Source of the DNA: Thermoleophilia bacterium
GTDB lineage: Bacteria > Actinomycetota > Thermoleophilia > BMS3ABIN01
Assembly (NCBI GenBank): GCA_014859345.1
Contig: JACUUL010000001.1
Coordinates: 2,720 to 66,719, forward strand
Direction of reading: 5' to 3'
Length of the DNA stretch: 64,000 nt
The translations under genes were made by a program, and so were the position numbers. How positions within the stretch are numbered: the first letter of the stretch is position 1; each line of letters begins with the position of its first letter. Below are positions 1 through 64,000 of this stretch, in pieces. Under the pieces are notes generated by a model, which did no database searches, was not told where the DNA came from, and saw only the letters and a program-made list of their open reading frames with translations.

Positions 1-381
1 GTGGCGGGTATGGTCGAAACGCTGGCGCAGCCAGTTAGAGGCGTCCTTGAACTTCTTGTATGTGATGAGACGGATGACCAGCTCTTCACGGGCCTCTTCA
101 GGGGTGAGCTCCTCCAGGTCGAACTCCCCGGGCCGGGGCAACAACTGGGCTGACTTTATCTCCAGGAGCGAGCTCATGAGGATGAGGAACTCACTGGCAG
201 CCTCCAGGTCCAGCTCCTCTTTTTGCTCCAGCCGCTCCAGGTAGGAGATGACAATTTCGGCCAGCGAAACCTCGAAAATGCTGATCTCCTCTCTGAGGAT
301 AAGCGTCAGAAGCAGATCGAAGGGGCCATGAAAGATCTCCAGGTCAAGGTCCGGCAGCTCCAGGTGCCAGTCACCTGCCAT
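1..381 (-). CDS. scpA: Segregation and condensation protein A (ScpA), N-terminal part; gene runs off the window start
   Basis: Minus-strand translation from ATG at 381 reads MAGDWHLELPDLDLEIFHGPFDLLLTLILREEISIFEVSLAEIVISYLERLEQKEELDLEAASEFLILMSSLLEIKSAQLLP. This fits the ScpA N-terminal pattern (FxGPLDLLLxLI..EI.I..I.LA.I..QYL.YL). No stop occurs before position 1. It is absent from the ORF track, probably because it is open at the edge. Confidence 0.55.
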   Translation of the reverse strand, partial: MAGDWHLELPDLDLEIFHGPFDLLLTLILREEISIFEVSLAEIVISYLERLEQKEELDLEAASEFLILMSSLLEIKSAQLLPRPGEFDLEELTPEEAREELVIRLITYKKFKDASNWLRQRFDHTRH

Positions 382-480
382 CAAACCACCCCCGACCGCG
401 GGTAATGCCTGCGTTCGCGTGCCATCTCCCGCCTGCTTTTCTCCGCGCAGCCTGGGTTCCTGTTGCCGCTTTTTCCCTTT

Positions 481-1491
481 TTATATCCCGATCGCCTCGC
501 ATGCCTCCCCCAGCACTTCGGATGCGACTTTCTGGGCCCGCTGGCGGCCATCCTCCAGGATCGCCTCGATGCGACCAGGTTCGGTCATCAGCCGGCTCCG
601 TCTTTTCTGGATGGGTTCCAGCATGCCCACGACCCGGTCCGCCAGCCGACCCTTGCATTCGGTGCAGCCGATGGCGGCGGCGCGGCAGGCCCTGTCGATT
701 TCGTCAAGCTCCGCTGGCGGCGCCTCGAAAAAGCTGTGATAGGAAAAGACGTTGCAGGCTTCCGGATGGCCGGCGTCCCTGAGCGTCTTGCGGGCCGGAT
801 CGGTGTACATGGACATGACTTTTTTGCGCACGGTCTCGGCGTCGTCGGCCAGGTCGATGGTATTTCCGTAGGACTTGCTCATCTTGCGGCCGTCCAGCCC
901 CTGCAGGCGGGGCGTCTCGGTCAGTATCGCCCGGGGCTCCGGGAAGACCGGGCCGTAGAGCCCGTTGAAGCGGCGCACAATCTCACGGGCCAGCTCGAGG
1001 TGCGAAACCTGGTCCTCCCCCACCGGCACCCGGCCGGCCTTGTACAGGATGATGTCGGCGGTCTGCAGCACGGGATAGCCGAGGAAGCCGAAGGTGGCTA
1101 TGTGCTCGCCCAGCTCGCTGATCTGCTCCTTGTATGAAGGTACGCGGGTGAGCCAGGAGACCGGCACCAGCATGCCCAGCAGCAGGGCCAGCTCGCTATG
1201 CTCGCGAACGTCGGACTGCCGGAAGATGACGCTGCGCTCGGGGTCGATGCCCACCGCGATCCAGTCAGCCACCATCTCGACGCCATCGGCCTTCATGCCG
1301 GCGACATTATCGAAGCGGGTGGTGAGCGCATGCAGGTCGGCCACACAGTAGAAGCAGTCATAATCCTCCTGCAGCCTTACCCAGTTGGGTAGCGCCCCAA
1401 GAAGGTGGCCCAGATGCAGGCGGCCCGTGGGCCGCATTCCGGAAAAGACTCGCTCGCGCGGGGGAAGCCGGGGTTCCTTGGGTTCGGACAT
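481..1491 (-). CDS. trpS: Tryptophan--tRNA ligase (class I aaRS)
   Basis: 336 aa. N-terminal RPTGRLHLGHLLG (HIGH-type motif) and KMSKS near the C-terminus; size and motifs typical of TrpS. Confidence 0.88.
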   Translation of the reverse strand: MSEPKEPRLPPRERVFSGMRPTGRLHLGHLLGALPNWVRLQEDYDCFYCVADLHALTTRFDNVAGMKADGVEMVADWIAVGIDPERSVIFRQSDVREHSELALLLGMLVPVSWLTRVPSYKEQISELGEHIATFGFLGYPVLQTADIILYKAGRVPVGEDQVSHLELAREIVRRFNGLYGPVFPEPRAILTETPRLQGLDGRKMSKSYGNTIDLADDAETVRKKVMSMYTDPARKTLRDAGHPEACNVFSYHSFFEAPPAELDEIDRACRAAAIGCTECKGRLADRVVGMLEPIQKRRSRLMTEPGRIEAILEDGRQRAQKVASEVLGEACEAIGI

Positions 1492-1582
1492 GGAGGGATT
1501 TTATCGGAGCGGGGCGGAATATTAAAGCGGCGCGGGGGGAAATCAATTCCGCGGTCCGCGTGATGAGAATTGCGTGGCGGGT

Positions 1583-1945
1583 TTATTCGAACTGGCTGAG
1601 CTGATCCTCGTCCATGCCGAAATAATGGCCCAGCTCGTGCATGACCGTTTTGAGCACCTGCTCCCGGATTTCCTCGTCGGTTCGGCAGATCTGCAAGATG
1701 GGAAGGCGGAAGATCGTGATGCGGTCTGGAAGGACGCCCGCGTAGCCGAAGTCGCGCTGCGTGAGTGGAATTCCCTCATAGAGGCCCAGCAGATGATACG
1801 GGTCCCCCTCATCCATCTCATCCATCTGGCCGGGCCCGGGAAGGTCGGCGACATGGATGGCCACGTTTTCCAGCGCCTGGAAAAACTTTTCCGGAAGCGC
1901 GGCCAGGGACTCGCCTACCAGCTGTTCAAATCGCGCCGGATCCAC
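1583..1945 (-). CDS. Small zinc metallopeptidase-like protein (MMP-like minimal metalloprotease domain, COG3824-type)
   Basis: 120 aa with HELGHYFGMDEDQL (HExxH zinc-binding motif) near the C-terminus. Confidence 0.45.
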   Translation of the reverse strand: MDPARFEQLVGESLAALPEKFFQALENVAIHVADLPGPGQMDEMDEGDPYHLLGLYEGIPLTQRDFGYAGVLPDRITIFRLPILQICRTDEEIREQVLKTVMHELGHYFGMDEDQLSQFE

Positions 1946-2017
1946 CGGGTTTCACTCCTTGTCAGATTTGAGCGGATGGTTCTCTCATCGGCCGCCGGAA
2001 AGAAAATCTGCAGCGCC

Positions 2018-2962
2018 TCAGGTCCAGTGCAGCACAGCATAGGCGGTGGCCGTCCACAATACCACATTTATCAGCAAAGGTACATCGGTAAGAAGCACCT
2101 GCTCCGGGGAGCCGCCCCGCTGGCGGCGGTGCAGAAGATACAGATACCGGAATAAGCCATAAAGCACAAACGGGATGGTCAGCATCATCCATTCAGAGTC
2201 CAGCGCCGTGAAGCTGTACAGGGAATAGGAAACCAGGCTGGCAGCGGCCGCCACCCCAATCATCTGGTCCAGGAGCGCGAGGCTGTAATGCTCGAGGATG
2301 CTGCGATGATTGGCCGACTCTCCTTCCAGCAGCGTCAGTTCCGCCCTTCTTTTCGCCAGAGCCAGGAAGAGGGCCAGGAGCAGCGTGCATAGTACCAGCC
2401 ACGGTGAAATATAGGCGTGTATGACCGCGCCTCCCGCGACGGCCCTGAGGACAAACCCCGCGGCTATGCCCAGCACATCGAGTATCATCAGATGCTTCAG
2501 CACAAACGTGTACAACAGTTGCAAGACAATGTAGAAGGCAAAGAAGAGGGACATCAAAGGCTCGATCGCCAGCCCGAAGCCCAGGGCCGCCGCAATCAAC
2601 AGGCCGGAAATGGCTACGGCAGTGGCCGCGTCCACCCGGCCGCTGGCGATGGGGCGGTCTTTCTTGACCGGGTGAAACCGGTCCCGCTCCCTGTCAAGAA
2701 CGTCATTTATCAGATAGCCGGCCGACACAACCGCGCAGAATCCGGCAAAGGCGGCCCAGACTGTCAGCTGCAGGTCCCAGTTAAAGACGTTCTGGGAAAA
2801 GATCAGCCCGGCGAAAACGACCAGGTTCTTGATCCACTGCTTCGGCCTGAGCGACACCAGGATGTCCCGGGCCAGTCCGGCCCGGCTCTTCCCGGCGCCG
2901 GCCAGAGGGCTGCCGCCGATCTCCCCGTCTGGAGCTATCCCCCGGCTGTCGAAATTATCCAT
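2018..2962 (-). CDS. UbiA-family prenyltransferase, decaprenyl-phosphate phosphoribosyltransferase (DPPR synthase, Rv3806c-like)
   Basis: 314 aa polytopic membrane protein. LRPKQWIKNLVVFAG and NDVLDRERDRFHPVKKDRPIASGRV (NDxxDxxxD...KxRP) match the Rv3806c-type UbiA family. Overlaps the upstream GT-C gene by 8 nt. Confidence 0.65.
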   Translation of the reverse strand: MDNFDSRGIAPDGEIGGSPLAGAGKSRAGLARDILVSLRPKQWIKNLVVFAGLIFSQNVFNWDLQLTVWAAFAGFCAVVSAGYLINDVLDRERDRFHPVKKDRPIASGRVDAATAVAISGLLIAAALGFGLAIEPLMSLFFAFYIVLQLLYTFVLKHLMILDVLGIAAGFVLRAVAGGAVIHAYISPWLVLCTLLLALFLALAKRRAELTLLEGESANHRSILEHYSLALLDQMIGVAAAASLVSYSLYSFTALDSEWMMLTIPFVLYGLFRYLYLLHRRQRGGSPEQVLLTDVPLLINVVLWTATAYAVLHWT

Positions 2963-4508
2963 CTTGGTAAGTCCATTGTCCCGTGCCCTGATCCAGCGCT
3001 CTTATGAGCCTCAGCAACCCGGTTTCGGAATCGTAGCTGAACAAATAGCCATCTCCCTCATCTCTGGCAGATTTGACTGAGCTGCCCAGATATATGACCT
3101 TCAGGTCGTCCCTGTCATAGGCGATGCGTATGGCCGGCTGCAGGCCGGTGATAAAAACATACGCGCCTCCCTGCCATTCAGGGACGCCCCTGAAATAGAT
3201 TTTAGCATTCTCATGAGGGTCGGGAAGCAGGGCCCGGGCCTGCAGGGGCAGGCTGTGGTTTATGGCGGCCGCCCTCTCCCAGGGCCTGTTATTGAAATTC
3301 ACTCCCACAAAATACACCGGCAGCAGGGCCAGCAGGGCTGCCGCCGCGCCTATCTGCCACTTGCGGTTTTTCCATCCGAACTCGAGCAGCCCCAGCGCTA
3401 CCAGTGACAGAACGGCCAGTGTGGGAAAATACAGCACACGAATTTCCCGGAGGCTGTGATTCACTCCCATCATAAAGAGCTGTGCATAAACAGGCGCAAT
3501 CGAGGCGCCGAGGAAAACTGCCATGAACAGCCACAGCCGTCTGATTCCCGCAGATGTGCGCTGCCAGCGCCAGAACACGACCAGAAGCGCCGACAGGCAC
3601 AACAAGCTGGTAAACGCCAGCAACGCATATATGGCCCCCATGGGAAACTCATGACTATTAAGCGGCGACAGGAGAGTAGTGATGGTGCGGGCGGCGGCGC
3701 CCGGATAGGGCCTGCCTATGACAGGCACATCCTGGTATCCGCCCAGGCGCCCCAGGCTGGCGTAGCGCACGGCGATATGGCCCATGAATATCACAAAAAA
3801 AATCGAAAGCCTCGCAAGCGGCCCGTACATGCGCGGCAGAAGCGAAGTCAGATCCGCCCGGACACTGTCGGCTTCCCGAGTTCTGTCCTCCGATGGAAAC
3901 CGGCGGCCATACAGCAATTCCATGGCCGGAACAAGCACAATCAGGACCATCGCTGTCTCTTTGCTGAAAAACGCTGCGACAGCCGCCAGCATGGCTCCTG
4001 CGAAGGCAAAGCGGTTCCCTGACCTGATGGTGACCCCGTAAAGGCACAGTGCCAGCAGGGTGAACATCAGAGCCAGAAGATCAAAGCGTCCAGACACCCA
4101 GGTAACCGTCTCCGGAGCCACCGGGCTGATTACGAACAGCGTCGCGGCAAGTCCCGCGGAAAGCCTGCGGGCTCCCCAAATCGTAAGGAACCAGAAGAGC
4201 AGATATGCTGTCGCCGCCTGCAACAGGGTATTGATCAGATGAGCGGGCCAGGCCGACATCCCGAAAACGTTATATTGAATCCACCACACAAACAGCGGTA
4301 CTGGCCTGACGAAGCTGGGCAACACCGTAAACAGCTGCCAGAGGCCGGTAACCTCCAGGGAGCCGGCCCTGCTTATGAAGGCGAAGTCATCGGCGATGAA
4401 CGTGTTGTTCATTACAGTCCAGTAGGCTGCCACAACCAGGCCAAAAAGGAAGGCAAACATTGATAGTCCGGACAAACCAGACTTTCTCGTCCATGACATA
4501 TCACTCAT
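2955..4508 (-). CDS. GT-C fold membrane glycosyltransferase (ArnT/PMT_2-like), paralog 1
   Basis: 517 aa, about 12 predicted TM helices, acidic DD motif in the first loop (FIADDFAF), C-terminal soluble domain. Clear similarity along its length to the upstream 514-aa paralog (AYWTVMNNTFIADDF vs AVYWPVLNNTLISDDH; DGYLFSYDSETGLLRLI vs DGYLIDYDQEQGLLRLV). Confidence 0.45.
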   Translation of the reverse strand: MSDMSWTRKSGLSGLSMFAFLFGLVVAAYWTVMNNTFIADDFAFISRAGSLEVTGLWQLFTVLPSFVRPVPLFVWWIQYNVFGMSAWPAHLINTLLQAATAYLLFWFLTIWGARRLSAGLAATLFVISPVAPETVTWVSGRFDLLALMFTLLALCLYGVTIRSGNRFAFAGAMLAAVAAFFSKETAMVLIVLVPAMELLYGRRFPSEDRTREADSVRADLTSLLPRMYGPLARLSIFFVIFMGHIAVRYASLGRLGGYQDVPVIGRPYPGAAARTITTLLSPLNSHEFPMGAIYALLAFTSLLCLSALLVVFWRWQRTSAGIRRLWLFMAVFLGASIAPVYAQLFMMGVNHSLREIRVLYFPTLAVLSLVALGLLEFGWKNRKWQIGAAAALLALLPVYFVGVNFNNRPWERAAAINHSLPLQARALLPDPHENAKIYFRGVPEWQGGAYVFITGLQPAIRIAYDRDDLKVIYLGSSVKSARDEGDGYLFSYDSETGLLRLIRALDQGTGQWTYQDG

Positions 4509-4555
4509 CGATGGCCCCTGTTGCGCTCAGAATTCTTGAACAAAGCGGCTCCATG

Positions 4556-6100
4556 TCAATTATCCTTGACCAATCTCAAAAGGCCCTGCTCCTGGTCATA
4601 ATCAATTAGGTAGCCATCAGTATCACTTTCAGGCAAAGGCTCATCGAAGTAATCCCCTGATGCCAGTCTCCTGACGCGGGTCACAATAATGTCGTCGCGG
4701 CCATACGCAGAATATAAAGCTTGCCGGAATCCAATCACGAAGACATAGCTGTCTTTCCAGGCAGGCACATGGATGAAGGTCATCCTGGCATTCTGCGGCG
4801 GATCAGGTATCAGCTCCACAGTCTGTTTTGGAATACTGTAATTCATTGCCGCTGCCCGCTGCCACGGACGGTTGTTGGCATGCAGTCCCGCTATATATAC
4901 CGGCAGCAAGACCGATAAGGCCAGGATTGCGAAAATCCGCCATGACCGTTTATGCCAGCCGAATTCCAGCATGCTGATAGCCAAGAGGGCCAGAACCGCA
5001 AGAGTCGGGGAATAAAGCAGGCGGCTCTCGCGAAGATTATTGGAAACGCCTGTCTGAGAAAGAACGGCATAACCGGGAAGAAGGGAACCGATTAAAAAGA
5101 TGATCATAAAGACAAGCATTTTTTTTGAATCGGCCGCGGCCCGGCGCCAGCGCAAAATGACAAGCGATCCACCGATGAGGAAAAGAGTGGCAGAGTAAAA
5201 ACCCAGGTAACGGATCAACCCCCATGACACCTCCGCGCTGTTTAGCGGCGATAGTGTTGTCTTTAAAGTGCTCAAGGCGTTTGCTCCCGGCAAAGCAAGC
5301 AACGGGAGGTCGCCATAACCGCCCATTCTCCCGAGAATCGCATAATGAAGCACAACGCTGGCGAACACGATCACGGAAAAAACAAACATCCTTGTCAGAA
5401 ATTTCCAATCAGAAAATTGAGCCCGGCTATTATTTATCAGCATTTTGGCAATATTGGCTTTCCTGCTGTCAATAGCGTAGGAGGATCTGTCCGCATAAAG
5501 AAGCTCCATGGCGGGCAACATCAGGACAAGCATGTATGCCTGTTCCTTGCTTAATAAGGCGGCCATGGCGGCCGCCATGGCCGTGCCGAAATAACCCCAG
5601 CTTTTCTTTTTGAGTGCGAAGAAATAAAGTCCGACAGTCAACAACGTGAAGAACAGCGCCATCAAATCATGCCGTCCAGACAGCCAGGTGGCCGCTTCCG
5701 GCGCGACTGGCGTCACTAAAAAAAGTACCGCAGCGGCAGTGGCCGTAAGACCGCGTGCCCCAAGCATTCGTAAAAGCCAAAACATAAGGCTGGCGACGCC
5801 CGCGTGCAGAAACACATTGATTAAATGCGCGGGCCAGGGATTAAAGTCAAAAAGGCGAAACTGGATCCAATAGGTCAGCCAGGTGAATGGCCGAACAGAG
5901 AAGTTTGACTGCAGAGTGAATAAGGAACCAAGCTCGGAGACTGGCAAGGAGCGCAACTCATAATAATAGAAGTGGTCATCGGAGATGAGAGTGTTGTTGA
6001 GCACTGGCCAGTACACCGCCACCGCCAGTCCGGCAAGAAGAATGAACAAGAAAAACAGTCCGCTCAGATTCTTTGATTTATTCTCTTTCCCCCCTTTCAC
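4556..6100 (-). CDS. GT-C fold membrane glycosyltransferase (ArnT/PMT_2-like), paralog 2 (lower GC)
   Basis: 514 aa, same architecture and conserved blocks as 2955..4508, but markedly lower GC (about 45% vs about 60%). Confidence 0.45.
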   Translation of the reverse strand: MKGGKENKSKNLSGLFFLFILLAGLAVAVYWPVLNNTLISDDHFYYYELRSLPVSELGSLFTLQSNFSVRPFTWLTYWIQFRLFDFNPWPAHLINVFLHAGVASLMFWLLRMLGARGLTATAAAVLFLVTPVAPEAATWLSGRHDLMALFFTLLTVGLYFFALKKKSWGYFGTAMAAAMAALLSKEQAYMLVLMLPAMELLYADRSSYAIDSRKANIAKMLINNSRAQFSDWKFLTRMFVFSVIVFASVVLHYAILGRMGGYGDLPLLALPGANALSTLKTTLSPLNSAEVSWGLIRYLGFYSATLFLIGGSLVILRWRRAAADSKKMLVFMIIFLIGSLLPGYAVLSQTGVSNNLRESRLLYSPTLAVLALLAISMLEFGWHKRSWRIFAILALSVLLPVYIAGLHANNRPWQRAAAMNYSIPKQTVELIPDPPQNARMTFIHVPAWKDSYVFVIGFRQALYSAYGRDDIIVTRVRRLASGDYFDEPLPESDTDGYLIDYDQEQGLLRLVKDN

Positions 6101-6406
6101 GATGCTTCCGGCTCCAATTGAAATGAATGGGAAAAAAAGTACCGAAAATTATCAGCCAGCGGCTGTATTTTGTTCTTCGGGCTAACAAAACGCAGTTCCA
6201 TTGACAGGAAAGCACTGCAGCCATTTAAAACGAAAGACGCGGCCGCTATGAAATGAACCGTGCTGCCTAACGAGCGTCCAAAGTATTTTGAAAGGAAGAA
6301 CCGGGGAAATGCGGTTAAGGGGATGACGATGCCCCTGACGAAATTCATGGGATATGCAGGTGTGATGCTTCCCCACCTCCAAGGAAACAAACGGCTTTGA
6401 GAGGTT

Positions 6407-6440
6407 TTATTGTAGTATAAATATGGTTAAAGAGAAATGG
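6407..6440. promoter_or_regulatory. Copy A of a conserved about 34-nt intergenic motif (ATTGTAGTATAAAT...GAGAAATGGG)
   Basis: Exact 11-mer ATTGTAGTATA and GAGAAATGGG block are shared with 8065..8098. Both copies lie 30-60 nt 3' of a minus-strand stop codon. Confidence 0.3.
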
Positions 6441-6473
6441 GATGACCGGGTTTGTCCGGGAAGGGCTGTCTAA

Positions 6474-7925
6474 TTAAGGATGCCTCGGAATTTCTCTTTT
6501 TTTAAGCCAAAAATTTCGATTGAACAGGACAGTCCAGATGCGTTTGAGGATTACCTTGAGCTGATAAAGAGTCTTTATTTCCCTGGCCATCCCCCAGATC
6601 ACCCGTGGCCTGACATAAAATCCGATGACTGCTTTCCTGACGAATTTCTCAAGGACCCGGGAGTCAATTTCAGACACAAAAGGAATGATCTGGTAATACA
6701 AGAATTTGTTCCAGTCAAAATCTTCCGCCGGGACTTTTTTCCTCCAGTCTGAATAAATTTCAGTTCCGGGCAAGGGCATGACAGGAGAAAAGCTTGCCTT
6801 GTTCAGCTTCAGCCTTCTGGAAAATCTTATGGTCTTCTTAATCTCCTCCACTGTCTCCCCGGGATATCCCAGAAGAAAAAAGCCGGTCACGTTTAAATTG
6901 GACGAATTTTTAATAAGATCCACCTTCTCTTCAATCTGGTCCGTCGTGAGTTTCTTTCTCATCCTCCTGAGGACATCGTCGGATCCCGATTCAATCCCGA
7001 CAGCAACCGAATAGCACCCCGAGTCTTCCATGGCTTCAAGCATCTCCGCGTCGATGCGGTCAAGCCTGATTCCGTTCGGGCAGGCCCATGGCATTCTTAA
7101 ATTCCTTCGCTTCACAAGCGATGTGAACTCCATGACGTAATCCTTCTTCATCGTGAAGTTGTCATCTTCGATATGGAATTCCTTGATTCCATAATTTCTG
7201 ACCAGATACTCGATTTCATCAACGACATCCTCTGCCGGCCTGTACCTGATTTTTCTGCCGAACACCTTAAACGCGGCGCAGAAGGTGCACGGATAGGGAC
7301 AACCCCGGGAAGTCAACACCGGAGCGACCGGATATCCGCGCGAAAAGGTGCCGTGAGGAGATATGGGATATGTCCTGGGATCGATGAGGTCCCAGGCGGG
7401 GCGGGGAAGCGTGGCAAGATCTTCCGACTGAGCTATCTCGTTTATGCAGACTTCACCTTCATTAACCGGGTAAGCCACGTTCTTTATGCCGGCAAGCCTG
7501 GTTTTGTCATCAAGATCGCCCTTGTCGAGCTTCATCAGTTCCACGATGGCCTCTTCTCCTTCGCCGACCACCGCGCAATCAACGTCCGGTAATATCGAAA
7601 ACGTCTGCTCTACATCTCCCGATGGATGGGGGCCGCCCAGAACCAGGATGGCCTCCTCGTTCAAAGCCCGGGCAACATGGACCATCCGCCTGGCGGACGG
7701 GATGCCGCTGGTATAAACCTGAAAGCCGATAAGATGGAATTCCTTTCCCGACAGATATCCCCTGAAATCCTCAGGGCCGATATCTTCCTTGTTGCAATCG
7801 AGAATCACCGCGTCCAGCCCGCTTTCCCGAAGCGAGGCGGCGAGATAGCCGAGACCCAGGTTAGGCATGACGCTATAGGTGTAAACGTCTTTTGGTTTTA
7901 TCAATAAGGCTTTTCTTTGTTCCAT
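6474..7925 (-). CDS. B12-binding radical SAM protein (class B radical SAM)
   Basis: 483 aa. N-terminal cobalamin-binding (Rossmann-like) domain, then CPYPCTFC (CxxxCxxC radical SAM cluster motif). Lower GC than the surrounding genome. Confidence 0.8.
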   Translation of the reverse strand: MEQRKALLIKPKDVYTYSVMPNLGLGYLAASLRESGLDAVILDCNKEDIGPEDFRGYLSGKEFHLIGFQVYTSGIPSARRMVHVARALNEEAILVLGGPHPSGDVEQTFSILPDVDCAVVGEGEEAIVELMKLDKGDLDDKTRLAGIKNVAYPVNEGEVCINEIAQSEDLATLPRPAWDLIDPRTYPISPHGTFSRGYPVAPVLTSRGCPYPCTFCAAFKVFGRKIRYRPAEDVVDEIEYLVRNYGIKEFHIEDDNFTMKKDYVMEFTSLVKRRNLRMPWACPNGIRLDRIDAEMLEAMEDSGCYSVAVGIESGSDDVLRRMRKKLTTDQIEEKVDLIKNSSNLNVTGFFLLGYPGETVEEIKKTIRFSRRLKLNKASFSPVMPLPGTEIYSDWRKKVPAEDFDWNKFLYYQIIPFVSEIDSRVLEKFVRKAVIGFYVRPRVIWGMAREIKTLYQLKVILKRIWTVLFNRNFWLKKREIPRHP

Positions 7926-7957
7926 ATCCCGGCAAGGTCCGTTATCGCGGCGCGGCA

Positions 7958-8007
7958 GGAAAGGAAAACCGGCGCACGCAACCGAAAATTCGCGCCGGCC
8001 TTTTTCT
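7958..8007. terminator. Bidirectional rho-independent terminator-like hairpin
   Basis: CCGGCGC-16 nt loop-GCGCCGG (7969-7998), followed by TTTTTCT on the plus strand and preceded by GGAAAGGAAAA (T-rich on the minus strand). Lies between the Cys-rich gene and the radical SAM gene. Confidence 0.4.
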
Positions 8008-8064
8008 ATCCCGGAGGTTCAGGCTGTCCCGAACACTCACTCGACAGACGTAAATGGGAAGTTA

Positions 8065-8098
8065 AATTGTAGTATATATGCGATTCGAGGAAAATGGG
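8065..8098. promoter_or_regulatory. Copy B of the conserved intergenic motif (ATTGTAGTATATAT...GAGGAAAATGGG)
   Basis: See copy A at 6407..6440. An additional AAATGGGAAG sits just upstream at 8053-8062. Confidence 0.3.
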
Positions 8099-8160
8099 CA
8101 GGGAACAGCCCGTGTATGTCAGGGAATCGCAGAGTATTGCGCCTGTCCCGGGCGAGACAG

Positions 8161-8532
8161 CTAGGTATTATTGGGATAAACAGCTTCTTCCGCGGAATAG
8201 CGGTCCCTCAGGGCGCGCCGGCAGTTATCTCCATGCTCACGGTTATATGCCTTCTCTACCGTGACCGAACAACGGTCCAGGGGGGGCCTGACAACCTTGA
8301 CCGCGCCGAAGCCTCCCTTGCGCTTCTCCAGCTCCTTGAAGCCTTCCAGGTCGATCTCCACGGCGAAGACCTTGTAAAGGCAGCCAAAGTAGGTGCCGGA
8401 ATTGCCCTCGTCATAGGAATATATATATTTGCAGCCGGAATTGAAACAATTGGCCGGGTAGATGACCTTCTCGCAGAGCACGCCGCACTCGGCGCATTCG
8501 AGTTCTTCGCTTAGTTCCAGAATTAAAGACAT
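8161..8532 (-). CDS. Small cysteine-rich hypothetical protein (possible metal/Fe-S binding)
   Basis: Starts at internal ATG 8532 (MSLILELSEELECAECGVLCEKVIYPANCFNSGCKYIY...). The eight Cys fall in CxxC-like clusters. Divergent from nrdJ. No confident family assignment. Confidence 0.3.
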   Translation of the reverse strand: MSLILELSEELECAECGVLCEKVIYPANCFNSGCKYIYSYDEGNSGTYFGCLYKVFAVEIDLEGFKELEKRKGGFGAVKVVRPPLDRCSVTVEKAYNREHGDNCRRALRDRYSAEEAVYPNNT

Positions 8533-8739
8533 TTGTACCTTTCGCTTTGCCGCAGCCCGGGTCCTGATAAAACCGTCCGGGGATTTCGAACCTGCAGAGC
8601 CGCTCGTTTCCAAACTGCATAATTGTACTGCCTCGGGGAGCTTTGGGCAAGGTCTTGCGGTTCAATTATTTTGAGAGGGGGTAGAAGAAAACAAGATTGA
8701 ATCCGGCAGGCGCCTGAACCGCTGCGTTTCAAAGAAACA

Positions 8740-10851
8740 ATGGCAGAGATTAAAATCAAGGAGATTCGCGCCCGCAATGGCCGCCTCCTGGCCTTTGACG
8801 CCGGGCGGATCGAGCGAGCGATCGCCAGGGCCGTGGCGGCAGCGGGTGAGAGTGATGGCGAGGTATCGCGAGAGCTGGCCCAGCAGGTTATTGACCGGCT
8901 CGATCAGAAATATGCCGGCGGGACCCCCACTGTCGAGGAGATACAGGACATGGTGGAAACCGTGCTGATGGAGACGGGTCACGCCGAGACAGCCCGTGCC
9001 TACATCACCTACCGCCGGCGCCATGCCGACCTCCGGGCCGCCAAGCGCTTTCTGGGCGTAAAGGATGACCTGAAGCTGCCGATCAACTCGCTGACCGTCC
9101 TGAAAAAGAGATATCTCGTCAAGGACGAAAAGGGCGAGGTGGTAGAGACGCCGCGGGAGATGTTCAATCGGGTGGCCGGCCACATCGCGGCGCCAGACGC
9201 CGCCTACGGCGACGATGCGGCCGCCTCGGAAGAGGCCTTTTTCCGGATCATGGCCAGCCGCGAATTCCTGCCCAACTCCCCCACCCTGATGAACGCCGGC
9301 ACGGAGCTGGGGCTGCTCTCGGCCTGTTTTGTCCTGCCGGTGCCAGACTCGATCCCCGGCATCTTCGATTCCATAAAATACATGGCCATAATCCACCAGG
9401 CCGGCGGCGGCACAGGGTTTTCCTTCTCCAACCTGAGGCCCAAGGGAGACATCGTGGGCACCACTCACGGCATCGCCTCCGGGCCCGTCAGTTTCATGAG
9501 CGCCTTTGACGGGGCCACCGAGGTCATAAAACAGGGCGGGCGGCGCCGGGGGGCAAATATGGGCGTGCTGAGAGCGGACCACCCCGACATCCTTGAGTTC
9601 ATCACGGCCAAGCAGCGGGAGGACTTCCTGGTGAATTTCAATGTTTCGGTGGCAGCCACGGACGCCTTCATGCGGGCGGTCCGCGATGACGGCGAGTTCG
9701 ACCTGATTAACCCGCGCAACGGCGAAGTCACCGGCAGTTTAAAGGCGCGCCCGGTGATGGAGGCCATTTCCTCGGCTGCCTGGCGCACCGGAGACCCGGG
9801 AATGATCTTCCTGGACCGCATCAACGAGGCGAATCCCACTCCACAACTGGGCCCCATGGAGACGACCAATCCCTGTGGCGAACAGCCGCTGCTGCCCTAT
9901 GAGTCCTGCAACCTTGGGTCGATCGACCTGGCCAGGCTGGTCAAAAACAGCAGCATGGACTGGAAGCGGCTGGGCGGGCTTATCGACATCTCGGTTCATT
10001 TTCTGGATAACGTCATCGACGCCAACCGCTTTCCCCTTGCCGAGATCACCGAGATGACCAACGGCAACCGCAAGATCGGCCTGGGAGTCATGGGCTTTGC
10101 CGAAGCGCTGATCAAGTTGGGCATCCGCTATGACTCCGAGGAGGGGCTGGCAACCGGCGAGAAGATCATGAAATTCATCTCTGAGAGAAGCATCGCCAAA
10201 TCGCGGGAGATCGCCCGCCGGCGCGGCTCCTTCCCGAACTTCGAGGGCAGCCTGTGGCAGCAGCGGGGCCTGAGCGAGATGCGCAATTCCACAGTGACCA
10301 CCGTGGCGCCGACCGGCACGATCAGCGTCATCGCCGGCACCAGCAGCGGCATCGAGCCGCTTTTCGCGATCTCTTTCGTGCGGGATGTGATGGAGGGCAC
10401 CCGACTGCTGGAGGTCAATCCGGAGTTCAAGCGGGTGGCCATCGAACGCGGCTTCTACAGCGACGATCTGATGATGCGAATCGCCAAAACCGGCAGCGTC
10501 CAGGATGTGGAGCAAATCCCTGAGGATGTCAGGAACCTCTTCCGGACCGCTCATGACATCATGCCGGAATGGCATGTGCGCATGCAGGCGGCCTTCCAGA
10601 AGCATGTGGACAATGCAGTTTCCAAGACGATAAACCTGCCCCGGGAAGCCGGAATCGACGAGGTCCGCAAGGCGTACCTGCTTGCCTACGACCTGGGCTG
10701 CAAGGGGATCACGGTCTTCCGTTACGGCAGCAAGAAACAGCAGGTTCTGTACCTGACCGGGGACATCATGGGAAACGGCGCCGAAGCCGAGCATCTGCGC
10801 GCCGCCCCGGAGTTTGCCGGAGGATGCCCCACCATCGACTGCGAGTTTTAG
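8740..10851 (+). CDS. nrdJ: Ribonucleoside-diphosphate reductase, adenosylcobalamin-dependent (class II)
   Basis: 703 aa. N-terminal ATP-cone, catalytic NPCGEQPLLPYESCNLGSIDL block, C-terminal Cys pair (CPTIDCEF). No nrdB/nrdG partner nearby. Sits in a genome segment rich in B12 biosynthesis genes. Confidence 0.75.
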   Translation: MAEIKIKEIRARNGRLLAFDAGRIERAIARAVAAAGESDGEVSRELAQQVIDRLDQKYAGGTPTVEEIQDMVETVLMETGHAETARAYITYRRRHADLRAAKRFLGVKDDLKLPINSLTVLKKRYLVKDEKGEVVETPREMFNRVAGHIAAPDAAYGDDAAASEEAFFRIMASREFLPNSPTLMNAGTELGLLSACFVLPVPDSIPGIFDSIKYMAIIHQAGGGTGFSFSNLRPKGDIVGTTHGIASGPVSFMSAFDGATEVIKQGGRRRGANMGVLRADHPDILEFITAKQREDFLVNFNVSVAATDAFMRAVRDDGEFDLINPRNGEVTGSLKARPVMEAISSAAWRTGDPGMIFLDRINEANPTPQLGPMETTNPCGEQPLLPYESCNLGSIDLARLVKNSSMDWKRLGGLIDISVHFLDNVIDANRFPLAEITEMTNGNRKIGLGVMGFAEALIKLGIRYDSEEGLATGEKIMKFISERSIAKSREIARRRGSFPNFEGSLWQQRGLSEMRNSTVTTVAPTGTISVIAGTSSGIEPLFAISFVRDVMEGTRLLEVNPEFKRVAIERGFYSDDLMMRIAKTGSVQDVEQIPEDVRNLFRTAHDIMPEWHVRMQAAFQKHVDNAVSKTINLPREAGIDEVRKAYLLAYDLGCKGITVFRYGSKKQQVLYLTGDIMGNGAEAEHLRAAPEFAGGCPTIDCEF

Positions 10852-11268
10852 GAAATCTATCCCTAAAATCCGCTCCTCAATGCCGGGTCTGGATGATTTT
10901 AAGGGTAATGCCCTCTCCTTTGTTCTTCCCCCCGTCAATGTTAAAAGCTCTGCCCCTGCGTGAAAATTTCCTCAATTTGCAGGCATATCATCGCTCCTGG
11001 AATCGTCACGTACTCTTTAAATACGACCACTTTGGTCAAAAAAGTTATAGCAATAATAAAAATAGGGGTTTTCCCCGATAGCCAGGCGCCCGCGCCCGCG
11101 ATATGCTCTCAGCACGTAGTTTTAGTCCTACCTTTTTAGGAGCGAGGCACCTGACCGCGCCCGGCGACGGACAATTTTCTCGAAGCGCCGGGTTGGGGAG
11201 GCTTTGAGGACAAGGGGCTGGCGGATAACGACGGCTGTTTGGTTCGATAAATCGATTCCAGCAAGGAG

Positions 11269-11754
11269 GTGACGAAAATGCAGCTTACCAGGCAAGCGGA
11301 TTATGCGATCAGGGCGCTTCTTAAATTATCAGAAGTTGAGTATGGCAGCGTTATCCAGACCAAGGAAATCGCTTCTTGTGAAGCGATTCCGGAGAAATAT
11401 CTGCCGACCATCATGCGCACCCTGGCTCGCGCCGGCCTTGTAAGGACCCTGAGGGGCAATCAGGGCGGCGTTCTGCTGGCCCGCCAGCCGTCCGAGATAA
11501 ACCTGCGGGAAGTCATAGAGGCAATCGAGGAGCCGATTGTACTCAATCGCTGTCTTCGTGATAGAGGCGAGTGCTCACGTGAGGAGTTTTGCCCCGTTCA
11601 CCCCGTCTGGGACCGCATACAGAAATCACTCGTGGAGCGGCTTGAATCCACTACGTTTGCCGATCTGGCAACGGAGAGAATATCTGCGGCGGCCGGGTCT
11701 TCCAAGGGATGGCAATACGATGAAGATCCGAGACGGGAAAAAGTTCCCGCTTAG
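11269..11754 (+). CDS. Rrf2-family transcriptional regulator (IscR/NsrR-like, 3-Cys cluster-ligand motif)
   Basis: MQLTRQADYAIRALLKLSE (Rrf2 winged-helix N-terminus) and CLRDRGECSREEFCPV (C-x6-C-x5-C). Confidence 0.8.
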   Translation: MTKMQLTRQADYAIRALLKLSEVEYGSVIQTKEIASCEAIPEKYLPTIMRTLARAGLVRTLRGNQGGVLLARQPSEINLREVIEAIEEPIVLNRCLRDRGECSREEFCPVHPVWDRIQKSLVERLESTTFADLATERISAAAGSSKGWQYDEDPRREKVPA

Positions 11755-12036
11755 GATTCCGAAGCAGGATGGGAGTGACTGGGCCTCCAGGAGGGCACTC
11801 ATCGACGGATAGCTGATGTGGCAGCGAAACAGCGGAGCCGGGTTTGGAGAGGACACGAAGCCAAGACACGCGCGCAAGACCCGGATAAAAAACTTCATAA
11901 GGGAATTTTCTCCCTATTTCTCAGGCAGGCGACAAGCCTGCCTGATGACTTTGCGAAGCCCTTTGGTGTCCTTCCGTTTCAACAGCACGCCCTTTTTCAG
12001 CTTTAAAGCGCCGCCTGTTTAGGTTAATATTTTCCC

Positions 12037-12345
12037 GTGAAAGGTCGATCGCCCAGACCGGTAAAGGATTACTACCGCATCCTGCAGGTACACCCCGAAG
12101 CTTCTCCGGAGGTTATTGATCGCGCCTACAAGGCTCTGGCCCGCAAGTACCATCCGGATTCGTGGCCCGCAGAGAAGCAGAACTGGGCGAACATGAAGAT
12201 GCAGGAAATCAACGAAGCCCGGGCCGTACTCGGCAATCCCGCGCGCCGGGCAGAGTATGCCCGTTACCGGCGAACCGAATTCTGGCGGATTTTCTGGCGG
12301 GAAGGGCTTTCCGGCTTATCACGAAAGTGGGCCGGGAAGGGGTAA
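12037..12345 (+). CDS. J-domain (DnaJ-like) small protein
   Basis: DYYRILQVHPEASPEVIDRAYKALARKYHPD is a J-domain signature with HPD. 102 aa, GTG start. Confidence 0.5.
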   Translation: MKGRSPRPVKDYYRILQVHPEASPEVIDRAYKALARKYHPDSWPAEKQNWANMKMQEINEARAVLGNPARRAEYARYRRTEFWRIFWREGLSGLSRKWAGKG

Positions 12346-12377
12346 AAGCTTCCCCCATTCTGGTTTGACCGCGGGTA

Positions 12378-12848
12378 TTATTCGGATGGCATAGGAGTGT
12401 CGGTTGGCTTGCCGCGCCCCTCGTATGCTTCATCTATCCGGTCCCGTATCTCTCTGAGCGAGAGATCCTCCTTCATCCACTCGCCGATGTCGATCGCCTC
12501 CTCAAGGCATATGGCGCAGCCGGCGGCATGCTCATCAAAATCACCGGTTTTCCTGTCGATGAAGCAGTCCTTGAGGTTCTGGTATTTCTCGGGGTTCTGT
12601 TCGCATCCGCAATAACAAGGAACCGCCTCCAGCGCCTCCGGATAGGTCGCTGCGATCCGGTAGCCCTTCAGAGAGTCTTCGGAGCGGTATACGAACTGCG
12701 GGAAATCGACATCCGCTGCCAGCGTCTCATCGCTCCCCCCGCCGCAGCCGGCCAGCGCCATCGTAGCCATGAGAAGAACCAGGGCGCCGGCGCCCAGCAT
12801 TACTGGTATTCTGTTTTTTATTGACAATATCTTCATTTTTTCAATCAA
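12378..12848 (-). CDS. Lipoprotein with PCYCGC-motif domain
   Basis: Signal peptide plus lipobox (LAGCGG), then VPCYCGCEQNPEKY, which matches the PCYCGC-motif domain family. Additional CxxC (CAIC). Confidence 0.55.
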   Translation of the reverse strand: MIEKMKILSIKNRIPVMLGAGALVLLMATMALAGCGGGSDETLAADVDFPQFVYRSEDSLKGYRIAATYPEALEAVPCYCGCEQNPEKYQNLKDCFIDRKTGDFDEHAAGCAICLEEAIDIGEWMKEDLSLREIRDRIDEAYEGRGKPTDTPMPSE

Positions 12849-12880
12849 ATCATTAATCTGGAAGTTGTAATAGCGTCAGC

Positions 12881-14248
12881 CTAGCATGCTCCGCTCATGG
12901 GAATCAGGAACAGATAGCCAAATCCGGCCGCGGCCGCCAGCACCATGAAACGCCGCGAGGCGATGCCGCCGCGGCTGCTTTCTCCCCCAAGGCCGGATCT
13001 GGTCAGCCTCCATGAGAGATACAGTCCGATCCCCAGGATCACGAACTGAACAGACTTAAGCGGAATGCTGGTGAAATAAACGTTGTCCGGCGGCATGTGC
13101 CCGTCCCAGCCAAAGAGCCGGGACTCGGCCATCACGGTTTCCAGCGAAGGCCAGAGGCCGTACCTGAGATGCTGCAGCGCCAGGGCCAGGAAAACGCCCA
13201 GGGATAATGGCAGATACGAGAAAGCCATTCCGGCGAAGGCCCTTGAATCCCGCGATTGCCGCCAGACCAGCCACGAGCCAAGCAGCTGCACAGCCAGAAC
13301 CGCGCCCACCAGCGCCGAGACGCCGCCAATCACGGAGAGCCGGTAGTTATAGTCGAAGTACGGGAGAGCGAACTGTTGATAGCGGGCAAAAAGCGGGGTC
13401 ATGCGCACCGAGTCCGCGGCCATCAGTCCCAGCAGCAGCAGTGAAAGAAACGCCTCCGGCCGCCCGAACTCCCGGACGCCGGGAAGCCGGCCGCCGCTGA
13501 CGCCAAACGTGGTCCTGATTCCGGAAACGTCCGGCAGGGTGCAGGCGCCGCACATCTGGCACTGGCTGGGCTGCCTCAGGCTCTGGGGCGACTGGCCGGC
13601 CGGACAGGAAACGGCCTTATACCTGACTCCTCCGCCCACGGGCTGAAGCCAGGAGAAAAACGAATACACCCGGGTTATCATTCCCACCGGGCACAGGTAA
13701 CGGCAAAAGGTTCTGCCCTTGTAGAGGACAGTCATGCCGAAGGCCAACAGGATCATGGCGATCAGAATGACGCCGGTGGCGCCGGGATTCTCCTCCAGGC
13801 CGAGAGCCAAAAAGGCCAGGCCAAAGAAGAAAACCGATAACGCTCCCATCCACGGTCCCCAGCTCCTGAGCAGGGAGGGAGCCGCAGACTTGCTACCCAG
13901 ACGGGCAGCAAAATCGGCAGCCGCCCCGAACGGACATATGCCGCACCAGATCCTGCCTCCAAGGAGCAGGATGAACGGCAGGCCAGGCCACCAGAGCTTC
14001 CAGACCACCTCGGTTGCCAGATTCCCTTCCGCCCGCCGCACCGGGTTAAAGGCAAAATATATGAGGACGACCAGTCCCGCGAAAAACAGCAGGTGGAAGG
14101 TGCCCGGATACCACCGCCAGTAAAGCAGCCGGTCCATCCCCGCCCGCGCGGGCCGCGTTGCGGCGGACTTCAATGTTCCCACCGCCGCGCCTTCTGCAGA
14201 TTGTTTCATTATTCCAGGTAGTTCACCCGGATAGCCACCTTGTTCCAA
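12881..14248 (-). CDS. Membrane polyferredoxin-like 4Fe-4S binding protein (NapH/MauN/FixG-like)
   Basis: 455 aa, multiple TM helices. CGICPFG, CRYLCPVG and CQMCGACT motifs are typical of membrane-bound CxxCP polyferredoxins. Confidence 0.5.
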   Translation of the reverse strand: MEQGGYPGELPGIMKQSAEGAAVGTLKSAATRPARAGMDRLLYWRWYPGTFHLLFFAGLVVLIYFAFNPVRRAEGNLATEVVWKLWWPGLPFILLLGGRIWCGICPFGAAADFAARLGSKSAAPSLLRSWGPWMGALSVFFFGLAFLALGLEENPGATGVILIAMILLAFGMTVLYKGRTFCRYLCPVGMITRVYSFFSWLQPVGGGVRYKAVSCPAGQSPQSLRQPSQCQMCGACTLPDVSGIRTTFGVSGGRLPGVREFGRPEAFLSLLLLGLMAADSVRMTPLFARYQQFALPYFDYNYRLSVIGGVSALVGAVLAVQLLGSWLVWRQSRDSRAFAGMAFSYLPLSLGVFLALALQHLRYGLWPSLETVMAESRLFGWDGHMPPDNVYFTSIPLKSVQFVILGIGLYLSWRLTRSGLGGESSRGGIASRRFMVLAAAAGFGYLFLIPMSGAC

Positions 14249-14388
14249 GATGGAGCGGGATCATTTGAGTTGACTATTACCTCGAACAGGTGGGGGCCAC
14301 CCATCCCTCTTCCCATGTGCGATGACACGGTCAGATCCGCTGTCTCGCCCGGCTCTATTGCCGTGGAACTCACGGCCGCCATGGCGTC

Positions 14389-14679
14389 TCAGCAGCCCTC
14401 CAGCCGCTTGACCTCCAGTTCTCCCAGGTGAAGCGGCCCGGTGCCAGTATTTTTCAGCTCAAAATCATGCTCGACCAGTTCCCCCACCGGCACTTCGCCG
14501 AAATCGTACATGGTTTCACTTATCTCAAGCCTGCCACCTGTATCGGCGGTGATTACCGCCGTGCTGGCTTCCTCCTCCCCGCAACCGGCAAGCAGCACCA
14601 TCAGCGCCAGGGCAGAGCCCAGCGCCGCCAGGATCGCGGCTCCCTGCCGTTTGCCGCGAAAATTCACGATAAAGCCCAT
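14389..14679 (-). CDS. DUF1573-domain lipoprotein
   Basis: Signal/lipobox (LLAGCGEE) and MYDFGEVPVGELVEHDFELKNTGTGPLHL, a typical DUF1573 signature. Confidence 0.5.
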   Translation of the reverse strand: MGFIVNFRGKRQGAAILAALGSALALMVLLAGCGEEEASTAVITADTGGRLEISETMYDFGEVPVGELVEHDFELKNTGTGPLHLGELEVKRLEGC

Positions 14680-14822
14680 CAGCAGCTCCTTTTTACGAGG
14701 CGAGCCCGGCGGGCAGCCGGTGTAAATCGCTCGGCTGAAACTAATAAAAGTAGTACTTCTACATCATAGCCGCATTTTAAAGCCTTTTGCATGGTTATCC
14801 CAGTTAAGAATTCTTAAAAAGC

Positions 14823-14844
14823 GATTCTGAAATGATTCTGAAAT
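14823..14844. repeat. Tandem direct repeat GATTCTGAAAT x2 in an AT-rich divergent intergenic region
   Basis: Seen directly at 14823-14833 and 14834-14844, between the DUF1573 operon (minus) and the sensor gene (plus). Confidence 0.4.
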
Positions 14845-14927
14845 ATTAGACGTGATTTTATCCGAAAAGGCGCAGCCCGGCCCGGCCCAAATGCAAGTTA
14901 TTCCATTCTTTTGCTTGAAAGCGGGAA

Positions 14928-15653
14928 TTGGTCTATAAATCAGAAACCGGTTTTGTTAGAGCTTTTTCTAGCTCTGTCGCCTATAATTCAGATTCGGGCC
15001 GCGCCGCCGGGAAGATGGTCTCTTTCAGCCAGGGAAGTATTGCTGTTGTGATGATTTTTTCCAAAAATTTTCCCAACCGGCATGTGATCATGATGATGGT
15101 CGTCATCATTCAGCTGGGCGTAATCGGTTTGCTCGACATGCTGTTTTTAGTTGAGCTTCCCCTGATGTATGTTTTGTGGCTGGTCCCGATATTTTTCGCT
15201 TTGTTCTTTTTGAGTACGGCCGAAGTTGTGGCGGTAGCGCTGGCCGCCTCCATGATCTGTCTGACCGCGCAAGCGGCCGCCGCGGAAAGGCTGTCTCTGA
15301 TTAATTGCCTTGCCATCGCCTTGTTCGGCATTGCCGCCGCTATTGCAGCGATTCCGGTGCGCCGGTATATCCAAACCGTCAACATGACCCGCAGCGCGCT
15401 GGAAAAATCCCCGCTTGCTCATGCAAAGTTCACGTTTCCCGGATATTCCATCATTGATTGCAACAGCGCCTTCGAAAAGCTGTCAAGCACGATGACCGGC
15501 CCGGGTCCGAAAAAATCGCTTTTTGACGCTTTCCCCCGGGAATCGGCCAATCAGATGGCCGAGCTCATGGATGAAGTCATCGCATCTCACACAGAGACCG
15601 AATGCAAGGAGCTCCGCTTTCCATCTCCCGGTGGCGGCTTTTATTTTTGGTGA
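14928..15653 (+). CDS. Sensor protein N-terminal part: membrane segments plus first half of a PAS domain (interrupted by in-frame TGA at 15651-15653)
   Basis: Hydrophobic TM block, then PAS-like FPGYSIIDCNSAFEKL...ECKELRFPSPGGGFYFW ending at a TGA. Same frame as the next ORF. Confidence 0.35.
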   Translation: MVYKSETGFVRAFSSSVAYNSDSGRAAGKMVSFSQGSIAVVMIFSKNFPNRHVIMMMVVIIQLGVIGLLDMLFLVELPLMYVLWLVPIFFALFFLSTAEVVAVALAASMICLTAQAAAAERLSLINCLAIALFGIAAAIAAIPVRRYIQTVNMTRSALEKSPLAHAKFTFPGYSIIDCNSAFEKLSSTMTGPGPKKSLFDAFPRESANQMAELMDEVIASHTETECKELRFPSPGGGFYFW

Positions 15654-17324
15654 GTGAGCTTTGTCCCACTTTCCCCGTCGGGGAGAGTGACCCCCCGGAG
15701 TGTGAGCATGTTCGCCTATGAGGTCACGGAGTCGATCACCCGGTCCCGGACGCAGGAAGCCGCCCTCAGGGTCAGCGTGTCGGCAATGTCCAGCCTCGAT
15801 TTCGACGAGACAATCATGGTGGTTATGGATGGATTGACTTCTATCACTGGAGTTGATACCGCGGCGCTGTTTCTGGTCGAGGACGATCAGTGGGTAGGAA
15901 AGGCCGGCCATGGGGAAATCTCCACCGGGCTGGTCCAGAAACTTCGATTCCCTTATGAAGCGATAGCCCCGGCCCGCGAAAGCGTTGAAAGAAAAGAAGT
16001 GATCACAATCGATGACGCGGGCAGTGACGGAGGACTCGACGCGGAATATGCAAGAAAACTGAAAGTCAGATCCGCCATGGTAGTGCCGCTGGTCAGCGGC
16101 AGCCGCGCCATAGGCGCCGTTGTTTTGTACCCCACTGGCGAAAAGCGGCTTTTTGATGAAGATCAGATCAAGTTCGCCACGATCATCGGCTCCCATGCCG
16201 CCCTGGCCATAGAAAATTCAATAATCTACCAGAACGAGCTTGCCATCAGAAAGTCCCTGGAAGCCATCGAGTTGGTGTCCGAGGCCGGACTGGTGTCTCT
16301 GGATCTCGAGGAGGTTCTGTTCGAGCTGGTAAACCGGACCCAGGACGTCATGCAGATGGATGCTGCCATGTTCCTGCTCTACGATGCCCGGGAAAATTGC
16401 CTGGTCGGGCGCGCCGCGACCGGCGCCTCGGACAAGGTTCCCATCTCGCAGATAAAGCTCGCGCCGGGAGAAGGGATAGCCGGCCGGGCGTTTCAGGAAG
16501 GCGCTCCCATGAAAATCGACGACATCCGCGGCCACGAGAGCGAGATGTGTGCCGAGATGTGCCCTCTGGCTGATTGCCACACCGGCGACTGTCCGTTCTC
16601 CGAACAGCACGGGATAGTCTCCGTGCTGGCGGTGCCGCTCAGGGTGACAGGCAGGCTGATCGGCGTGCTGCAGATCGGCAGCCGCCGCCAGGCCGCCTTC
16701 TCGGCCAGGGAGTGGGGACTTATCCAGGTGCTCGCCGACCGTGCCTCGCTAGCCGTGCAGAACTCGATGCTACACGAGGAAACCGCGCGGGAGCTGGCCC
16801 GGGTGAAGCTGCTCCGCGAGCTGGCCGATGCCTGCGCCGGCTCGCAGCACAAAGATGCCATCGCCGAGCGGGCCCTGCAGGCGGTTTACGAACGCATGGA
16901 CTGCTCCATCGCCAGCATCTACTGGCTTGACCCGGAAAGGGATGAGCTGGTCAACCTGGCTTTCAGAGGCCACCCGCCCGGCGTGGCGGAGAATCTCAGG
17001 ATTATCGGCCTGGATCGCAGCGAGTTGCTGCTCATACGCGCGGTTAACGAGCGACGCATCATCACTCATGAAGATTTCAACGTTGATAACGCCAGCGAAC
17101 AGGAGGCCGGGATCCTTCGGCAGATGGACATCGGCTACAGCCGCTGCGCCAGAGTTCCCATCGTTTACCAGAATGAGCCGGTGGGAGCCATGGCGGTAGT
17201 CTTCAGGGACAGCCGGGCCTTCACTTCTGGAGAACTGGAAACACTAAAGAGCATCTCGCATCTGCTGGCGGTGGCGTTCAAGAACTCCTCCGTGGACCGG
17301 GAAAGTCCTCTGCTGGAAAGCTGA
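15654..17324 (+). CDS. Multi-GAF domain sensor protein (continuation of a PAS domain, then about 3 GAF domains, no recognisable output domain)
   Basis: Starts immediately after the TGA in the same frame. VSFVPLSPSGRV...SMFAYEVTESITRSRTQEAAL reads as the C-terminal half of a PAS fold. Repeated GAF-like blocks follow. Confidence 0.55.
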   Translation: MSFVPLSPSGRVTPRSVSMFAYEVTESITRSRTQEAALRVSVSAMSSLDFDETIMVVMDGLTSITGVDTAALFLVEDDQWVGKAGHGEISTGLVQKLRFPYEAIAPARESVERKEVITIDDAGSDGGLDAEYARKLKVRSAMVVPLVSGSRAIGAVVLYPTGEKRLFDEDQIKFATIIGSHAALAIENSIIYQNELAIRKSLEAIELVSEAGLVSLDLEEVLFELVNRTQDVMQMDAAMFLLYDARENCLVGRAATGASDKVPISQIKLAPGEGIAGRAFQEGAPMKIDDIRGHESEMCAEMCPLADCHTGDCPFSEQHGIVSVLAVPLRVTGRLIGVLQIGSRRQAAFSAREWGLIQVLADRASLAVQNSMLHEETARELARVKLLRELADACAGSQHKDAIAERALQAVYERMDCSIASIYWLDPERDELVNLAFRGHPPGVAENLRIIGLDRSELLLIRAVNERRIITHEDFNVDNASEQEAGILRQMDIGYSRCARVPIVYQNEPVGAMAVVFRDSRAFTSGELETLKSISHLLAVAFKNSSVDRESPLLES

Positions 17325-17402
17325 CCTTGGTGTTTGACTGACCGGCCTTTCCCCCTCAGGGCCAGGATTCTGCCGCTCCGGGCAACCTGCTAGTATATCT
17401 TT

Positions 17403-18350
17403 ATGACTGTCCGCATAGGCCACCTGTCCACCTTCTACCATACCTCCATCCTGTTGATGGCCGACAAAACGACTGCGGAGAGGCTCGGTGCCGAAACCGA
17501 GTGGATCCTCATGGGGACGGGGCCGGATCTGGTCGGGGCCATCGGCAGGGGAGAGCTGGAAATCGCCTATATCGGCCTGCCGCCGGCGCTGGTAGGCATA
17601 TCCGGTGGCGTTCCCATCGTATGTGTGGCCGGCGGGCATGAGGAAGGAACCGTTGCCATTGGCAGGGTGGAAGACTCCGGTTATCCCGAGCATAGGGATC
17701 TGGGGGCGGTGCTCGGCCAGTATGAAGGTGAAAGGATAGGCGTGCCCGGCAAGGGGTCGATACATGACGTGATCCTGGCCGATGCCCTGGCACGGCACGG
17801 CCTGACCGGAAAAATAGACATAGTCAATTTCAGGTGGGCGGACATGGTTACGGAAGCCCTGGCAGAAGGAAATGTACGGGCCGCCTTCGGGACTCCCGCC
17901 CTGGCCGTATCCGCCCGCCGGTATGCAAGGTGCAAGATCATATGGCCGCCAAACCTTTTGTGGCCGGAGAATCCCAGCTACGGAATCCTGGCCCGTAAGG
18001 AATTTGTCGAGGCCGCCCCGGAGCTGCTTAAAAGCTTTCTTCTCCTTCACGAAGAGGCCACGAAAAGAATAAGGGAAGTTCCCGGCGAGGCCGCCTCCAC
18101 GATAGCCAAGTTCGTATCAGTCGTGGAAAGCGATTTCGTCCTTGAGGCGATTTCAGTATCTCCCAGATATTGCGCCGCACTCACGCCCGGGTTTATCGAT
18201 TGCACCATGAGGTTCGCCGGAGCGATGAAGTCGCTGGGATACATTGAGCGGATACCGGGAATGGAGGAGGTATTCGATTCCTCATTCATAAATGAAGTTC
18301 ACGGTCCGGGAGAGCATTATTCAAAGGGAATCAACAAAGGAGGTCTTTGA
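17403..18350 (+). CDS. NMT1/THI5-like (SsuA/TauA-type) substrate-binding fold protein, no signal peptide
   Basis: 315 aa periplasmic-binding-protein type II fold pattern. No N-terminal signal, so probably cytoplasmic. Family assignment tentative. Confidence 0.35.
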   Translation: MTVRIGHLSTFYHTSILLMADKTTAERLGAETEWILMGTGPDLVGAIGRGELEIAYIGLPPALVGISGGVPIVCVAGGHEEGTVAIGRVEDSGYPEHRDLGAVLGQYEGERIGVPGKGSIHDVILADALARHGLTGKIDIVNFRWADMVTEALAEGNVRAAFGTPALAVSARRYARCKIIWPPNLLWPENPSYGILARKEFVEAAPELLKSFLLLHEEATKRIREVPGEAASTIAKFVSVVESDFVLEAISVSPRYCAALTPGFIDCTMRFAGAMKSLGYIERIPGMEEVFDSSFINEVHGPGEHYSKGINKGGL

Positions 18351-18784
18351 TGTCTGCGGATAAACCCCTGCCTCGTCCCCGCAGGAAATCACGGGAGCCC
18401 GAAGGAGGGCTGCTGGCGGACAAGATGGCCAGGGCCATGGCAGAGGGCAGGTTTGATGAGTTTGTCGATAAAGAGCTGAAGGGAAACGAGGGCGCCCGCC
18501 GGCTAGCCGAATTGATGATGCATACCACGGGCATGGCTCCGCCCGCGGCCGGCAAGCAAAAGCGGAAGCAAACGCCTCGCAAAAAGATCCCGCCGGAGCA
18601 GAACGCCACCGGTAAAGAAAAAGTTGCGACCGGTGAGAAGCCGGGAGCCGCGGCCTCTCTGAAGCCGGGCGTAATGGAGGAGCTTTCCCGAATCGCCGCG
18701 GAAAATGGCGTTGAGGTGGACTGGATAATATCCAGGGCTCTAGGCCTTTATATCCGGGACCACCGGGCCACAGGCAGGCTTTAG
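18347..18784 (+). CDS. Hypothetical protein (basic, low-complexity middle; possible RHH-like C-terminus)
   Basis: 145 aa, overlaps the previous gene by 4 nt. No recognisable motif. Confidence 0.3.
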   Translation: MMSADKPLPRPRRKSREPEGGLLADKMARAMAEGRFDEFVDKELKGNEGARRLAELMMHTTGMAPPAAGKQKRKQTPRKKIPPEQNATGKEKVATGEKPGAAASLKPGVMEELSRIAAENGVEVDWIISRALGLYIRDHRATGRL

Positions 18785-18836
18785 AATCTGTTGCGATCGC
18801 TGCAAATAACCAAAAGGCCTTGATCGTCCGGAAGCT

Positions 18837-19925
18837 TCAGGACGCCAGGAACTTCATGAACCTGTCGCGTATCTGTTCTGCGTCGAGAGGTATCTGCGAA
18901 ACTTTTCTGTCCCCTGCGCGCGCCGGCACGTGCAGGAAAAAAGGGCTTTCCGGCTTTTTCAGGGCGTCCAGGATTTCCTCAGCTGCCGCCGCTTTCCCGG
19001 TATGGCGAAAGCCCATGCCCCGGGCCAGCAGCTCCAGCTCGACGCAGCTGCCGGTCAGCGTCGGCTGTCCTCCGGTGGATCCGTAGGAGGCGTTGTCCAC
19101 CGCGATCACAAACAGGTTGCCGGGGTCCAGCATCGCGGCGGTGGCCAGGGTGCCCGGATTCATCAAAATGCTGCCGTCGCCTTCTATTACATAGATCTTT
19201 TTTGCTGTCGAAATGGCAAGTCCCAGACCGATCGCTGTCGCCATCCCCATGCTCCCCAGCATATAGAAATTTGAAGGCTGTTCGATGATCTCGTAGAGCT
19301 CTTTCGCTGGCACGCCGAGATTGCAGACCACCGCTTCGCCCCTGAGCGCCGGGGCAGCGGCCTCTATCACGGCGTAGCGGTCAAGCGCCGGTGCGGGAAT
19401 GTCCGCTATATCAAATGCTCCCGCTGAGACCTTGCAGGCGCGTCCGGAACTCTCACCCATGACCTCCGAACCTTCCCAGAGGACCGGGCTCATGAGGAAG
19501 AAATGTATGCTGCCCTCCGCGTATGCCCTATTGAGTTCTCCCGCAACCTTGCCCATGTCTTCGGCGGTGTGTAGTTCAGTCGAGTCCAGGCCCAGGGCAT
19601 CCAGAAGGCCGGGGAGCGCGCGGCCCATGGGAACCTGTGCGGCTATGCCCTCCTTGTACACACCCCGCCAGCTCACGAAAACAGCAAGCGGCAGGCCATA
19701 ATAAAAGTTGAGGGACATCAGGGCGTTTATCATGTTGCCGACGCCCGAGCTCTGGATCATCAAGGCGGGCCTTTTCCCGGCCAGGGCAGCTCCCGCCGCG
19801 ATGCCCATTCCCTCTTCTTCGCGGGTAAGCGGCACTCTCCGAAAATAGCTGTCGGAGAGAGTCAAAAGCCCCTTTATCCTGTCGCAGGGGAGGGTGCAGA
19901 GGAGATCGACTCCTCCGGCCCTCAT
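18837..19925 (-). CDS. Fused TPP-dependent sulfopyruvate decarboxylase (ComD-ComE like; alternatively phosphonopyruvate decarboxylase)
   Basis: 362 aa. The N-terminal half resembles ComD (GIAAGAALAGKRPALMIQSSGVGN). The C-terminal half carries a TPP-binding motif (VIEGDGSILMNPGTLATA) like ComE. No PEP mutase gene nearby, which favours sulfopyruvate. Confidence 0.6.
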   Translation of the reverse strand: MRAGGVDLLCTLPCDRIKGLLTLSDSYFRRVPLTREEEGMGIAAGAALAGKRPALMIQSSGVGNMINALMSLNFYYGLPLAVFVSWRGVYKEGIAAQVPMGRALPGLLDALGLDSTELHTAEDMGKVAGELNRAYAEGSIHFFLMSPVLWEGSEVMGESSGRACKVSAGAFDIADIPAPALDRYAVIEAAAPALRGEAVVCNLGVPAKELYEIIEQPSNFYMLGSMGMATAIGLGLAISTAKKIYVIEGDGSILMNPGTLATAAMLDPGNLFVIAVDNASYGSTGGQPTLTGSCVELELLARGMGFRHTGKAAAAEEILDALKKPESPFFLHVPARAGDRKVSQIPLDAEQIRDRFMKFLAS

Positions 19926-19930
19926 GGCCT

Positions 19931-21184
19931 TCAGGAATATCTCTTCAGGGTTTGGCAGAAAAGCTCCTCCAGTTCAGGATTGCTTATCTCTTTCGAAACC
20001 AGCTCGCCCTTGACCTTGCGGGCCTTCCTTTCCCTTTTGATGAGTTTCTCGCCCCCGCCTGTAATGTTGAGCAGGACCGGGTCTGTCTTTGGCAGCGAAC
20101 CAGCGGCCTTGACAAGCGACGCCACCGCCACAGCCGCGGCCGGAACTATATCCAGGCCTTCCGTTTCTTCAAACAGTTCTGCCGCCTCCCGGGCCTCCTC
20201 GTTGGTTATGCCGTAGAAATCACCGCCGCACGCCTCGAGCGCGTCGTATACGCCTCCCTGCACCGAGTAGGCCGGATACCGGGACGACAGTACCCGGGTG
20301 GAGATCATTTCTATCAACCTCGAGTCCAGATCCTTGGCAGCCAGTTCCCTCCTGTGATGCTTCCAGGCCCAGTACATGGGAGCGAAGGGCAGGTTCTGCG
20401 CCAGATGAAGCTGGGGAAGACTGTTGCCGAAACGCCCGTCCGCCAAAAACCTCTCAGCCATCTCCCAAGACGCGATCGCCCCGGCGCCGCTTCCTACCGC
20501 CTGGAAATAATGCGCCGGCAGCCTGCCCATCGCCGAAACTGCTTCCAGGAGCACCACCCCCAGGCCGTCCCGTTTGGCGACGTTCTTCACCCCTCCCTCA
20601 AATGGCATTCCGGAGACCCGGGCGACCCTTCCGGCCAGATCTATGGCATCGGAATAATCGCCGTCCTTGACCACCAGGGTAAGCACACCCGCGGAATCGG
20701 TGTGGTACCACATCTCCTTCCAGCACATGAAGGGGACAACTATAATCACCGGATAGCATGCCTTGGCGGACAGGTAAGCGAAAGATCTTGCGGTATTTCC
20801 GGCTGAGGCCACAACCAGCCCTTCCACGCCATTCTCCCTGGCATTCTCCATTACCACCGCTGCCTCGAACTCCTTGAACGTGCAGGTCTCCGTAAGCGCT
20901 CCTATTTCCGGGGTGTAACCCGTGTATGCAACATGGAGATCGTCAAGCCCGAGTGCCCGGGCAAGACCCTGTGAGCGGTATATCACCGGACCGGGCATTT
21001 TGAATGCCGGCTCGTGGACGGGCAGCCAGTTGAAGCGCCAAATGCCCGGGGCGCCGCTTTCGCGAAACAGCCTGTCGCGGTACTCGGTGACCAGCAGGGA
21101 ATTCGGGCAATGCTCGCAAAAGGCGCAATAGATCTCCTCAAGCGCCTTGCCGCATTTCCTGCATCTTATACGAAAATGGCTCAT
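19931..21184 (-). CDS. Threonine synthase-like PLP enzyme with N-terminal zinc ribbon; candidate cysteate synthase
   Basis: Real start ATG at 21184, forming an ATGA overlap with the HdrD-like stop. CRKCG...CAFCEHC zinc ribbon, TFKE PLP-lysine region, Gly-rich SAGNTARS. Adjacent ComDE-like gene supports a sulfonate (cysteate to sulfopyruvate to sulfoacetaldehyde) route. Confidence 0.5.
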   Translation of the reverse strand: MSHFRIRCRKCGKALEEIYCAFCEHCPNSLLVTEYRDRLFRESGAPGIWRFNWLPVHEPAFKMPGPVIYRSQGLARALGLDDLHVAYTGYTPEIGALTETCTFKEFEAAVVMENARENGVEGLVVASAGNTARSFAYLSAKACYPVIIVVPFMCWKEMWYHTDSAGVLTLVVKDGDYSDAIDLAGRVARVSGMPFEGGVKNVAKRDGLGVVLLEAVSAMGRLPAHYFQAVGSGAGAIASWEMAERFLADGRFGNSLPQLHLAQNLPFAPMYWAWKHHRRELAAKDLDSRLIEMISTRVLSSRYPAYSVQGGVYDALEACGGDFYGITNEEAREAAELFEETEGLDIVPAAAVAVASLVKAAGSLPKTDPVLLNITGGGEKLIKRERKARKVKGELVSKEISNPELEELFCQTLKRYS

Positions 21185-22383
21185 AAGCAGCCTGCCAGAA
21201 GTTCCATGATGTCCGTTATCCTGACCTGCTTTTCGTATCCCTCCATGGCCTCGTTCACCTTTGAATAGCACGCGGGACAGCTCAAAATGAACCTGTCCGC
21301 GTTCTTCTCCCAGGCCTCGTCTATAGCCAGCCTGCCAATTGCCACCGCATTCTCATGAAACACCTTCCGGGCTGCTCCCCCGGCTCCGCAGCATCGCGAA
21401 TCCCTGCGGTTCCGGTCGAACTCGAGGAGCTTAAGGCCCGGTATCGCCCTCAGGACCTCTCTGGGTTCCTCGATCACGCCCACCCCCCTGCTCAGGTAGC
21501 ATGGGTCGTGGTAGATAACCTTCCCGTTAAATCCACTTTTTAGCTTAAGCGTGCCTTCGGCCAAAGCCCGGCTGGCAAATTGCGTCATGTGCCTTATGCG
21601 GAAGGGTAGCTCCTTTCCCAAAAAGAGCGGCCATTCCCTGGCCATCATGTTCACGCAGCAGGGACAGGAACATATAAGTGTCTCGACCCCCTTATCCTGA
21701 TAAGCGGATACGAGCTGTTTGACAAGACCTTCCAGCAGATCGAACTGGCCGGTTATGAAAAGGGGAAAGCCGCAGCAGACCTCTTCCTCGGCGCCAAGCA
21801 TTGTAAACGGCTCTCCGGCAGCGGCCAGCACGAGCGCGTCTCCCCTTACCATGGGATGCGCTTCGTACGCCCCCGTGCATCCAACGTAGTATGCAATCTT
21901 CGCTTTCGCGACAGGCTCCACTCCCTCCGGGAACCAAGGCGAAAACCTCTCTGACGCCGGCTTGTCGTACACATTTCCCGTCTCCTTAACAAAACCGGGT
22001 ATCAATTTCTGTGGACCGATGGGGCCAAGGCCCCTCCTCACCATTTCGCGCCTCAGCATGGGCCATAGCCTCTGGGTGTAGATGCCTACCGGGCAGACTT
22101 CGCCGCACGCGCCGCAGGTTGTGCACTCGAAGATCGCCTTGGTGAACTCCTCGAGCAGCTCCTGGTTCACCCTTCGCCGGCCGAACAGCATGCCCTTGAG
22201 GCCCTGGGTCGACTTGATGAACTCCCTGAATATGCGTATCTTCTCACGGGGAGATACGGAAGCGTCGCCGGTCACATCCTGAACAGGACATTTCTTCAGG
22301 CATTCGCCGCACTGGGTGCAGGCGTCGATTTCGATCACCTGTTGACGCGAGAGGCAGCTGGTGAATGAGTCTTTCTTAATCAT
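21181..22383 (-). CDS. HdrD/DsrK/GlcF-family iron-sulfur protein (two 4Fe-4S ferredoxin motifs plus two CCG domains)
   Basis: CTQCGECLKKCPV and CTTCGACGEVCPV, then VCCGFPLF...CSCPCC and RCCGAGG...SCPAC (CCG-domain signatures). Confidence 0.7.
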   Translation of the reverse strand: MIKKDSFTSCLSRQQVIEIDACTQCGECLKKCPVQDVTGDASVSPREKIRIFREFIKSTQGLKGMLFGRRRVNQELLEEFTKAIFECTTCGACGEVCPVGIYTQRLWPMLRREMVRRGLGPIGPQKLIPGFVKETGNVYDKPASERFSPWFPEGVEPVAKAKIAYYVGCTGAYEAHPMVRGDALVLAAAGEPFTMLGAEEEVCCGFPLFITGQFDLLEGLVKQLVSAYQDKGVETLICSCPCCVNMMAREWPLFLGKELPFRIRHMTQFASRALAEGTLKLKSGFNGKVIYHDPCYLSRGVGVIEEPREVLRAIPGLKLLEFDRNRRDSRCCGAGGAARKVFHENAVAIGRLAIDEAWEKNADRFILSCPACYSKVNEAMEGYEKQVRITDIMELLAGCL

Positions 22384-23047
22384 GCAAGAGACCCTCGGTT
22401 TCCTCCTGCCTTCTTCTGGACTCGATCGTTGTGAAGGGAGCCGTGAAGATGTGGGTGGGCAGGAAGGCCAGAACGACGAATGCCAGCAGGAAATGCAGCG
22501 GGAAAAGCCAGTTTTGCGGCGGTGCGATTATCCGGAAGGAAAATATGCCCATCATGAAATTTTTCGCAGCTGTTATGTCGGCCCTGAAGTACTGGGCCAG
22601 AAACAGACCGGTGAGCCCCAGGAGCAGGATGGTGGCGGTGAGCATCAGGTTGTAGATGGAGCTGTACTTCATTCTTTCCCACACCAGCCGGTAAATCAGG
22701 ATATAGGCCAGCGAGGCGATCAGGGCCACGCCGGCATAAGGCTTGATTTGCGCCAGCACAATCATCCAGCGGGGGACGTCATAGAAGAAAAATCTCAGAT
22801 GGCCGAGAAAGACCAGAATGAACGAGATATGGAAAACCCATGATCCCGGCCATATGCCCGGATTGGCATTGAACAGCCTCCTGAGCAGGAAAATATCCAG
22901 TATCGCCAGCAGGATGGAGGAAATGGACTGCTTGCCACCAGGCGCCGGAGATCCATCTCCCCGGATGTAGATCAGAAACCGGACGGTTACGCCTACATAG
23001 AAAACGAGCAGCGCCGCATAAGCGACAATCGCCAGCAGAATGGCCAT
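22376..23047 (-). CDS. NarI/HdrE/DsrM-like membrane di-heme cytochrome b subunit
   Basis: 223 aa, 5 TM helices, His pairs in TM helices (FHISFILVFLGHL; PLHFLLAFVVLAFLPTH). Overlaps the downstream HdrD-like gene by 8 nt, as in hdrED/dsrMK pairs. Confidence 0.55.
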   Translation of the reverse strand: MAILLAIVAYAALLVFYVGVTVRFLIYIRGDGSPAPGGKQSISSILLAILDIFLLRRLFNANPGIWPGSWVFHISFILVFLGHLRFFFYDVPRWMIVLAQIKPYAGVALIASLAYILIYRLVWERMKYSSIYNLMLTATILLLGLTGLFLAQYFRADITAAKNFMMGIFSFRIIAPPQNWLFPLHFLLAFVVLAFLPTHIFTAPFTTIESRRRQEETEGLLHD

Positions 23048-23050
23048 CGC

Positions 23051-23389
23051 TCACCTTTCCAGCTCCAGGATTTCTTGCATGAACTCGATATGGGCGTCTT
23101 TCGGCAGGCGAAATCCGGCCTCCGCCTCCAGCGCCATCAATATCCCGGCCGGGACCGGACAGGACACGTGCTTTAAATGCCTGTCCGCGGCCCGGTAAAC
23201 CGGATTTTCCATGAACCTGACGAAGGCGTCCATACGGTTCAGCTCTTTAATGTCGCCGGCCATGCGGGTCACGTGCTCGCAGTCGCTCTTCATTTCAACG
23301 CTGTATGGCTCATTTTTGCCGCCGTTTCGTATGCGTACCCAGGTGATGAAACCGCAGGCCCCAGAGGTTATCCTGACGGAGGTGGTCAC
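23051..23389 (-). CDS. Hypothetical 112-aa protein, translationally coupled between RACE and HdrE-like genes
   Basis: 4-nt overlap with the RACE stop and a 3-nt gap to the HdrE-like start. Contains 4 Cys and 6 His. No known family recognised. Confidence 0.3.
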   Translation of the reverse strand: MTTSVRITSGACGFITWVRIRNGGKNEPYSVEMKSDCEHVTRMAGDIKELNRMDAFVRFMENPVYRAADRHLKHVSCPVPAGILMALEAEAGFRLPKDAHIEFMQEILELER

Positions 23390-25362
23390 CCTTTTACCGG
23401 CACGGCCGAGCCGGATTCCTCAAGCATTTTCTTTACATGAGGAAATTTGTCTTTCATGTGGGGTATATGCATGGCCTGTATGAACTCTTTCTCGAATTCC
23501 GGCTCCACTGCTATTTCCAAGTACTCGAGTTCTCTGGCCTGCTTCCTGGCCTCCAGCCGCTTGGTCCTGCTCAAAAGGGCCATTATGGCTCCATCGCCTG
23601 CGGCATTGCCCACCGCGTAAACCTTCTCCGGATCGCAATCAGGAAACATCCCCAGTGTCATCGCGGATTTCTTGTGTATGTAACTTCCAAAGGCCCCGGC
23701 CAGTATGACCTTTTCCACTTTCGCTATGCCCATTTTTTTCATCATCAGCTTGGCGCCGGTGTAAAGGGCCGCCTTGGCCAGCTGCAGCGCCCGGACGTCC
23801 GCCTGCGCGATGGTAATGTCTGTGCCAATAGATGTTTCCTTCGCCCAGGCCAGGACATATTCGAGTTTCCCGTCATGGTCCCGGCGAACTCTCTCCGTAT
23901 CCAGATCCTTGGCCATTCTTCCGGATTTGTCTATTATGCCTGCCTTGAACATCTCCGCCACTACATCGATTATCCCGGAGCCGCATATGCCCTTTGCCTC
24001 TATGTCGCCCTTGATTTCGGTATGCCATTCCTCTTTGCCAATTACTTTATACACGGGCTCCCTGGTCTGCGGGTCGATCTTCACTTTCTCTATGGCGCCG
24101 GGGGCGGCCCTCATGCCGAATTTTATCTGGGCTCCCTCAAATGCCGGACCCGTGGCGCAGGAAGTCGAGGAGAGATGTTCCTTGTTTCCGAGCAGGAGCT
24201 CGCCGTTCGTGCCAATGTCGATAATCAGAACCTTCTCTTTCATCCGGTACGGCTCCTCAGCAATGAGGACGCCCACGTTGTCCGCGCCCACGAAACCCGC
24301 CTCGATCGGCAGGACATGAACATAGGACGCATGGTTAATCCCTATATCCATATCCCGGGCCTTGATGTTAAGGTCGTTCTGCACCGCCGGGATGAAAGGC
24401 GCCAGGCCGATATACACCGGATTAAGGCCCAGGAATATATGGTGCATGGCTGTATTGAAGACTATTGTCATGTCCACTATCGACTGGCCGCCGGGCTTCG
24501 CGTCCATTTCGTAATTCGCTGTCAGCCTGCCGATCAGGTCGTTCAGGCCGTCTATCAAGGCCTTCTGCATGGTCTCGAGCCCGCCCTCGGTCATCATGGC
24601 GTAGGTGATCCGGGACATCACGTCCTCGCCGTAAGGAACCTGGGGATTCATCATCGACTCGGTTCTGACCACCTCGCCGGTTGTCAGCTCGCATAGGTAC
24701 GCGGCCACGGTAGTGGTCCCCACGTCCACCGCCAGCCCCAGGGAGGATTCCACGAAACCCGGTTCCACTTTCACTATCTCGGAATCCATCCATATGGAGA
24801 CTGTAATTTTCCAATCACCTTCCCTGATGACGTCCTGCAGGCCAGTAAGCACGGCATAGTCCATCGAGAGGCCCGTGAGGCCGTATTCCGCCTCGATCTC
24901 GGCTTTCAGCCTTTCCAGGTCACCCACGATAGTTTTTTCCAGAGTGGGTTTCTCCAGCTCCACGAAGTATTTCCTTACCGCCGGCTCAATAGGCACGGTC
25001 ACCTTCCGGGCCGTCTTTCTGACTATCTGCTTTCCGGCACGGGATTTCTCGGGAACGAAGAGCTTGACGTCTCCATGGAGCTCGGCGGCGCAGGCGAGCC
25101 TGATATTCTCACCGTCGGCGGGTTTTATGAACTTCTTTTCCCCATCCGTAATGGGACTCAGATTTGTCATCCGGGAATCAATATTGTCTTTCTCGAAATA
25201 ACCTTCATCCACCCGGACCTTGCATTTGCCGCAGGTTCCCTTGCCTCCGCATATGGATTCGAGATCCACTCCCAGTTGCTGCGCGGCCTCGATCAGGCTT
25301 TTTCCCTCTTCCACTTCGCCGCGCCGGCCCGAGGGCTGAAAAATTACCTTATGCTTGCGCAT
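23386..25362 (-). CDS. RACE-type reductive activator of corrinoid enzymes (2Fe-2S ferredoxin plus ASKHA ATPase domain; RamA/RACo-like)
   Basis: 658 aa. N-terminal plant-type ferredoxin (CGGKGTCGKCKV) followed by a large ASKHA/DUF4445-type ATPase domain. Confidence 0.8.
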   Translation of the reverse strand: MRKHKVIFQPSGRRGEVEEGKSLIEAAQQLGVDLESICGGKGTCGKCKVRVDEGYFEKDNIDSRMTNLSPITDGEKKFIKPADGENIRLACAAELHGDVKLFVPEKSRAGKQIVRKTARKVTVPIEPAVRKYFVELEKPTLEKTIVGDLERLKAEIEAEYGLTGLSMDYAVLTGLQDVIREGDWKITVSIWMDSEIVKVEPGFVESSLGLAVDVGTTTVAAYLCELTTGEVVRTESMMNPQVPYGEDVMSRITYAMMTEGGLETMQKALIDGLNDLIGRLTANYEMDAKPGGQSIVDMTIVFNTAMHHIFLGLNPVYIGLAPFIPAVQNDLNIKARDMDIGINHASYVHVLPIEAGFVGADNVGVLIAEEPYRMKEKVLIIDIGTNGELLLGNKEHLSSTSCATGPAFEGAQIKFGMRAAPGAIEKVKIDPQTREPVYKVIGKEEWHTEIKGDIEAKGICGSGIIDVVAEMFKAGIIDKSGRMAKDLDTERVRRDHDGKLEYVLAWAKETSIGTDITIAQADVRALQLAKAALYTGAKLMMKKMGIAKVEKVILAGAFGSYIHKKSAMTLGMFPDCDPEKVYAVGNAAGDGAIMALLSRTKRLEARKQARELEYLEIAVEPEFEKEFIQAMHIPHMKDKFPHVKKMLEESGSAVPVKG

Positions 25363-25582
25363 CTCTCTTCCTCCATGAAGTTTCGGATATCCCTTTAATC
25401 ACTGTTGCCGTAATCATCATCCTGAGGGATAAATGAGGGGACGGTTACCCCCGACTGCCGGATTACCGGCCGTCCTGTAACCGAAGCAGATGGTAAAAAT
25501 GCGGGGCAAACTTACCGACCGTCCCCCAATCGCGCCAATGGGGAGGTGGCGATATCCGATGTCACGTTTAACTCTGTTTCCT

Positions 25583-26266
25583 CTATTCGGCCTCTGCCTC
25601 TTGTTTAAGCCTTTTGAGAGAGCTGACCATGTCTATGGCGTCCTTGAGCGCGTTGCTGGCGTCGGCCGCGTATCCGTCTGCGCCCCACTTGTCGGCTATG
25701 TCCTGTGACGCCGGGGCGCCGCCTATCATTATTATACAATCTGGGTTCTTCTCCTTGAGATCATGGATAACCTTCTCCATGCCCGACATGGTCGTCGTCA
25801 TCATGGCGGACAGGCAAACAAGATCCGAATCCGTCCGGAGCTGCTCTTCAACGAACTTGTCGAGGGGCACGTCCCTGCCCAGGTCATAGACCGTGAAGCC
25901 GGCCACGTCGAACATCATCTTGACTATGTTTTTGCCGATATCGTGGACGTCTCCTTCCACCGTGCCGATTACCACCGACCCCCTGACACCCAGATCCAGC
26001 TGTTCGACATGGGGCCTGAGAATATCCAGCCCGGCATACAGGGCATCCGCGCACATCAGCAGCTCGGGGACGAAATATTCCTCCTCCTCGAAAAGCCTGC
26101 CGACTTCCTCCATGCCGGTCACCAGTCCGTCGAATATCGCGTCATTGGCCTTGAGGCCCTCGTCCAGCGCTATCTGCGCCCACTCCCTGGCTGTGTCCTC
26201 GTCGTACTCGATAACGGCGTTTTTGAGATTTTCCAGTATTTCCTGTTTCCGTTCTTCCGTAGCCAT
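25583..26266 (-). CDS. Corrinoid (cobalamin-binding) protein, MtaC/MtbC-like
   Basis: 227 aa. B12-binding DxHxxG motif (GDVHDIGKNIV) and N-terminal helical cap domain. Confidence 0.8.
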   Translation of the reverse strand: MATEERKQEILENLKNAVIEYDEDTAREWAQIALDEGLKANDAIFDGLVTGMEEVGRLFEEEEYFVPELLMCADALYAGLDILRPHVEQLDLGVRGSVVIGTVEGDVHDIGKNIVKMMFDVAGFTVYDLGRDVPLDKFVEEQLRTDSDLVCLSAMMTTTMSGMEKVIHDLKEKNPDCIIMIGGAPASQDIADKWGADGYAADASNALKDAIDMVSSLKRLKQEAEAE

Positions 26267-26270
26267 TAGC

Positions 26271-27320
26271 TCACCTCGCGTAGTTTCTAACCGCGTCCAT
26301 CATCGCCTCGAAGTTCCGGGGCGGAACCGTGGGCCATATATCACAGCCCGGCCACACGGCGCTGACCCCGTCGTCCAGGCATTTATTTATCGTTTGCTCC
26401 ACCAGTTCCGGAGTGCCGGATACCAAAACGTTGAACGGGTCGTAATTTCCGAATACCAGGGCATCGGGACCAAGCTCCTCCCTGGTCTTGATTATTTCGT
26501 TTCTCTGGTCCACGCTGATCGCATCGGCCCCGGCTTCCACCATGGCGCCGACTATCGGGTTTGTCTTGCCGCAGATATGGTTTACGCTGGGCACCGTGAT
26601 TTCAGCAAATATCTTCTTCAGGTTGGGCAGAATCAGTTTCTTGAAGATCCGGGGGCTAAGCACATCCGAAGTCGCCCCCATCTCCCTGACGGTAAGGTAG
26701 TCGATGCCCGCTTTTTCGTACCGCTTTAGCACCGCTATGATGACATCAGCCAGCTTGTCGAGCAGCGCCTCCACCTTGTCGGGCTTCTTGAATGAGAGCT
26801 TGAGGAGGTCGTTGAGCTCCATAATCTGTCCTGCCAGGGTAAACGGGCCCAGCACATAGCTCCCGACCGGCACCTCACCCTTGAGTTCCTCCTTGGCCAG
26901 CCCTATCGCTTCGCACACAAGGGGAACCCGGCCCTTCTCGGCCACATCGGCCGGCATGGAGAGATCCATTTCATCTTCGCTATGGATGACCTTCTCCTTG
27001 ATCGTGGGGTAAAACAGGTCCTCCGTGTGGGCATAGGTGTTTATCTCGCATCCGATGGCCTCGGCCTCGACGCAAAGATCAAACGGCACCACGGCGCAGT
27101 CGAACCCGAAGAGTTTCGGAGTGGAAACGGCCGCTTCGGCCATCTGCCGGCTATCCAGGTGCACTTCAGCGAACTTGTAGCCCAGCTTCTCGAGTCCGGC
27201 GGTGGTCACGTTGCCCAGGCCGCTGAAGCAGGCCGGCCTGTCCGTCTTCTCGCCAGCAAACACGCTGGCGACCCTTTCTTTGGCGGTCATCGTCTTAAGC
27301 TCCTGTTCTTTCCTGTTCAT
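26271..27320 (-). CDS. MtaA/CmuA-family (UroD-fold) zinc methyltransferase 1
   Basis: 349 aa. UroD-family N-terminus, zinc ligand motif VNHICGKT and downstream PGCDIWP, as in methylcobamide:thiol methyltransferases. Confidence 0.75.
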   Translation of the reverse strand: MNRKEQELKTMTAKERVASVFAGEKTDRPACFSGLGNVTTAGLEKLGYKFAEVHLDSRQMAEAAVSTPKLFGFDCAVVPFDLCVEAEAIGCEINTYAHTEDLFYPTIKEKVIHSEDEMDLSMPADVAEKGRVPLVCEAIGLAKEELKGEVPVGSYVLGPFTLAGQIMELNDLLKLSFKKPDKVEALLDKLADVIIAVLKRYEKAGIDYLTVREMGATSDVLSPRIFKKLILPNLKKIFAEITVPSVNHICGKTNPIVGAMVEAGADAISVDQRNEIIKTREELGPDALVFGNYDPFNVLVSGTPELVEQTINKCLDDGVSAVWPGCDIWPTVPPRNFEAMMDAVRNYAR

Positions 27321-27326
27321 GTTTTT

Positions 27327-28289
27327 TCACTTTTTTGCCTTGGCTTTCCGGCCCCCACCGGCTTCGAGTTTCTCAATGAAGTCAGGGAAATATTTCCGCA
27401 GGGGCAGATCCGGGTTATCCGGTATCTGCCCGGTCTCATCGTACACCAGGGTGGAAAGCAGTACGTGGGCGGTCGCCACGGCCGGAAATATCCTGGGCGC
27501 CGTCACTATTGGGCCGTAAAGATTGAAGTCGCTCCACAGGGCGGTTGACATTCCCTGCGCCACCGCGTCCATTGCCCTGAAGCCTTCCTGCCCCCAGGCA
27601 TCTTTCGCTTCTTGCCACATATGTGTCCCGTTCGAGTACGCCGCGCCGCAGGGGTAGCCGAGCTCCTCCTTTATCATCTTGTTGGCAAGCAACGAAAAGG
27701 ACGTGGACGGCAGATTCATGACAGAGGTGTCCACGATTACGGTATCGAAGGCGTCCGCTCCCTGCTCGAGTATGCTCTTCAGGGATTTCAGCCTGCCCTT
27801 GGGAGACTGGTCCTCGTCATCGAACGCCTGGATTATGACGTGTTTGATTCCAAGGTTCTTGAGGGTTTCGACCTGTCCCCTTATATCCTTGTCCCAGGCA
27901 GTGATGCTGTTGTAAAGAAACTTGTCCTGGGCCCCGATCTCGGCGACGTACTCAGTGGCTTTTGCGCGTTTTTTGGGAACCCACATATCGATGCCGAAAG
28001 GCATGTCAGTCGTTTCGGTATAGAAATCTATGTAAATCCTGGCTTCATCCGGAGAATTAGCCACCATGGCGACCATGGCGGGTATGCCGGTGGCCCGGGA
28101 GAGTTCTTCCTGTTTCCTGATTAGATCAACGGCTTTTTCCCGGTCGAAGTCTCCTTTTCTGTCACGCAGTATCCTGTCTTTGTTATGGAACATCGATGCG
28201 ATCAGCAACGGCGGGTTGTCGCCGGGCTGCCCGCCGATCTTTATCCCGTCAAACTCAAAGACTTTCTGCGGAGTCGCAAACCTGAACAT
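27327..28289 (-). CDS. MtrH-like (pterin-binding) methyltransferase, probable methylcorrinoid:tetrahydrofolate methyltransferase
   Basis: MtrH-family similarity begins at MFRFATPQKVFEFDGIKIGGQPGDNPPLLIASMF (ATG at 28289). The longer track ORF would overlap the AhpD-like gene, so the internal start is used. Confidence 0.65.
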   Translation of the reverse strand: MFRFATPQKVFEFDGIKIGGQPGDNPPLLIASMFHNKDRILRDRKGDFDREKAVDLIRKQEELSRATGIPAMVAMVANSPDEARIYIDFYTETTDMPFGIDMWVPKKRAKATEYVAEIGAQDKFLYNSITAWDKDIRGQVETLKNLGIKHVIIQAFDDEDQSPKGRLKSLKSILEQGADAFDTVIVDTSVMNLPSTSFSLLANKMIKEELGYPCGAAYSNGTHMWQEAKDAWGQEGFRAMDAVAQGMSTALWSDFNLYGPIVTAPRIFPAVATAHVLLSTLVYDETGQIPDNPDLPLRKYFPDFIEKLEAGGGRKAKAKK

Positions 28290-28350
28290 CACCTCTCCTT
28301 GGATATTCTCAGGCCGGCGGAGGGAATTCCCTCCGCCGGTCTTTTTTGCC

Positions 28351-28950
28351 CTAGTAGATCCCGTGGTCCCATTTCGGCTCGGGGAGATACTCCCACGGTT
28401 CGCCTTTGCGATGCTTGGCCTCGATGTCGAGGCATTTGACCGCGTATTCGAATGCGTACGGTATGCCCGGACCGCCAGGTACAAAGCCGGCCAGAATCAT
28501 CCCCACGGACGCCGCCTCGAATATTTCCTCGGTGGTCGCTCCCGCTTCTATGGCCGGAACCACGTGAATGATGCACCGGGGAGAGCAATAGGAAACGCCG
28601 CCGGCCATGAACATCAGTTCCTTGATCTTTTTCGAAAGGGCGCCGTCGCCGAACACGCTGGCGTAGAAATCGGCGAAGGTCTTGCCCGGCACCGGCGTTA
28701 CCGTGTTGATCGTCTGGAACATCCTGGGCGTGAAGCCCATGACGTTTTTCATGTATTCGTTGCATTCCTCCGGCGACATCGCCGCGCATTCTTCCATCGT
28801 CATCGCTTTCATGCTGCTCTCAGCCATTTCTGCTCCTTTCTCGCTTTCGTCCCCGCCCTCCCGCTTCGAAGTGGAGGCGAAAAATTTTTTAAGTTCGTCC
28901 CAGAAATTCATCTCTTCGGCTCCTCTCCCGGCTTTTATAAGCCAGAACAC
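28351..28950 (-). CDS. Carboxymuconolactone decarboxylase/AhpD-like family protein
   Basis: CSPRCIIHV (CxxCxxxH AhpD-core motif). Confidence 0.55.
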   Translation of the reverse strand: MFWLIKAGRGAEEMNFWDELKKFFASTSKREGGDESEKGAEMAESSMKAMTMEECAAMSPEECNEYMKNVMGFTPRMFQTINTVTPVPGKTFADFYASVFGDGALSKKIKELMFMAGGVSYCSPRCIIHVVPAIEAGATTEEIFEAASVGMILAGFVPGGPGIPYAFEYAVKCLDIEAKHRKGEPWEYLPEPKWDHGIY

Positions 28951-28989
28951 CCAGCAGCTTTTCCCCTAAGTCATCGCACCTCCTCCCAC

Positions 28990-30018
28990 CTAAAGCTTCC
29001 ATTCTCTCGCCGTCCGGATGAATGCCTCAATGTTCTCGTAAGGCACGGTTGGCGGTATATCGCAGCCAGGCATCAACACAAACCCTCCGTCCGTCCCCGC
29101 CGTCTCGATTATCCGGCGCGAAACCTCTTCCACCTGCGCCGGGCTTCCCTGGTCCATGACGGCCACAGGATCAATATTGCCGCCGAAGCACATTTTCCCG
29201 TGCAGCGTCTCCTTCGCCTTGGCGATATCAGTCTTGTGGTCCAGGCTTATGCAGCTTGCCCCCGTATCGACCATCAGGTCAAGCCTGTCGGTGGTGTTCC
29301 CGCATATATGCACCAGGGTGTGCCTGTCATGCTGCTTTGCCCAATCGGTGAACTTTTTAAGGTATGGCAGGGCGAATTCCCGAAACTGTTTTTTGGAGAT
29401 GAGGTCTCCCGAAGCGGTTGGGTCTGCCAGCGAGATGACTTCGAGCGTCCCGTCCCGCACCAGGGGCTCGAATAAATGGATAAGAAGGCCGGTAGTGAAA
29501 TCTGCCATTTTGTGAACGAAGTCCGGCCGTTTGAAGGTGGCCTTCATCATGGTCTCTTCGCCCACAAACCGGGCGGCCAGAGTATATGGACCCCAGGCGG
29601 TCATCGTCACAACATATTCGTCTCCAATCTTCTTTTTGGTCTCCCTGAGGGCTTCTTTGACTGTATTTATCACCTCGTTCCTGTCCAGAGCCGAGTAGTC
29701 CAGTTTATCGATATCCTCGGCAGTGTCGACCAGGTGCTCCTTTAGATCGGGAGCGCCCATCTCTCGGTACTTTATCCCCCCGCCAAACGCCGAAGCGTGA
29801 AAGTTGTTATAACCCGAGCCCGCGTACACGATGTCACAGAGGAGCTTCCCCGACGTAGTAACCAGCATGTCTGTCATCTTCCCCACATCGGTCGCCAGTT
29901 CCTCGAAGGAGGTGCCAAAATTTCTGATGCTCCACATGCCTGCCCCGAACAGGGTGACCGGCACCCTCTCGGTCTTCTTGCCCTCATAAGCATCCAGGAT
30001 AATCTGTTTTGGTGTCAT
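28990..30018 (-). CDS. MtaA/CmuA-family (UroD-fold) zinc methyltransferase 2
   Basis: 342 aa. VHICGNTT and PGCDIPP zinc-ligand motifs. Paralog of 26271..27320 but clearly divergent. Confidence 0.75.
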   Translation of the reverse strand: MTPKQIILDAYEGKKTERVPVTLFGAGMWSIRNFGTSFEELATDVGKMTDMLVTTSGKLLCDIVYAGSGYNNFHASAFGGGIKYREMGAPDLKEHLVDTAEDIDKLDYSALDRNEVINTVKEALRETKKKIGDEYVVTMTAWGPYTLAARFVGEETMMKATFKRPDFVHKMADFTTGLLIHLFEPLVRDGTLEVISLADPTASGDLISKKQFREFALPYLKKFTDWAKQHDRHTLVHICGNTTDRLDLMVDTGASCISLDHKTDIAKAKETLHGKMCFGGNIDPVAVMDQGSPAQVEEVSRRIIETAGTDGGFVLMPGCDIPPTVPYENIEAFIRTAREWKL

Positions 30019-30511
30019 GCCCCTTCCCTTTCGTATTTTCTTAAATGCCTAAGGACCGATTTCCTCAAAACCGGACCCTCAGGGGACCAACAGCGAACGA
30101 AGGAACAATTGGAGCGGCGTCTTTTATGCAGTGTCTCCGGGCTCGTTTTTGTTAATCTCTGATTGTCATATATTCTATCTTATCTGAAGGTCGTATCGGG
30201 TCGCAGTCCGGCTACATCCTGCTTCATTGCCGAGAAACAAAAGCCCAGGAAACTGTCTGGTGTTATCAACTGGCAATGGCGAAGGCCACCCCCCTCCACG
30301 GGCCGTCATCACTGCCTGACCTCTTTCCCCCATACGGTAGAGGTCAAACCGTTCGCCGCGGATATCATGTTCATCGCGAACAATCCGCGCTTTGTCGTGA
30401 AGGGCGTGGCGATGCGCCTGCCTTAACGTTCAAAAACCAGTTCTTCGCTGAGGAGTCTATCCTACGATCTTTTCCAAACTCAAGGCCGGAGTTGACCGGA
30501 TGATCGTTATG

Positions 30512-30922
30512 TCAAAAACAGAGGGTTCCCCTGGCCTGAGAAGCGAGGTCAATGAGGCTCATGGCTCCGGCGGGCGTAGCTTCGGGAATCAGGCCTTCGG
30601 GAGCTATATTCTTGTTCGCCATGGTCTGCGTGCAGCACTGGATTTCGACGCCCATGTCGATCGCTTCATAAAGCCTTTGGCCGATTGTCGGCATGCCCTG
30701 CGCCTCTTTTTCATGCTTCTCGACGGAGCCCTTTGCCATGACATCCACCGCTTCCTGGATGCAGTACAGAATGGATCGGCAATTCGCGGCGGCCGCCAGC
30801 GAGGCGAACATGAGAGCCGAGCGCACGCGAGCCGGGTTTTCGAATCCGGACGCGCACACTACTATGAACAGATTGTCGACTTCCGCGCCTTTTGGATCTG
30901 TTTGCTGACGAACTTTCAGCAT
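30512..30922 (-). CDS. DsrE/DsrF/TusD-like sulfur-relay family protein
   Basis: Start at internal ATG (MLKVRQ...). IVVCASGFENP conserved-Cys region typical of the DsrE family, about 135 aa. Confidence 0.4.
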   Translation of the reverse strand: MLKVRQQTDPKGAEVDNLFIVVCASGFENPARVRSALMFASLAAAANCRSILYCIQEAVDVMAKGSVEKHEKEAQGMPTIGQRLYEAIDMGVEIQCCTQTMANKNIAPEGLIPEATPAGAMSLIDLASQARGTLCF

Positions 30923-30923
30923 G

Positions 30924-31454
30924 TCAGACCGTTTCCAGCTCGGCATGCAACGCGACAGGCCTGGAGAGCGTCACTCCCACAGGCGACGTGGCGAGCACAT
31001 GTTTATGAAGTTCTTCCAGCGTCTCTTTATCCGCATCAGACTTTATCTTCACGTTGGCTGTGATGTTCTTGAACCCCGGGAGCTTGTCCATGCTGAGGCT
31101 CTCGGGCGGTTCCAGCCCCAGGAAGCCCGGCAGGTCAATCTCGCCCTCGAGGTTGATGCTGATATCCTCGATGTTGATATTCCTGACCGCGGCGTTCATG
31201 GCGTAACCGATCGTCAGGCATGCTCCATAGGCCTGAAGCACCATCTCGACCGGGTTTGCCGCCATGTTTGTCCCGCACAGCATCTCGGGCTCATCAGCCA
31301 GGAGCGTGAAGTCGCGCGAGCACGTCTCGACCTGGAATCCGCCTTTCCACGACGTCGATGCTTTCCAGACCGTCCTGCCCGTATCCCAGTTCTCCTTGAC
31401 CGTCTCAACAACCTTTATCAGGTCCTCGGTTTCCAGTCCGTTTACTACAGGCAT
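30924..31454 (-). CDS. OsmC/Ohr-family peroxiredoxin-like protein
   Basis: Start at internal ATG (MPVVNGL). Two conserved Cys (ETCSRD...LCGTN ... GACLTIGY) as in OsmC. Confidence 0.5.
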   Translation of the reverse strand: MPVVNGLETEDLIKVVETVKENWDTGRTVWKASTSWKGGFQVETCSRDFTLLADEPEMLCGTNMAANPVEMVLQAYGACLTIGYAMNAAVRNINIEDISINLEGEIDLPGFLGLEPPESLSMDKLPGFKNITANVKIKSDADKETLEELHKHVLATSPVGVTLSRPVALHAELETV

Positions 31455-31659
31455 CGCAAATCCTCCTATTTTGTTGTTACCGCAGTTATAGTATAACAAT
31501 AGTTCAGTTTAGGAGCCACGTTTTCACCCTTGCCCCTGTCTCCATGATGGTCAAACAGTCAGTTATGACCCGGAATAATGCCCCGTTTACGATCCGGAAG
31601 ATCGTTCCCGGCCCATGATTTTCTGATACCCGGGATTCTCCATCATAAACCCGGTTTGA

Positions 31660-32430
31660 TCAAAGAGCCGCCGCTGCCGCCAGCAAAGCGGCCACTCTGC
31701 CGGTCTCGACCGAGGCTCCCAGTAAATCGCCGTTGGCTCCTCCGAACCAGCGTCTGCCCGCCGCCGCCAGCAAAATGGCCACTGCCAGCGCCCCTGCCCC
31801 GCAAACCAGCGGGATTAAGATGCCCAGCGGAATGGCCAGCAGCGCGAGAAGGATCAGGACAATCGCCGATGCCGCCATTCCCCGCCATCCTTTCGATCCG
31901 GCGATGAAGACGCTGCCGCTGCCCTTGTGAGAGGGCCGGCTGAACATGGCCAGGGCGAAAAGGGAGAATCGCGCTGAGAGTTCAACCGACATCATCAGCC
32001 ATGGCCAGTGGCGCTCTTCGATTCCGGGCAGCGCTTCTGAAAGCGCCGCCCAGGATACAAGGTAGACAAGCAGCAGTGCCGCGATGGCGCCGATGCCCAT
32101 GGTGCGATCCTTAAGCACCGCCAGGCGCCGCGACCGGGAGCCGCCGGCCATGACCGCGTCGCCCACGTCGGCCAGGCCGTCAGCGTGATGGAGGCCGGTG
32201 AGGAGCAGGGCCAGCGCCAAAATTATCGCCGCCACAACCTGCGCTTCAAACAGCCCCGAAAGGCCCCAGCCGGCCAGACCCTCGACTCCGCCCAGAAAAA
32301 CGGCCACCAGCGGCAGCAAGAAGGCGGCCCGGGTGACTTCTTCGATGCCGCCGGCGCGGGCCAGGGGGAGAATCGTGAAAAAACCGAAAGCCAGGCGCAG
32401 CTGTCTCACGGAAACGTCCTCATTTCGCAA
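31660..32430 (-). CDS. cobS: Adenosylcobinamide-GDP ribazoletransferase (cobalamin synthase)
   Basis: 256 aa polytopic membrane protein. LAFGFFTILP N-terminal motif. Confidence 0.8.
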   Translation of the reverse strand: MRNEDVSVRQLRLAFGFFTILPLARAGGIEEVTRAAFLLPLVAVFLGGVEGLAGWGLSGLFEAQVVAAIILALALLLTGLHHADGLADVGDAVMAGGSRSRRLAVLKDRTMGIGAIAALLLVYLVSWAALSEALPGIEERHWPWLMMSVELSARFSLFALAMFSRPSHKGSGSVFIAGSKGWRGMAASAIVLILLALLAIPLGILIPLVCGAGALAVAILLAAAGRRWFGGANGDLLGASVETGRVAALLAAAAAL

Positions 32431-33199
32431 GCAACTTTGTCAGGCTCCGGACGAGTATCTCCAGATCGTGGATGGCGCCGGGCTCGGCCGGCCGGTCCAC
32501 CACCAGCAGTTCGATGCCCTCGGCGGCGGCCGCATCCGCCTTTTCCATAAGGCCGCCCTCGAGGCCGGAATCCTTGGTGAGCAGGATCCCTGCCCGGCTG
32601 TGCCGGATGCATGCCCGGTTGAACTCGACACTGAAGGGCGGATGGGCGGCGATGATATCGCGCGGATCCATGCCCAGGCGTTCGCACTCCGCCAGAGATT
32701 CGGGCACAGGCAGGATGCGGGCGGTGAAATCGATATGTTCCCGGACAAAAGGCTCCAGGTGGCGGGTGCCAACGGTGAGCAGGGCCCGGCCGGGGCGGTC
32801 CTTTAGAATCTCCAGGGCTTCGCTGAAGGAGGCGGCCCGGATGACGTCCGCTTTCGGGATGGGCGAGGCCGGCCGGCTGTACCGCAGGTATGGCAGGCCG
32901 GCCTGGCGGGCGGCGAGGCGGGCCTGGTCGCTGGCGGCCAGGGCGTAGGGATGTGAGCAATCGACGATGGCGGCGGCCCCCAGCTCGGAGGCGCGCCGGG
33001 CCATGCGGCAGGCATCCTTGGGTCCGGTATCCGCCAGGTGGCTGCCGGCCTCTGCAGACAGGACCGCCCCCCAGGGGGTGGCCACGCTGACGGTTACGCT
33101 GTAGCCCTCCGCCTGGAGGCGGGCGGCAGCCTGGTTTGCCTCGCCGGTGCCGCCTATCAGATAGAGGGCCGGAGCTGACCGCGTCTGACTCAAGCTCAC
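32420..33199 (-). CDS. cbiJ: Cobalt-precorrin-6A reductase
   Basis: 259 aa, LYLIGGTGEANQAA N-terminal dinucleotide-binding motif typical of CobK/CbiJ. Confidence 0.8.
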   Translation of the reverse strand: MSLSQTRSAPALYLIGGTGEANQAAARLQAEGYSVTVSVATPWGAVLSAEAGSHLADTGPKDACRMARRASELGAAAIVDCSHPYALAASDQARLAARQAGLPYLRYSRPASPIPKADVIRAASFSEALEILKDRPGRALLTVGTRHLEPFVREHIDFTARILPVPESLAECERLGMDPRDIIAAHPPFSVEFNRACIRHSRAGILLTKDSGLEGGLMEKADAAAAEGIELLVVDRPAEPGAIHDLEILVRSLTKLLAK

Positions 33200-35082
33200 G
33201 ACTCCTTCCGGTAACCCCGCCGGGTTACCATCTTCCCGTCGATGATCTCCGTGCGGGAGTTTCCTATGATAACCGCGGTCCGCATGTCTATATCCTGTCC
33301 GGACAGCTGCCCGAGGTTGACAATAGCTGCTTTCTCGCCGGGACCGCCGGCTTCACGCACCCAGCCCACGGGGGTCTCCGGCAGCCTATGCTCAAGCAGG
33401 ATGTCGCAGGCCTCCTCGAAAAGAGGGCGGCGTTTCCTGCTGGTAGGGTTGTAGAGACAGATGACCATGTCCGACGCCGCAGCCGCCGCCGCGCGGCGCA
33501 GAACCTCCTCCCTGGGCGTAAGCAGGTCGCTGAGGCTTAACACGATAAAATCATTCATCAGCGGGGCTCCCAGGCGGGCGGCGGCGATGTGGGCGGCGCT
33601 GACGCCGGGCAGGATCCGCACCGGCACGTGGCCGGCCACCTCGAGAAGTGGGCCCGCCATGCCGTAGACGCCTGGGTCGCCACTTGAGATCAGGGCCACT
33701 GTCTTGCCCTCGCGCGCCAGGTTAAGAGCCTCGCGGCAGCGGTTCACCTCCCTGCCCATGGATCCGGCAAGGTATTTTTTTTCGGGAAAAATGCGGCGCA
33801 CCTGATCGATATAGGTACGATAGCCGACGACCACGTCGGCGTTCTCGATGGCGGCAGCCGCTTCTGCGGTGAGCAATCCGGACGTGCCCGCGCCGATGCC
33901 AACCGCCAGGACCTGTCCGCAGCCGGCCGGCCGGGACTCAGCCTGTCCGGACGCGGCCGGCATTGGCGCCGGCCGTGGTCCGACACGCGGCGGAACAGAT
34001 CGCGGAGCGGGTCGCGGCTTCAGGGCCAGCGCCACAGTTACCGGGCCGTGAACCGACTTGGCGGCAACCAGCTCGGATCCGGCCCCCGCTCCCAGCAGCG
34101 CCGCGGGTTCCGACACGGCGGGGGTTCCGACCTTGGCGGCCACGAAATCTCTGCCCGGACGGCCAAGGGCGCCCAGCTGGCTGGCAGTGTAAAAAATCAG
34201 TTCCACGTCAAGCTCGCGGGCGGCCTCCTCAAGCCCGGCCTCATCCTTTTTTACATCGATGCTGGCCAGAGAGCTGAGCGACAGGGGATCGATTCCGGCG
34301 GCCGAGCAGGCTTCATAAACCGCTGAGATCACCTTTCCGGGCGCCACCCCCCGCCTGCAACCCACTCCGGCGCAGACGACGCGGGGAACCAGCCGGGCAG
34401 TCGGAATCATATCCTCGTAAGGCTCCGCATCGCGAACGCTTGGGTTGGTTATTAGCAGGCGGCCGGCGTATCCGCGCGGTTCGGCCCCGGAAGGCATCCA
34501 GTCGTAGCCGTCGATGCCGGGATCCCGGGTAGCCTGAATGCAGAGGCGGTTGCCATCCACCAGCAGGGCGGTCACCCGCCTGAGCTCATCCTGCCCGGCG
34601 ACGCGGCAGTCAAGCAGGCGGGCCACTTCGTCCGGCGCCGTGAGCCCCTGCACGTCGCTGGAAGTGGTGATGGCGGCCTCGCCTCCCAGGTATGCTGCCA
34701 TGTCCCTGGCCAGATCGTTGGCGCCGGCGGCATGGCCGCCCAGCAGAGGAATCGCGTGCCGGCCTTCCTCATCCAGCACTATTACCGCGGGATCGACATG
34801 TTTGGTGGACAGATGTGGCGCCAGCAACCGGAAAACGATACCGGCGGCCATGACGGCCACGACGGTGTCGCCGGCCAGAAACCGTTCGGGAAGCGTCTCG
34901 GCAAGATTGTCAAAGGGGGAGCAATGCCCGCATCCCAGACTCTGGCAACGGGGCAGATAAGCTGTGCCGCCAAACCGGTCGCGAAGGCTGAGCGCCGTGA
35001 GCGCCCCGCCGGCGGTCAGCGAGAAATAGCTGATATGATCAGCTTTCCCCCGGCTCACCGGACTCGCCCTGCCTGTACCCAT
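33196..35082 (-). CDS. cbiGH: Fused cobalt-precorrin-5A hydrolase / cobalt-factor III C17-methyltransferase (CbiG-CbiH)
   Basis: N-terminal CbiG-like region followed by a precorrin methyltransferase domain (VLAVGIGAGTSGLLTAEAAAAIENADVVVGY). Confidence 0.8.
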   Translation of the reverse strand: MGTGRASPVSRGKADHISYFSLTAGGALTALSLRDRFGGTAYLPRCQSLGCGHCSPFDNLAETLPERFLAGDTVVAVMAAGIVFRLLAPHLSTKHVDPAVIVLDEEGRHAIPLLGGHAAGANDLARDMAAYLGGEAAITTSSDVQGLTAPDEVARLLDCRVAGQDELRRVTALLVDGNRLCIQATRDPGIDGYDWMPSGAEPRGYAGRLLITNPSVRDAEPYEDMIPTARLVPRVVCAGVGCRRGVAPGKVISAVYEACSAAGIDPLSLSSLASIDVKKDEAGLEEAARELDVELIFYTASQLGALGRPGRDFVAAKVGTPAVSEPAALLGAGAGSELVAAKSVHGPVTVALALKPRPAPRSVPPRVGPRPAPMPAASGQAESRPAGCGQVLAVGIGAGTSGLLTAEAAAAIENADVVVGYRTYIDQVRRIFPEKKYLAGSMGREVNRCREALNLAREGKTVALISSGDPGVYGMAGPLLEVAGHVPVRILPGVSAAHIAAARLGAPLMNDFIVLSLSDLLTPREEVLRRAAAAAASDMVICLYNPTSRKRRPLFEEACDILLEHRLPETPVGWVREAGGPGEKAAIVNLGQLSGQDIDMRTAVIIGNSRTEIIDGKMVTRRGYRKES

Positions 35083-35848
35083 GCGAAAATTCCTTGGAGT
35101 ACAGTTTCGATTCCTCGCCCTGCTGCGCCAGCGCCGCGCCGATGAGGATGATCGCGGTGCGGTCCATCTTGGCTTCCCTGATCGCCTCTCTCATATCCTG
35201 CACATTTGTGCGCAGCACTTTCTCCTGCGGCCAGCTGGCCTGCTGGACGATGACAACCGGTGTCTCCGGCGGATAATGGGCAGCCAGCCTCTCATGCAGC
35301 CTGCTGATCAGGCCGGCGCTCAGGAATACCGCCATGGTGGCGCGATGCTCGGCCAGCATGGCGATATCCTCCCTCTCAGGCACGGGCGTGCGGCCGGCGG
35401 CACGGGTTACGATCACCGTCTGGGAAACACCCGGAACCGTCAGCTCGCTGCTGATGGCGGCTGCGGCAGCGCCCAGAGAAGATACTCCAGGCACCACTTC
35501 CAGATCGACGCTCGCCTCGCGCAATTTGGCGATCTGTTCCTTGATGGCGCCAAAGAAAGCGGGGTCGCCGCTGTGCAGGCGCACCACCCTCTTGCCGTGC
35601 TTGACCCGGTCCACCATGATCTCGACTATATAATCGAGACAGAGAGGGGCGCTGTCGATGCGTTCGGCTTTCGGGCACAGCTCCAGCACCTCGGGACTGA
35701 TCAGCGAGCCGGCGTAGATGACGACATCGGCCTGCTCGAGCAGCCGCATCCCCTTTATAGTGAGCAAATCGGGGTCGCCGGGACCTGCCCCGACGAAATG
35801 GACCCTGTGGGTCACTGTTTTCCGATTCTTGTTTCTGTCAGGATTCAT
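35039..35848 (-). CDS. cbiF: Cobalt-precorrin-4 C11-methyltransferase
   Basis: VHFVGAGPGDPDLLTIKG...ADVVIYAGSL. Start codon uncertain (44-nt overlap with cbiGH if ATG 35848). Confidence 0.85.
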   Translation of the reverse strand: MNPDRNKNRKTVTHRVHFVGAGPGDPDLLTIKGMRLLEQADVVIYAGSLISPEVLELCPKAERIDSAPLCLDYIVEIMVDRVKHGKRVVRLHSGDPAFFGAIKEQIAKLREASVDLEVVPGVSSLGAAAAAISSELTVPGVSQTVIVTRAAGRTPVPEREDIAMLAEHRATMAVFLSAGLISRLHERLAAHYPPETPVVIVQQASWPQEKVLRTNVQDMREAIREAKMDRTAIILIGAALAQQGEESKLYSKEFSHGYRQGESGEPGES

Positions 35849-35954
35849 TTTGCATACCTTTCGCGGTTTTATCGTGCGGATCGTGCCCGGTCAAACATCG
35901 CCTGCTGAAGAAAGCAGCCAGGATATTCGAAGGGAAAGAAATTATAGTACACTC

Positions 35955-36665
35955 CTATGGCTGTTTAATCCAAATTATGGAAAAATACGGCAAATTAGCG
36001 GCTGCTTTGCGGTCGAGTTGTTCGATGATCTGCTCCGAGGGACCACCGAGCTCGATGGCAGCGCTGGCCCGGCCGAAGGCGCCGTCACTTTCCAGCAGAC
36101 CCAGGGCTTCCTCCGAGAGCGACCGCGGTTTCATGATAATGACCGAGCCGCCCATCTCCAGCGCTTTTTTTAAAGACCGGCTTGACCCCCCGGTCACAAC
36201 CGCCGTTGGCGAGTCTCCGGAAGCCAGGGGCAGGCCGATGGCCGCGGCAAAAGCATTCATGGCGGCGATGCCGCTTATCACTTCCACCTTTCCCGGAAAG
36301 CGCTCCGCCAGATAACCGAAGGTGCTATAAAAAAGCGGGTCTCCCAGCGAGAGGTAAGCCACGTCGCGGCCGCCGCGGGCGGCTTCCGCAAGGGACGCGG
36401 CGGCCTGCTCGTGTGCCTGGGCCAGGCTATCCCTGTTTTTGGTCATGGGCATGAGCAGAGGCAGCAGCGTAGTTTCAGGCCTCAGATGGATCCTGACCGT
36501 TTCCAGGGCCCGGCTGCGAGCGCCCCTCCGACGCACGGGAAAAGCTATGATGGCAACGTTCCTGATTATCCTCAGCGCTTTCAAGGTAACCAGCTCCGGA
36601 TCGCCGGGTCCGACGCCGACGCCGTACAGGATCCCGTTTTCGTTATTCACTTTCTCCGCTACCAA
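35955..36665 (-). CDS. cbiL: Cobalt-precorrin-2 C20-methyltransferase
   Basis: GILYGVGVGPGDPELVTLKALRIIRNV... Confidence 0.8.
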   Translation of the reverse strand: MVAEKVNNENGILYGVGVGPGDPELVTLKALRIIRNVAIIAFPVRRRGARSRALETVRIHLRPETTLLPLLMPMTKNRDSLAQAHEQAAASLAEAARGGRDVAYLSLGDPLFYSTFGYLAERFPGKVEVISGIAAMNAFAAAIGLPLASGDSPTAVVTGGSSRSLKKALEMGGSVIIMKPRSLSEEALGLLESDGAFGRASAAIELGGPSEQIIEQLDRKAAANLPYFSIIWIKQP

Positions 36666-36740
36666 ATACGGCCTCCATCATAAATCAAGGGTCAACATAA
36701 TATGGGTCGCCGTGCTCATTTGTGGTGTTTTTTGATTGTC

Positions 36741-38030
36741 TCATGCTCCCGGAACCGGTTTGTCACCCGTGAAGATGATCACCGGATTTTGCTTCTGCCA
36801 GTTATCTTTTGTTCTCCGCGCGACCGTCACCCGGGTCGCGGTGAGGTGCTTCAGGTCAGATTGCCCGAACTGCTGGTGGGCGATTTCCTTGGTTTTTTGA
36901 AGGAGCGCGGTCACCACGATGCGCCCGCCAGGAGCCAGCGCCCTGACGGCAGTCTTGAATATCGGAGCCAGCATCCCCCCGTTGCCGCCGATGATCACCA
37001 GATCGGGCGTAGCCAGGGTTTCCAGCCCCTCGGGAGCCTCCGCGCACACAACCTCCACCCGGGCGCCGAAGCGGCTGGCATTGGCTGCGGCCAGATGGCA
37101 CGCAGCCGGGTCCCGGTCAACGGCGATCACCTGCGCGGCGGGTTCCAGCAGCGAACATTCTACGCCGTACGAGCCGGTTCCGGTTCCTATATCCCAGATG
37201 ACCCGTCGTCCCGCCGGCCGGGCCCTGGATAGCATCACGGCCCGGATCTCGGACTTGGAAAGGGGAATCCCTGCCGCCCTGAGCCACAACCCGTCGGGAA
37301 TCCCGGGCGCGGGGGCCGGCGAAGGGATACGCTCATCCGGAGCTCCGCCCAGCGGCGCGTCGGCCTTTCGGTTCTCTCCGGGACTCCCTTGGGCAGACGG
37401 CCTTACCAGCAACAGGGAATGTCCGGGAAAAACCCCGGCCGCGATTTCCCGCAGGCTTCCTTCCCTGACAAGCTCTTCTTCTTCGCCCAGAAAGGCTCCG
37501 ACCGCAGCCTCACAATCAGGCATCGTGTCAAGCAGCCGCCCGGCAATCGCCTGTGGGGGGTTGCTCTCGTCACAGAAATACAGCACCGGCCCCGAAGGCG
37601 GTTCCCCAGACGCCTCGGCCGCCCGCCCATGCAGGCTGATAAGCCGCCAGTCCTGCCAGGGAAGACGCAGGCGCGCCGACATGAGCTGCACCGAGGAGAT
37701 TCCCGGCAACACCCTGATCCTGTCCTTGAAATGTTTCATCAGGTAGGAAAGAATGCTGTAACAGCCGGGATCCCCGCTGGTCAACACGCAAACGTCGGCC
37801 TGTTCCAGATGGCCGGCGATGAAATCCCGGGCCTCTTCGAAATCGGCGCCGATGGCGTGAGTCGATTCCGCCCCGGGAGCCAGATCGTCGGCCAGCCTGA
37901 GCAGCCGGGCGGCGCCCGCGAACACCCGGCAGCCGGCTATGGCCTGCCTGGCCTGAGCGGTCAGAAGACCGGGAGATCCGGAACCGGCGCCGACTACGAA
38001 CAGTGTGTGCCTGCCGTGGGTCATGGACAT
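36741..38030 (-). CDS. cbiET: Fused cobalt-precorrin-6B/7 C5,C15-methyltransferase, decarboxylating (CbiE-CbiT)
   Basis: N-terminal tetrapyrrole methylase domain (LFVVGAGSGSPGLLT). C-terminal class I SAM MTase (VIWDIGTGTGSYGVE). Confidence 0.8.
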   Translation of the reverse strand: MSMTHGRHTLFVVGAGSGSPGLLTAQARQAIAGCRVFAGAARLLRLADDLAPGAESTHAIGADFEEARDFIAGHLEQADVCVLTSGDPGCYSILSYLMKHFKDRIRVLPGISSVQLMSARLRLPWQDWRLISLHGRAAEASGEPPSGPVLYFCDESNPPQAIAGRLLDTMPDCEAAVGAFLGEEEELVREGSLREIAAGVFPGHSLLLVRPSAQGSPGENRKADAPLGGAPDERIPSPAPAPGIPDGLWLRAAGIPLSKSEIRAVMLSRARPAGRRVIWDIGTGTGSYGVECSLLEPAAQVIAVDRDPAACHLAAANASRFGARVEVVCAEAPEGLETLATPDLVIIGGNGGMLAPIFKTAVRALAPGGRIVVTALLQKTKEIAHQQFGQSDLKHLTATRVTVARRTKDNWQKQNPVIIFTGDKPVPGA

Positions 38031-38079
38031 GCCTTGCCAAATCTGTTTTTCAAGCTTTCAGTCATTCGGTATTACGTGC

Positions 38080-39183
38080 TTATCCGGAGCGGCCCACGAC
38101 CCGGCCGCCGCCGTCGGTCAGCAAAACCAGGGCCTTGAAGCCATACTCTTTCTTCACCCGCGCCGCCACCCGGCCGGCGGCGACGTCCAGCACTTCGAAA
38201 TCGCCCGCGCGGCGCAGGCTGCGGATTGCCGCCTCTGTGGTGGGCATCATTTCCAGCGCCGCTGCCCTTTCGCCGCTCAGTCCCGCGGCCGTGGCGCATT
38301 CCGCGAGCACGTCCAGCGGCATGGCAGACCGGCGCGAATGGGTATCGAAATCTCCACGGGCCATCTTGGCCAGCTTTGACACATGGCCGGCAAGCACGAC
38401 CTGCCTGAATCCCCTGTCCCGGGCCGCGCCCAGCATCATGCCGAAGAAATTGCCGGCGTGAATCACGGCTTCCGGCTGGCAGCCGGCCCCGATCGCGGCC
38501 TTTTCGCCCTTGGCCCCTGGCACCAGGACCGGTTCCCTTACCCCGGATGCCCGGGCCACATCCAGTTGCGGCAAAAGTGAATCCTGGTACGCGGCTACAG
38601 ACCAGGGTTCCACCCGTCCGGTCGTACCCAGGATGCTGAGCCCGCCCGATATGCCCAGCCTGGGATTAAACGTCCTCCGGGCCAGCCGGCCGCCCCCGGG
38701 TATGGAAACGGTGATGTCGGCTCCCTGCGGCAGCGCCAGCCGCGCCTCGGCCCGTATCTGCTTTAAGGGGGTTGGGTTGATGGCCGGCCGGCCGGGCTTG
38801 ACCGGCAGGCCTTCCCGGGTCACCAGACCGACGCCCTCCCCGCCTTTGACGAGCACGCGGCCGTCCCGCCGCGGGCTCGCGCGAACCGTGATCGTGACGC
38901 CGTCGGTGATGTCGGGATCGTCGCCCGCGTTCTTGACTACGGAGCAGGCTCCATCACCGTTCATGGTCACTTGAAAGACGGCTGCTTCCCCGCCGGGCAA
39001 AACGATCTCCACCGAACCGGCCTTCCCCGGGTTCGCCGGATAACCGTCATCACTATTGCCCAACCGGGGCAGGGAACCGGTGGCCGCCATCAGCGCCGCT
39101 GCCCGGGTGGCCGCCTGGGCGCACGCGCCGGTGGTGTAACCCCTGGCCGGCTTTTGGCTTTTTTTCTTGCCAGATTCCTTCAT
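38080..39183 (-). CDS. cbiD: Cobalt-precorrin-5B (C1)-methyltransferase
   Basis: RGYTTGACAQAATRAA. Start at ATG 39183 (MKESGKKK). Confidence 0.8.
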   Translation of the reverse strand: MKESGKKKSQKPARGYTTGACAQAATRAAALMAATGSLPRLGNSDDGYPANPGKAGSVEIVLPGGEAAVFQVTMNGDGACSVVKNAGDDPDITDGVTITVRASPRRDGRVLVKGGEGVGLVTREGLPVKPGRPAINPTPLKQIRAEARLALPQGADITVSIPGGGRLARRTFNPRLGISGGLSILGTTGRVEPWSVAAYQDSLLPQLDVARASGVREPVLVPGAKGEKAAIGAGCQPEAVIHAGNFFGMMLGAARDRGFRQVVLAGHVSKLAKMARGDFDTHSRRSAMPLDVLAECATAAGLSGERAAALEMMPTTEAAIRSLRRAGDFEVLDVAAGRVAARVKKEYGFKALVLLTDGGGRVVGRSG

Positions 39184-39217
39184 TTCCAAGGCGATCTTCA
39201 GTCTGCCGTCCGCGTTT

Positions 39218-40054
39218 TCAGACCTGGGCGGGCTCGATCCCGCTTCGCGCCAGCAGCCGCCGCTCAAGCTCCTTGCGGGCCATGCCCACCGTGAGAGGCA
39301 GTTCGGTCAGATCGGGAAACACTTCAAAGAGATACGAGATGCGCGGCAGCCGCAGATGGCAGCGCTCGATCAGCCCCCGGCTGCCGAAGACCTCCTTCAG
39401 TCCGCCCCTGACCGCAACCCGTCCGGACCTGAGCAGGCAGACCTGTTCCGCGTAGAGCGGTATCAGGTCTACGTCATGGGTAGCCATGACGATCGTCATG
39501 CCGGCGCGGTTGAGACTGAGCAGCAGACGCATGATGCGTTTCTCTCCCATTGGATCCAGGCTGGCGGTGGGCTCATCCAGGATGAGCACCCGCGGCTGCA
39601 TGGCGAGCACCCCGGCTATTGACAGCCGTTTTTTCTGTCCATGGCTCAGATGATGGATGGGCCGCCCCAGCAGGCTGTGGATTCCCACCTGAGCGGCGGC
39701 CGCCTCCACCCGCCGCCCGACCTCATGGTCAGACAGGCCCAGGTTGCGCGGACCGTAAGCTATGTCATCCTCCACGGTGGGGGCAAAAATCTGGTCATTG
39801 GGATCCTGAAAGACGAAACCCGCTATCCTGTTAATCTTCTCGAAACTCTTCTTTTCCACAGAAATCCCGTTCACGGCCACTGTGCCAGCCTGGGCTGCCA
39901 GCAGCCCGTTCAGGTGCTTGAGCAGCGTCGATTTCCCGGAGCCGTTGGCTCCCATAACCGCCAGGAAAGACCCCTCCGCCACCTCGAGCGACACTTCTTC
40001 CAAAGCCTTGACGCCGCCTGGATAAGTGAAGCAGAGATTTCTGACGCTGATCAC
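39218..40054 (-). CDS. cbiO: Cobalt ECF transporter ATP-binding subunit
   Basis: Walker A GANGSGKST, ABC signature, Walker B ILILDEPTASLD. A probable GTG start at 40054 forms a GTGA overlap with the cbiQ stop. The track ORF extends further upstream. Confidence 0.8.
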   Translation of the reverse strand: MISVRNLCFTYPGGVKALEEVSLEVAEGSFLAVMGANGSGKSTLLKHLNGLLAAQAGTVAVNGISVEKKSFEKINRIAGFVFQDPNDQIFAPTVEDDIAYGPRNLGLSDHEVGRRVEAAAAQVGIHSLLGRPIHHLSHGQKKRLSIAGVLAMQPRVLILDEPTASLDPMGEKRIMRLLLSLNRAGMTIVMATHDVDLIPLYAEQVCLLRSGRVAVRGGLKEVFGSRGLIERCHLRLPRISYLFEVFPDLTELPLTVGMARKELERRLLARSGIEPAQV

Positions 40055-40818
40055 CGCCAGCCCTCCAGGGCCAGAACCACAAGAAGGACAAGCAGCAGGG
40101 CAGTCGCCAGCCCCGCGCCCACGTCGAGGCGCGACGGCCGGGGCAGGTTCCCGGATACCAGCGAACCGGCTCCGCGGCAGCTCATCGCCTCCGCCGAGCG
40201 CAGGCCCCTCTCGTATACCCTGAGAAAAAGCGATCCTCCCAGCATCCTGCTGCTGGAAAGGCCCGCGGCCGCCGAGGTCCACCCCAGGCGCGACCGCTGA
40301 GCCTCGCGCATCCGCGCGTACTCGGCGTATATATCAAATAAATACCGGTAGGTTAAAAGCACCACTTCGACAAATGTGGCCGGCACCCGGAACCAGCGGA
40401 GGGCCATGCAAAGGCGGTTGATGGGCGTGGTCACTCCCAGAACAACCACGACCAGCGCGCCTGATACCACGCGAAGGGAAAGATAAATGCCGTGAAGCAG
40501 GCCGTCCAGATGCAAGTCGATAAACCAAAGGCTGGCAAAGACCGCCCGGCCCTCAAAAACGGTCTGGGAAGCGATGATGAAAATGGCGAAAGTCGCGGGG
40601 AAAGCGATCATTATCAGCTGGCGCCGGTAGGGAACGCGGCCCGCAACCATAAGCAGCAGCATCGCAAAGGATATGACGAGGGGCACCAGGAATGTGGCGG
40701 CCAGCAGGTTCACCGCCAGCAGGCCGGCCACCGACGCTATCTTCACCCGCGGGTCTACCCGGGAGAGCCAGCCGCCGCTCCAGGCGTAATCGTCTCTGCC
40801 ATGTGACGCTCCGGTCAT
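40051..40818 (-). CDS. cbiQ: Cobalt ECF transporter transmembrane (T) component
   Basis: 255 aa polytopic membrane protein, EcfT/CbiQ pattern, located between cbiN and cbiO. Confidence 0.8.
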   Translation of the reverse strand: MTGASHGRDDYAWSGGWLSRVDPRVKIASVAGLLAVNLLAATFLVPLVISFAMLLLMVAGRVPYRRQLIMIAFPATFAIFIIASQTVFEGRAVFASLWFIDLHLDGLLHGIYLSLRVVSGALVVVVLGVTTPINRLCMALRWFRVPATFVEVVLLTYRYLFDIYAEYARMREAQRSRLGWTSAAAGLSSSRMLGGSLFLRVYERGLRSAEAMSCRGAGSLVSGNLPRPSRLDVGAGLATALLLVLLVVLALEGWR

Positions 40819-41168
40819 CGGGTACGCTCCTTGCCGGACGCTCCAGCAGCGGCTCGGGGCGGAAGACGGGCTCCGCTGTTTTCGTCCGGATTAGGATTAC
40901 GGCCGGCTTCTTTCTCCCTGCCGCCGGCAAAGAGAACGCGCCAGTAATAGCCGGCCGCGAAACCGGCGGCGGCTCCCCCGGCCAGAAAGAGGAAAAGCAG
41001 CAAATCTCCATCGATGCTCCAGGGCAGGATCCGGGACTCGCCGGCGCCGGCTTCAGCGGCCAGCGAGAGCGAGACTGCCTCCGTGATATCGCCGTCCCAT
41101 TGGGACCGGGTCAGGAACACGCTCGTTAAAAACACGGCAACAAGCATCAGAATGATCAAGCGTTTCAC
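40815..41168 (-). CDS. cbiN: Cobalt transport protein CbiN
   Basis: 117 aa, two TM helices, typical size and position between cbiM and cbiQ. Confidence 0.7.
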   Translation of the reverse strand: MKRLIILMLVAVFLTSVFLTRSQWDGDITEAVSLSLAAEAGAGESRILPWSIDGDLLLFLFLAGGAAAGFAAGYYWRVLFAGGREKEAGRNPNPDENSGARLPPRAAAGASGKERTR

Positions 41169-41824
41169 GGGCGCATCACCACCCCGGCCAGCAACTCGGC
41201 CCGTTGCCTGGCGATAAAGACAACCACCCCTGCCGTGAGCAGGCCCTCGGCGATGGCCAGCGGAACCTGCGTCGGCAAGAAAGAGGCGAAAGCGGCGGCC
41301 CAGACCAGGGTCACAGGCTCCTGACCGTGCAGCGATAACGCCAGCTGCAGAGCCGTGATGGCGTAAGTGACCAGGTCGCCGGTAAAGCCGGCCATGCCGG
41401 CGGCTGCGCCAATGCCGAATCCCAGCCGGCGGGAAACCCTGAAGGCGGCGAACCCTGCCAGTGACCCGCCGATCGCCATGGCGAAAACGTTTGCTCCCCA
41501 GGTGGTGATGCCGCCATGCGCGAAAAACAGGGCCTGCAGGAGCAAGGCCACCGCTCCCAGCACTATCGCTGTCAGGGGTCCCAGAATGATGGCCGCCAGC
41601 GGCGTGCCGCAGGGGTGGGAGACGGTGCCCAGGCCCGGCACAGGCACCGGCATCAGTGAAATCACGAACACGAAGGCGCCCAGCAGTCCCACCAGCGCCC
41701 GGGTCTGGGGCAGTTCGTTAAACCTCTTCCTGAGGCTTGCCAGTCCCGTACCTATGAAAGCAAGCGCCGGCGCGTACCAGGCCAACGCCTGTCCGGCGGG
41801 TATCAAGCCTTCCGGGATATGCAT
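41165..41824 (-). CDS. cbiM: Cobalt ECF transporter substrate-capture component CbiM
   Basis: MHIPEGLIPAG N-terminus, hallmark of CbiM/NikM. The ATG at 41824 overlaps the stop of the upstream gene (TGATG). Confidence 0.85.
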   Translation of the reverse strand: MHIPEGLIPAGQALAWYAPALAFIGTGLASLRKRFNELPQTRALVGLLGAFVFVISLMPVPVPGLGTVSHPCGTPLAAIILGPLTAIVLGAVALLLQALFFAHGGITTWGANVFAMAIGGSLAGFAAFRVSRRLGFGIGAAAGMAGFTGDLVTYAITALQLALSLHGQEPVTLVWAAAFASFLPTQVPLAIAEGLLTAGVVVFIARQRAELLAGVVMRP

Positions 41825-43068
41825 CAGGATCTCCTCATCCGGCCGCAATTTCCTCCGGCATGGATACCGGTGGCGTTTGGGCCGCGGGCGTCCCTGGGCG
41901 CGCCGGCGGCTGCCAGCCGCATCAGCGCGTTGGCGGCGGCAACGGCCACGTTGCTGCCGCCCCGGTGTCCGGGAAGGGTTATGTGGGGCAGGCCGGAATC
42001 CATCAGCGCCCGCTTGCTCTCAGCGGCGCCGATAAAGCCTACCGGGACCCCCACTATCAGAGCCGGCCGCGCCCCGGTTTCTTCTGCCAGCCGCAGGCAT
42101 TCGAACAGGGCGGTGGGGGCGTTGCCGATGACGATGATAGCGTCGCCGAGAGCGCCCGCGGCTCGGCGGATTCCCGCCGCGCCGCGCGTAATCCCTTCCC
42201 TTCGCGCCAGATTTAGTGTTTCCTCGCCGGTGATGCGGCAGCAGACATCCAGTCCCATCCTGGCGGCGGTGGGCTCTATCCCCGCCGCGACCATTTTGAC
42301 GTCACAGATGATCCGGGCATCCCCTCTGCCGGAGCTGCCGCTGGCCCTGGCGCCCCTCCAGCCGCCAGCATCCAATCCCCTGCCGGCATCGTTTCCGGTC
42401 CCGACATCATCATCTGCGCCGGTGCAGCCCGCGGCGGCGGCGCCATTCTCGAGGATGCGGAGGGCGGATCCGACAGCATCCCTGGAGAAAACCAGTTCTC
42501 CGGCCAGCCCCGGATCGCCGGTGGCATGAACCACGCGCCTGGTTATCTGATACTCGGGCGAAGCCGGATCGGAAGGCTTCAACATCTGGTCGATGACCTC
42601 AAAACTTTCTGACTCGATCGGGTGCTGGGGAAGGCTGGCGCGTTCGCTGCTGCCTGGAGGCGGACCGCTGCCACAGCGGCCGGCTACCGACTCTTCGATC
42701 CTGGCCAGCATCACATCCACCAGCCGTGAATCGGCGCCCAGCGAGCCGGCCAGGACCAGTTCGACCCCGGGAAGTTCCGTTTCCAGCTTTCTCAGCTCTT
42801 CGGGGATGTCAAGTTTCATGTGATTCCCGGCAAACAGGAAATATGGAGTCACCACGATTCGGCGGACGCCTCCGGCAGCCAGGTGGCGGCAGGATTCCGC
42901 CAGTGTGGGACGGTTAAACTGAAGTGAAGCCGCCGTCACCGGATATTCACAACGAGCGGCCAGCCGCCCGGCGACCCATTCCAGCAGCAGCGCTGCCTCC
43001 GGCGCCCGGCTGCCGTGCCCCAGCACCACCACGCCTGTTTTCAAAGCGTTGCCGAATTTTGCCGTCAT
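41824..43068 (-). CDS. cbiXC: Fused sirohydrochlorin cobaltochelatase (small CbiX-type) / cobalt-precorrin-8 methylmutase (CbiC)
   Basis: N-terminus VVVLGHGSRAPEA...PYFLFAGNH (CbiX). C-terminus IVIGNAPTALFECLRL...IVGVPVGFIGAAESK (CbiC). Confidence 0.7.
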   Translation of the reverse strand: MTAKFGNALKTGVVVLGHGSRAPEAALLLEWVAGRLAARCEYPVTAASLQFNRPTLAESCRHLAAGGVRRIVVTPYFLFAGNHMKLDIPEELRKLETELPGVELVLAGSLGADSRLVDVMLARIEESVAGRCGSGPPPGSSERASLPQHPIESESFEVIDQMLKPSDPASPEYQITRRVVHATGDPGLAGELVFSRDAVGSALRILENGAAAAGCTGADDDVGTGNDAGRGLDAGGWRGARASGSSGRGDARIICDVKMVAAGIEPTAARMGLDVCCRITGEETLNLARREGITRGAAGIRRAAGALGDAIIVIGNAPTALFECLRLAEETGARPALIVGVPVGFIGAAESKRALMDSGLPHITLPGHRGGSNVAVAAANALMRLAAAGAPRDARGPNATGIHAGGNCGRMRRS

Positions 43069-44534
43069 GCCGCCCTCCCGGACCCGGCGCAGGCTTCGAC
43101 GAAGCGTGCAGCCGCGCCATGATCCCCGGCGAAATGAATATGAACATACGAGGCCAGCAGGTTCCCCCGGCAGAAGCCATCCTGCTCCACTTCAGGCCGT
43201 TTGCTGGAAAAACAGTCGTAAGCCAGGCGGTCTTCCTGCCATTTGACCCGGGACCAGTGAAACTCGTGGCCTCGAACGCGTTCGCCTGCCTCCATCAGGA
43301 TGTTCGAAACCCGCGCCCTGGCTTCCACGTATCCCAGCGCCTGCCGGCGGCCGGTCATCCGGGCCTCGCTGTCAATGACCCCGGCCATCTCCCGGCGGCG
43401 GCCATTGACCTCCACTCCCCGGCAAAGATACACCATGCCGCCACACTCGGCATACGCCGGCAGGCCTGCCCGCAAGGCCGCCGCCACGGAGCGGCGCATG
43501 GCGCTGTTGGCTTCCAGCTGGCCGGCGAACACTTCCGGAAAGCCGCCGCCCAGATACAGGCCCTCGCAGGCGGGCAGGCCCTCATCGCGCAGCGGGCTGA
43601 ACCGGACCAGTTCGGCGCCGGCAGCTTCCAGCGCCTCCAGTCCGTCCGCATAATAAAAAGAGAAGGCCTCGTCCCTGGCCACTGCGATGCGCGGGCAGCG
43701 CCCGCCGGAATGATTCGGGCCCGGAGCAGCCTTGCCAGAGCCGCCTTCTGCCGCCATTTTTTCCGCCGGCCTGTCCGGGCCGGATCCGGTTTGTGCGCCC
43801 GGGATTCCCTGATTCTTCAACGGGCCTGCGTCTCTCGCAGATCCGCCGCCGGCGCCGCCGGCCATGGCAGCCACGGCTTCGATGTCGACGTTTCGCCCGA
43901 CGTGGTCGATGATGCTTTCCATCTTCCGGCCTGCTGCCTCCAGTTCGCTTTCCGGCACCAGGCCCAGTTGCCGCGAGCCCAGCGTTATGCCTTCCGCCCG
44001 CGGAATCTCGCCCAGAACCGGCACCCCCGCCTCGCGGGCGGCGTCCCTGAGAACGCGGGCGTGACCGGGGCTGCCCACGTTGTTTAAGATGACCCCCGCC
44101 AGGTCAATACTCCGGTCGAACCGGTCAAACCCCGTCAGCAGCGGAGCCAGGCTGCGGCCCAGCCGGGCGCAGTCGGCCACCAGCACCACAACGGCGCCGG
44201 TCAAACGCGCCATTTCGGCAGTGCTTCCCTCATCCCTGCCGCCGGCGCGCCCGTCGAACAGTCCCATCACTCCCTCGATGACGCCGATGTCCGCTCCGGC
44301 GGCGCCCCGGGCGTAAATTCTGCTTACCACCGCAGGCGATGTGAGCCAGGTATCAAGATTACGGGACAAGACTCCCGTCGCTCTCTGATGATAACCCGGG
44401 TCTATATAATCCGGGCCAACCTTGAAAGGAGCCACCGTAAAACCCTGCCGCCGCAAAGCCCCCATAATCCCGGTGGCGACAGTGGTCTTTCCAACGCCGC
44501 TGGCGTGTCCGGCTATTACCAGCGGGCGCTTCAC
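43065..44534 (-). CDS. cbiA: Cobyrinate a,c-diamide synthase
   Basis: MKRPLVIAGHASGVGKTTVATGIMGAL, plus a C-terminal glutamine amidotransferase domain. Confidence 0.85.
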   Translation of the reverse strand: MKRPLVIAGHASGVGKTTVATGIMGALRRQGFTVAPFKVGPDYIDPGYHQRATGVLSRNLDTWLTSPAVVSRIYARGAAGADIGVIEGVMGLFDGRAGGRDEGSTAEMARLTGAVVVLVADCARLGRSLAPLLTGFDRFDRSIDLAGVILNNVGSPGHARVLRDAAREAGVPVLGEIPRAEGITLGSRQLGLVPESELEAAGRKMESIIDHVGRNVDIEAVAAMAGGAGGGSARDAGPLKNQGIPGAQTGSGPDRPAEKMAAEGGSGKAAPGPNHSGGRCPRIAVARDEAFSFYYADGLEALEAAGAELVRFSPLRDEGLPACEGLYLGGGFPEVFAGQLEANSAMRRSVAAALRAGLPAYAECGGMVYLCRGVEVNGRRREMAGVIDSEARMTGRRQALGYVEARARVSNILMEAGERVRGHEFHWSRVKWQEDRLAYDCFSSKRPEVEQDGFCRGNLLASYVHIHFAGDHGAAARFVEACAGSGRAA

Positions 44535-45625
44535 GCCAGCGCCTTTTTCAGTGCGGAAATCAACTGGTAGTTCTCCTGGTCCGAGCGCACCGCCACCCGG
44601 ATGAACCGGTTGCCCAATTCCGGGAAGGAGCGGCAGTCACGCACCATAATGCCCATGCGCCCCAGGCAGTCAGCCAATTCATCCGAACCGGCGGTAGCGA
44701 GACGGCAGAGGATGAAATTCGCCTCCGATGGCAACGGGTCGATGCCGGGCAGGGAAGCCAGAGCCCGGAACAGCCGGAAACGGGACCGGAAGTTCACCCG
44801 TCTGGCCTCGAGCAGATAGGCGGTATCCGCCAGGGCCGCCCTGCCGGCGGCACGGGCAAAGACGTTTATATTCCAGGGAGGCATCATCTCCCGCAGCGAC
44901 AGGGCAAAATCCTCCCGCGCAACCAGGCAGCCCAGCCTCAGGCCCGCCAAGGCATGCGATTTGGTAAAAGAACGCACGACGAAGATTCCCTCTGCGGCAT
45001 CCCCGGTCAGGACAGAGGCGCCCTCACCGGCGAAATCGATGAAAGCCTCATCCACCACCAGGCCGGCGCCGGCGGCCCGGCATTGCCGCCACAACCAGAC
45101 GACTTCATCAGCCGGGACCAGATAGCCGGTGGGATTATTGGGATTGCAGAGAAACACCAGGTCATGACCCGCCGGGCGGATCCGTCTCACATCAAGAGCA
45201 AAATCTTCCTCTTCCCTTAACTTGAAGGAGTCGCAGGCGGCGCCGGCCGGCACGCAGGCGCGGCGGTACTCGGAAAATGTCGGTTCCACGACCAGGACCC
45301 GCGCGGGCTTGAGGGCTCTGACCAGCCAGTAAAGAACCTCGATGCTGCCGTTTCCGGGAACTACCCGGCAGGCAGGCACGTCCAGATATGCAGCCATCTG
45401 CTCCGCCAGTCCGGCCGCGTCCTCTTCCGGATAGTGGGAGATCTCCAAAGCCGCTCCCCTGACGGCAGCGGCCACCCCGGCAGGCGGTCCCAGCGGGTTG
45501 ATGCTGGCGCTGAAATCGAGAAGTTCCTCTTTGGGGATTCTGTAGCGCCGGGCAGCATCATCACGCCGGCCGCCATGGACCGGCGCCTTCCCGGACAACG
45601 TATCGGTATTACGCAAATCAGTCAT
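44531..45625 (-). CDS. cobD: L-threonine-O-3-phosphate decarboxylase (aminotransferase class I/II fold)
   Basis: Histidinol-phosphate aminotransferase-like PLP enzyme, positioned between cbiA and cobO/cbiB as in cob operons. Confidence 0.65.
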   Translation of the reverse strand: MTDLRNTDTLSGKAPVHGGRRDDAARRYRIPKEELLDFSASINPLGPPAGVAAAVRGAALEISHYPEEDAAGLAEQMAAYLDVPACRVVPGNGSIEVLYWLVRALKPARVLVVEPTFSEYRRACVPAGAACDSFKLREEEDFALDVRRIRPAGHDLVFLCNPNNPTGYLVPADEVVWLWRQCRAAGAGLVVDEAFIDFAGEGASVLTGDAAEGIFVVRSFTKSHALAGLRLGCLVAREDFALSLREMMPPWNINVFARAAGRAALADTAYLLEARRVNFRSRFRLFRALASLPGIDPLPSEANFILCRLATAGSDELADCLGRMGIMVRDCRSFPELGNRFIRVAVRSDQENYQLISALKKALA

Positions 45626-45704
45626 TCAAACTCCATCGTCGGCAGCAGTTTTCCGGAAACCTTCCGCGGTGGAAAGAAAGCGATCTTCCCGACCGTCCGG
45701 ACGT

Positions 45705-46298
45705 TCAATATTCCGTTCCTTCCCGGGCCCGGATACCATTCCGGAACGGGTGTTTGATCTTCTTCATTTCCGTGACGTAATCACAAATCTCCACCAGCTC
45801 CGGAGGCGCGTGCCTGCCTGTCAGCACCAACTCCAGGCTGTCGGCCTTGTCCCTGACAACCTCGATCAACTCCTGAAGAGGCACGAGTTCCTGCTTGACC
45901 ACATGGGTTACCTCATCAAGTATGACCAGGTCGTGATTGCCGCTTTTCACCAGCTCTTTCGAAACCTCCCACCCCCGGGCTACCGTCTGCCCGCTTTCCT
46001 CAACTTCACGTTTTTCTTCTTCCGTGGCGAACCGGGAGGCGCCGAACCGCTGGATGGTGAACGGCCCGTCCATCTTTTCCACGAACACTATCTCTCCCGT
46101 CTTCATCTTCGTGCGTTTCAGAAACTGGACCATGGCTACCCGGCGATCCCGCCCCAGTGCCCTGAGGGCCAGACCCAGAGCCGCGGTGGTCTTTCCCTTG
46201 CCGTCTCCGGTGTACAGATGAACCAGTCCCTGCCTGCGGGTCTGCTCCCAGATGACTTGCGCCAGCAGGTCATGATCCGGGGGTCTCTGGTCGTTCAT
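45705..46298 (-). CDS. cobO: Cob(I)yrinic acid a,c-diamide adenosyltransferase (CobA/BtuR type)
   Basis: HLYTGDGKGKTTAALGLALRALG P-loop. Start at ATG 46298, directly after the cbiB stop. Confidence 0.8.
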   Translation of the reverse strand: MNDQRPPDHDLLAQVIWEQTRRQGLVHLYTGDGKGKTTAALGLALRALGRDRRVAMVQFLKRTKMKTGEIVFVEKMDGPFTIQRFGASRFATEEEKREVEESGQTVARGWEVSKELVKSGNHDLVILDEVTHVVKQELVPLQELIEVVRDKADSLELVLTGRHAPPELVEICDYVTEMKKIKHPFRNGIRAREGTEY

Positions 46299-47287
46299 GG
46301 CCCGCCTCCGGTGCTTGAAACCCGCCTTCTTCCTCCGAGGCCCGCCAGCCATCTGAGCGCGGTGCCCGCTGCCAGGATCACCAGGGCCACGCCGTACATG
46401 AGACTGACAGCCCGGCCGATGTCGGCGCGGCCGGGAGGCCGTCCGGTTCCCATGGGCCGGGCATCAACCCTGCGGCCTCCATAGCAGCGGGCGCCTCCCA
46501 GACCGACTCCGAGGGCGCCCGCGAAGGCGGCCTCGCAAACGCCGGCGTTGGGGCTCTCGTGCCCGGCCCCGTCACTTAGCCAGACCTGGAGCGCTCTCCT
46601 GGCGTCGGCCCTTGCCAAGGGGCTTGCGACAACCGTTGCCAGCGCCGTGAGCCGCGCCGGCGCGTAACCGGCCAGATCATCAAGGCGGGCGGCTGCCCAG
46701 CCGAAGTCACGGTAGCGGTCGTTTTTGTAACCAATCATCGAATCCATGGTGTTAACCATCCTGTATGACAAAGCCAGCGGCGCTCCCCCGATGAACCCGT
46801 AAAACATGGGGGCCACGATCCCGTCATTGGTGTTCTCCGCCACGCTTTCCACCGCGGCCCTGGCCACCCCGGCCTCGTCCAGGCGGCCGGTGTCGCGGCC
46901 GACGATGCGAGCCACCTGCAGGCGGCCGGTTTCCAGGCTGTCGCCCAGTCCCTCCTCCACGTCGCGGGCCGCCTCTCCGAGGGAGCGTACGGTGATTGCC
47001 GAGGCCAGCATGGCCGCCTCGGCAACTCCGGCCAGGCGGCGCGGCGCAATCCTCAGTATTCCCCGGGCGGCAAGATAAGTACCCGCGGGCAGCGCCACGG
47101 CGATCAATATCCCGGCCAGGCGCCTCCAACCCGGGTTCAGTCCAGCCCTGTCCGCCGCCCTTTCAGCTTGCTCCACAACTTTTCCCATCAGGCAGACGGG
47201 ATGCACGGCCTCGGCCGGCTCTCCCACGGCCAGATCCAGCGCCAGCGCCAGTCCCGGCTTCATGCCCGGGCCAATGTTTCCGGGCAT
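46295..47287 (-). CDS. cbiB: Adenosylcobinamide-phosphate synthase
   Basis: ALALDLAVGEPAEAVHPVCLMGK, CbiB/CobD membrane protein pattern. Confidence 0.8.
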   Translation of the reverse strand: MPGNIGPGMKPGLALALDLAVGEPAEAVHPVCLMGKVVEQAERAADRAGLNPGWRRLAGILIAVALPAGTYLAARGILRIAPRRLAGVAEAAMLASAITVRSLGEAARDVEEGLGDSLETGRLQVARIVGRDTGRLDEAGVARAAVESVAENTNDGIVAPMFYGFIGGAPLALSYRMVNTMDSMIGYKNDRYRDFGWAAARLDDLAGYAPARLTALATVVASPLARADARRALQVWLSDGAGHESPNAGVCEAAFAGALGVGLGGARCYGGRRVDARPMGTGRPPGRADIGRAVSLMYGVALVILAAGTALRWLAGLGGRRRVSSTGGGP

Positions 47288-47390
47288 TACCGGCGCCCCT
47301 TTAAAACCTGCTCCCGCCCGCCCTCAGCAGTCTGCCACGGACGACGGCTGTCTTTCGGGAGATTGGGGCGGCTCACGCGCCAGGCAGCGT

Positions 47391-48950
47391 TCACGCCAAT
47401 CCTGCTATCTCATATATTTTCTCAATATCAACAGAGTTCCTCAGCGCCACGGCCAGCCGGTCGTATTCGTGCTCTTTCGCCGCGGCCCGGTCTATCAGCG
47501 GCAGCTCGGCCGGCATGCCGAACCAGGACAGCAGGCCTGCCAGCACCTCGTTACTGTCAAAGAATCCATGCATGTATGTGCCCAGCACCAAACCGTTTTC
47601 GCTTACGGCTCCGTCCGGGCCGGACCGCGTCCCCAGCAGATGCGCCGCCTGGGGCCCGAGGTATGTCTGACCCATATGAATCTCATAGCCGGACACTGCG
47701 GTGCCCCTCGGCAGCAGGGCGTTATAGCCGGTGATCCTCCCTGACTGCTGCCTCGTTTCCTTTTCAGGCTCAAAGACCGTCTCTACGTCAAGCAGGCCCA
47801 GGCCCTTGACGCTGCCGGCGCCGCCGTCCAGGCCGCGCCGGTCAAGGACTTTCTTGCCCAGCATCTGAAACCCGCCGCAGATGCCGATCACAGGCGTGCC
47901 GCCCTGTGCCCGGCGGATTACCTCAGCGGCAATGCCGCTCGACCAGAGAAAGCGCAGATCGGCGACCGTGCTCTTGGTTCCGGGGATGATGATCAGATCT
48001 GCCCCGCGCAGGCCGGCGGCGTGCTCCACGTAGCCGCATTCAAACCCGGGACAATCGCTCAAGGCATCAAAATCGGTGAAGTTGGAAAGACGCGGCAGTC
48101 TCAAAATGCGTACCCGGACGGGGTCGCCATGCCTGGCAGCCCTGTCCCCGCCGCCGCGCACGTCCGAGGGGAAGAGCGCCCTCGCGCCCTGTCCAGGGCC
48201 GGGTGGTTCAGATGAACGCTGCGGCAGCCCCACGGAATCCTCCTCTTCGACGCGCAGGTCCTTTACATAGGGAACCACGCCCAGCACCGGCCGCTGGCAA
48301 TGGCTCTCGAGAAAATCAAGTCCCGGCTCCAGGATAGTCCTGTCTCCCCGGAACTTGTTGATGATGAAGCCGGCAACCCTTTGCCGGTCGCTGTCCTGAA
48401 GCAGTTCCATGGTGCCCACCAGTTGGGCAAACACACCGCCGCGCTCGATGTCACCCACAAGCAGCACCGGCGCCTCGGCCATCTCGGCCACAACCATGTT
48501 GGCGATATCCCGCCCCCGGAAGTTCACCTCGGCAGGGCTGCCGGCCCCTTCGATGAGCACGACTTGGAAATCTCGTCTCAGCCGGTCCAGAGAGTCGTAT
48601 ACCGCGTCCATCAGCCCCATTTTGTAATCGTGGTAGTCTTGCGCGGTCATGGTAGCCACAGGCTTGCCCTGCACCACGACCTGGGCGCCGGTATCGGTGG
48701 TGGGCTTGAGCAGCACCGGGTTCATGTCGGTATGGGGTTTGACCCGGGCCGCTTCCGCCTGGACCACCTGCGCCCTGCCCATCTCGCCGCCCTCGGCGCT
48801 GACAAAGGAATTTAGCGACATGTTCTGGGATTTGAACGGCGCCACCGAGAAGCCATCCTGAGCCATGATGCGGGCCAGTCCGGCTACCAGCAGGGTTTTA
48901 CCGGCGTGGGAAGCGGTACCCTGGATCATTAGTGTCTTTGCCGCTGGCAT
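47391..48950 (-). CDS. cobQ: Cobyric acid synthase
   Basis: 519 aa. LMIQGTASHAGKTLLVAGL N-terminus plus C-terminal GATase domain. Confidence 0.85.
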   Translation of the reverse strand: MPAAKTLMIQGTASHAGKTLLVAGLARIMAQDGFSVAPFKSQNMSLNSFVSAEGGEMGRAQVVQAEAARVKPHTDMNPVLLKPTTDTGAQVVVQGKPVATMTAQDYHDYKMGLMDAVYDSLDRLRRDFQVVLIEGAGSPAEVNFRGRDIANMVVAEMAEAPVLLVGDIERGGVFAQLVGTMELLQDSDRQRVAGFIINKFRGDRTILEPGLDFLESHCQRPVLGVVPYVKDLRVEEEDSVGLPQRSSEPPGPGQGARALFPSDVRGGGDRAARHGDPVRVRILRLPRLSNFTDFDALSDCPGFECGYVEHAAGLRGADLIIIPGTKSTVADLRFLWSSGIAAEVIRRAQGGTPVIGICGGFQMLGKKVLDRRGLDGGAGSVKGLGLLDVETVFEPEKETRQQSGRITGYNALLPRGTAVSGYEIHMGQTYLGPQAAHLLGTRSGPDGAVSENGLVLGTYMHGFFDSNEVLAGLLSWFGMPAELPLIDRAAAKEHEYDRLAVALRNSVDIEKIYEIAGLA

Positions 48951-49012
48951 GCCTCAGGCCCTTTCCGGAAACCCGGGCACGGGAGCCGGCGTTTCTCTGT
49001 CCACGATTCTGA

Positions 49013-49549
49013 TCATTTCACCCTCACCGGCAAACCGGACACACACAGATAGACCTCGTCGGCAACCGCGGCCAGTTTCTGATTGGCGCGCCCGGCCAGG
49101 TCGCGGAAGACGCGGGCCAGAGCGTTGTCGGGGACGATGCCCATTCCCACCTCGTTGCTTACCAGAATGACGCGGCCGTTACCTTCCGATCGTGAAACGC
49201 AAAGTCCGGCCAGCCGTTCCATTTCCCCATCCACCAGCTTCTCCAGCCGCATCCCGGAGCCGGGCCCCTGGCTCAGCAACAGATTTGAGATGTATACAGT
49301 GAGGCAATCCACCAGCACGGTGCCGCCGCCGGCAAGCGCCGCCTCCACGGCGCCGGGCAGATCATCGTAAGCTTCCACGGTCTGCCATTCCCGGGGCCTT
49401 CGGCGCCGGTGTCCGGCTATGCGGTCGCCCATTTCGGCATCGCCGGCCCGGGCGGTGGCGATGTAGGTTACCCGGCCGCCATGCTCGCGGGCCAGCCTTT
49501 CCGCCAGGCTGCTCTTGCCGCTCCTGGCTCCTCCGGTAATGAATATCAT
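49013..49549 (-). CDS. cobU: Adenosylcobinamide kinase / adenosylcobinamide-phosphate guanylyltransferase
   Basis: MIFITGGARSGKSSLAERLA P-loop, 178 aa. Confidence 0.85.
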   Translation of the reverse strand: MIFITGGARSGKSSLAERLAREHGGRVTYIATARAGDAEMGDRIAGHRRRRPREWQTVEAYDDLPGAVEAALAGGGTVLVDCLTVYISNLLLSQGPGSGMRLEKLVDGEMERLAGLCVSRSEGNGRVILVSNEVGMGIVPDNALARVFRDLAGRANQKLAAVADEVYLCVSGLPVRVK

Positions 49550-49564
49550 GCCGTCCTCAAGACG

Positions 49565-49592
49565 GAAAAAGCCCTCTTCAAACGAAGCGGGC
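49565..49592 (-). terminator. Intrinsic terminator/attenuator (expression platform) between riboswitch and cobU start
   Basis: Minus strand reads GCCCGCTTC-GTTT-GAAGAGGGC followed by TTTTTCCGTCTTGAGG-ATG. Stem 9 bp with one mismatch. The RBS follows immediately. Confidence 0.5.
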
Positions 49593-49639
49593 TGGAAAGA
49601 AAATCGGTTTTCAACCTAGCCACTCCTATCCGCGAAGAG

Positions 49640-49800
49640 CGTTTGAGGCTAGAGCCTGCGGGCAGGTTTCCTGGCTCCCGGCGCCATGACTTCTGTTGAA
49701 TACATACGCGCGCGCCGGCTACAGTGGCGGGACCGCGCCGGCATCAAACCGGCTTCCCCTGCACGCCCGGTCTCAAAAATTCCGGACGCATGCCACAGGC
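49640..49800 (-). promoter_or_regulatory. Cobalamin (B12) riboswitch in the 5' leader of the cobU-led cob operon
   Basis: Minus strand reads ...GCAGGGGAAGCCGGUUUGAUGCCGGCGCGGUCCCGCCACUGUAGCCGG...GAAGUCAUGG...GGAGCCAGGAAACCUGCC... It contains the B12-box GCCACUG plus the conserved GGGAAGCCGGU..UCCGGCGCGGUCCCGC and GAGCCAGGA.ACCUGCC blocks of RF00174-type cobalamin riboswitches. Confidence 0.75.
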
Positions 49801-49861
49801 TGCAGCTATAATGACTGATTTTGGAAGTATACGGGCAGGCGAGAGGTTTTTCAAGAATGCT

Positions 49862-51253
49862 TTAGCGGAATATCAGCTCATAAAAATAAAACCCCGTAAA
49901 AAAGGCGTAGAAGAGGACCGCGGCAAGGGTGGCGGCTATCCACACGGGTCCGGGGGCGAGCGCACGGGGCAGCCTCCGCAAGTTCAGGTAGAGGGTAACG
50001 GATACGACCACGGGAATATGCGCCGCGGAAATTGCCCCGCCTATGAACAAAATGCCGACTGGATCACGGAGCAGGAGGTAAACCGCGACCGGCGCGGCCG
50101 TTAGCACCGCGATGACATAACCGTTCCTCAGAAGCAGCCGCCGCCGCGGTTTGGAGGATTCATCAATCCCGCGGCGCCTCAGCAGTATCAAGGTGGCGTC
50201 GGCATACATTCTTCCCCATCCATCCTGGTTCGCCAGAACAGAGCCCCACAGGGCCACAAAGATGCCGGTGACAAAAACCCAGGTTCCCGCGGGACCCCAT
50301 ACATCGGAGAGAAGCCTGGCGATATCCTCGGCCACCCGGATTCCCTCGGGGACGATCCCGAGCGGAGCCAGCAGCTCGGCGCCGAGTGTAAGAAAGGAAA
50401 CGTTGACGACAGTCGCTCCGACCACGCCTATGGCTGCCGTCGTTCCGGTGATGATCATCCATGAGCGCAGGCTCGCCTGCCTGCCGGCTGCCGAAACGGC
50501 CTTGCCTTGTTCGTCATCCTGCTCTTCCTCCTCGAATACAGGCCCTCCAAAGCCCCGCGCCGCAACCCAGTACGAGTACCACATCATGCCGGCCGCTCCC
50601 GCCAAAAGAAATCCAAACCAGGGAAGCACGAAATGCGCGTCGAAGTCCAGAGGCAGGACCGGAGCCAGGCCATGTGCGTACGGGCCGAATCCGGGAAAAA
50701 CAACGATCGCGGTGACGACCGTCGATACAATAAGAACAGCGGCCAAGCCGGCCGTCACCTTTTCCAGATGCCTGTACCTTCCGCTGACCACCAGCGCGCT
50801 CGAGACAAGAATAATGCCGACCGCAAAATAAGCCTGCCTTTCCGGCAGGACGATCCCCAGCGCGCTGCCGATCAACGCGGCAATGCCGGCCACCACCACG
50901 ATGCCGCTGGCCAGCCCAGGCAGAAAAATGAGCCATACTATCCATCCCCTGGGACCCGGAATGCCGTAATACCCTTCGAGAATGGATCTCCCGGAAACGA
51001 CGGTGTAACGGCCGATTTCACGAATGATTACCCAGGTCAGAAAAGCCACCAGCAAGGCAGCCCAGAGAAGTTCATACCCGTAGCGCGATCCGACTCTGGG
51101 CGTAAACAGTATCGAGCCGGACCCTACGGAGGAGACCATCCAGAGGAGCCCCGGGCCGTACCATTTCAGCCGTCTCCATCCGCCTGGAGCGACAGCCACC
51201 CTGTCCCGGCAGTGCTCCCGGCCGTTCTGTTGGGGAGTTTCGATATCGGGCAC
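49862..51253 (-). CDS. Nramp-related membrane transporter with a non-canonical metal-binding motif
   Basis: 463 aa. YGPGLLWMVSSVGSGSILF...GSRYGYELLW follows the Nramp TM1 pattern (GPGfl...YiDPGN...G..fGY.LLW), but DPGN is replaced by SVGSGS. Confidence 0.5.
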   Translation of the reverse strand: MPDIETPQQNGREHCRDRVAVAPGGWRRLKWYGPGLLWMVSSVGSGSILFTPRVGSRYGYELLWAALLVAFLTWVIIREIGRYTVVSGRSILEGYYGIPGPRGWIVWLIFLPGLASGIVVVAGIAALIGSALGIVLPERQAYFAVGIILVSSALVVSGRYRHLEKVTAGLAAVLIVSTVVTAIVVFPGFGPYAHGLAPVLPLDFDAHFVLPWFGFLLAGAAGMMWYSYWVAARGFGGPVFEEEEQDDEQGKAVSAAGRQASLRSWMIITGTTAAIGVVGATVVNVSFLTLGAELLAPLGIVPEGIRVAEDIARLLSDVWGPAGTWVFVTGIFVALWGSVLANQDGWGRMYADATLILLRRRGIDESSKPRRRLLLRNGYVIAVLTAAPVAVYLLLRDPVGILFIGGAISAAHIPVVVSVTLYLNLRRLPRALAPGPVWIAATLAAVLFYAFFTGFYFYELIFR

Positions 51254-51368
51254 GCACTCCTTAAAATCGCTCAGGGTGATAATGCCCGATTCGCCCGGGA
51301 TTGGAACTATGAAGAAACGGATGCCAGGCCGCGCTCAGAAAGGCTTGCGCCTCGTTCCGGGGATGACT

Positions 51369-52055
51369 TTACGGGTTATGTTCCACCATCTCGTCGAAAT
51401 CAACCTGCAGGATGCCCTTGCGGATGGCGTAGCGCACAAGTTCGGCGCGCTTGTGCAGGTTGAGCTTCTCCATGATGTTGGCCTTGTGGGTTTCCACCGT
51501 CTTGACGCTGATGAACAGGCTCTCAGCGATCTCCCGGTTGGTGTATCCCTCGGCCACCAGCCGAAGAATTTCCCGCTCCCGCTCGGTCAACGCATCGAAG
51601 CTCGAGGTTGGCTCCTGGCCCGCTTTCAGCTTCTCCAGGTAATCCTCGACCACCATCTTGGCGGCGGATGGATAGAGAAAGCAGTCTCCCCGGGAAACCA
51701 CGTGGATGGCGTTGACCAGGTCGCTGTCGGCGGCCTTCTTCAGCACGTAGCCTGAGGCGCCCGCCTGGAGAACCTGGAACAGGTACTCCTCGTTGTCGTG
51801 CATGGTCAGCACCAGCACCTTGACATCATTGTCCCGTTTCTTTATCTGCTTGGTGGCCTCCATGCCGTTCATCACCGGCATGCCGATGTCCATCAGCACG
51901 ATGTCCGGATGCAGCTCCTGCGTTTTCTGGACCGCTTCGCGGCCGTTTTCAGCCTCGCCGACGATCTCGATGTCGCTCTCCTCGCCTAACAGGCGCATCA
52001 GGCCCGAGCGCAGGATTGCGTGGTCGTCGGCGAGCAATATCCTGATCTTGCTCAC
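51369..52055 (-). CDS. Response regulator, NarL/LuxR family
   Basis: ILLADDHAILRSG...DIVLMDIGMP receiver domain, plus C-terminal LuxR HTH (REREILRLVAEGYTNREIAESLFISVKTVETH). Confidence 0.85.
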   Translation of the reverse strand: MSKIRILLADDHAILRSGLMRLLGEESDIEIVGEAENGREAVQKTQELHPDIVLMDIGMPVMNGMEATKQIKKRDNDVKVLVLTMHDNEEYLFQVLQAGASGYVLKKAADSDLVNAIHVVSRGDCFLYPSAAKMVVEDYLEKLKAGQEPTSSFDALTEREREILRLVAEGYTNREIAESLFISVKTVETHKANIMEKLNLHKRAELVRYAIRKGILQVDFDEMVEHNP

Positions 52056-53164
52056 CAGATGCCCTCCTTGTTAGTATCGATTGGAACTTCGAAGAAGATA
52101 GTGGAGCCATGGCCCGGCCTGGTATCAAACCCGAGCGAGCCGCCCACCAGCTCGATTCTTTCCTTCATGCCGTGCAAGCCGAGCCCCCGGCCCTGCTCGG
52201 ACATAACCTCCTGCGAGTCAAACCCCTGGCCGTTGTCCGATATCGATCCTTCTATCCCGTTGCCTTTGTGCTTGAGCAGAACTCGGCACTCGCTGGCTCC
52301 GGAGTGCCGGGCAACATTGGTTAGGGCCTCCTGGACTACCCGGTATAATACCGTCTCCATCTCGGGAGATAACCTCTGTGACAGCACCAGCGGCTGAATA
52401 TCCACGGCAATACCGGTATTTGCGGAAAATTCCTTGACGTAAGAGCGAAGCGCTGCCGAGAGCCCCAGATCGTCGAGCACGCTGGGCCTGAGCCTGATGG
52501 CCATGGTATGAACCTCGTTAAGCGTCGAATGAGCCAGGTCGCTGATGCCGTTCAGACGCTCCTTGATTTCCGCCATGCCATCCGGAACCACTTCCTCCAC
52601 CATCCTGATGCCGATCACCAGCCCGGTCAGGGACTGGCTGGTCTCGTCGTGAAGCTCTCGCGCGATCCGCTTGCGCTCCTCTTCCTGGGCCTGGATCACC
52701 GACGCCGCCGCCCGCCGGCGCTGCCACTCCATGGAGTTGAGCATGGCGTTCAGGCTCTTGGAAAGATCCTCGATCTGGGGATCGTCCCTGACCTCCGGCA
52801 CGCGGATGCCGCGGTGCCCGGCGCGTATCGCCTTCATCGTGTCGGTTACGTCATCAAGAGGCCGGAAGGCCAGCTTGACCAGCAGATAATTAACCAGGAT
52901 GGAAAGTGAGACGCCGCTGGCAAGGAACAAAACCAGGTATCCGAGCTCGCCATCCTGGAAATACAACTTCTGCAGATAGATGCCCAGGCTGGCGCCGATG
53001 GCGATGAGGATGGTGTTCGCGATGACGACTTTCTGAAAAAGGGGGCGCCTCTTGACCCGGTCCATGACCGGATTGACATAATCGCAGATACACCGGTCCC
53101 AGACCTCCTGCCTCGGGGGAGACGCAGCCGCATCGACCTGTTCAATTGCTTCCTGGCTTCCCAT
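52052..53164 (-). CDS. Sensor histidine kinase (HisKA_3/NarX-DegS type)
   Basis: Two TM helices, then ELHDETSQSLTGLVIGI (H-box of HisKA_3) and an HATPase_c region. 4-nt overlap with the response regulator gene. Confidence 0.8.
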   Translation of the reverse strand: MGSQEAIEQVDAAASPPRQEVWDRCICDYVNPVMDRVKRRPLFQKVVIANTILIAIGASLGIYLQKLYFQDGELGYLVLFLASGVSLSILVNYLLVKLAFRPLDDVTDTMKAIRAGHRGIRVPEVRDDPQIEDLSKSLNAMLNSMEWQRRRAAASVIQAQEEERKRIARELHDETSQSLTGLVIGIRMVEEVVPDGMAEIKERLNGISDLAHSTLNEVHTMAIRLRPSVLDDLGLSAALRSYVKEFSANTGIAVDIQPLVLSQRLSPEMETVLYRVVQEALTNVARHSGASECRVLLKHKGNGIEGSISDNGQGFDSQEVMSEQGRGLGLHGMKERIELVGGSLGFDTRPGHGSTIFFEVPIDTNKEGIW

Positions 53165-53506
53165 CTGGATTTCCTGCTCTTTACCCGGATTATTACAGGA
53201 TTATGAATTCGGCCAGGGAACGCTGGCGGCGCTACATCCGCTGCCTGCAAGCGGAACCCAGCCTGCCCCCGCAATTTATTACGCCCTGGGTATTTTACAT
53301 GGTATCAGACGGCTGCCTGTAAGGCCACATATCGCCGGCAAACGGCGTATGCCAAACGTCGCCGTCAAATCGCGTGTATAAGGGATATATCGGCTTCTGC
53401 TACGGACCCTCCTGATCCGGTTTCCCGGCGGGTAAAATTGGGCTGAGAATGCCTCGGGCAGGGAGAGCCTGCCGGGACAGGCAGCGGGAAAGAGTCCGGC
53501 GCGGTC

Positions 53507-53992
53507 CTAGTCGCTTAAAACCCGCGAATGCTTCAGGGACTCGTCTGGCGGGGCGGCCTCCAGGGGCATTCCATCCTTCGCCTGCACATATGTTCGTGAA
53601 ACCAGGTCGGCGAAGGTGGTGTTATGCAGCTGTGCTATCAGGGAATTCTGCACGTTCTCGCAGACCGGCCGGAAGGTGCAGCTGTCCTGATGGACACATT
53701 GTTCCGGGCTTCTGAGGCAGGGGACCAGCGAGATCGGCCCTTCCACCGCTTCGATGACTTCAAGCACAGAGAGGTCCTCCGGCGGCCGGGCCAGCATGAC
53801 ACCGCCCTGGTTCCCCCTCAGCGTGCGGATGAGCCCGGCGCGAGCCAGTGTGCGAATAATGGAAGGAAGATATTTGCTCGGGATTACCTGGCGGGCGGCT
53901 ATCTCCTTCGTCTGCACCACTTTGCCGTAAGGAAGATTGGCAAGATGCAGAACAGCGCGGACGCCGTAATCGCTCTGTCTGGTTAGATGCAC
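53507..53992 (-). CDS. Rrf2-family transcriptional regulator, second paralog (3-Cys motif)
   Basis: MHLTRQSDYGVRAVLHLANLP and CLRSPEQCVHQDSCTF. Confidence 0.8.
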   Translation of the reverse strand: MHLTRQSDYGVRAVLHLANLPYGKVVQTKEIAARQVIPSKYLPSIIRTLARAGLIRTLRGNQGGVMLARPPEDLSVLEVIEAVEGPISLVPCLRSPEQCVHQDSCTFRPVCENVQNSLIAQLHNTTFADLVSRTYVQAKDGMPLEAAPPDESLKHSRVLSD

Positions 53993-54378
53993 CGTCCACC
54001 CATAACAAATCTTTCTTTCGTCTCACCGGGTGGCGGAACATGCCAAATCCGGCCGATGGCATGATAAAACATGCTGCTGACCTCCATGAAGGGGATGACA
54101 TCTCCCGATCCCCGCTTCCCGGTGCGTCTCTTAAAGAGAGCTGCCTGGCGGCTAAGTTTATGACGAGTTACAGTTTTTGTCAATCATACTCCTCTGTAGT
54201 AGTTTCTAAAGGCGGTGTTCCCGCTTGCACCATGTTTGCTCTCCATGGTTATTTTTGGGGATGGCAATCCGCGCTAAGCAGCGATTTCGGCAATGCCTTT
54301 CCAGCTGTTAAGTCAATCTTTCAACATCTCAGCGGTACTTTTTTACCCGCTGATGGCACCAGTACCGGTGCCGGGGAG

Positions 54379-54771
54379 CTACGGCTGCCTGCGCCAGGGC
54401 CAGCGGCCATCCACCTCCACCTCCAGGGTGAAGCTCAGGAATGTCCGCACCAGCACGATGGCAGCCAGGACTCCCACGTTCTGAAAGGTGGGCGAGATGG
54501 CGACGGTGCGGATGATGTCGGCGGCGATGAGCACTTCCAGGCCGAGCAGAATGGCCCGGGCCATGCTCTGACGGCCCCGCTGGAAGGCAACCGGCCGTTG
54601 TTCCCGGTTGAAGAAACGGGCGCTAAACGTAATCAGGCCCGCCGCTGTTCCCAAAACGATGACAGCGACCCCCAGGATGTCCAGCGACTTGCCGACCAGC
54701 TCTACTGTCTCGCTGAATTCCATGGCTCCCTTCGGAAGCAGAAGGAGCTCACAAATCCATACGGCTTCCAT
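54379..54771 (-). CDS. DUF1622-family small membrane protein
   Basis: MEFSETVELVGKSLDILGVAVIVLG...ILLGLEVLIAADII pattern. Chosen over the overlapping plus-strand 283-aa ORF. Confidence 0.45.
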   Translation of the reverse strand: MEAVWICELLLLPKGAMEFSETVELVGKSLDILGVAVIVLGTAAGLITFSARFFNREQRPVAFQRGRQSMARAILLGLEVLIAADIIRTVAISPTFQNVGVLAAIVLVRTFLSFTLEVEVDGRWPWRRQP

Positions 54772-54917
54772 ACTACAACAGGCATGGCGTATTTATTTCC
54801 CCGCGGCCATGGGATTAAACGGCTTTGGCAAGCCCGCGTGCTTGAAAAACCTGCCGGCATTGCCGTAGTCCGGCCGGTTTCCGGAATTTGACGGCGGTAT
54901 ATGGCCGTTCTGCCTGT

Positions 54918-55946
54918 CTAGGCAGCCTTGCGCATCTGCGCCCGGCGGCTTATGTATCCGGCCGCGTCGACAACCCGGCGCGCGTACCCCCATTCGTTGT
55001 CGTACCATGCCACCACTTTCACGGTATGGCCGTTGATGGCCATGGTTGAGGAGGCGTCCACCACCGCTGAATAGGTGCTGCCGATTATGTCGGACGAAAC
55101 CAGCGGTTCCTCGCTGATGCCCAGGATGCCGCGCATCTCTTCGGCGGCCGCGCGCCGGCGGATAGCCTCATTGACCTTTTCCTCATCAACCGTCCGCTCC
55201 GTGTTGGCCACGAAATCGATTACGGAGCCGCAGAGCACCGGCACCCGCATTGCCATGCCGTTGACCTTGCCTCTGAGCTGCGGCAGGGTCTCGGCCGTGG
55301 CGATGGCCGCGCCGGTGGTGGCGGGAACGATGTTGTGCGCTCCCGCCCGGCCCCTGCGCCAGTCCTTGCCGGGCTTGTCCACTATCCCCTGGCCGCTCGT
55401 GAGGGCGTGCACGGTGGTCAGCAGGCCTTCCACGATGCCGAATTCCTCGTCCAGCACCTTCGCCACCGGCGCCAGGCAGTTGGTGGTGCAGGAGGCGTTG
55501 GATATCACCAGGTGATCCGAGGGATCGAACTTATCCTCGTTCACCCCCATGCAGATGGTGATATCAGCGCCCTTGGAGGGCGCCGTCACCAGAACCCGCT
55601 CGGCGCCGGCGTCAAGATGTCTGCCGGCCTCGGTCCTGGCGGTGAAGGCGCCGCTGGCCTCGATCACGGTTTCGACCCCCTTTTCGCCCCACGGCAACTG
55701 TTCCGGATCGCTGATTCTGGTGAAGGGTATCTGCCGGTCGTCCCAGGAAAGCATGCCGTCATTTACGCCGATACTGGCGTCTGGAGACGAATACACGCTG
55801 TCGTGAAGCAGCAGATAGGCCAGATTCTCCAGGTCCGCGACGTCGTTGATCGCCACCACTTCAAGGCCGTCGCCACTTTCCATGATCTGGCGGAAGGTGA
55901 GCCGCCCGATCCGCCCAAACCCGTTGATTGCTACCTTGGTCGCCAT
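54918..55946 (-). CDS. gapA: Glyceraldehyde-3-phosphate dehydrogenase, type I
   Basis: MATKVAINGFGRIGR and active-site SNASCTTNCLAP. Confidence 0.9.
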   Translation of the reverse strand: MATKVAINGFGRIGRLTFRQIMESGDGLEVVAINDVADLENLAYLLLHDSVYSSPDASIGVNDGMLSWDDRQIPFTRISDPEQLPWGEKGVETVIEASGAFTARTEAGRHLDAGAERVLVTAPSKGADITICMGVNEDKFDPSDHLVISNASCTTNCLAPVAKVLDEEFGIVEGLLTTVHALTSGQGIVDKPGKDWRRGRAGAHNIVPATTGAAIATAETLPQLRGKVNGMAMRVPVLCGSVIDFVANTERTVDEEKVNEAIRRRAAAEEMRGILGISEEPLVSSDIIGSTYSAVVDASSTMAINGHTVKVVAWYDNEWGYARRVVDAAGYISRRAQMRKAA

Positions 55947-56021
55947 GATCCTACCTCCCATAAGAAGAAATCAGTACTCCTTGATGACTTCCCGATATGG
56001 CAGGTTCGAAACCGGGCAGAT

Positions 56022-57068
56022 CTACTGTTCTTCCATCTCCGGTCTGTACTCCCCGAGCAGGGCGGCTCCATTGAGGCGCGCCCGTTTCAGAAGCGCCTCC
56101 TGCGCCGGCCCCCGGTTGCCCGGCTGGCCCTTCCATGCCCGTAGCGCCGAGGCCTGCAGGGCCCGCCCGTAGGAGAAGCTCAGATGCCAGGGAGCGACGC
56201 TGCCGGCGGCATTTATCGCGTTGAGATTGGCCGTGGCCTGCTGCTCGCTTAGTCCCCCCGAAAGGAAGACCACACCGGGCAGCTCATCCGGCAGCACCTC
56301 GCTCAGGCAATCGATCGTCATCCGGGCCACTTCGGCCTCATCGGCCTGGACGGCCGCGTCCGCGCCGCTTACGACCATGTTCGTCTTCAGCAGAATCTGG
56401 GGAAAAGGCACCCGGTACAGCGCCAGCCGGTCAAAGACGGCGGCCAGGGTCCGCCGGGTCGCGTCGTAGCACTGCCGGATCGAATGTCCGCCATCCATCA
56501 GGACTTCAGGCTCGACGATGGGCACCAGGCCGTGCTCCACGCAAAGAGCAGCATAATAGGACTGCACGTGGGCGTTGGCTTCGATGCAGTAGTCCGTGGG
56601 CAGGCCGTCGCCGACGGAATACACGGTCCGGAACTTGGCAAACCGGGCGCCCAGCGACCGGTACTCCGGTAACCGCTCCGCCAGGCCGTCGAGGCCCTCG
56701 GTGATCTTCTCGCCCTTGGAGCCCGCAAGGTCCTTAAGGCCCTTGTCGACCTTGATTCCCGGAATGATGCCCCTGCGAGCCAGGACCCCGGCCAGCGGCG
56801 TGCCGTCGCCGGCCTGCTGACGGATCGTCTCATCAAACAGAATGACGCCGCCGATAAATTCCTCGATGCCCTCGGCGGTAAATAGGATCTCCCGGTAGGA
56901 CCGCCGGTTTTCCTCGGTTGATTCCACCCCGATCTGATCGAACCTCTTCTTGATGGTGCCCGAGCTTTCGTCGGCGGCCAGGATGCCCTTCCCGTCGCAG
57001 AGGGCGAGAGCTGTTTCTTCGAGGGCTGGAGCTGAAGCGACCGGATCGTTCTGCTCTGACATTTTCAC
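56022..57068 (-). CDS. fbaB: Fructose-bisphosphate aldolase, class I
   Basis: GILAADESSGTIKKRF and the overall class I FBA pattern. Confidence 0.85.
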   Translation of the reverse strand: MKMSEQNDPVASAPALEETALALCDGKGILAADESSGTIKKRFDQIGVESTEENRRSYREILFTAEGIEEFIGGVILFDETIRQQAGDGTPLAGVLARRGIIPGIKVDKGLKDLAGSKGEKITEGLDGLAERLPEYRSLGARFAKFRTVYSVGDGLPTDYCIEANAHVQSYYAALCVEHGLVPIVEPEVLMDGGHSIRQCYDATRRTLAAVFDRLALYRVPFPQILLKTNMVVSGADAAVQADEAEVARMTIDCLSEVLPDELPGVVFLSGGLSEQQATANLNAINAAGSVAPWHLSFSYGRALQASALRAWKGQPGNRGPAQEALLKRARLNGAALLGEYRPEMEEQ

Positions 57069-57142
57069 TCCTTCGGTTGACGGTTACATTCCTTTTTGCC
57101 TGCGATTGTTTAACGCCTGTGAGTTAGCCAGTAGATTTCGTC

Positions 57143-57167
57143 GAAAAAAGCCGGCTGCCGGCCGGCT
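57143..57167 (-). terminator. Rho-independent terminator downstream of tRNA-Thr
   Basis: Minus strand reads AGCCGGC-CGGCA-GCCGGCT followed by TTTTTT. Confidence 0.4.
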
Positions 57168-57269
57168 TCACCGACGTCCACTGTTTCACATCCTTAAACA
57201 ACTTCCCCGGGGGAAAGAATCTAAAACAGCGGTCAATCCAGGATTGAAAATAGCAAAGTTATGATCGGT

Positions 57270-57296
57270 CAATGAAATCTGGAGCCGGTGACCTGG
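57270..57296. repeat. Tandem duplication of the 13-nt tRNA-Thr 3' end (TGGAGCCGGTGAC x2, 1-nt spacer)
   Basis: 57270-57282 and 57284-57296 are identical. The second copy is the authentic 3' end (including CCA) of the tRNA. Confidence 0.6.
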
Positions 57297-57360
57297 AGCC
57301 GGTGACAGGATTCGAACCCGTGGCCTGCTGATTACAAATCAGCTGCTCTAGCCAACTGAG
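57284..57360 (-). tRNA. tRNA-Thr (anticodon UGU), CCA encoded
   Basis: Minus strand reads GCCGGTGTAGCTCAGTTGGCTAGAGCAGCTGATTTGTAATCAGCAGGCCACGGGTTCGAATCCTGTCACCGGCTCCA. It folds into a cloverleaf: acceptor GCCGGTG/CACCGGC, D arm GCTC..GAGC, anticodon loop TTTGTAA, T loop TTCGAAT. Confidence 0.85.
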
Positions 57361-57553
57361 CTACACCGGCTCGGGGCAGGCGCGCCTGGCTTTATTCCGT
57401 GCGCTGGAATAAATAAACCGCACGATGACGCTCAACGCCGAAGCAGGATTATTATACCCGAGGATCATTGGAGAACGAATCCGGGATCAAACACTCGATC
57501 CCTCAACAACGCGGATTCAGGTCATCGGCAAAATATGCGCCGGTGATATGGCG

Positions 57554-58243
57554 TTAAAGGATGACCTGGCGGCTTTGAAGGTGTAAATCCACCTTGCGCT
57601 TGATGCGCTGCAGAGCGTTGTCCACGCTCTTGGTGTCGCACTTGAGACGGGCCGCGATCGCCTCGTATGAGCGCCCTTCCAGGTAAAGCCCCAGGACACT
57701 GGTCTCGAGGTCGCTGAGCAGGCGGGCCAGGCAGTCCTTGAGGCTGTCGACCTCCTCGGAGCTGATGACCTGGTTCAGCGGATCGTGTACGGGAGACCCG
57801 GGCAGGATGTCGCCCAGCGAACATTCGCCCTCGTCATGCGAACCGGGGCTGTGGCTGAGAGACAGGTAACTGTTAAGGGGAGCATGTTTCTGGCGGGAAG
57901 CCGTCTTGATAGCGGTGATGATCTGCCTGGTGATGCAGAGTTCGGCGAAACTGCGGAAGGAAGCCTCACGGTCATCCCGGTAGTCGCGAATCGCCTTGTA
58001 GAGGCCTACCAGCCCCTCCTGGATCAAATCGTCGATGTCGCCGCCATACATGAAATAGGAGCTGGCCTTGAGCTTCACGAATCCCTGGTACTTGCAGATC
58101 AGTTGCTCATAGGCATCGATCCGGCCGGCGCGGACCTCCTCCAGAAGGGCCAGATCCTCATCCTGAGGAGTAGGTTTAGAGATTGAATCCTGGTTACCGG
58201 GTTCAGCGGAAGATCTCGTTTTTTTCCCACGTGAAGATCTCAA
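57554..58243 (-). CDS. sigH: RNA polymerase sigma factor, sigma-70 family (SigH-like)
   Basis: Region 2 block IDAYEQLICKYQGFVKLKASSYFMYGGDIDDLIQEGLVGLYKAIRDYRDDREASFRSFAELCITRQI. Lies downstream of yacP and cysS as in Bacillus/Clostridia. Start uncertain (TTG at 58243 suggested; the track ORF extends to 58408 and overlaps yacP). Confidence 0.6.
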   Translation of the reverse strand: MRSSRGKKTRSSAEPGNQDSISKPTPQDEDLALLEEVRAGRIDAYEQLICKYQGFVKLKASSYFMYGGDIDDLIQEGLVGLYKAIRDYRDDREASFRSFAELCITRQIITAIKTASRQKHAPLNSYLSLSHSPGSHDEGECSLGDILPGSPVHDPLNQVISSEEVDSLKDCLARLLSDLETSVLGLYLEGRSYEAIAARLKCDTKSVDNALQRIKRKVDLHLQSRQVIL

Positions 58244-58292
58244 GACTTCCCCCTCTCTCTGCCTTACGGCAAATAGTTCGGGATTTGCGCCC

Positions 58293-58802
58293 CTACCTAC
58301 CTCCTCTGCGCAGCCGCTCGAGCTTCTCCAAAGTCTCAACGTCAAGCTTATGCTCAAGCTTCCAACGGATTCTATCCTTTTTTGTGCTTTTTGCAACCCT
58401 TTTTTCAAGATTTTTTATTTCTGCTATGAAATGGCGGGGCGGTATGCGCTCAACCCGCGGCTGCATCGCTCCCTTCTGAACCTCCCAATCCGCGCTAACT
58501 ACCCGGATACGCTGACGCGTCCCGGCCAGATGCTGCTGCACCAGCCGGCCGATGATGACATCTGCGCTTTCGGCGGCTGAGGCGAACTTGAGCGTAACCG
58601 GAGTCCCTTGGATAGAGTGGCTCTTTGAAGCGCGGGCCTGAGCGGAATCAAAGACGATGATGGTTTTGACGCCCATGGAAGCCGCGTGGCTGATAACTCC
58701 CTCTACGAACCGCCGTCGCTTCTCCTCCAGCTCCCCGGCCCGGAGGCCGCCATCACCCTCCATGGCGTGCATCACGTTGTAGCCGTCAATGATGTAGATC
58801 AT
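58293..58802 (-). CDS. yacP: NYN-domain ribonuclease, YacP/Rae1-like
   Basis: MIYIIDGYNVMH N-terminal NYN/PIN-like motif, 169 aa. Conserved position between cysS and sigH. Confidence 0.55.
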   Translation of the reverse strand: MIYIIDGYNVMHAMEGDGGLRAGELEEKRRRFVEGVISHAASMGVKTIIVFDSAQARASKSHSIQGTPVTLKFASAAESADVIIGRLVQQHLAGTRQRIRVVSADWEVQKGAMQPRVERIPPRHFIAEIKNLEKRVAKSTKKDRIRWKLEHKLDVETLEKLERLRRGGR

Positions 58803-58886
58803 GAGTTCCGGTTTCGGTTCGGTTCCTCTTTGAATTTCCGTACAACTTCGTCCTGGAATCCGGAAACCCTGGGCAGGCAGGGGAGA

Positions 58887-60320
58887 TTATTTCCTCTTCA
58901 CCAGCCTCGGTCCCTGGGGAGTATCGCGGATCTCATAACCCGCTTCGCGGATCCTGTCCCGGGCCGCGTCGGCCTCGGCGTAATCGCGTTCGTCGCGGGC
59001 TTTTTCACGGGCTTCAACCAGCTCCAGCAGCTCCGCCTCCAGACCCGTTTCCACAAAATCAGCCATGGTCAGCTCTATCCCGATGATACGCAGAAAACGG
59101 GTCAGCAGGTCTCTGGCCTCGCCCAGGAGTTCCGCGTCGGCCTTGCCGGCCACCGAGGCCTCCTCAGTGTATTCATTGATAGCCTTGACCAACCCGAAAA
59201 GCGCCGCCAGGGCGCCGGCGGTGTTGGCGTCGTCCTGCATCTCCGCGTGAAATTCCTTGTCGGCCCGCACGATGGCGTCCTTCAGGTATTCGCCGCTGGG
59301 CGCCCCTTCCCCATCGGGAACGATCTCCGTCTCTTCGATGACGCTGTGCATCTTCCAGTAGCAGTTCCGCAGACGATCCAGCTGTGCCTGGGCTTCCTCG
59401 AGATTCGTGGTTGAGAACTCCAGAGGGTTGCGGTAGTGGGTGGCGGCGAAGAAGAGGATGAGCACCCGCGGATCGTAATGCTTGAGGAACTCTCTGAGCA
59501 GGAAGATGTTTCCCACTGACTTGCTCATCTTCTCTTCCTTGCGGGTGATCATACCGTTGTGCATCCAGTAGCGCACGAATTCGCCTCCCGTCACCGCCTC
59601 CGCCTGGGCCACCTCGTTCTCGTGGTGAGGGAAGATCAGGTCGCGGCCGCCGCCGTGGATATCGAAGCTCTCGCCCAGATACTTGAGGGACATGGCGGTG
59701 CATTCTATGTGCCAGCCCGGCCGTCCCGGACCCCAGGGGCTGTCCCAGACCGGCTCGCCCCGCTTGGCCGCCTTCCAGACGGCGAAATCCAGCGGATTTT
59801 CCTTGGCCTCGCCCTCGCGAGGCGGTTCCAGGTGCTTCATCTGATCTGTCTTTTGCCCGGAAAGCTTGCCATAGCCGGGGAACCTTTGCACCCGGTAGTA
59901 GACGCTGCCACCCGTTTCATAGGCCATGTCCAGTTCGATCAGCTTCTGGCACAGGGCGATTATCTCGCCGATGTGCTCCGTTGCCCGGGGCTCGATATCC
60001 GGCCGCCCCAGGCCCAGACGGCCGGTATCCTGAATGTACGCCTCAGAGTAGAACCTGGATACCTTTTCGGGAGCGCGGCCTTCCTCGCGGGCCCGGTCGA
60101 TGATCTTGTCGTCGACATCCGTGATGTTTTCGACCACGGTGACGTCGTAACCCTGGTCGCGCAAGTAGCGCGCCAGCACCTGGAAGAACACAAAGGGCCT
60201 CGCGTTGCCCACGTGGATGTAGCCATAGACGGTGGGGCCGCAAACGTAGATGCCGACTTTGCCGTCCTCGCCGGGCACAAGCTCTTCTTTTTGCCTGGTT
60301 AGAGAGTTGAAGATGATCAT
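58887..60320 (-). CDS. cysS: Cysteine--tRNA ligase
   Basis: [18 protein letters not shown] (HIGH-type motif) and KMSKSVGN. Confidence 0.9.
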
Positions 60321-60341
60321 GGCAAGATAATAAACAAAATC

Positions 60342-61874
60342 CTAGGCGGCGGCGAACCGGCGGGCGGCTTCCAGGCGTTCGCGTACCGTTTCACGTCCCA
60401 GCCCGGGCAACAGGTATACCAGTTCCGGCCCGGATGTTTTGCCCGTAAGCGCGATGCGCAGCGTGCGAAACAGGCGCTTGGGCGGGATATTCTCTTCCCG
60501 GCACGCGGATTTGAGCGCGCCAAGCAGGTTTTTGGCCTCGTCCAGCTCCCTGTCGACCGCGGCCGGGTCAAGCCCCGCGGCCGGCTTGATGGCATCGATT
60601 TGCTCCAGAGCCAGTTCCAGGACGCGCCCTGCCTCGCTGTTCCGGATCTCGGCCGCCTCACCTGCCGGATCAAGGGGCTCGGCGTGGAAAAAGCTTTCGA
60701 CCAGAGAACCGGCGTCTTCCAGGGTGACCAGCGCGGTCTGAATGGCCGCCTCGGCTACCGCCAGCTGGCCGGCGCTTTTGCGGGCCGCGGCGTCCCCCAG
60801 AAACGATTGGATGGCCTCGTGGAAGTCCTTTCGGCTCATATCACGGATGTGAAGACCGTTCAACCAGTTGAGTTTGGCGATATCAAAGATGGCGGGACTC
60901 CTGGCCACCCGCATCAACTCGAACTGCCGCTCCATCTCCTCAAGTGGAAGTTTCTCCTCACCGCCCTCCGGCGACCACGAAAGCAGGGCCAGGTAATTGA
61001 CGATGGCGCCCGGCAGATAGCCCATGCTCCGGAATTCACCAACCGAGGTGGCTCCGTGGCGCTTGGAGAGCTTGCCGCCATCGGGCCCCATGATCAGGGA
61101 ATGGTGAGCGAATGCGGGAGGCTCATTCCCCAGCGCTTCGAAAACCAGAATCTGGCGCGCCGTGTTGGTGAGGTGGTCTTCTCCCCGGATCACGTGGGTG
61201 ATCTCCATGCCGATGTCGTCCACCACGACCGCGAAGTTGTACGAGGCGCCGCCGCCGGAGCGCAGAATGATGAAATCGCCAAGCATGTCCGATTCGAAAC
61301 CGGTGGGTCCATGAATGATGTCGGCCACGGTGATCTTCCGTCCCGCGGGGACTTTGAAACGGATGGCGGCCGGCTCGCCTGCCGCCATCCGGCTGCCAAT
61401 CTCATCTTCAGAAAGCAGGGCGCACCTTCGGTCATACCGGGGCATCTCGCCGCGGTCAAGACAATCCTGCTTTAGTTCCTCCAGGCGCTCCTGTGGGCAA
61501 AAGCAATGATAGGCCTTATTCTCCTGGAGCAGGCGCTTTGCCGCGTCACGGTACACGCCGGCGGCGGAGCGCTCACTCTGGCGGTACGGTCCCGCTCCGC
61601 CTCCCCGCTCCGGTCCCTCGTCCCACCCCAGGCCCAGCCATAAAAGATCGTCCATGATGGACTGCTCGAATTCACGGGAGGAGCGCGCCACGTCCGTGTC
61701 CTCCACCCTGAGGATAAAGACCCCGCCCGTATGGCGGGCGAACAGGTAGTTGTAGAGGGCCGTGCGGGCGGAGCCCACATGCAGGGCGCCGGTGGGACTG
61801 GGCGCGAAGCGGACCCGCGCGGGGCCGGGGACGTGATTGCCGGGAGTCATAACTTCCAGCTCACTCTGGGACAC
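60342..61874 (-). CDS. gltX: Glutamate--tRNA ligase
   Basis: VRFAPSPTGALHVGSARTALYNY and KLSKRHG. Confidence 0.9.
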   Translation of the reverse strand: MSQSELEVMTPGNHVPGPARVRFAPSPTGALHVGSARTALYNYLFARHTGGVFILRVEDTDVARSSREFEQSIMDDLLWLGLGWDEGPERGGGAGPYRQSERSAAGVYRDAAKRLLQENKAYHCFCPQERLEELKQDCLDRGEMPRYDRRCALLSEDEIGSRMAAGEPAAIRFKVPAGRKITVADIIHGPTGFESDMLGDFIILRSGGGASYNFAVVVDDIGMEITHVIRGEDHLTNTARQILVFEALGNEPPAFAHHSLIMGPDGGKLSKRHGATSVGEFRSMGYLPGAIVNYLALLSWSPEGGEEKLPLEEMERQFELMRVARSPAIFDIAKLNWLNGLHIRDMSRKDFHEAIQSFLGDAAARKSAGQLAVAEAAIQTALVTLEDAGSLVESFFHAEPLDPAGEAAEIRNSEAGRVLELALEQIDAIKPAAGLDPAAVDRELDEAKNLLGALKSACREENIPPKRLFRTLRIALTGKTSGPELVYLLPGLGRETVRERLEAARRFAAA

Positions 61875-61895
61875 ATTGGCATGGCGCCGCAGGCT

Positions 61896-62243
61896 TTACT
61901 CGGTCACGTCCGAAAAATGAACGACCGTGACTGTGTCCTGCAGTGTGACCGGCCGGTTATAGACCTGGCTCAAGAGATGCACTACCTCGTCCACCCGGCG
62001 GAATTCAGGGTTCTCGCGTTCCACGTCGCGGGGACTAAGGTCGTCGATCGGCTTGACCTCGACGCTGTCAATGATGGCGGTAAACAGCTTCTGCCGGGGT
62101 CCGTACTTGCGGCCGATCGTGATCCATACCAGTTGGCCTTTCTTGTACTTGTGACTTTTATCGCCGAGGCGAACGGTCGCCGTCTTGCGCCGGTGCTTGA
62201 GCTGATCGTCATAGAAATGCGAATAAAAATTGATGGCGTACAT
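61896..62243 (-). CDS. Small ASCH/PUA-like domain protein (tentative)
   Basis: 115 aa, beta-rich pattern with a basic patch. Weak family assignment. Confidence 0.3.
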   Translation of the reverse strand: MYAINFYSHFYDDQLKHRRKTATVRLGDKSHKYKKGQLVWITIGRKYGPRQKLFTAIIDSVEVKPIDDLSPRDVERENPEFRRVDEVVHLLSQVYNRPVTLQDTVTVVHFSDVTE

Positions 62244-62281
62244 TTGCGTTACTCCTTTTTTAAGCCTTCAGGCCGTCCCCG

Positions 62282-62848
62282 CTATATTTCCCCGCATTCT
62301 AGCAAACATGTCGCGACGGCCGCGATTCCCTCGCCCCGGCCGGAAAAACCCATGCGCTCGGTAGTGGTGCCGCGCACGCCGATATCGGCGGCGCTGATTC
62401 CCAGCGCTCCCGACAGGGACTGGCGAATACGGGCCCGCTGAGGCGCGATCCTGGGTTCTTCGGCTATCACCACCGCATCGATATTGCCGATCCGGAAACC
62501 GCGCTGATGCAGCATCGTCCGGATCTGCCTCAGCATCTCGAGGCTGGCCGCGTCCTTATACTTCGGGTCGCTGTCAGGAAAATAATGACCGATATCCTCA
62601 AGCCCCGCGGCGCCGAGCAGGGCGTCGGCGACGGCATGGCTGAGAACATCGGCATCGGAATGGCCTTCGAGGCCCTGGGGATGGTCAAATTCAACTCCGC
62701 CGAGCACCAGGCGCCGCCCGGCCGCGGCCTGCGCGAAACGGTGGGCGTCAATGCCTATGCCGGTGCGAATTCTCACTGTCGGGTCCCGGTTTTTTGGCCA
62801 TTCATTTTCATCTGCGTTATCATCTGCGTTATCATCCGCATATCTCAT
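62282..62848 (-). CDS. ispF: 2-C-methyl-D-erythritol 2,4-cyclodiphosphate synthase
   Basis: IGIDAHRF...HSDADVLSHAVADALLGAAGLEDIGHYFPDSDPKYKDA...TTTERMGFSGRGEGIA. Start is ATG 62848 (ATGA overlap with ispD, giving a DDNADDNADEN extension) or GTG 62777. Confidence 0.85.
   Translation of the reverse strand: MRYADDNADDNADENEWPKNRDPTVRIRTGIGIDAHRFAQAAAGRRLVLGGVEFDHPQGLEGHSDADVLSHAVADALLGAAGLEDIGHYFPDSDPKYKDAASLEMLRQIRTMLHQRGFRIGNIDAVVIAEEPRIAPQRARIRQSLSGALGISAADIGVRGTTTERMGFSGRGEGIAAVATCLLECGEI
62809..62844. repeat. 12-nt tandem repeat CATCTGCGTTAT x2 plus a degenerate third copy
   Basis: 62809-62820 and 62821-62832 are identical. 62833-62844 matches at 9/12. Lies at the ispD/ispF junction. Confidence 0.5.
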
Positions 62849-63609
62849 TCTCCGCGTCGTATAAGGATTTCTTCCGCCATCAGGACGTCGAGAGGCTCGG
62901 TCAACTTGATGTTTTCCCTGCTTCCCGGCACCATCACCACCCGCCCGCCAATCCGCTCAACGAGATATGAGTCATCCGTGGCTTTCTCCAATATTTCCGG
63001 CGGAAGCGCAAAAGCCTGCTCCAGGATTGCCCGCCGGAATATCTGAGGAGTCTGCGCCGCCCACAGCCGCCCCCGCTCCGGAGTGCCGGATATCCAAAGC
63101 GATTCCGGTTCTGTCTCTTTTATGGTATCAATCACGGGCAGGCCGAATACGGCGCCGTCGACTCCTTCTTCATTAACACGCGCCAGCCCTTCCCTAAGGA
63201 GCTCCCCGGGAAACAACGGCCGGGCGCCATCATGAACGGCCACGGCATCGATCTCCGGAGAGAGTTCCCGGAAAGCGTTGATCACAGAGGCGGCCCGGTG
63301 CTCGCCTCCCGCGACCACAGCCTTGACTTTGGCGAAACCGCGATCCGAGATCAGACGGCGGCCCGCAGAGGCATTCTTCGTGTCGATGGCGACCACGATC
63401 TCGGATACCTGCGAAAGTGGCTCGAATATCCCGATTGTACGGGCCAGGACCGGCTCTCCAGCCAGCTTCAGCAGCTGCTTGGATGCGCCGGCCCGCATGC
63501 GGCTGCCGGCGCCGCCGGCCGCTATGATGATTCCCAGATTCAATTTCGCTCTAATTCGTATTTCATGCGGACGATTTGCATTGTACCCCCGGGCTTCCTC
63601 GAATTTCAT
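62845..63609 (-). CDS. ispD: 2-C-methyl-D-erythritol 4-phosphate cytidylyltransferase
   Basis: IIIAAGGAGSRMRAGASKQLLKLAGEPVL. Confidence 0.8.
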   Translation of the reverse strand: MKFEEARGYNANRPHEIRIRAKLNLGIIIAAGGAGSRMRAGASKQLLKLAGEPVLARTIGIFEPLSQVSEIVVAIDTKNASAGRRLISDRGFAKVKAVVAGGEHRAASVINAFRELSPEIDAVAVHDGARPLFPGELLREGLARVNEEGVDGAVFGLPVIDTIKETEPESLWISGTPERGRLWAAQTPQIFRRAILEQAFALPPEILEKATDDSYLVERIGGRVVMVPGSRENIKLTEPLDVLMAEEILIRRGE

Positions 63610-63785
63610 GTTTTCCCGCCGGGAGAAAGGTTTCCGCGAAGCGCGTCTCCCGCATCAAAAGCGAACGGCAAATGTTCCTTCCCGGCCCCGGGGTTTCTCC
63701 CGCCGAATTTGCCGCAAAGAAAGACCGCCGGCAAAACCAGCGGTCGTCGAAAATTGAAACCATAATTAACCGGGTCTATATGAAC

Positions 63786-64000
63786 TTACTGGATATCATT
63801 GATTTTTGTAACGGAGATGGCAGGCCGCATTTCCTTGAGGACGCCGTCGAGAAACCTGTCTGCCTCTCTCTCATCCAGGCCCCGTGCGTACATGAGCTCG
63901 CTGGCCAGGATCTTCTTGGCGCGGTTGAACATCTGCTTCTCTCCGGTGGAAAGGCCCTTTTCCTGTTCCCTCAGGGAAAGATTCCTGACCACCTCCGCCA
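63786..64000 (-). CDS. 3' end of a gene continuing beyond the window end (unknown; the yacL-like position in Firmicutes synteny)
   Basis: Open reading frame reaches the window edge. C-terminal 68 aa show no diagnostic motif. Confidence 0.25.
   Translation of the reverse strand, partial: AEVVRNLSLREQEKGLSTGEKQMFNRAKKILASELMYARGLDEREADRFLDGVLKEMRPAISVTKINDIQ

Follow-up and report, generated by a model that had tools for sequence, protein, structure and literature searches.

The gene described here encodes an Asp-less carrier of the Nramp fold that stands outside the adjacent B12-riboswitch unit, and its substrate is somewhat more probably a larger or differently coordinated solute than a bare transition metal. 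The outcome is mostly deflationary: the transporter is a further member of an orphan group that has already been described, and its cobalamin-gene neighbors appear to be there by chance. All coordinates refer to the window, i.e., the whole 64,000-nucleotide stretch of DNA that was analyzed.

49862 to 51253, minus strand: gene for an Nramp-related ("G-motif," Asp-less) LeuT-fold transporter of 463 amino acids with 11 predicted transmembrane (TM) helices

The 463-amino-acid open reading frame occupies exactly this interval, starts with GTG, and has AAGGAG ahead of the start codon. Its product is 100% identical to an NCBI entry labeled "MAG: Thermoleophilia bacterium." The protein combines a LeuT-type fold with significant matches to PF01566 (41.3 bits; cutoff, 29.8) and NF037982 (132.6 bits, spanning positions 1 to 403 of 404, i.e., the full length of the model) and so falls within the Nramp superfamily (PF01566 sensu lato). 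The AF2 model had a pLDDT of 89.9 and a pTM of 0.90, and its top Foldseek matches included DraNramp (TMt, 0.83) and EleNRMT (TMt, 0.85); the best 25 matches were all Nramp, NRMT, or YcsG structures. The description of the protein as Nramp-related in an earlier, sequence-only reading is thus borne out. Membership in an unrelated APC family was considered and rejected, as Foldseek ranked Nramps far above APC transporters and no AA_permease Pfam match was obtained. Within the Nramp superfamily, the gene product is best read as an intact secondary transporter that has the LeuT fold and would work by a rocking-bundle mechanism. Three terminator-like hairpins within the gene, versus 2.8 expected, were taken as chance occurrences.

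51113 to 51124, minus strand: TM1 motif G44-S45-G46-S47, in place of canonical DPGN (DAGG in NRMT) in gapless alignments

TM1 of the transporter reads WYGPGLLWMVSSVGSGSILFTPRVGSRYGYELLW. The GSGS motif (residues 44 to 47) was placed opposite DPGN of DraNramp by phmmer, opposite DPGN of E. coli MntH by hhalign, and opposite DAGG of EleNRMT by the clade profile, each time without a gap. These three independent alignments confirm the earlier claim that the DPGN motif is replaced. When all helices were scanned for motifs and charges, no DPGN at an offset position came to light; TM1 (residues 25 to 58) is free of acidic residues, and the strings DPG, DPxN, and MPH occur nowhere in the 463-amino-acid protein. 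The GPG and [YF]G[YF]xLLW blocks that flank the motif are common to the transporter and canonical Nramps, which agrees with the conserved downstream G..YGYELLW block pointed out previously. Among homologues down to approximately 45% identity (the GSGS clade), G44, S45, and G46 were invariant and S47 was present in 107 of 121 sequences; GSGS is therefore a trait of the clade and not a chance or private mutation. The longer string VGSGS[VI]LFTPR was almost invariant across 120 homologues.

The replacements extend to the other helices that contribute to metal binding and proton relay in canonical Nramps.

50875 to 50886, minus strand: TM3 segment G123-I-A-A126, opposite the canonical proton-relay acids in alignments to DraNramp, ScaDMT, and MntH
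50567 to 50599, minus strand: start of TM6b, G219-AAGMMWYSY-W229, replacing the canonical GATxMPH region
50210 to 50230, minus strand: TM8 motif N342-Q-D344-G-W-G-R348, found in the clade and its nearest sisters only
50036 to 50038, minus strand: TM10 residue G406, aligned where canonical Nramps have their metal-coordinating TM10 Gln ("SQ")

In TM3, residues S116, G123, and A126 were aligned by phmmer with E124, D131, and E134 of DraNramp, the clade profile set "aGiaa" opposite TDIAE of ScaDMT, and hhalign paired G123 and A126 with D109 and E112 of E. coli MntH. G123 is invariant in the clade, and TM3 is devoid of charged residues. The predicted break in TM6 (DSSP on the AF2 model) falls at residues 217 and 218, directly ahead of TM6b, which reads GAAGMMWYSYW in the window protein and within which G219, W225, and W229 are invariant in the clade. 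Equivalents of the canonical TM6 Ala, Met, and His were left unassigned, since the HMMER profile alignment contains a two-residue indel here and the hhalign alignment to canonical Nramp (E. coli MntH; probability, 80%) covers TM1 to TM5 only and skips the region. The E. coli MntH homologue search yielded only sequences that were at least 87% identical, which are usable as a reference but make a poor profile. G406 is likewise invariant in the clade, and its position opposite the "SQ" Gln derives from a profile alignment to domain 2 of BfraNramp. D344 in TM8 is the sole mid-helix acidic residue, and the nearly invariant D352 follows it eight positions later in TM8; it is conceivable that the TM8 motif and D344 take part in ion or substrate binding. 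As judged from these alignments, all side chains that serve canonical Mn/Fe/Co binding or proton relay are replaced in the transporter (Asp/Asn by Gly/Ser in TM1, Asp/Glu by Gly/Ala in TM3, and Gln by Gly in TM10, with TM6 lacking Met-Pro-His), and strong purifying selection has held this pattern across phyla.

Comparison with characterized relatives places these changes in context. The window protein shares with canonical Nramps (DraNramp, ScaDMT, EcoDMT, and E. coli MntH) the 11-TM LeuT fold (TMt, ~0.8), the GPG at the start of TM1, the [YF]G[YF]xLLW sequence in TM1b to TM2, and the R-x-x-x-V-T-G that ends TM2, but it lacks all four of the canonical DPGN, AxxMPH, TM3 Asp/Glu, and TM10 Gln elements. 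The analogy to NRMT Mg2+ transporters drawn previously is apt insofar as no PDB sequence matched the clade profile better than that of EleNRMT (7QIA; E value, 1.6e-10), which also gave the best TM-score (0.85). Both NRMT (EleNRMT 7QIA and CabNRMT) and the GSGS clade have a small residue in place of the TM1 Asn and are missing the proton-relay residues, and the small residues in both suggest an enlarged pocket. However, NRMT proteins retain the TM1 Asp (DxxG-TxxA/T) and the TM10 Gln, both of which are needed for transport (PMC8806188), while the GSGS clade has Gly44 and Gly406 at these positions and GSGS in place of the DAGG of EleNRMT. Two further features that are common, though not obligatory, in NRMT were not encountered: no M-box riboswitch was detected by Rfam, either in the window or across 8 related loci, and no MgtE-like small-gene neighbors appeared in a census of 86 loci. 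The DxxN-AxxT signature of the plant Al3+ transporters (NRAT) likewise differs from the GSGS of this bacterial protein, and Setaria NRAT was a weaker Foldseek match, at rank 28.

The protein could still import a divalent metal, either Mn2+ or, as in NRMT, hydrated Mg2+, through a relocated or water-mediated site, although we consider this rather doubtful. The best PDB sequence match is the Mg2+ transporter EleNRMT, and Mn uptake has been reported to be complemented by an Acidobacterium member of the NRMT group (PMC4072509) and raised by YcsG/MntG (PMC10448178). Altered binding sites are also tolerated to some degree, with EcoDMT binding-site mutants still carrying Mn, and the many changes to Gly could widen the pocket in the manner of the N-to-G and M-to-A replacements in NRMT (PMC8806188). 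Furthermore, genes for Fe/Mn superoxide dismutase, catalase, and ferric reductase near several clade members would also fit Mn supply. Against this, the TM1 Asp is common to Mg2+ and Mn2+ transporter sites and its mutation strongly compromises transport (PMC8806188), yet the position is an invariant Gly here; TM10 has lost its Gln and TM3 its acids as well. The window and 8 related loci yielded no riboswitch for the transporter, whether of the M-box, Mn, or another type, and MntR- and Fur-type genes were absent from the neighbor census. The substitution reaches beyond that in NRMT and NRAT, which keep the TM1 Asp (PMC8806188) while the window protein does not, so that the suggested "other cation importer" is no suitable default either. 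An alternative metal site might draw on D344, N342, and Q343 of TM8, on H412 of TM10, and, in TM1 and TM6, on Ser hydroxyls and backbone carbonyls; the role proposed for such an importer is the supply of metal to oxidative-stress enzymes.

The transporter is a member of the Asp-less "Nramp-related" radiation. This radiation has already been described, as the orphan outgroup of Cellier and as the "G-motif" groups of the Gaudet laboratory, but is almost wholly uncharacterized (PMC9606685, PMC10606218, PMC12873925). G-motif proteins are defined as Nramp-related clades in which DPGN and MPH are replaced and TM3 and TM9 are nonpolar (PMC12873925); in line with this verbal definition, the window protein has other motifs in place of DPGN in TM1 and MPH in TM6 and carries no charge in TM3. 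Like the window protein, these groups have the Nramp fold with TM1 Asp changed to Gly and Asn changed to Ser or Thr, lack MPH and the TM3/TM9 proton pathway, and show a broad but patchy distribution among prokaryotes. Comparison with the published logos of the Cellier outgroup also revealed differences. The TM1 logo, ...A[ASG][FI][IVT]-G-P-G-[TS], has a P where the GSGS clade has S, the TM6 logo is G-T-x-x-[VP]-[PGT]-Y rather than GAAG[IM]MW, and the single TM3 Glu that the outgroup keeps is Ala in the clade. The nearest relatives of the GSGS clade have GSGE at the TM1 site, and farther relatives have GSGE, GTGE, or G[AT]SH but never Asp. The search for Nramp-related proteins returned 1,694 clusters at 50% identity (E < 1e-3), a count that may include canonical Nramps. 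In longer distant relatives, a search for fused domains returned Nramp matches only. G-motif proteins make up a large radiation of orphans, and their substrates bear on the origin of metal selectivity within the LeuT fold.

In public databases, this protein and hundreds of its relatives are named "Nramp family divalent metal transporter" or "Mn2+/Fe2+ NRAMP family transporter." The underlying NF037982 model is permissive, scoring E. coli MntH at 319 bits and the GSGS clade at approximately 130 bits against a cutoff of 50, while the MntH-specific models fell far below their cutoffs (NF001923, 34.8 versus 430 bits; TIGR01197, 24.2 versus 272.5 bits). Because the model is permissive and the metal-binding determinants are missing, the public name is unsafe for inferences about metal homeostasis. 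The proposal of cobalt import, discussed below, is an example of such an inference from a family name.

Taken together, the residues described above would give a putative pocket lined by Gly, Ser, and aromatic side chains, with D344 of TM8 as its single mid-helix Asp. Selection of bare transition-metal ions by a pocket of this kind is unlikely, and its substrate would more likely be a larger or differently coordinated solute. As a guess, we favor a small polar organic molecule related to sugar or aldonolactone metabolism, the transport of which could be coupled to an ion through a TM1/TM8 site.

The gene neighborhoods of close relatives count in favor of this guess. In all 7 loci in which the transporter is 63 to 72% identical to the window protein, the genes follow the order sugar-1,4-lactone-oxidase-like protein (ALO), ASRT-domain protein, transporter, and the transporter gene is located directly after, or is translationally coupled to, the ASRT gene. 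The same 7 loci frequently include genes for a GH15 trehalase-like protein (5/7) and an LLM oxidoreductase (5/7), and the partners were identified as TIGR03885, TreH1-like GH15, and TIGR01679. ASRT proteins have been predicted to sense sugars in the cytoplasm and to act on neighboring enzymes or transporters; the Anabaena ASRT binds sensory rhodopsin, which is a membrane protein, and physical interaction has been proposed as the mode of action (PMC2739507). In the close relatives, the ASRT protein may likewise serve as a cytoplasmic sugar-sensing regulator. It is therefore tempting to view the GSGS clade as Nramp-fold carriers of a sugar-derived organic solute, the gating of which would fall to a cytoplasmic ASRT sensor with a translationally coupled gene, but at present we hold this specific proposal to be unlikely. 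Among the solutes that come into consideration are an aldono-lactone, an ascorbate- or erythorbate-type product, and a sugar feeding a pathway from trehalase via LLM dehydrogenase to lactone oxidase. If the proposal were correct, part of the Nramp superfamily would have a metal-independent function and a new kind of soluble regulatory subunit, and the cluster might mark a bacterial stress-induced antioxidant pathway.

The YcsG/MntG/PxpT proteins, noncanonical Nramp-family members encoded in 5-oxoprolinase operons and placed in "G-motif 3" (PMC12873925), offer a precedent for operon linkage to the metabolism of an organic substrate, although their context is pxpABC rather than ALO/ASRT. The YcsG model 9a52 matched the window protein in Foldseek (TMt, 0.78). 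YcsG/PxpT family members are needed for 5-oxoproline use (PMC13274462), which counts in favor of an organic solute here. However, the function of these proteins is disputed, with 5-oxoproline uptake (PMC13274462) set against Mn import (PMC10448178).

The cluster of the close relatives has its limits as a guide. Among approximately 80 more distant clade members, linkage to these genes was only sporadic, and tblastn detected no ASRT, ALO, GH15, LLM, MgtC, or AA-permease gene in the window, so that the context of the relatives may not transfer to the window copy. No regulatory RNA was found by Rfam upstream of the clusters in 8 related loci, and a literature search on Nramp proteins with ASRT, gulonolactone, trehalase, or desiccation returned nothing relevant. 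Nevertheless, the linkage of the transporter to ASRT and to lactone oxidase, trehalase, and LLM genes across the 7/7 close relatives is a testable handle on one orphan group.

Small inorganic ions have also been weighed as substrates. Halophilic or alkaliphilic bacteria account for many hosts of the clade (Desulfonatronum, Halomonas/Billgrantia, Marinobacter, Nesterenkonia, Salinimicrobium, and Halovibrio), an apparent habitat signal, and the sole mid-helix acid, D344 of TM8, is opposite a Gly/Ser-rich TM1. A role in adaptation to salt or alkaline conditions, with Na+, K+, H+, or an anion passing through a Na2-like site of TM1 Gly/Ser and the TM8 Asp, would accommodate these observations, and Foldseek also matched the LeuT-fold KimA and NKCC/NCC structures at lower scores. 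However, neither Trk, Kdp, and ectoine genes nor other osmoregulatory genes were conserved neighbors in the census, and the strongly aromatic TM6b and TM8, together with the tight linkage to ASRT and sugar-enzyme genes, point to an organic ligand. We thus judge such an ion carrier to be improbable.

The position of the gene in the window suggested a different substrate, cobalt.

49826 to 49854, minus strand: sigma70-like promoter TTGAAA-17-TATACT, after the stop codon of the transporter and ahead of the riboswitch (identified by a 10/12 consensus match only)
49643 to 49812, minus strand: cobalamin riboswitch aptamer (RF00174; 60.1 bits; E value, 2.2e-12), 3' of the transporter gene and 5' of cobU
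43065 to 49549, minus strand: cob operon with cobU, cobQ, cbiB, cobO, an aminotransferase gene, and cbiA (Pfam), an adjacent but unrelated unit

The arrangement noted in the sequence-only reading, with the RF00174 riboswitch (49643 to 49812, minus strand) and cob genes downstream and a HisKA_3 kinase, a NarL-type regulator, and an Rrf2 gene upstream, is correct. As the riboswitch is located 3' of the transporter stop codon, it cannot regulate the transporter. The promoter-like site between the two (2 sites were found in the promoter scan, versus 0.7 expected) would belong to the cob genes and suggests that these form a separate transcription unit. Furthermore, tblastn with all six cob proteins and Rrf2 against 91 related loci (1.1 Mb) found neither cob genes nor an Rrf2 gene close to the transporter. 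The transporter is thus outside the B12-riboswitch unit, its linkage to the cob genes is not conserved, and its location beside vitamin B12 genes appears to be a coincidence.

These results undercut the claim, made from position, that the protein could import cobalt. An importer serving the adjacent cobalamin biosynthesis operon had some initial appeal, in that the gene is on the same strand as the B12 riboswitch and cob operon and physically adjoins them, and Co2+ can be transported by canonical Nramps (PMC9606685). This reading is nonetheless scarcely credible, with the riboswitch downstream of the stop codon, a promoter-like site in between, cob genes beside the transporter in 0/91 related loci, all canonical soft-metal ligands (Met included) missing, and the closest relatives located in sugar-oxidation clusters. 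Cobalt transporters under B12-riboswitch control, such as those of the CbiMNQO, NiCoT, or CbtA type, follow a cobalamin riboswitch or have a conserved place in cob/cbi clusters; here the riboswitch is 3' of the gene, and the protein has no homology to these families.

The genes immediately upstream of the transporter encode a two-component system.

51369 to 53164, minus strand: HisKA_3/HAMP histidine kinase (52052 to 53164) and NarL/GerE response regulator (51369 to 52055), identified by Pfam

Both genes are on the same strand as the transporter, 115 nt upstream of it, and no terminator-like or promoter-like sites were found on the minus strand of this 115-nt gap. Cotranscription with the HisKA_3/NarL pair, or regulation by it, is therefore possible, but the pairing is not conserved, as tblastn against 91 loci found similar kinase and regulator genes beside the transporter in no more than a few. 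In the genome represented by the window, the ASRT cluster would have been lost, and the transporter may be expressed with, or controlled by, the HisKA_3/NarL system. One could also imagine that the protein does not transport at all but acts as a sensor ("transceptor") or regulatory partner, through ASRT in the relatives or the two-component system here. The binding of ASRT to sensory rhodopsin in Anabaena, with its proposed physical interaction (PMC2739507), would be compatible with such a role, and the window gene follows a kinase of the intramembrane type. However, the 11 helices, the broken TM6, and the conservation of the gating region found in working LeuT-fold carriers are all kept, and linkage to the kinase and regulator genes is not conserved, which makes a nontransporting role very improbable.

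Finally, the amino acid transporters AdiC, BasC, and LAT1 share with the window protein the LeuT fold and a G-S-G in TM1, although their structural similarity to it is much weaker (TM, ~0.5 to 0.6). In these transporters, the backbone of the TM1 GSG binds the carboxylate of the substrate. The GSG resemblance to APC amino acid transporters may be convergent or trivial.

The transporter gene (window 49862-51253, minus strand; 463 aa) begins with a GTG codon preceded by AAGGAG, and the N-terminal membrane segment of its product reads WYGPGLLWMVSSVGSGSILFTPRVGSRYGYELLW. In three mutually independent alignments, all gapless in this segment, residues G44-S45-G46-S47 were placed opposite the DPGN motif of DraNramp (phmmer), the DAGG motif of EleNRMT (clade profile), and the DPGN motif of the E. 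coli MntH alignment (hhalign). This agrees with the sequence-only reading, which had described an Nramp-related protein with a replaced DPGN motif; the flanking GPG and [YF]G[YF]xLLW block is likewise common to canonical Nramp and the window protein. An offset DPGN equivalent was ruled out, as TM1 contains no acidic residue (helix motif and charge scan) and neither DPG nor DPxN, nor MPH, occurs anywhere in the protein (motif scan). An NCBI entry, "MAG: Thermoleophilia bacterium" (P0001, 425 aa), matches the window protein at 100% identity; it is annotated from Met39 and lacks 38 residues of the window ORF (51139-51253, minus strand), including the clade-invariant W31 and GPG of the conserved WYGPG start of TM1. 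The AAGGAG lies 3 nt upstream of the GTG at 51253, and an alternative GTG is found at codon 19; the start codon deposited for P0001 is probably wrong.

Substitutions were also observed in other helices of the canonical site. In TM3, DraNramp E124, D131, and E134 aligned with S116, G123, and A126 (phmmer), MntH D109 and E112 with G123 and A126 (hhalign), and ScaDMT TDIAE with aGiaa of the clade profile, so that in all three alignments small residues replace the proton-relay acids. In the occluded state of canonical Nramps, metal coordination is completed by the TM10 Gln; alignment of the clade profile with BfraNramp (domain 2) placed the invariant G406 at this position. TM6 of the window protein contains no Met-Pro-His. 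As hhalign to E. coli MntH aligned nothing past TM5 and the HMMER alignment of TM6 required a 2-residue indel, no one-to-one equivalents of the TM6 Ala, Met, and His were assigned. A charge scan detected no acidic residues inside helices TM1, TM3, TM4, and TM6. Only one acidic residue, D344 of TM8, occupies a mid-helix position; it is part of the N-Q-D-G-W-G-R motif specific to the clade and lies a turn away from the invariant R348 and eight residues before D352, also in TM8. H412 (TM10) is nearly invariant in the clade, and the site-forming helices are Gly-rich and aromatic-rich. All canonical metal and proton determinants are gone from the window protein.

An AlphaFold2 model made from the clade alignment (pLDDT 89.9, pTM 0.90) contains 11 long helices, with TM6 broken at residues 217-218 and TM1 modelled as a single unbroken helix at lower confidence (pLDDT ~75 at residues 31-50). 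The top Foldseek matches in the PDB were Nramp-family structures only.

Target-normalised TM-scores of the model (Foldseek, PDB)
EleNRMT: 0.85
DraNramp: 0.83
BfraNramp: 0.83
B. subtilis YcsG model (9a52): 0.78
human NRAMP1: 0.66-0.69
human DMT1: 0.65
APC amino-acid carriers, NSS, and cation-chloride carriers: ~0.3-0.6

Based on this ranking, the protein is Nramp-related, and membership in another APC-fold family was rejected (~0.3-0.6 versus 0.83-0.85 for the best Nramp/NRMT matches). Pfam PF01566 was passed weakly (41 bits) and NCBIfam NF037982 across the full length (132.6 bits), while the scores fell far short of the cutoffs of the MntH-specific models (34.8 versus 430 and 24 versus 272). 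NF037982 is permissive, scoring E. coli MntH at 319 bits and assorted Asp-less relatives at 84 to 150 bits against a cutoff of 50. Fold-level membership is therefore all that "Nramp family divalent metal transporter" denotes, which leaves the public functional name of the window protein without support.

The 120 homologues of the window protein (45-72% identity; the GSGS clade) occur in Desulfonatronum, many cyanobacteria, Actinomycetota, Bacteroidota, Gamma- and Alphaproteobacteria, Planctomycetota, Nitrospirota, Campylobacterota, and Myxococcota. With ~96 matches in 185,579 species-representative genomes, the clade is rare yet broadly scattered. G44, S45, G46, L49, F50, T51, P52, and R53 are invariant in all 120, as are W225 and W229 in TM6b (G219-A-A-G-[IM]-M-W225-[FY]-S-Y-W229), and the TM1 substitution is a clade trait and no accident. 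When 1.84 billion cluster representatives were searched exhaustively with HMMER, 1,694 clusters scored E < 1e-3, a number that may include canonical Nramps, and 60 scored E < 1e-30. At the DPGN position, full-length relatives with 24-37% identity have GSGE, GTGE, GGGE, or G[AT]SH, and Asp is never present; the closest sisters (42-44% identity) have GSGE. The GSGS clade is thus a single branch within a large radiation that lacks the Asp. Most of the distant full-length relatives (P0123, P0128, P0135, and the set P0160-P0267) carry Glu at the Asn position (GSGE/GTGE), the biggest subgroup adds a TM6 Glu (G[AV]GASEL), and another reads G[AT]SH; these subgroups may be distinct specificity classes. 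The long N-terminal extensions of some distant relatives (555-727 aa) had no Pfam match.

Cellier divides PF01566 into Slc11 proper, an "orphan" outgroup, and NRMT (PMC9606685, PMC10606218). The outgroup logo (TM1 GPG[TS], TM6 GT..[VP][PGT]Y), compared as a logo, resembles the motifs of the GSGS clade without matching them exactly. A 2026 Gaudet-lab preprint uses "Nramp-related" for a paraphyletic set in which diverse residues replace DPGN and MPH and TM3 and TM9 are non-polar, names "NRMT-like" and "G-motif" groups, and calls the set "entirely uncharacterized" except for EleNRMT and the hypothesised MntG (YcsG) (PMC12873925). The window protein fits that preprint's verbal definition of the G-motif groups; it differs from canonical Nramp (DPGN, MPH, TM3 acids, TM10 Gln) and from the altered-specificity branches NRMT (DxxG-TxxA/T) and NRAT (DxxN-AxxT), which keep the TM1 Asp (PMC8806188). 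The comparison with NRMT made in the sequence-only reading holds in part: the motif is altered and EleNRMT is the best fold match, but NRMT retains the Asp where the window protein has Gly. The DPGN-replaced homologue is real, but its class is recognised already. The present alignments add that the substitution also affects TM3 and TM10, and that even the Asp retained by NRMT and NRAT is lost.

The transporter lies between signalling and housekeeping genes on one side and cobalamin genes on the other.

49643-49812, minus strand: cobalamin riboswitch (RF00174, 60 bits), starting 50 nt past the transporter stop and before cobU
downstream of the riboswitch, minus strand: cobU-cobQ-cbiB-cobO-aminotransferase-cbiA
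upstream of the transporter, 115-nt gap: HisKA_3/HAMP kinase with two TM helices and NarL-type regulator
54918-55961, minus strand: GAPDH
56022-57068, minus strand: class I fructose-bisphosphate aldolase
57297-57370, minus strand: tRNA
57554-58408, minus strand: sigma-70-family factor

Being 3' of the transporter stop and 5' of cobU, the riboswitch can act on cobU to cbiA only, and the transporter is outside B12 control. A sigma70-like promoter match (TTGAAA-17-TATACT, 10/12 to consensus) in the 50-nt gap suggests that the cob genes form a separate transcription unit. No terminator-like site was found in the 115-nt gap between the NarL-type regulator and the transporter. Searches (tblastn) of 91 clade-member loci (1.1 Mb) gave no match to the six cob proteins or Rrf2, and NarL-type kinase and regulator genes lay near the transporter in few of these loci only. 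The cob adjacency, from which a cobalt role had been proposed, is particular to this genome and coincidental, and that role is unsupported; with the riboswitch 3' of the gene and cob genes at 0/91 related loci, a cobalt importer serving the adjacent operon is hardly credible.

A different context was observed among the close relatives, defined as the seven loci in which the transporter shares 63% identity or more with the window protein (L001, Desulfonatronum lacustre; L086, a Nitrospirota MAG; L007, L008, L090, L091, and L092, from metagenomes). In all seven, the transporter is the final gene of a co-directional cluster.

Cluster genes in order, with number of close-relative loci
FMN-dependent LLM oxidoreductase, related to F420 glucose-6-phosphate dehydrogenases (TIGR03885, 516 bits): 5/7
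GH15 trehalase/glucoamylase-like enzyme (TreH1-like): 5/7
FAD-linked sugar-1,4-lactone-oxidase-like enzyme (TIGR01679, 361 bits): 7/7
ASRT-domain protein, ~125 aa (PF07100): 7/7
transporter: 7/7

The ASRT stop codon and transporter start overlap by 4 nt in four loci, and no riboswitch was found ahead of the clusters in 8 loci. ASRT-like proteins are predicted cytoplasmic sugar sensors, proposed to contact adjoining enzymes or transporters physically, and their genes often lie beside a glycolate-oxidase-related FAD oxidoreductase (PMC2739507). Linkage was merely sporadic in ~80 distant loci (transporter at most 52.5% identical), with ASRT in ~8, the LLM gene in ~7, a PRK06701-type SDR in ~13, and occasional BrkB/YihY, AI-2E, amylase/GDE-type, SOD, and catalase genes; gammaproteobacterial copies mostly stand alone. 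None of the ASRT, lactone oxidase, GH15, and LLM genes was detected within the window (tblastn), and a literature search found no published report of this context. Elsewhere in the subclade of the window protein, the transporter is linked to sugar-oxidation genes and an ASRT gene.

The gene string lies ~3-5 kb upstream of the transporter in the seven close loci, sometimes with a cyclase/arylformamidase-like gene, and often near catalase and SOD genes. By gene content, it looks like an apparently undescribed pathway from trehalose/glucose via an aldonolactone to an ascorbate/erythorbate-like product. In L090, the contig of the closest relative (10630-12356 and 12495-14909, both minus strand), a second ASRT gene lies next to the gene of a YihY/BrkB membrane protein that carries a fused, weak Rrf2-like domain at its C-terminus, adjoined by a GH65 disaccharide phosphorylase. 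BrkB/YihY genes recur near the more distant members L003, L013, L015, L019, and L089. In the window, an Rrf2 regulator is encoded on its own, 2.2 kb upstream of the transporter gene; the parallel with L090 may be coincidence.

The window protein is an intact predicted Nramp-fold carrier under purifying selection. We somewhat favor the reading that it is an orphan carrier of the G-motif type rather than a Co/Mn/Fe Nramp, and that within its lineage its function is linked to the sugar-oxidation/ASRT module. Such a carrier would alternate access by the usual rocking-bundle motion, with a putative pocket formed by the TM1 Gly/Ser stretch, broken TM6 (Trp, Tyr), Gly-rich TM3, and TM8 N342/Q343/D344; D344 and the TM1 loop might make a coupling-ion site. 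This chemistry would suit a larger polar ligand (sugar, aldonate, lactone, or ascorbate-type) or a hydrated ion better than selection of bare Mn2+, Fe2+, or Co2+, for which it would fit poorly. A specifically sugar-derived substrate is a more tentative proposal, less likely than not. Precedent for organic substrates among non-canonical Nramp-family proteins is contested: 5-oxoproline use requires PxpT and YcsG (PMC13274462), while elsewhere Mn import was assigned to YcsG under the new name MntG (PMC10448178). A divergent Mn/Mg carrier, supported by EleNRMT as the closest solved relative and by the SOD and catalase neighbours, is unlikely; an ion or osmoadaptation carrier is more doubtful, and a sensor is very improbable.

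Elsewhere in the window, the Rrf2 regulator and GAPDH genes flank a gene for a small DUF1622 membrane protein (54379-54771, minus strand); one related locus, L067, has a homologue (47% identical) ~3 kb from the transporter, probably by chance. Two ~515-aa ORFs (2955-4508 and 4556-6100, minus strand) had no Pfam match at E <= 1e-5. They lie, with a B12-binding radical-SAM gene (6474-7925, minus strand), in a stretch (2955-7925, minus strand) with a GC content of 0.50-0.52 versus ~0.60 elsewhere. A further GC step occurs near 32000, from ~0.556 (24-32 kb) to 0.63-0.67 (32-48 kb, reaching the cob operon).
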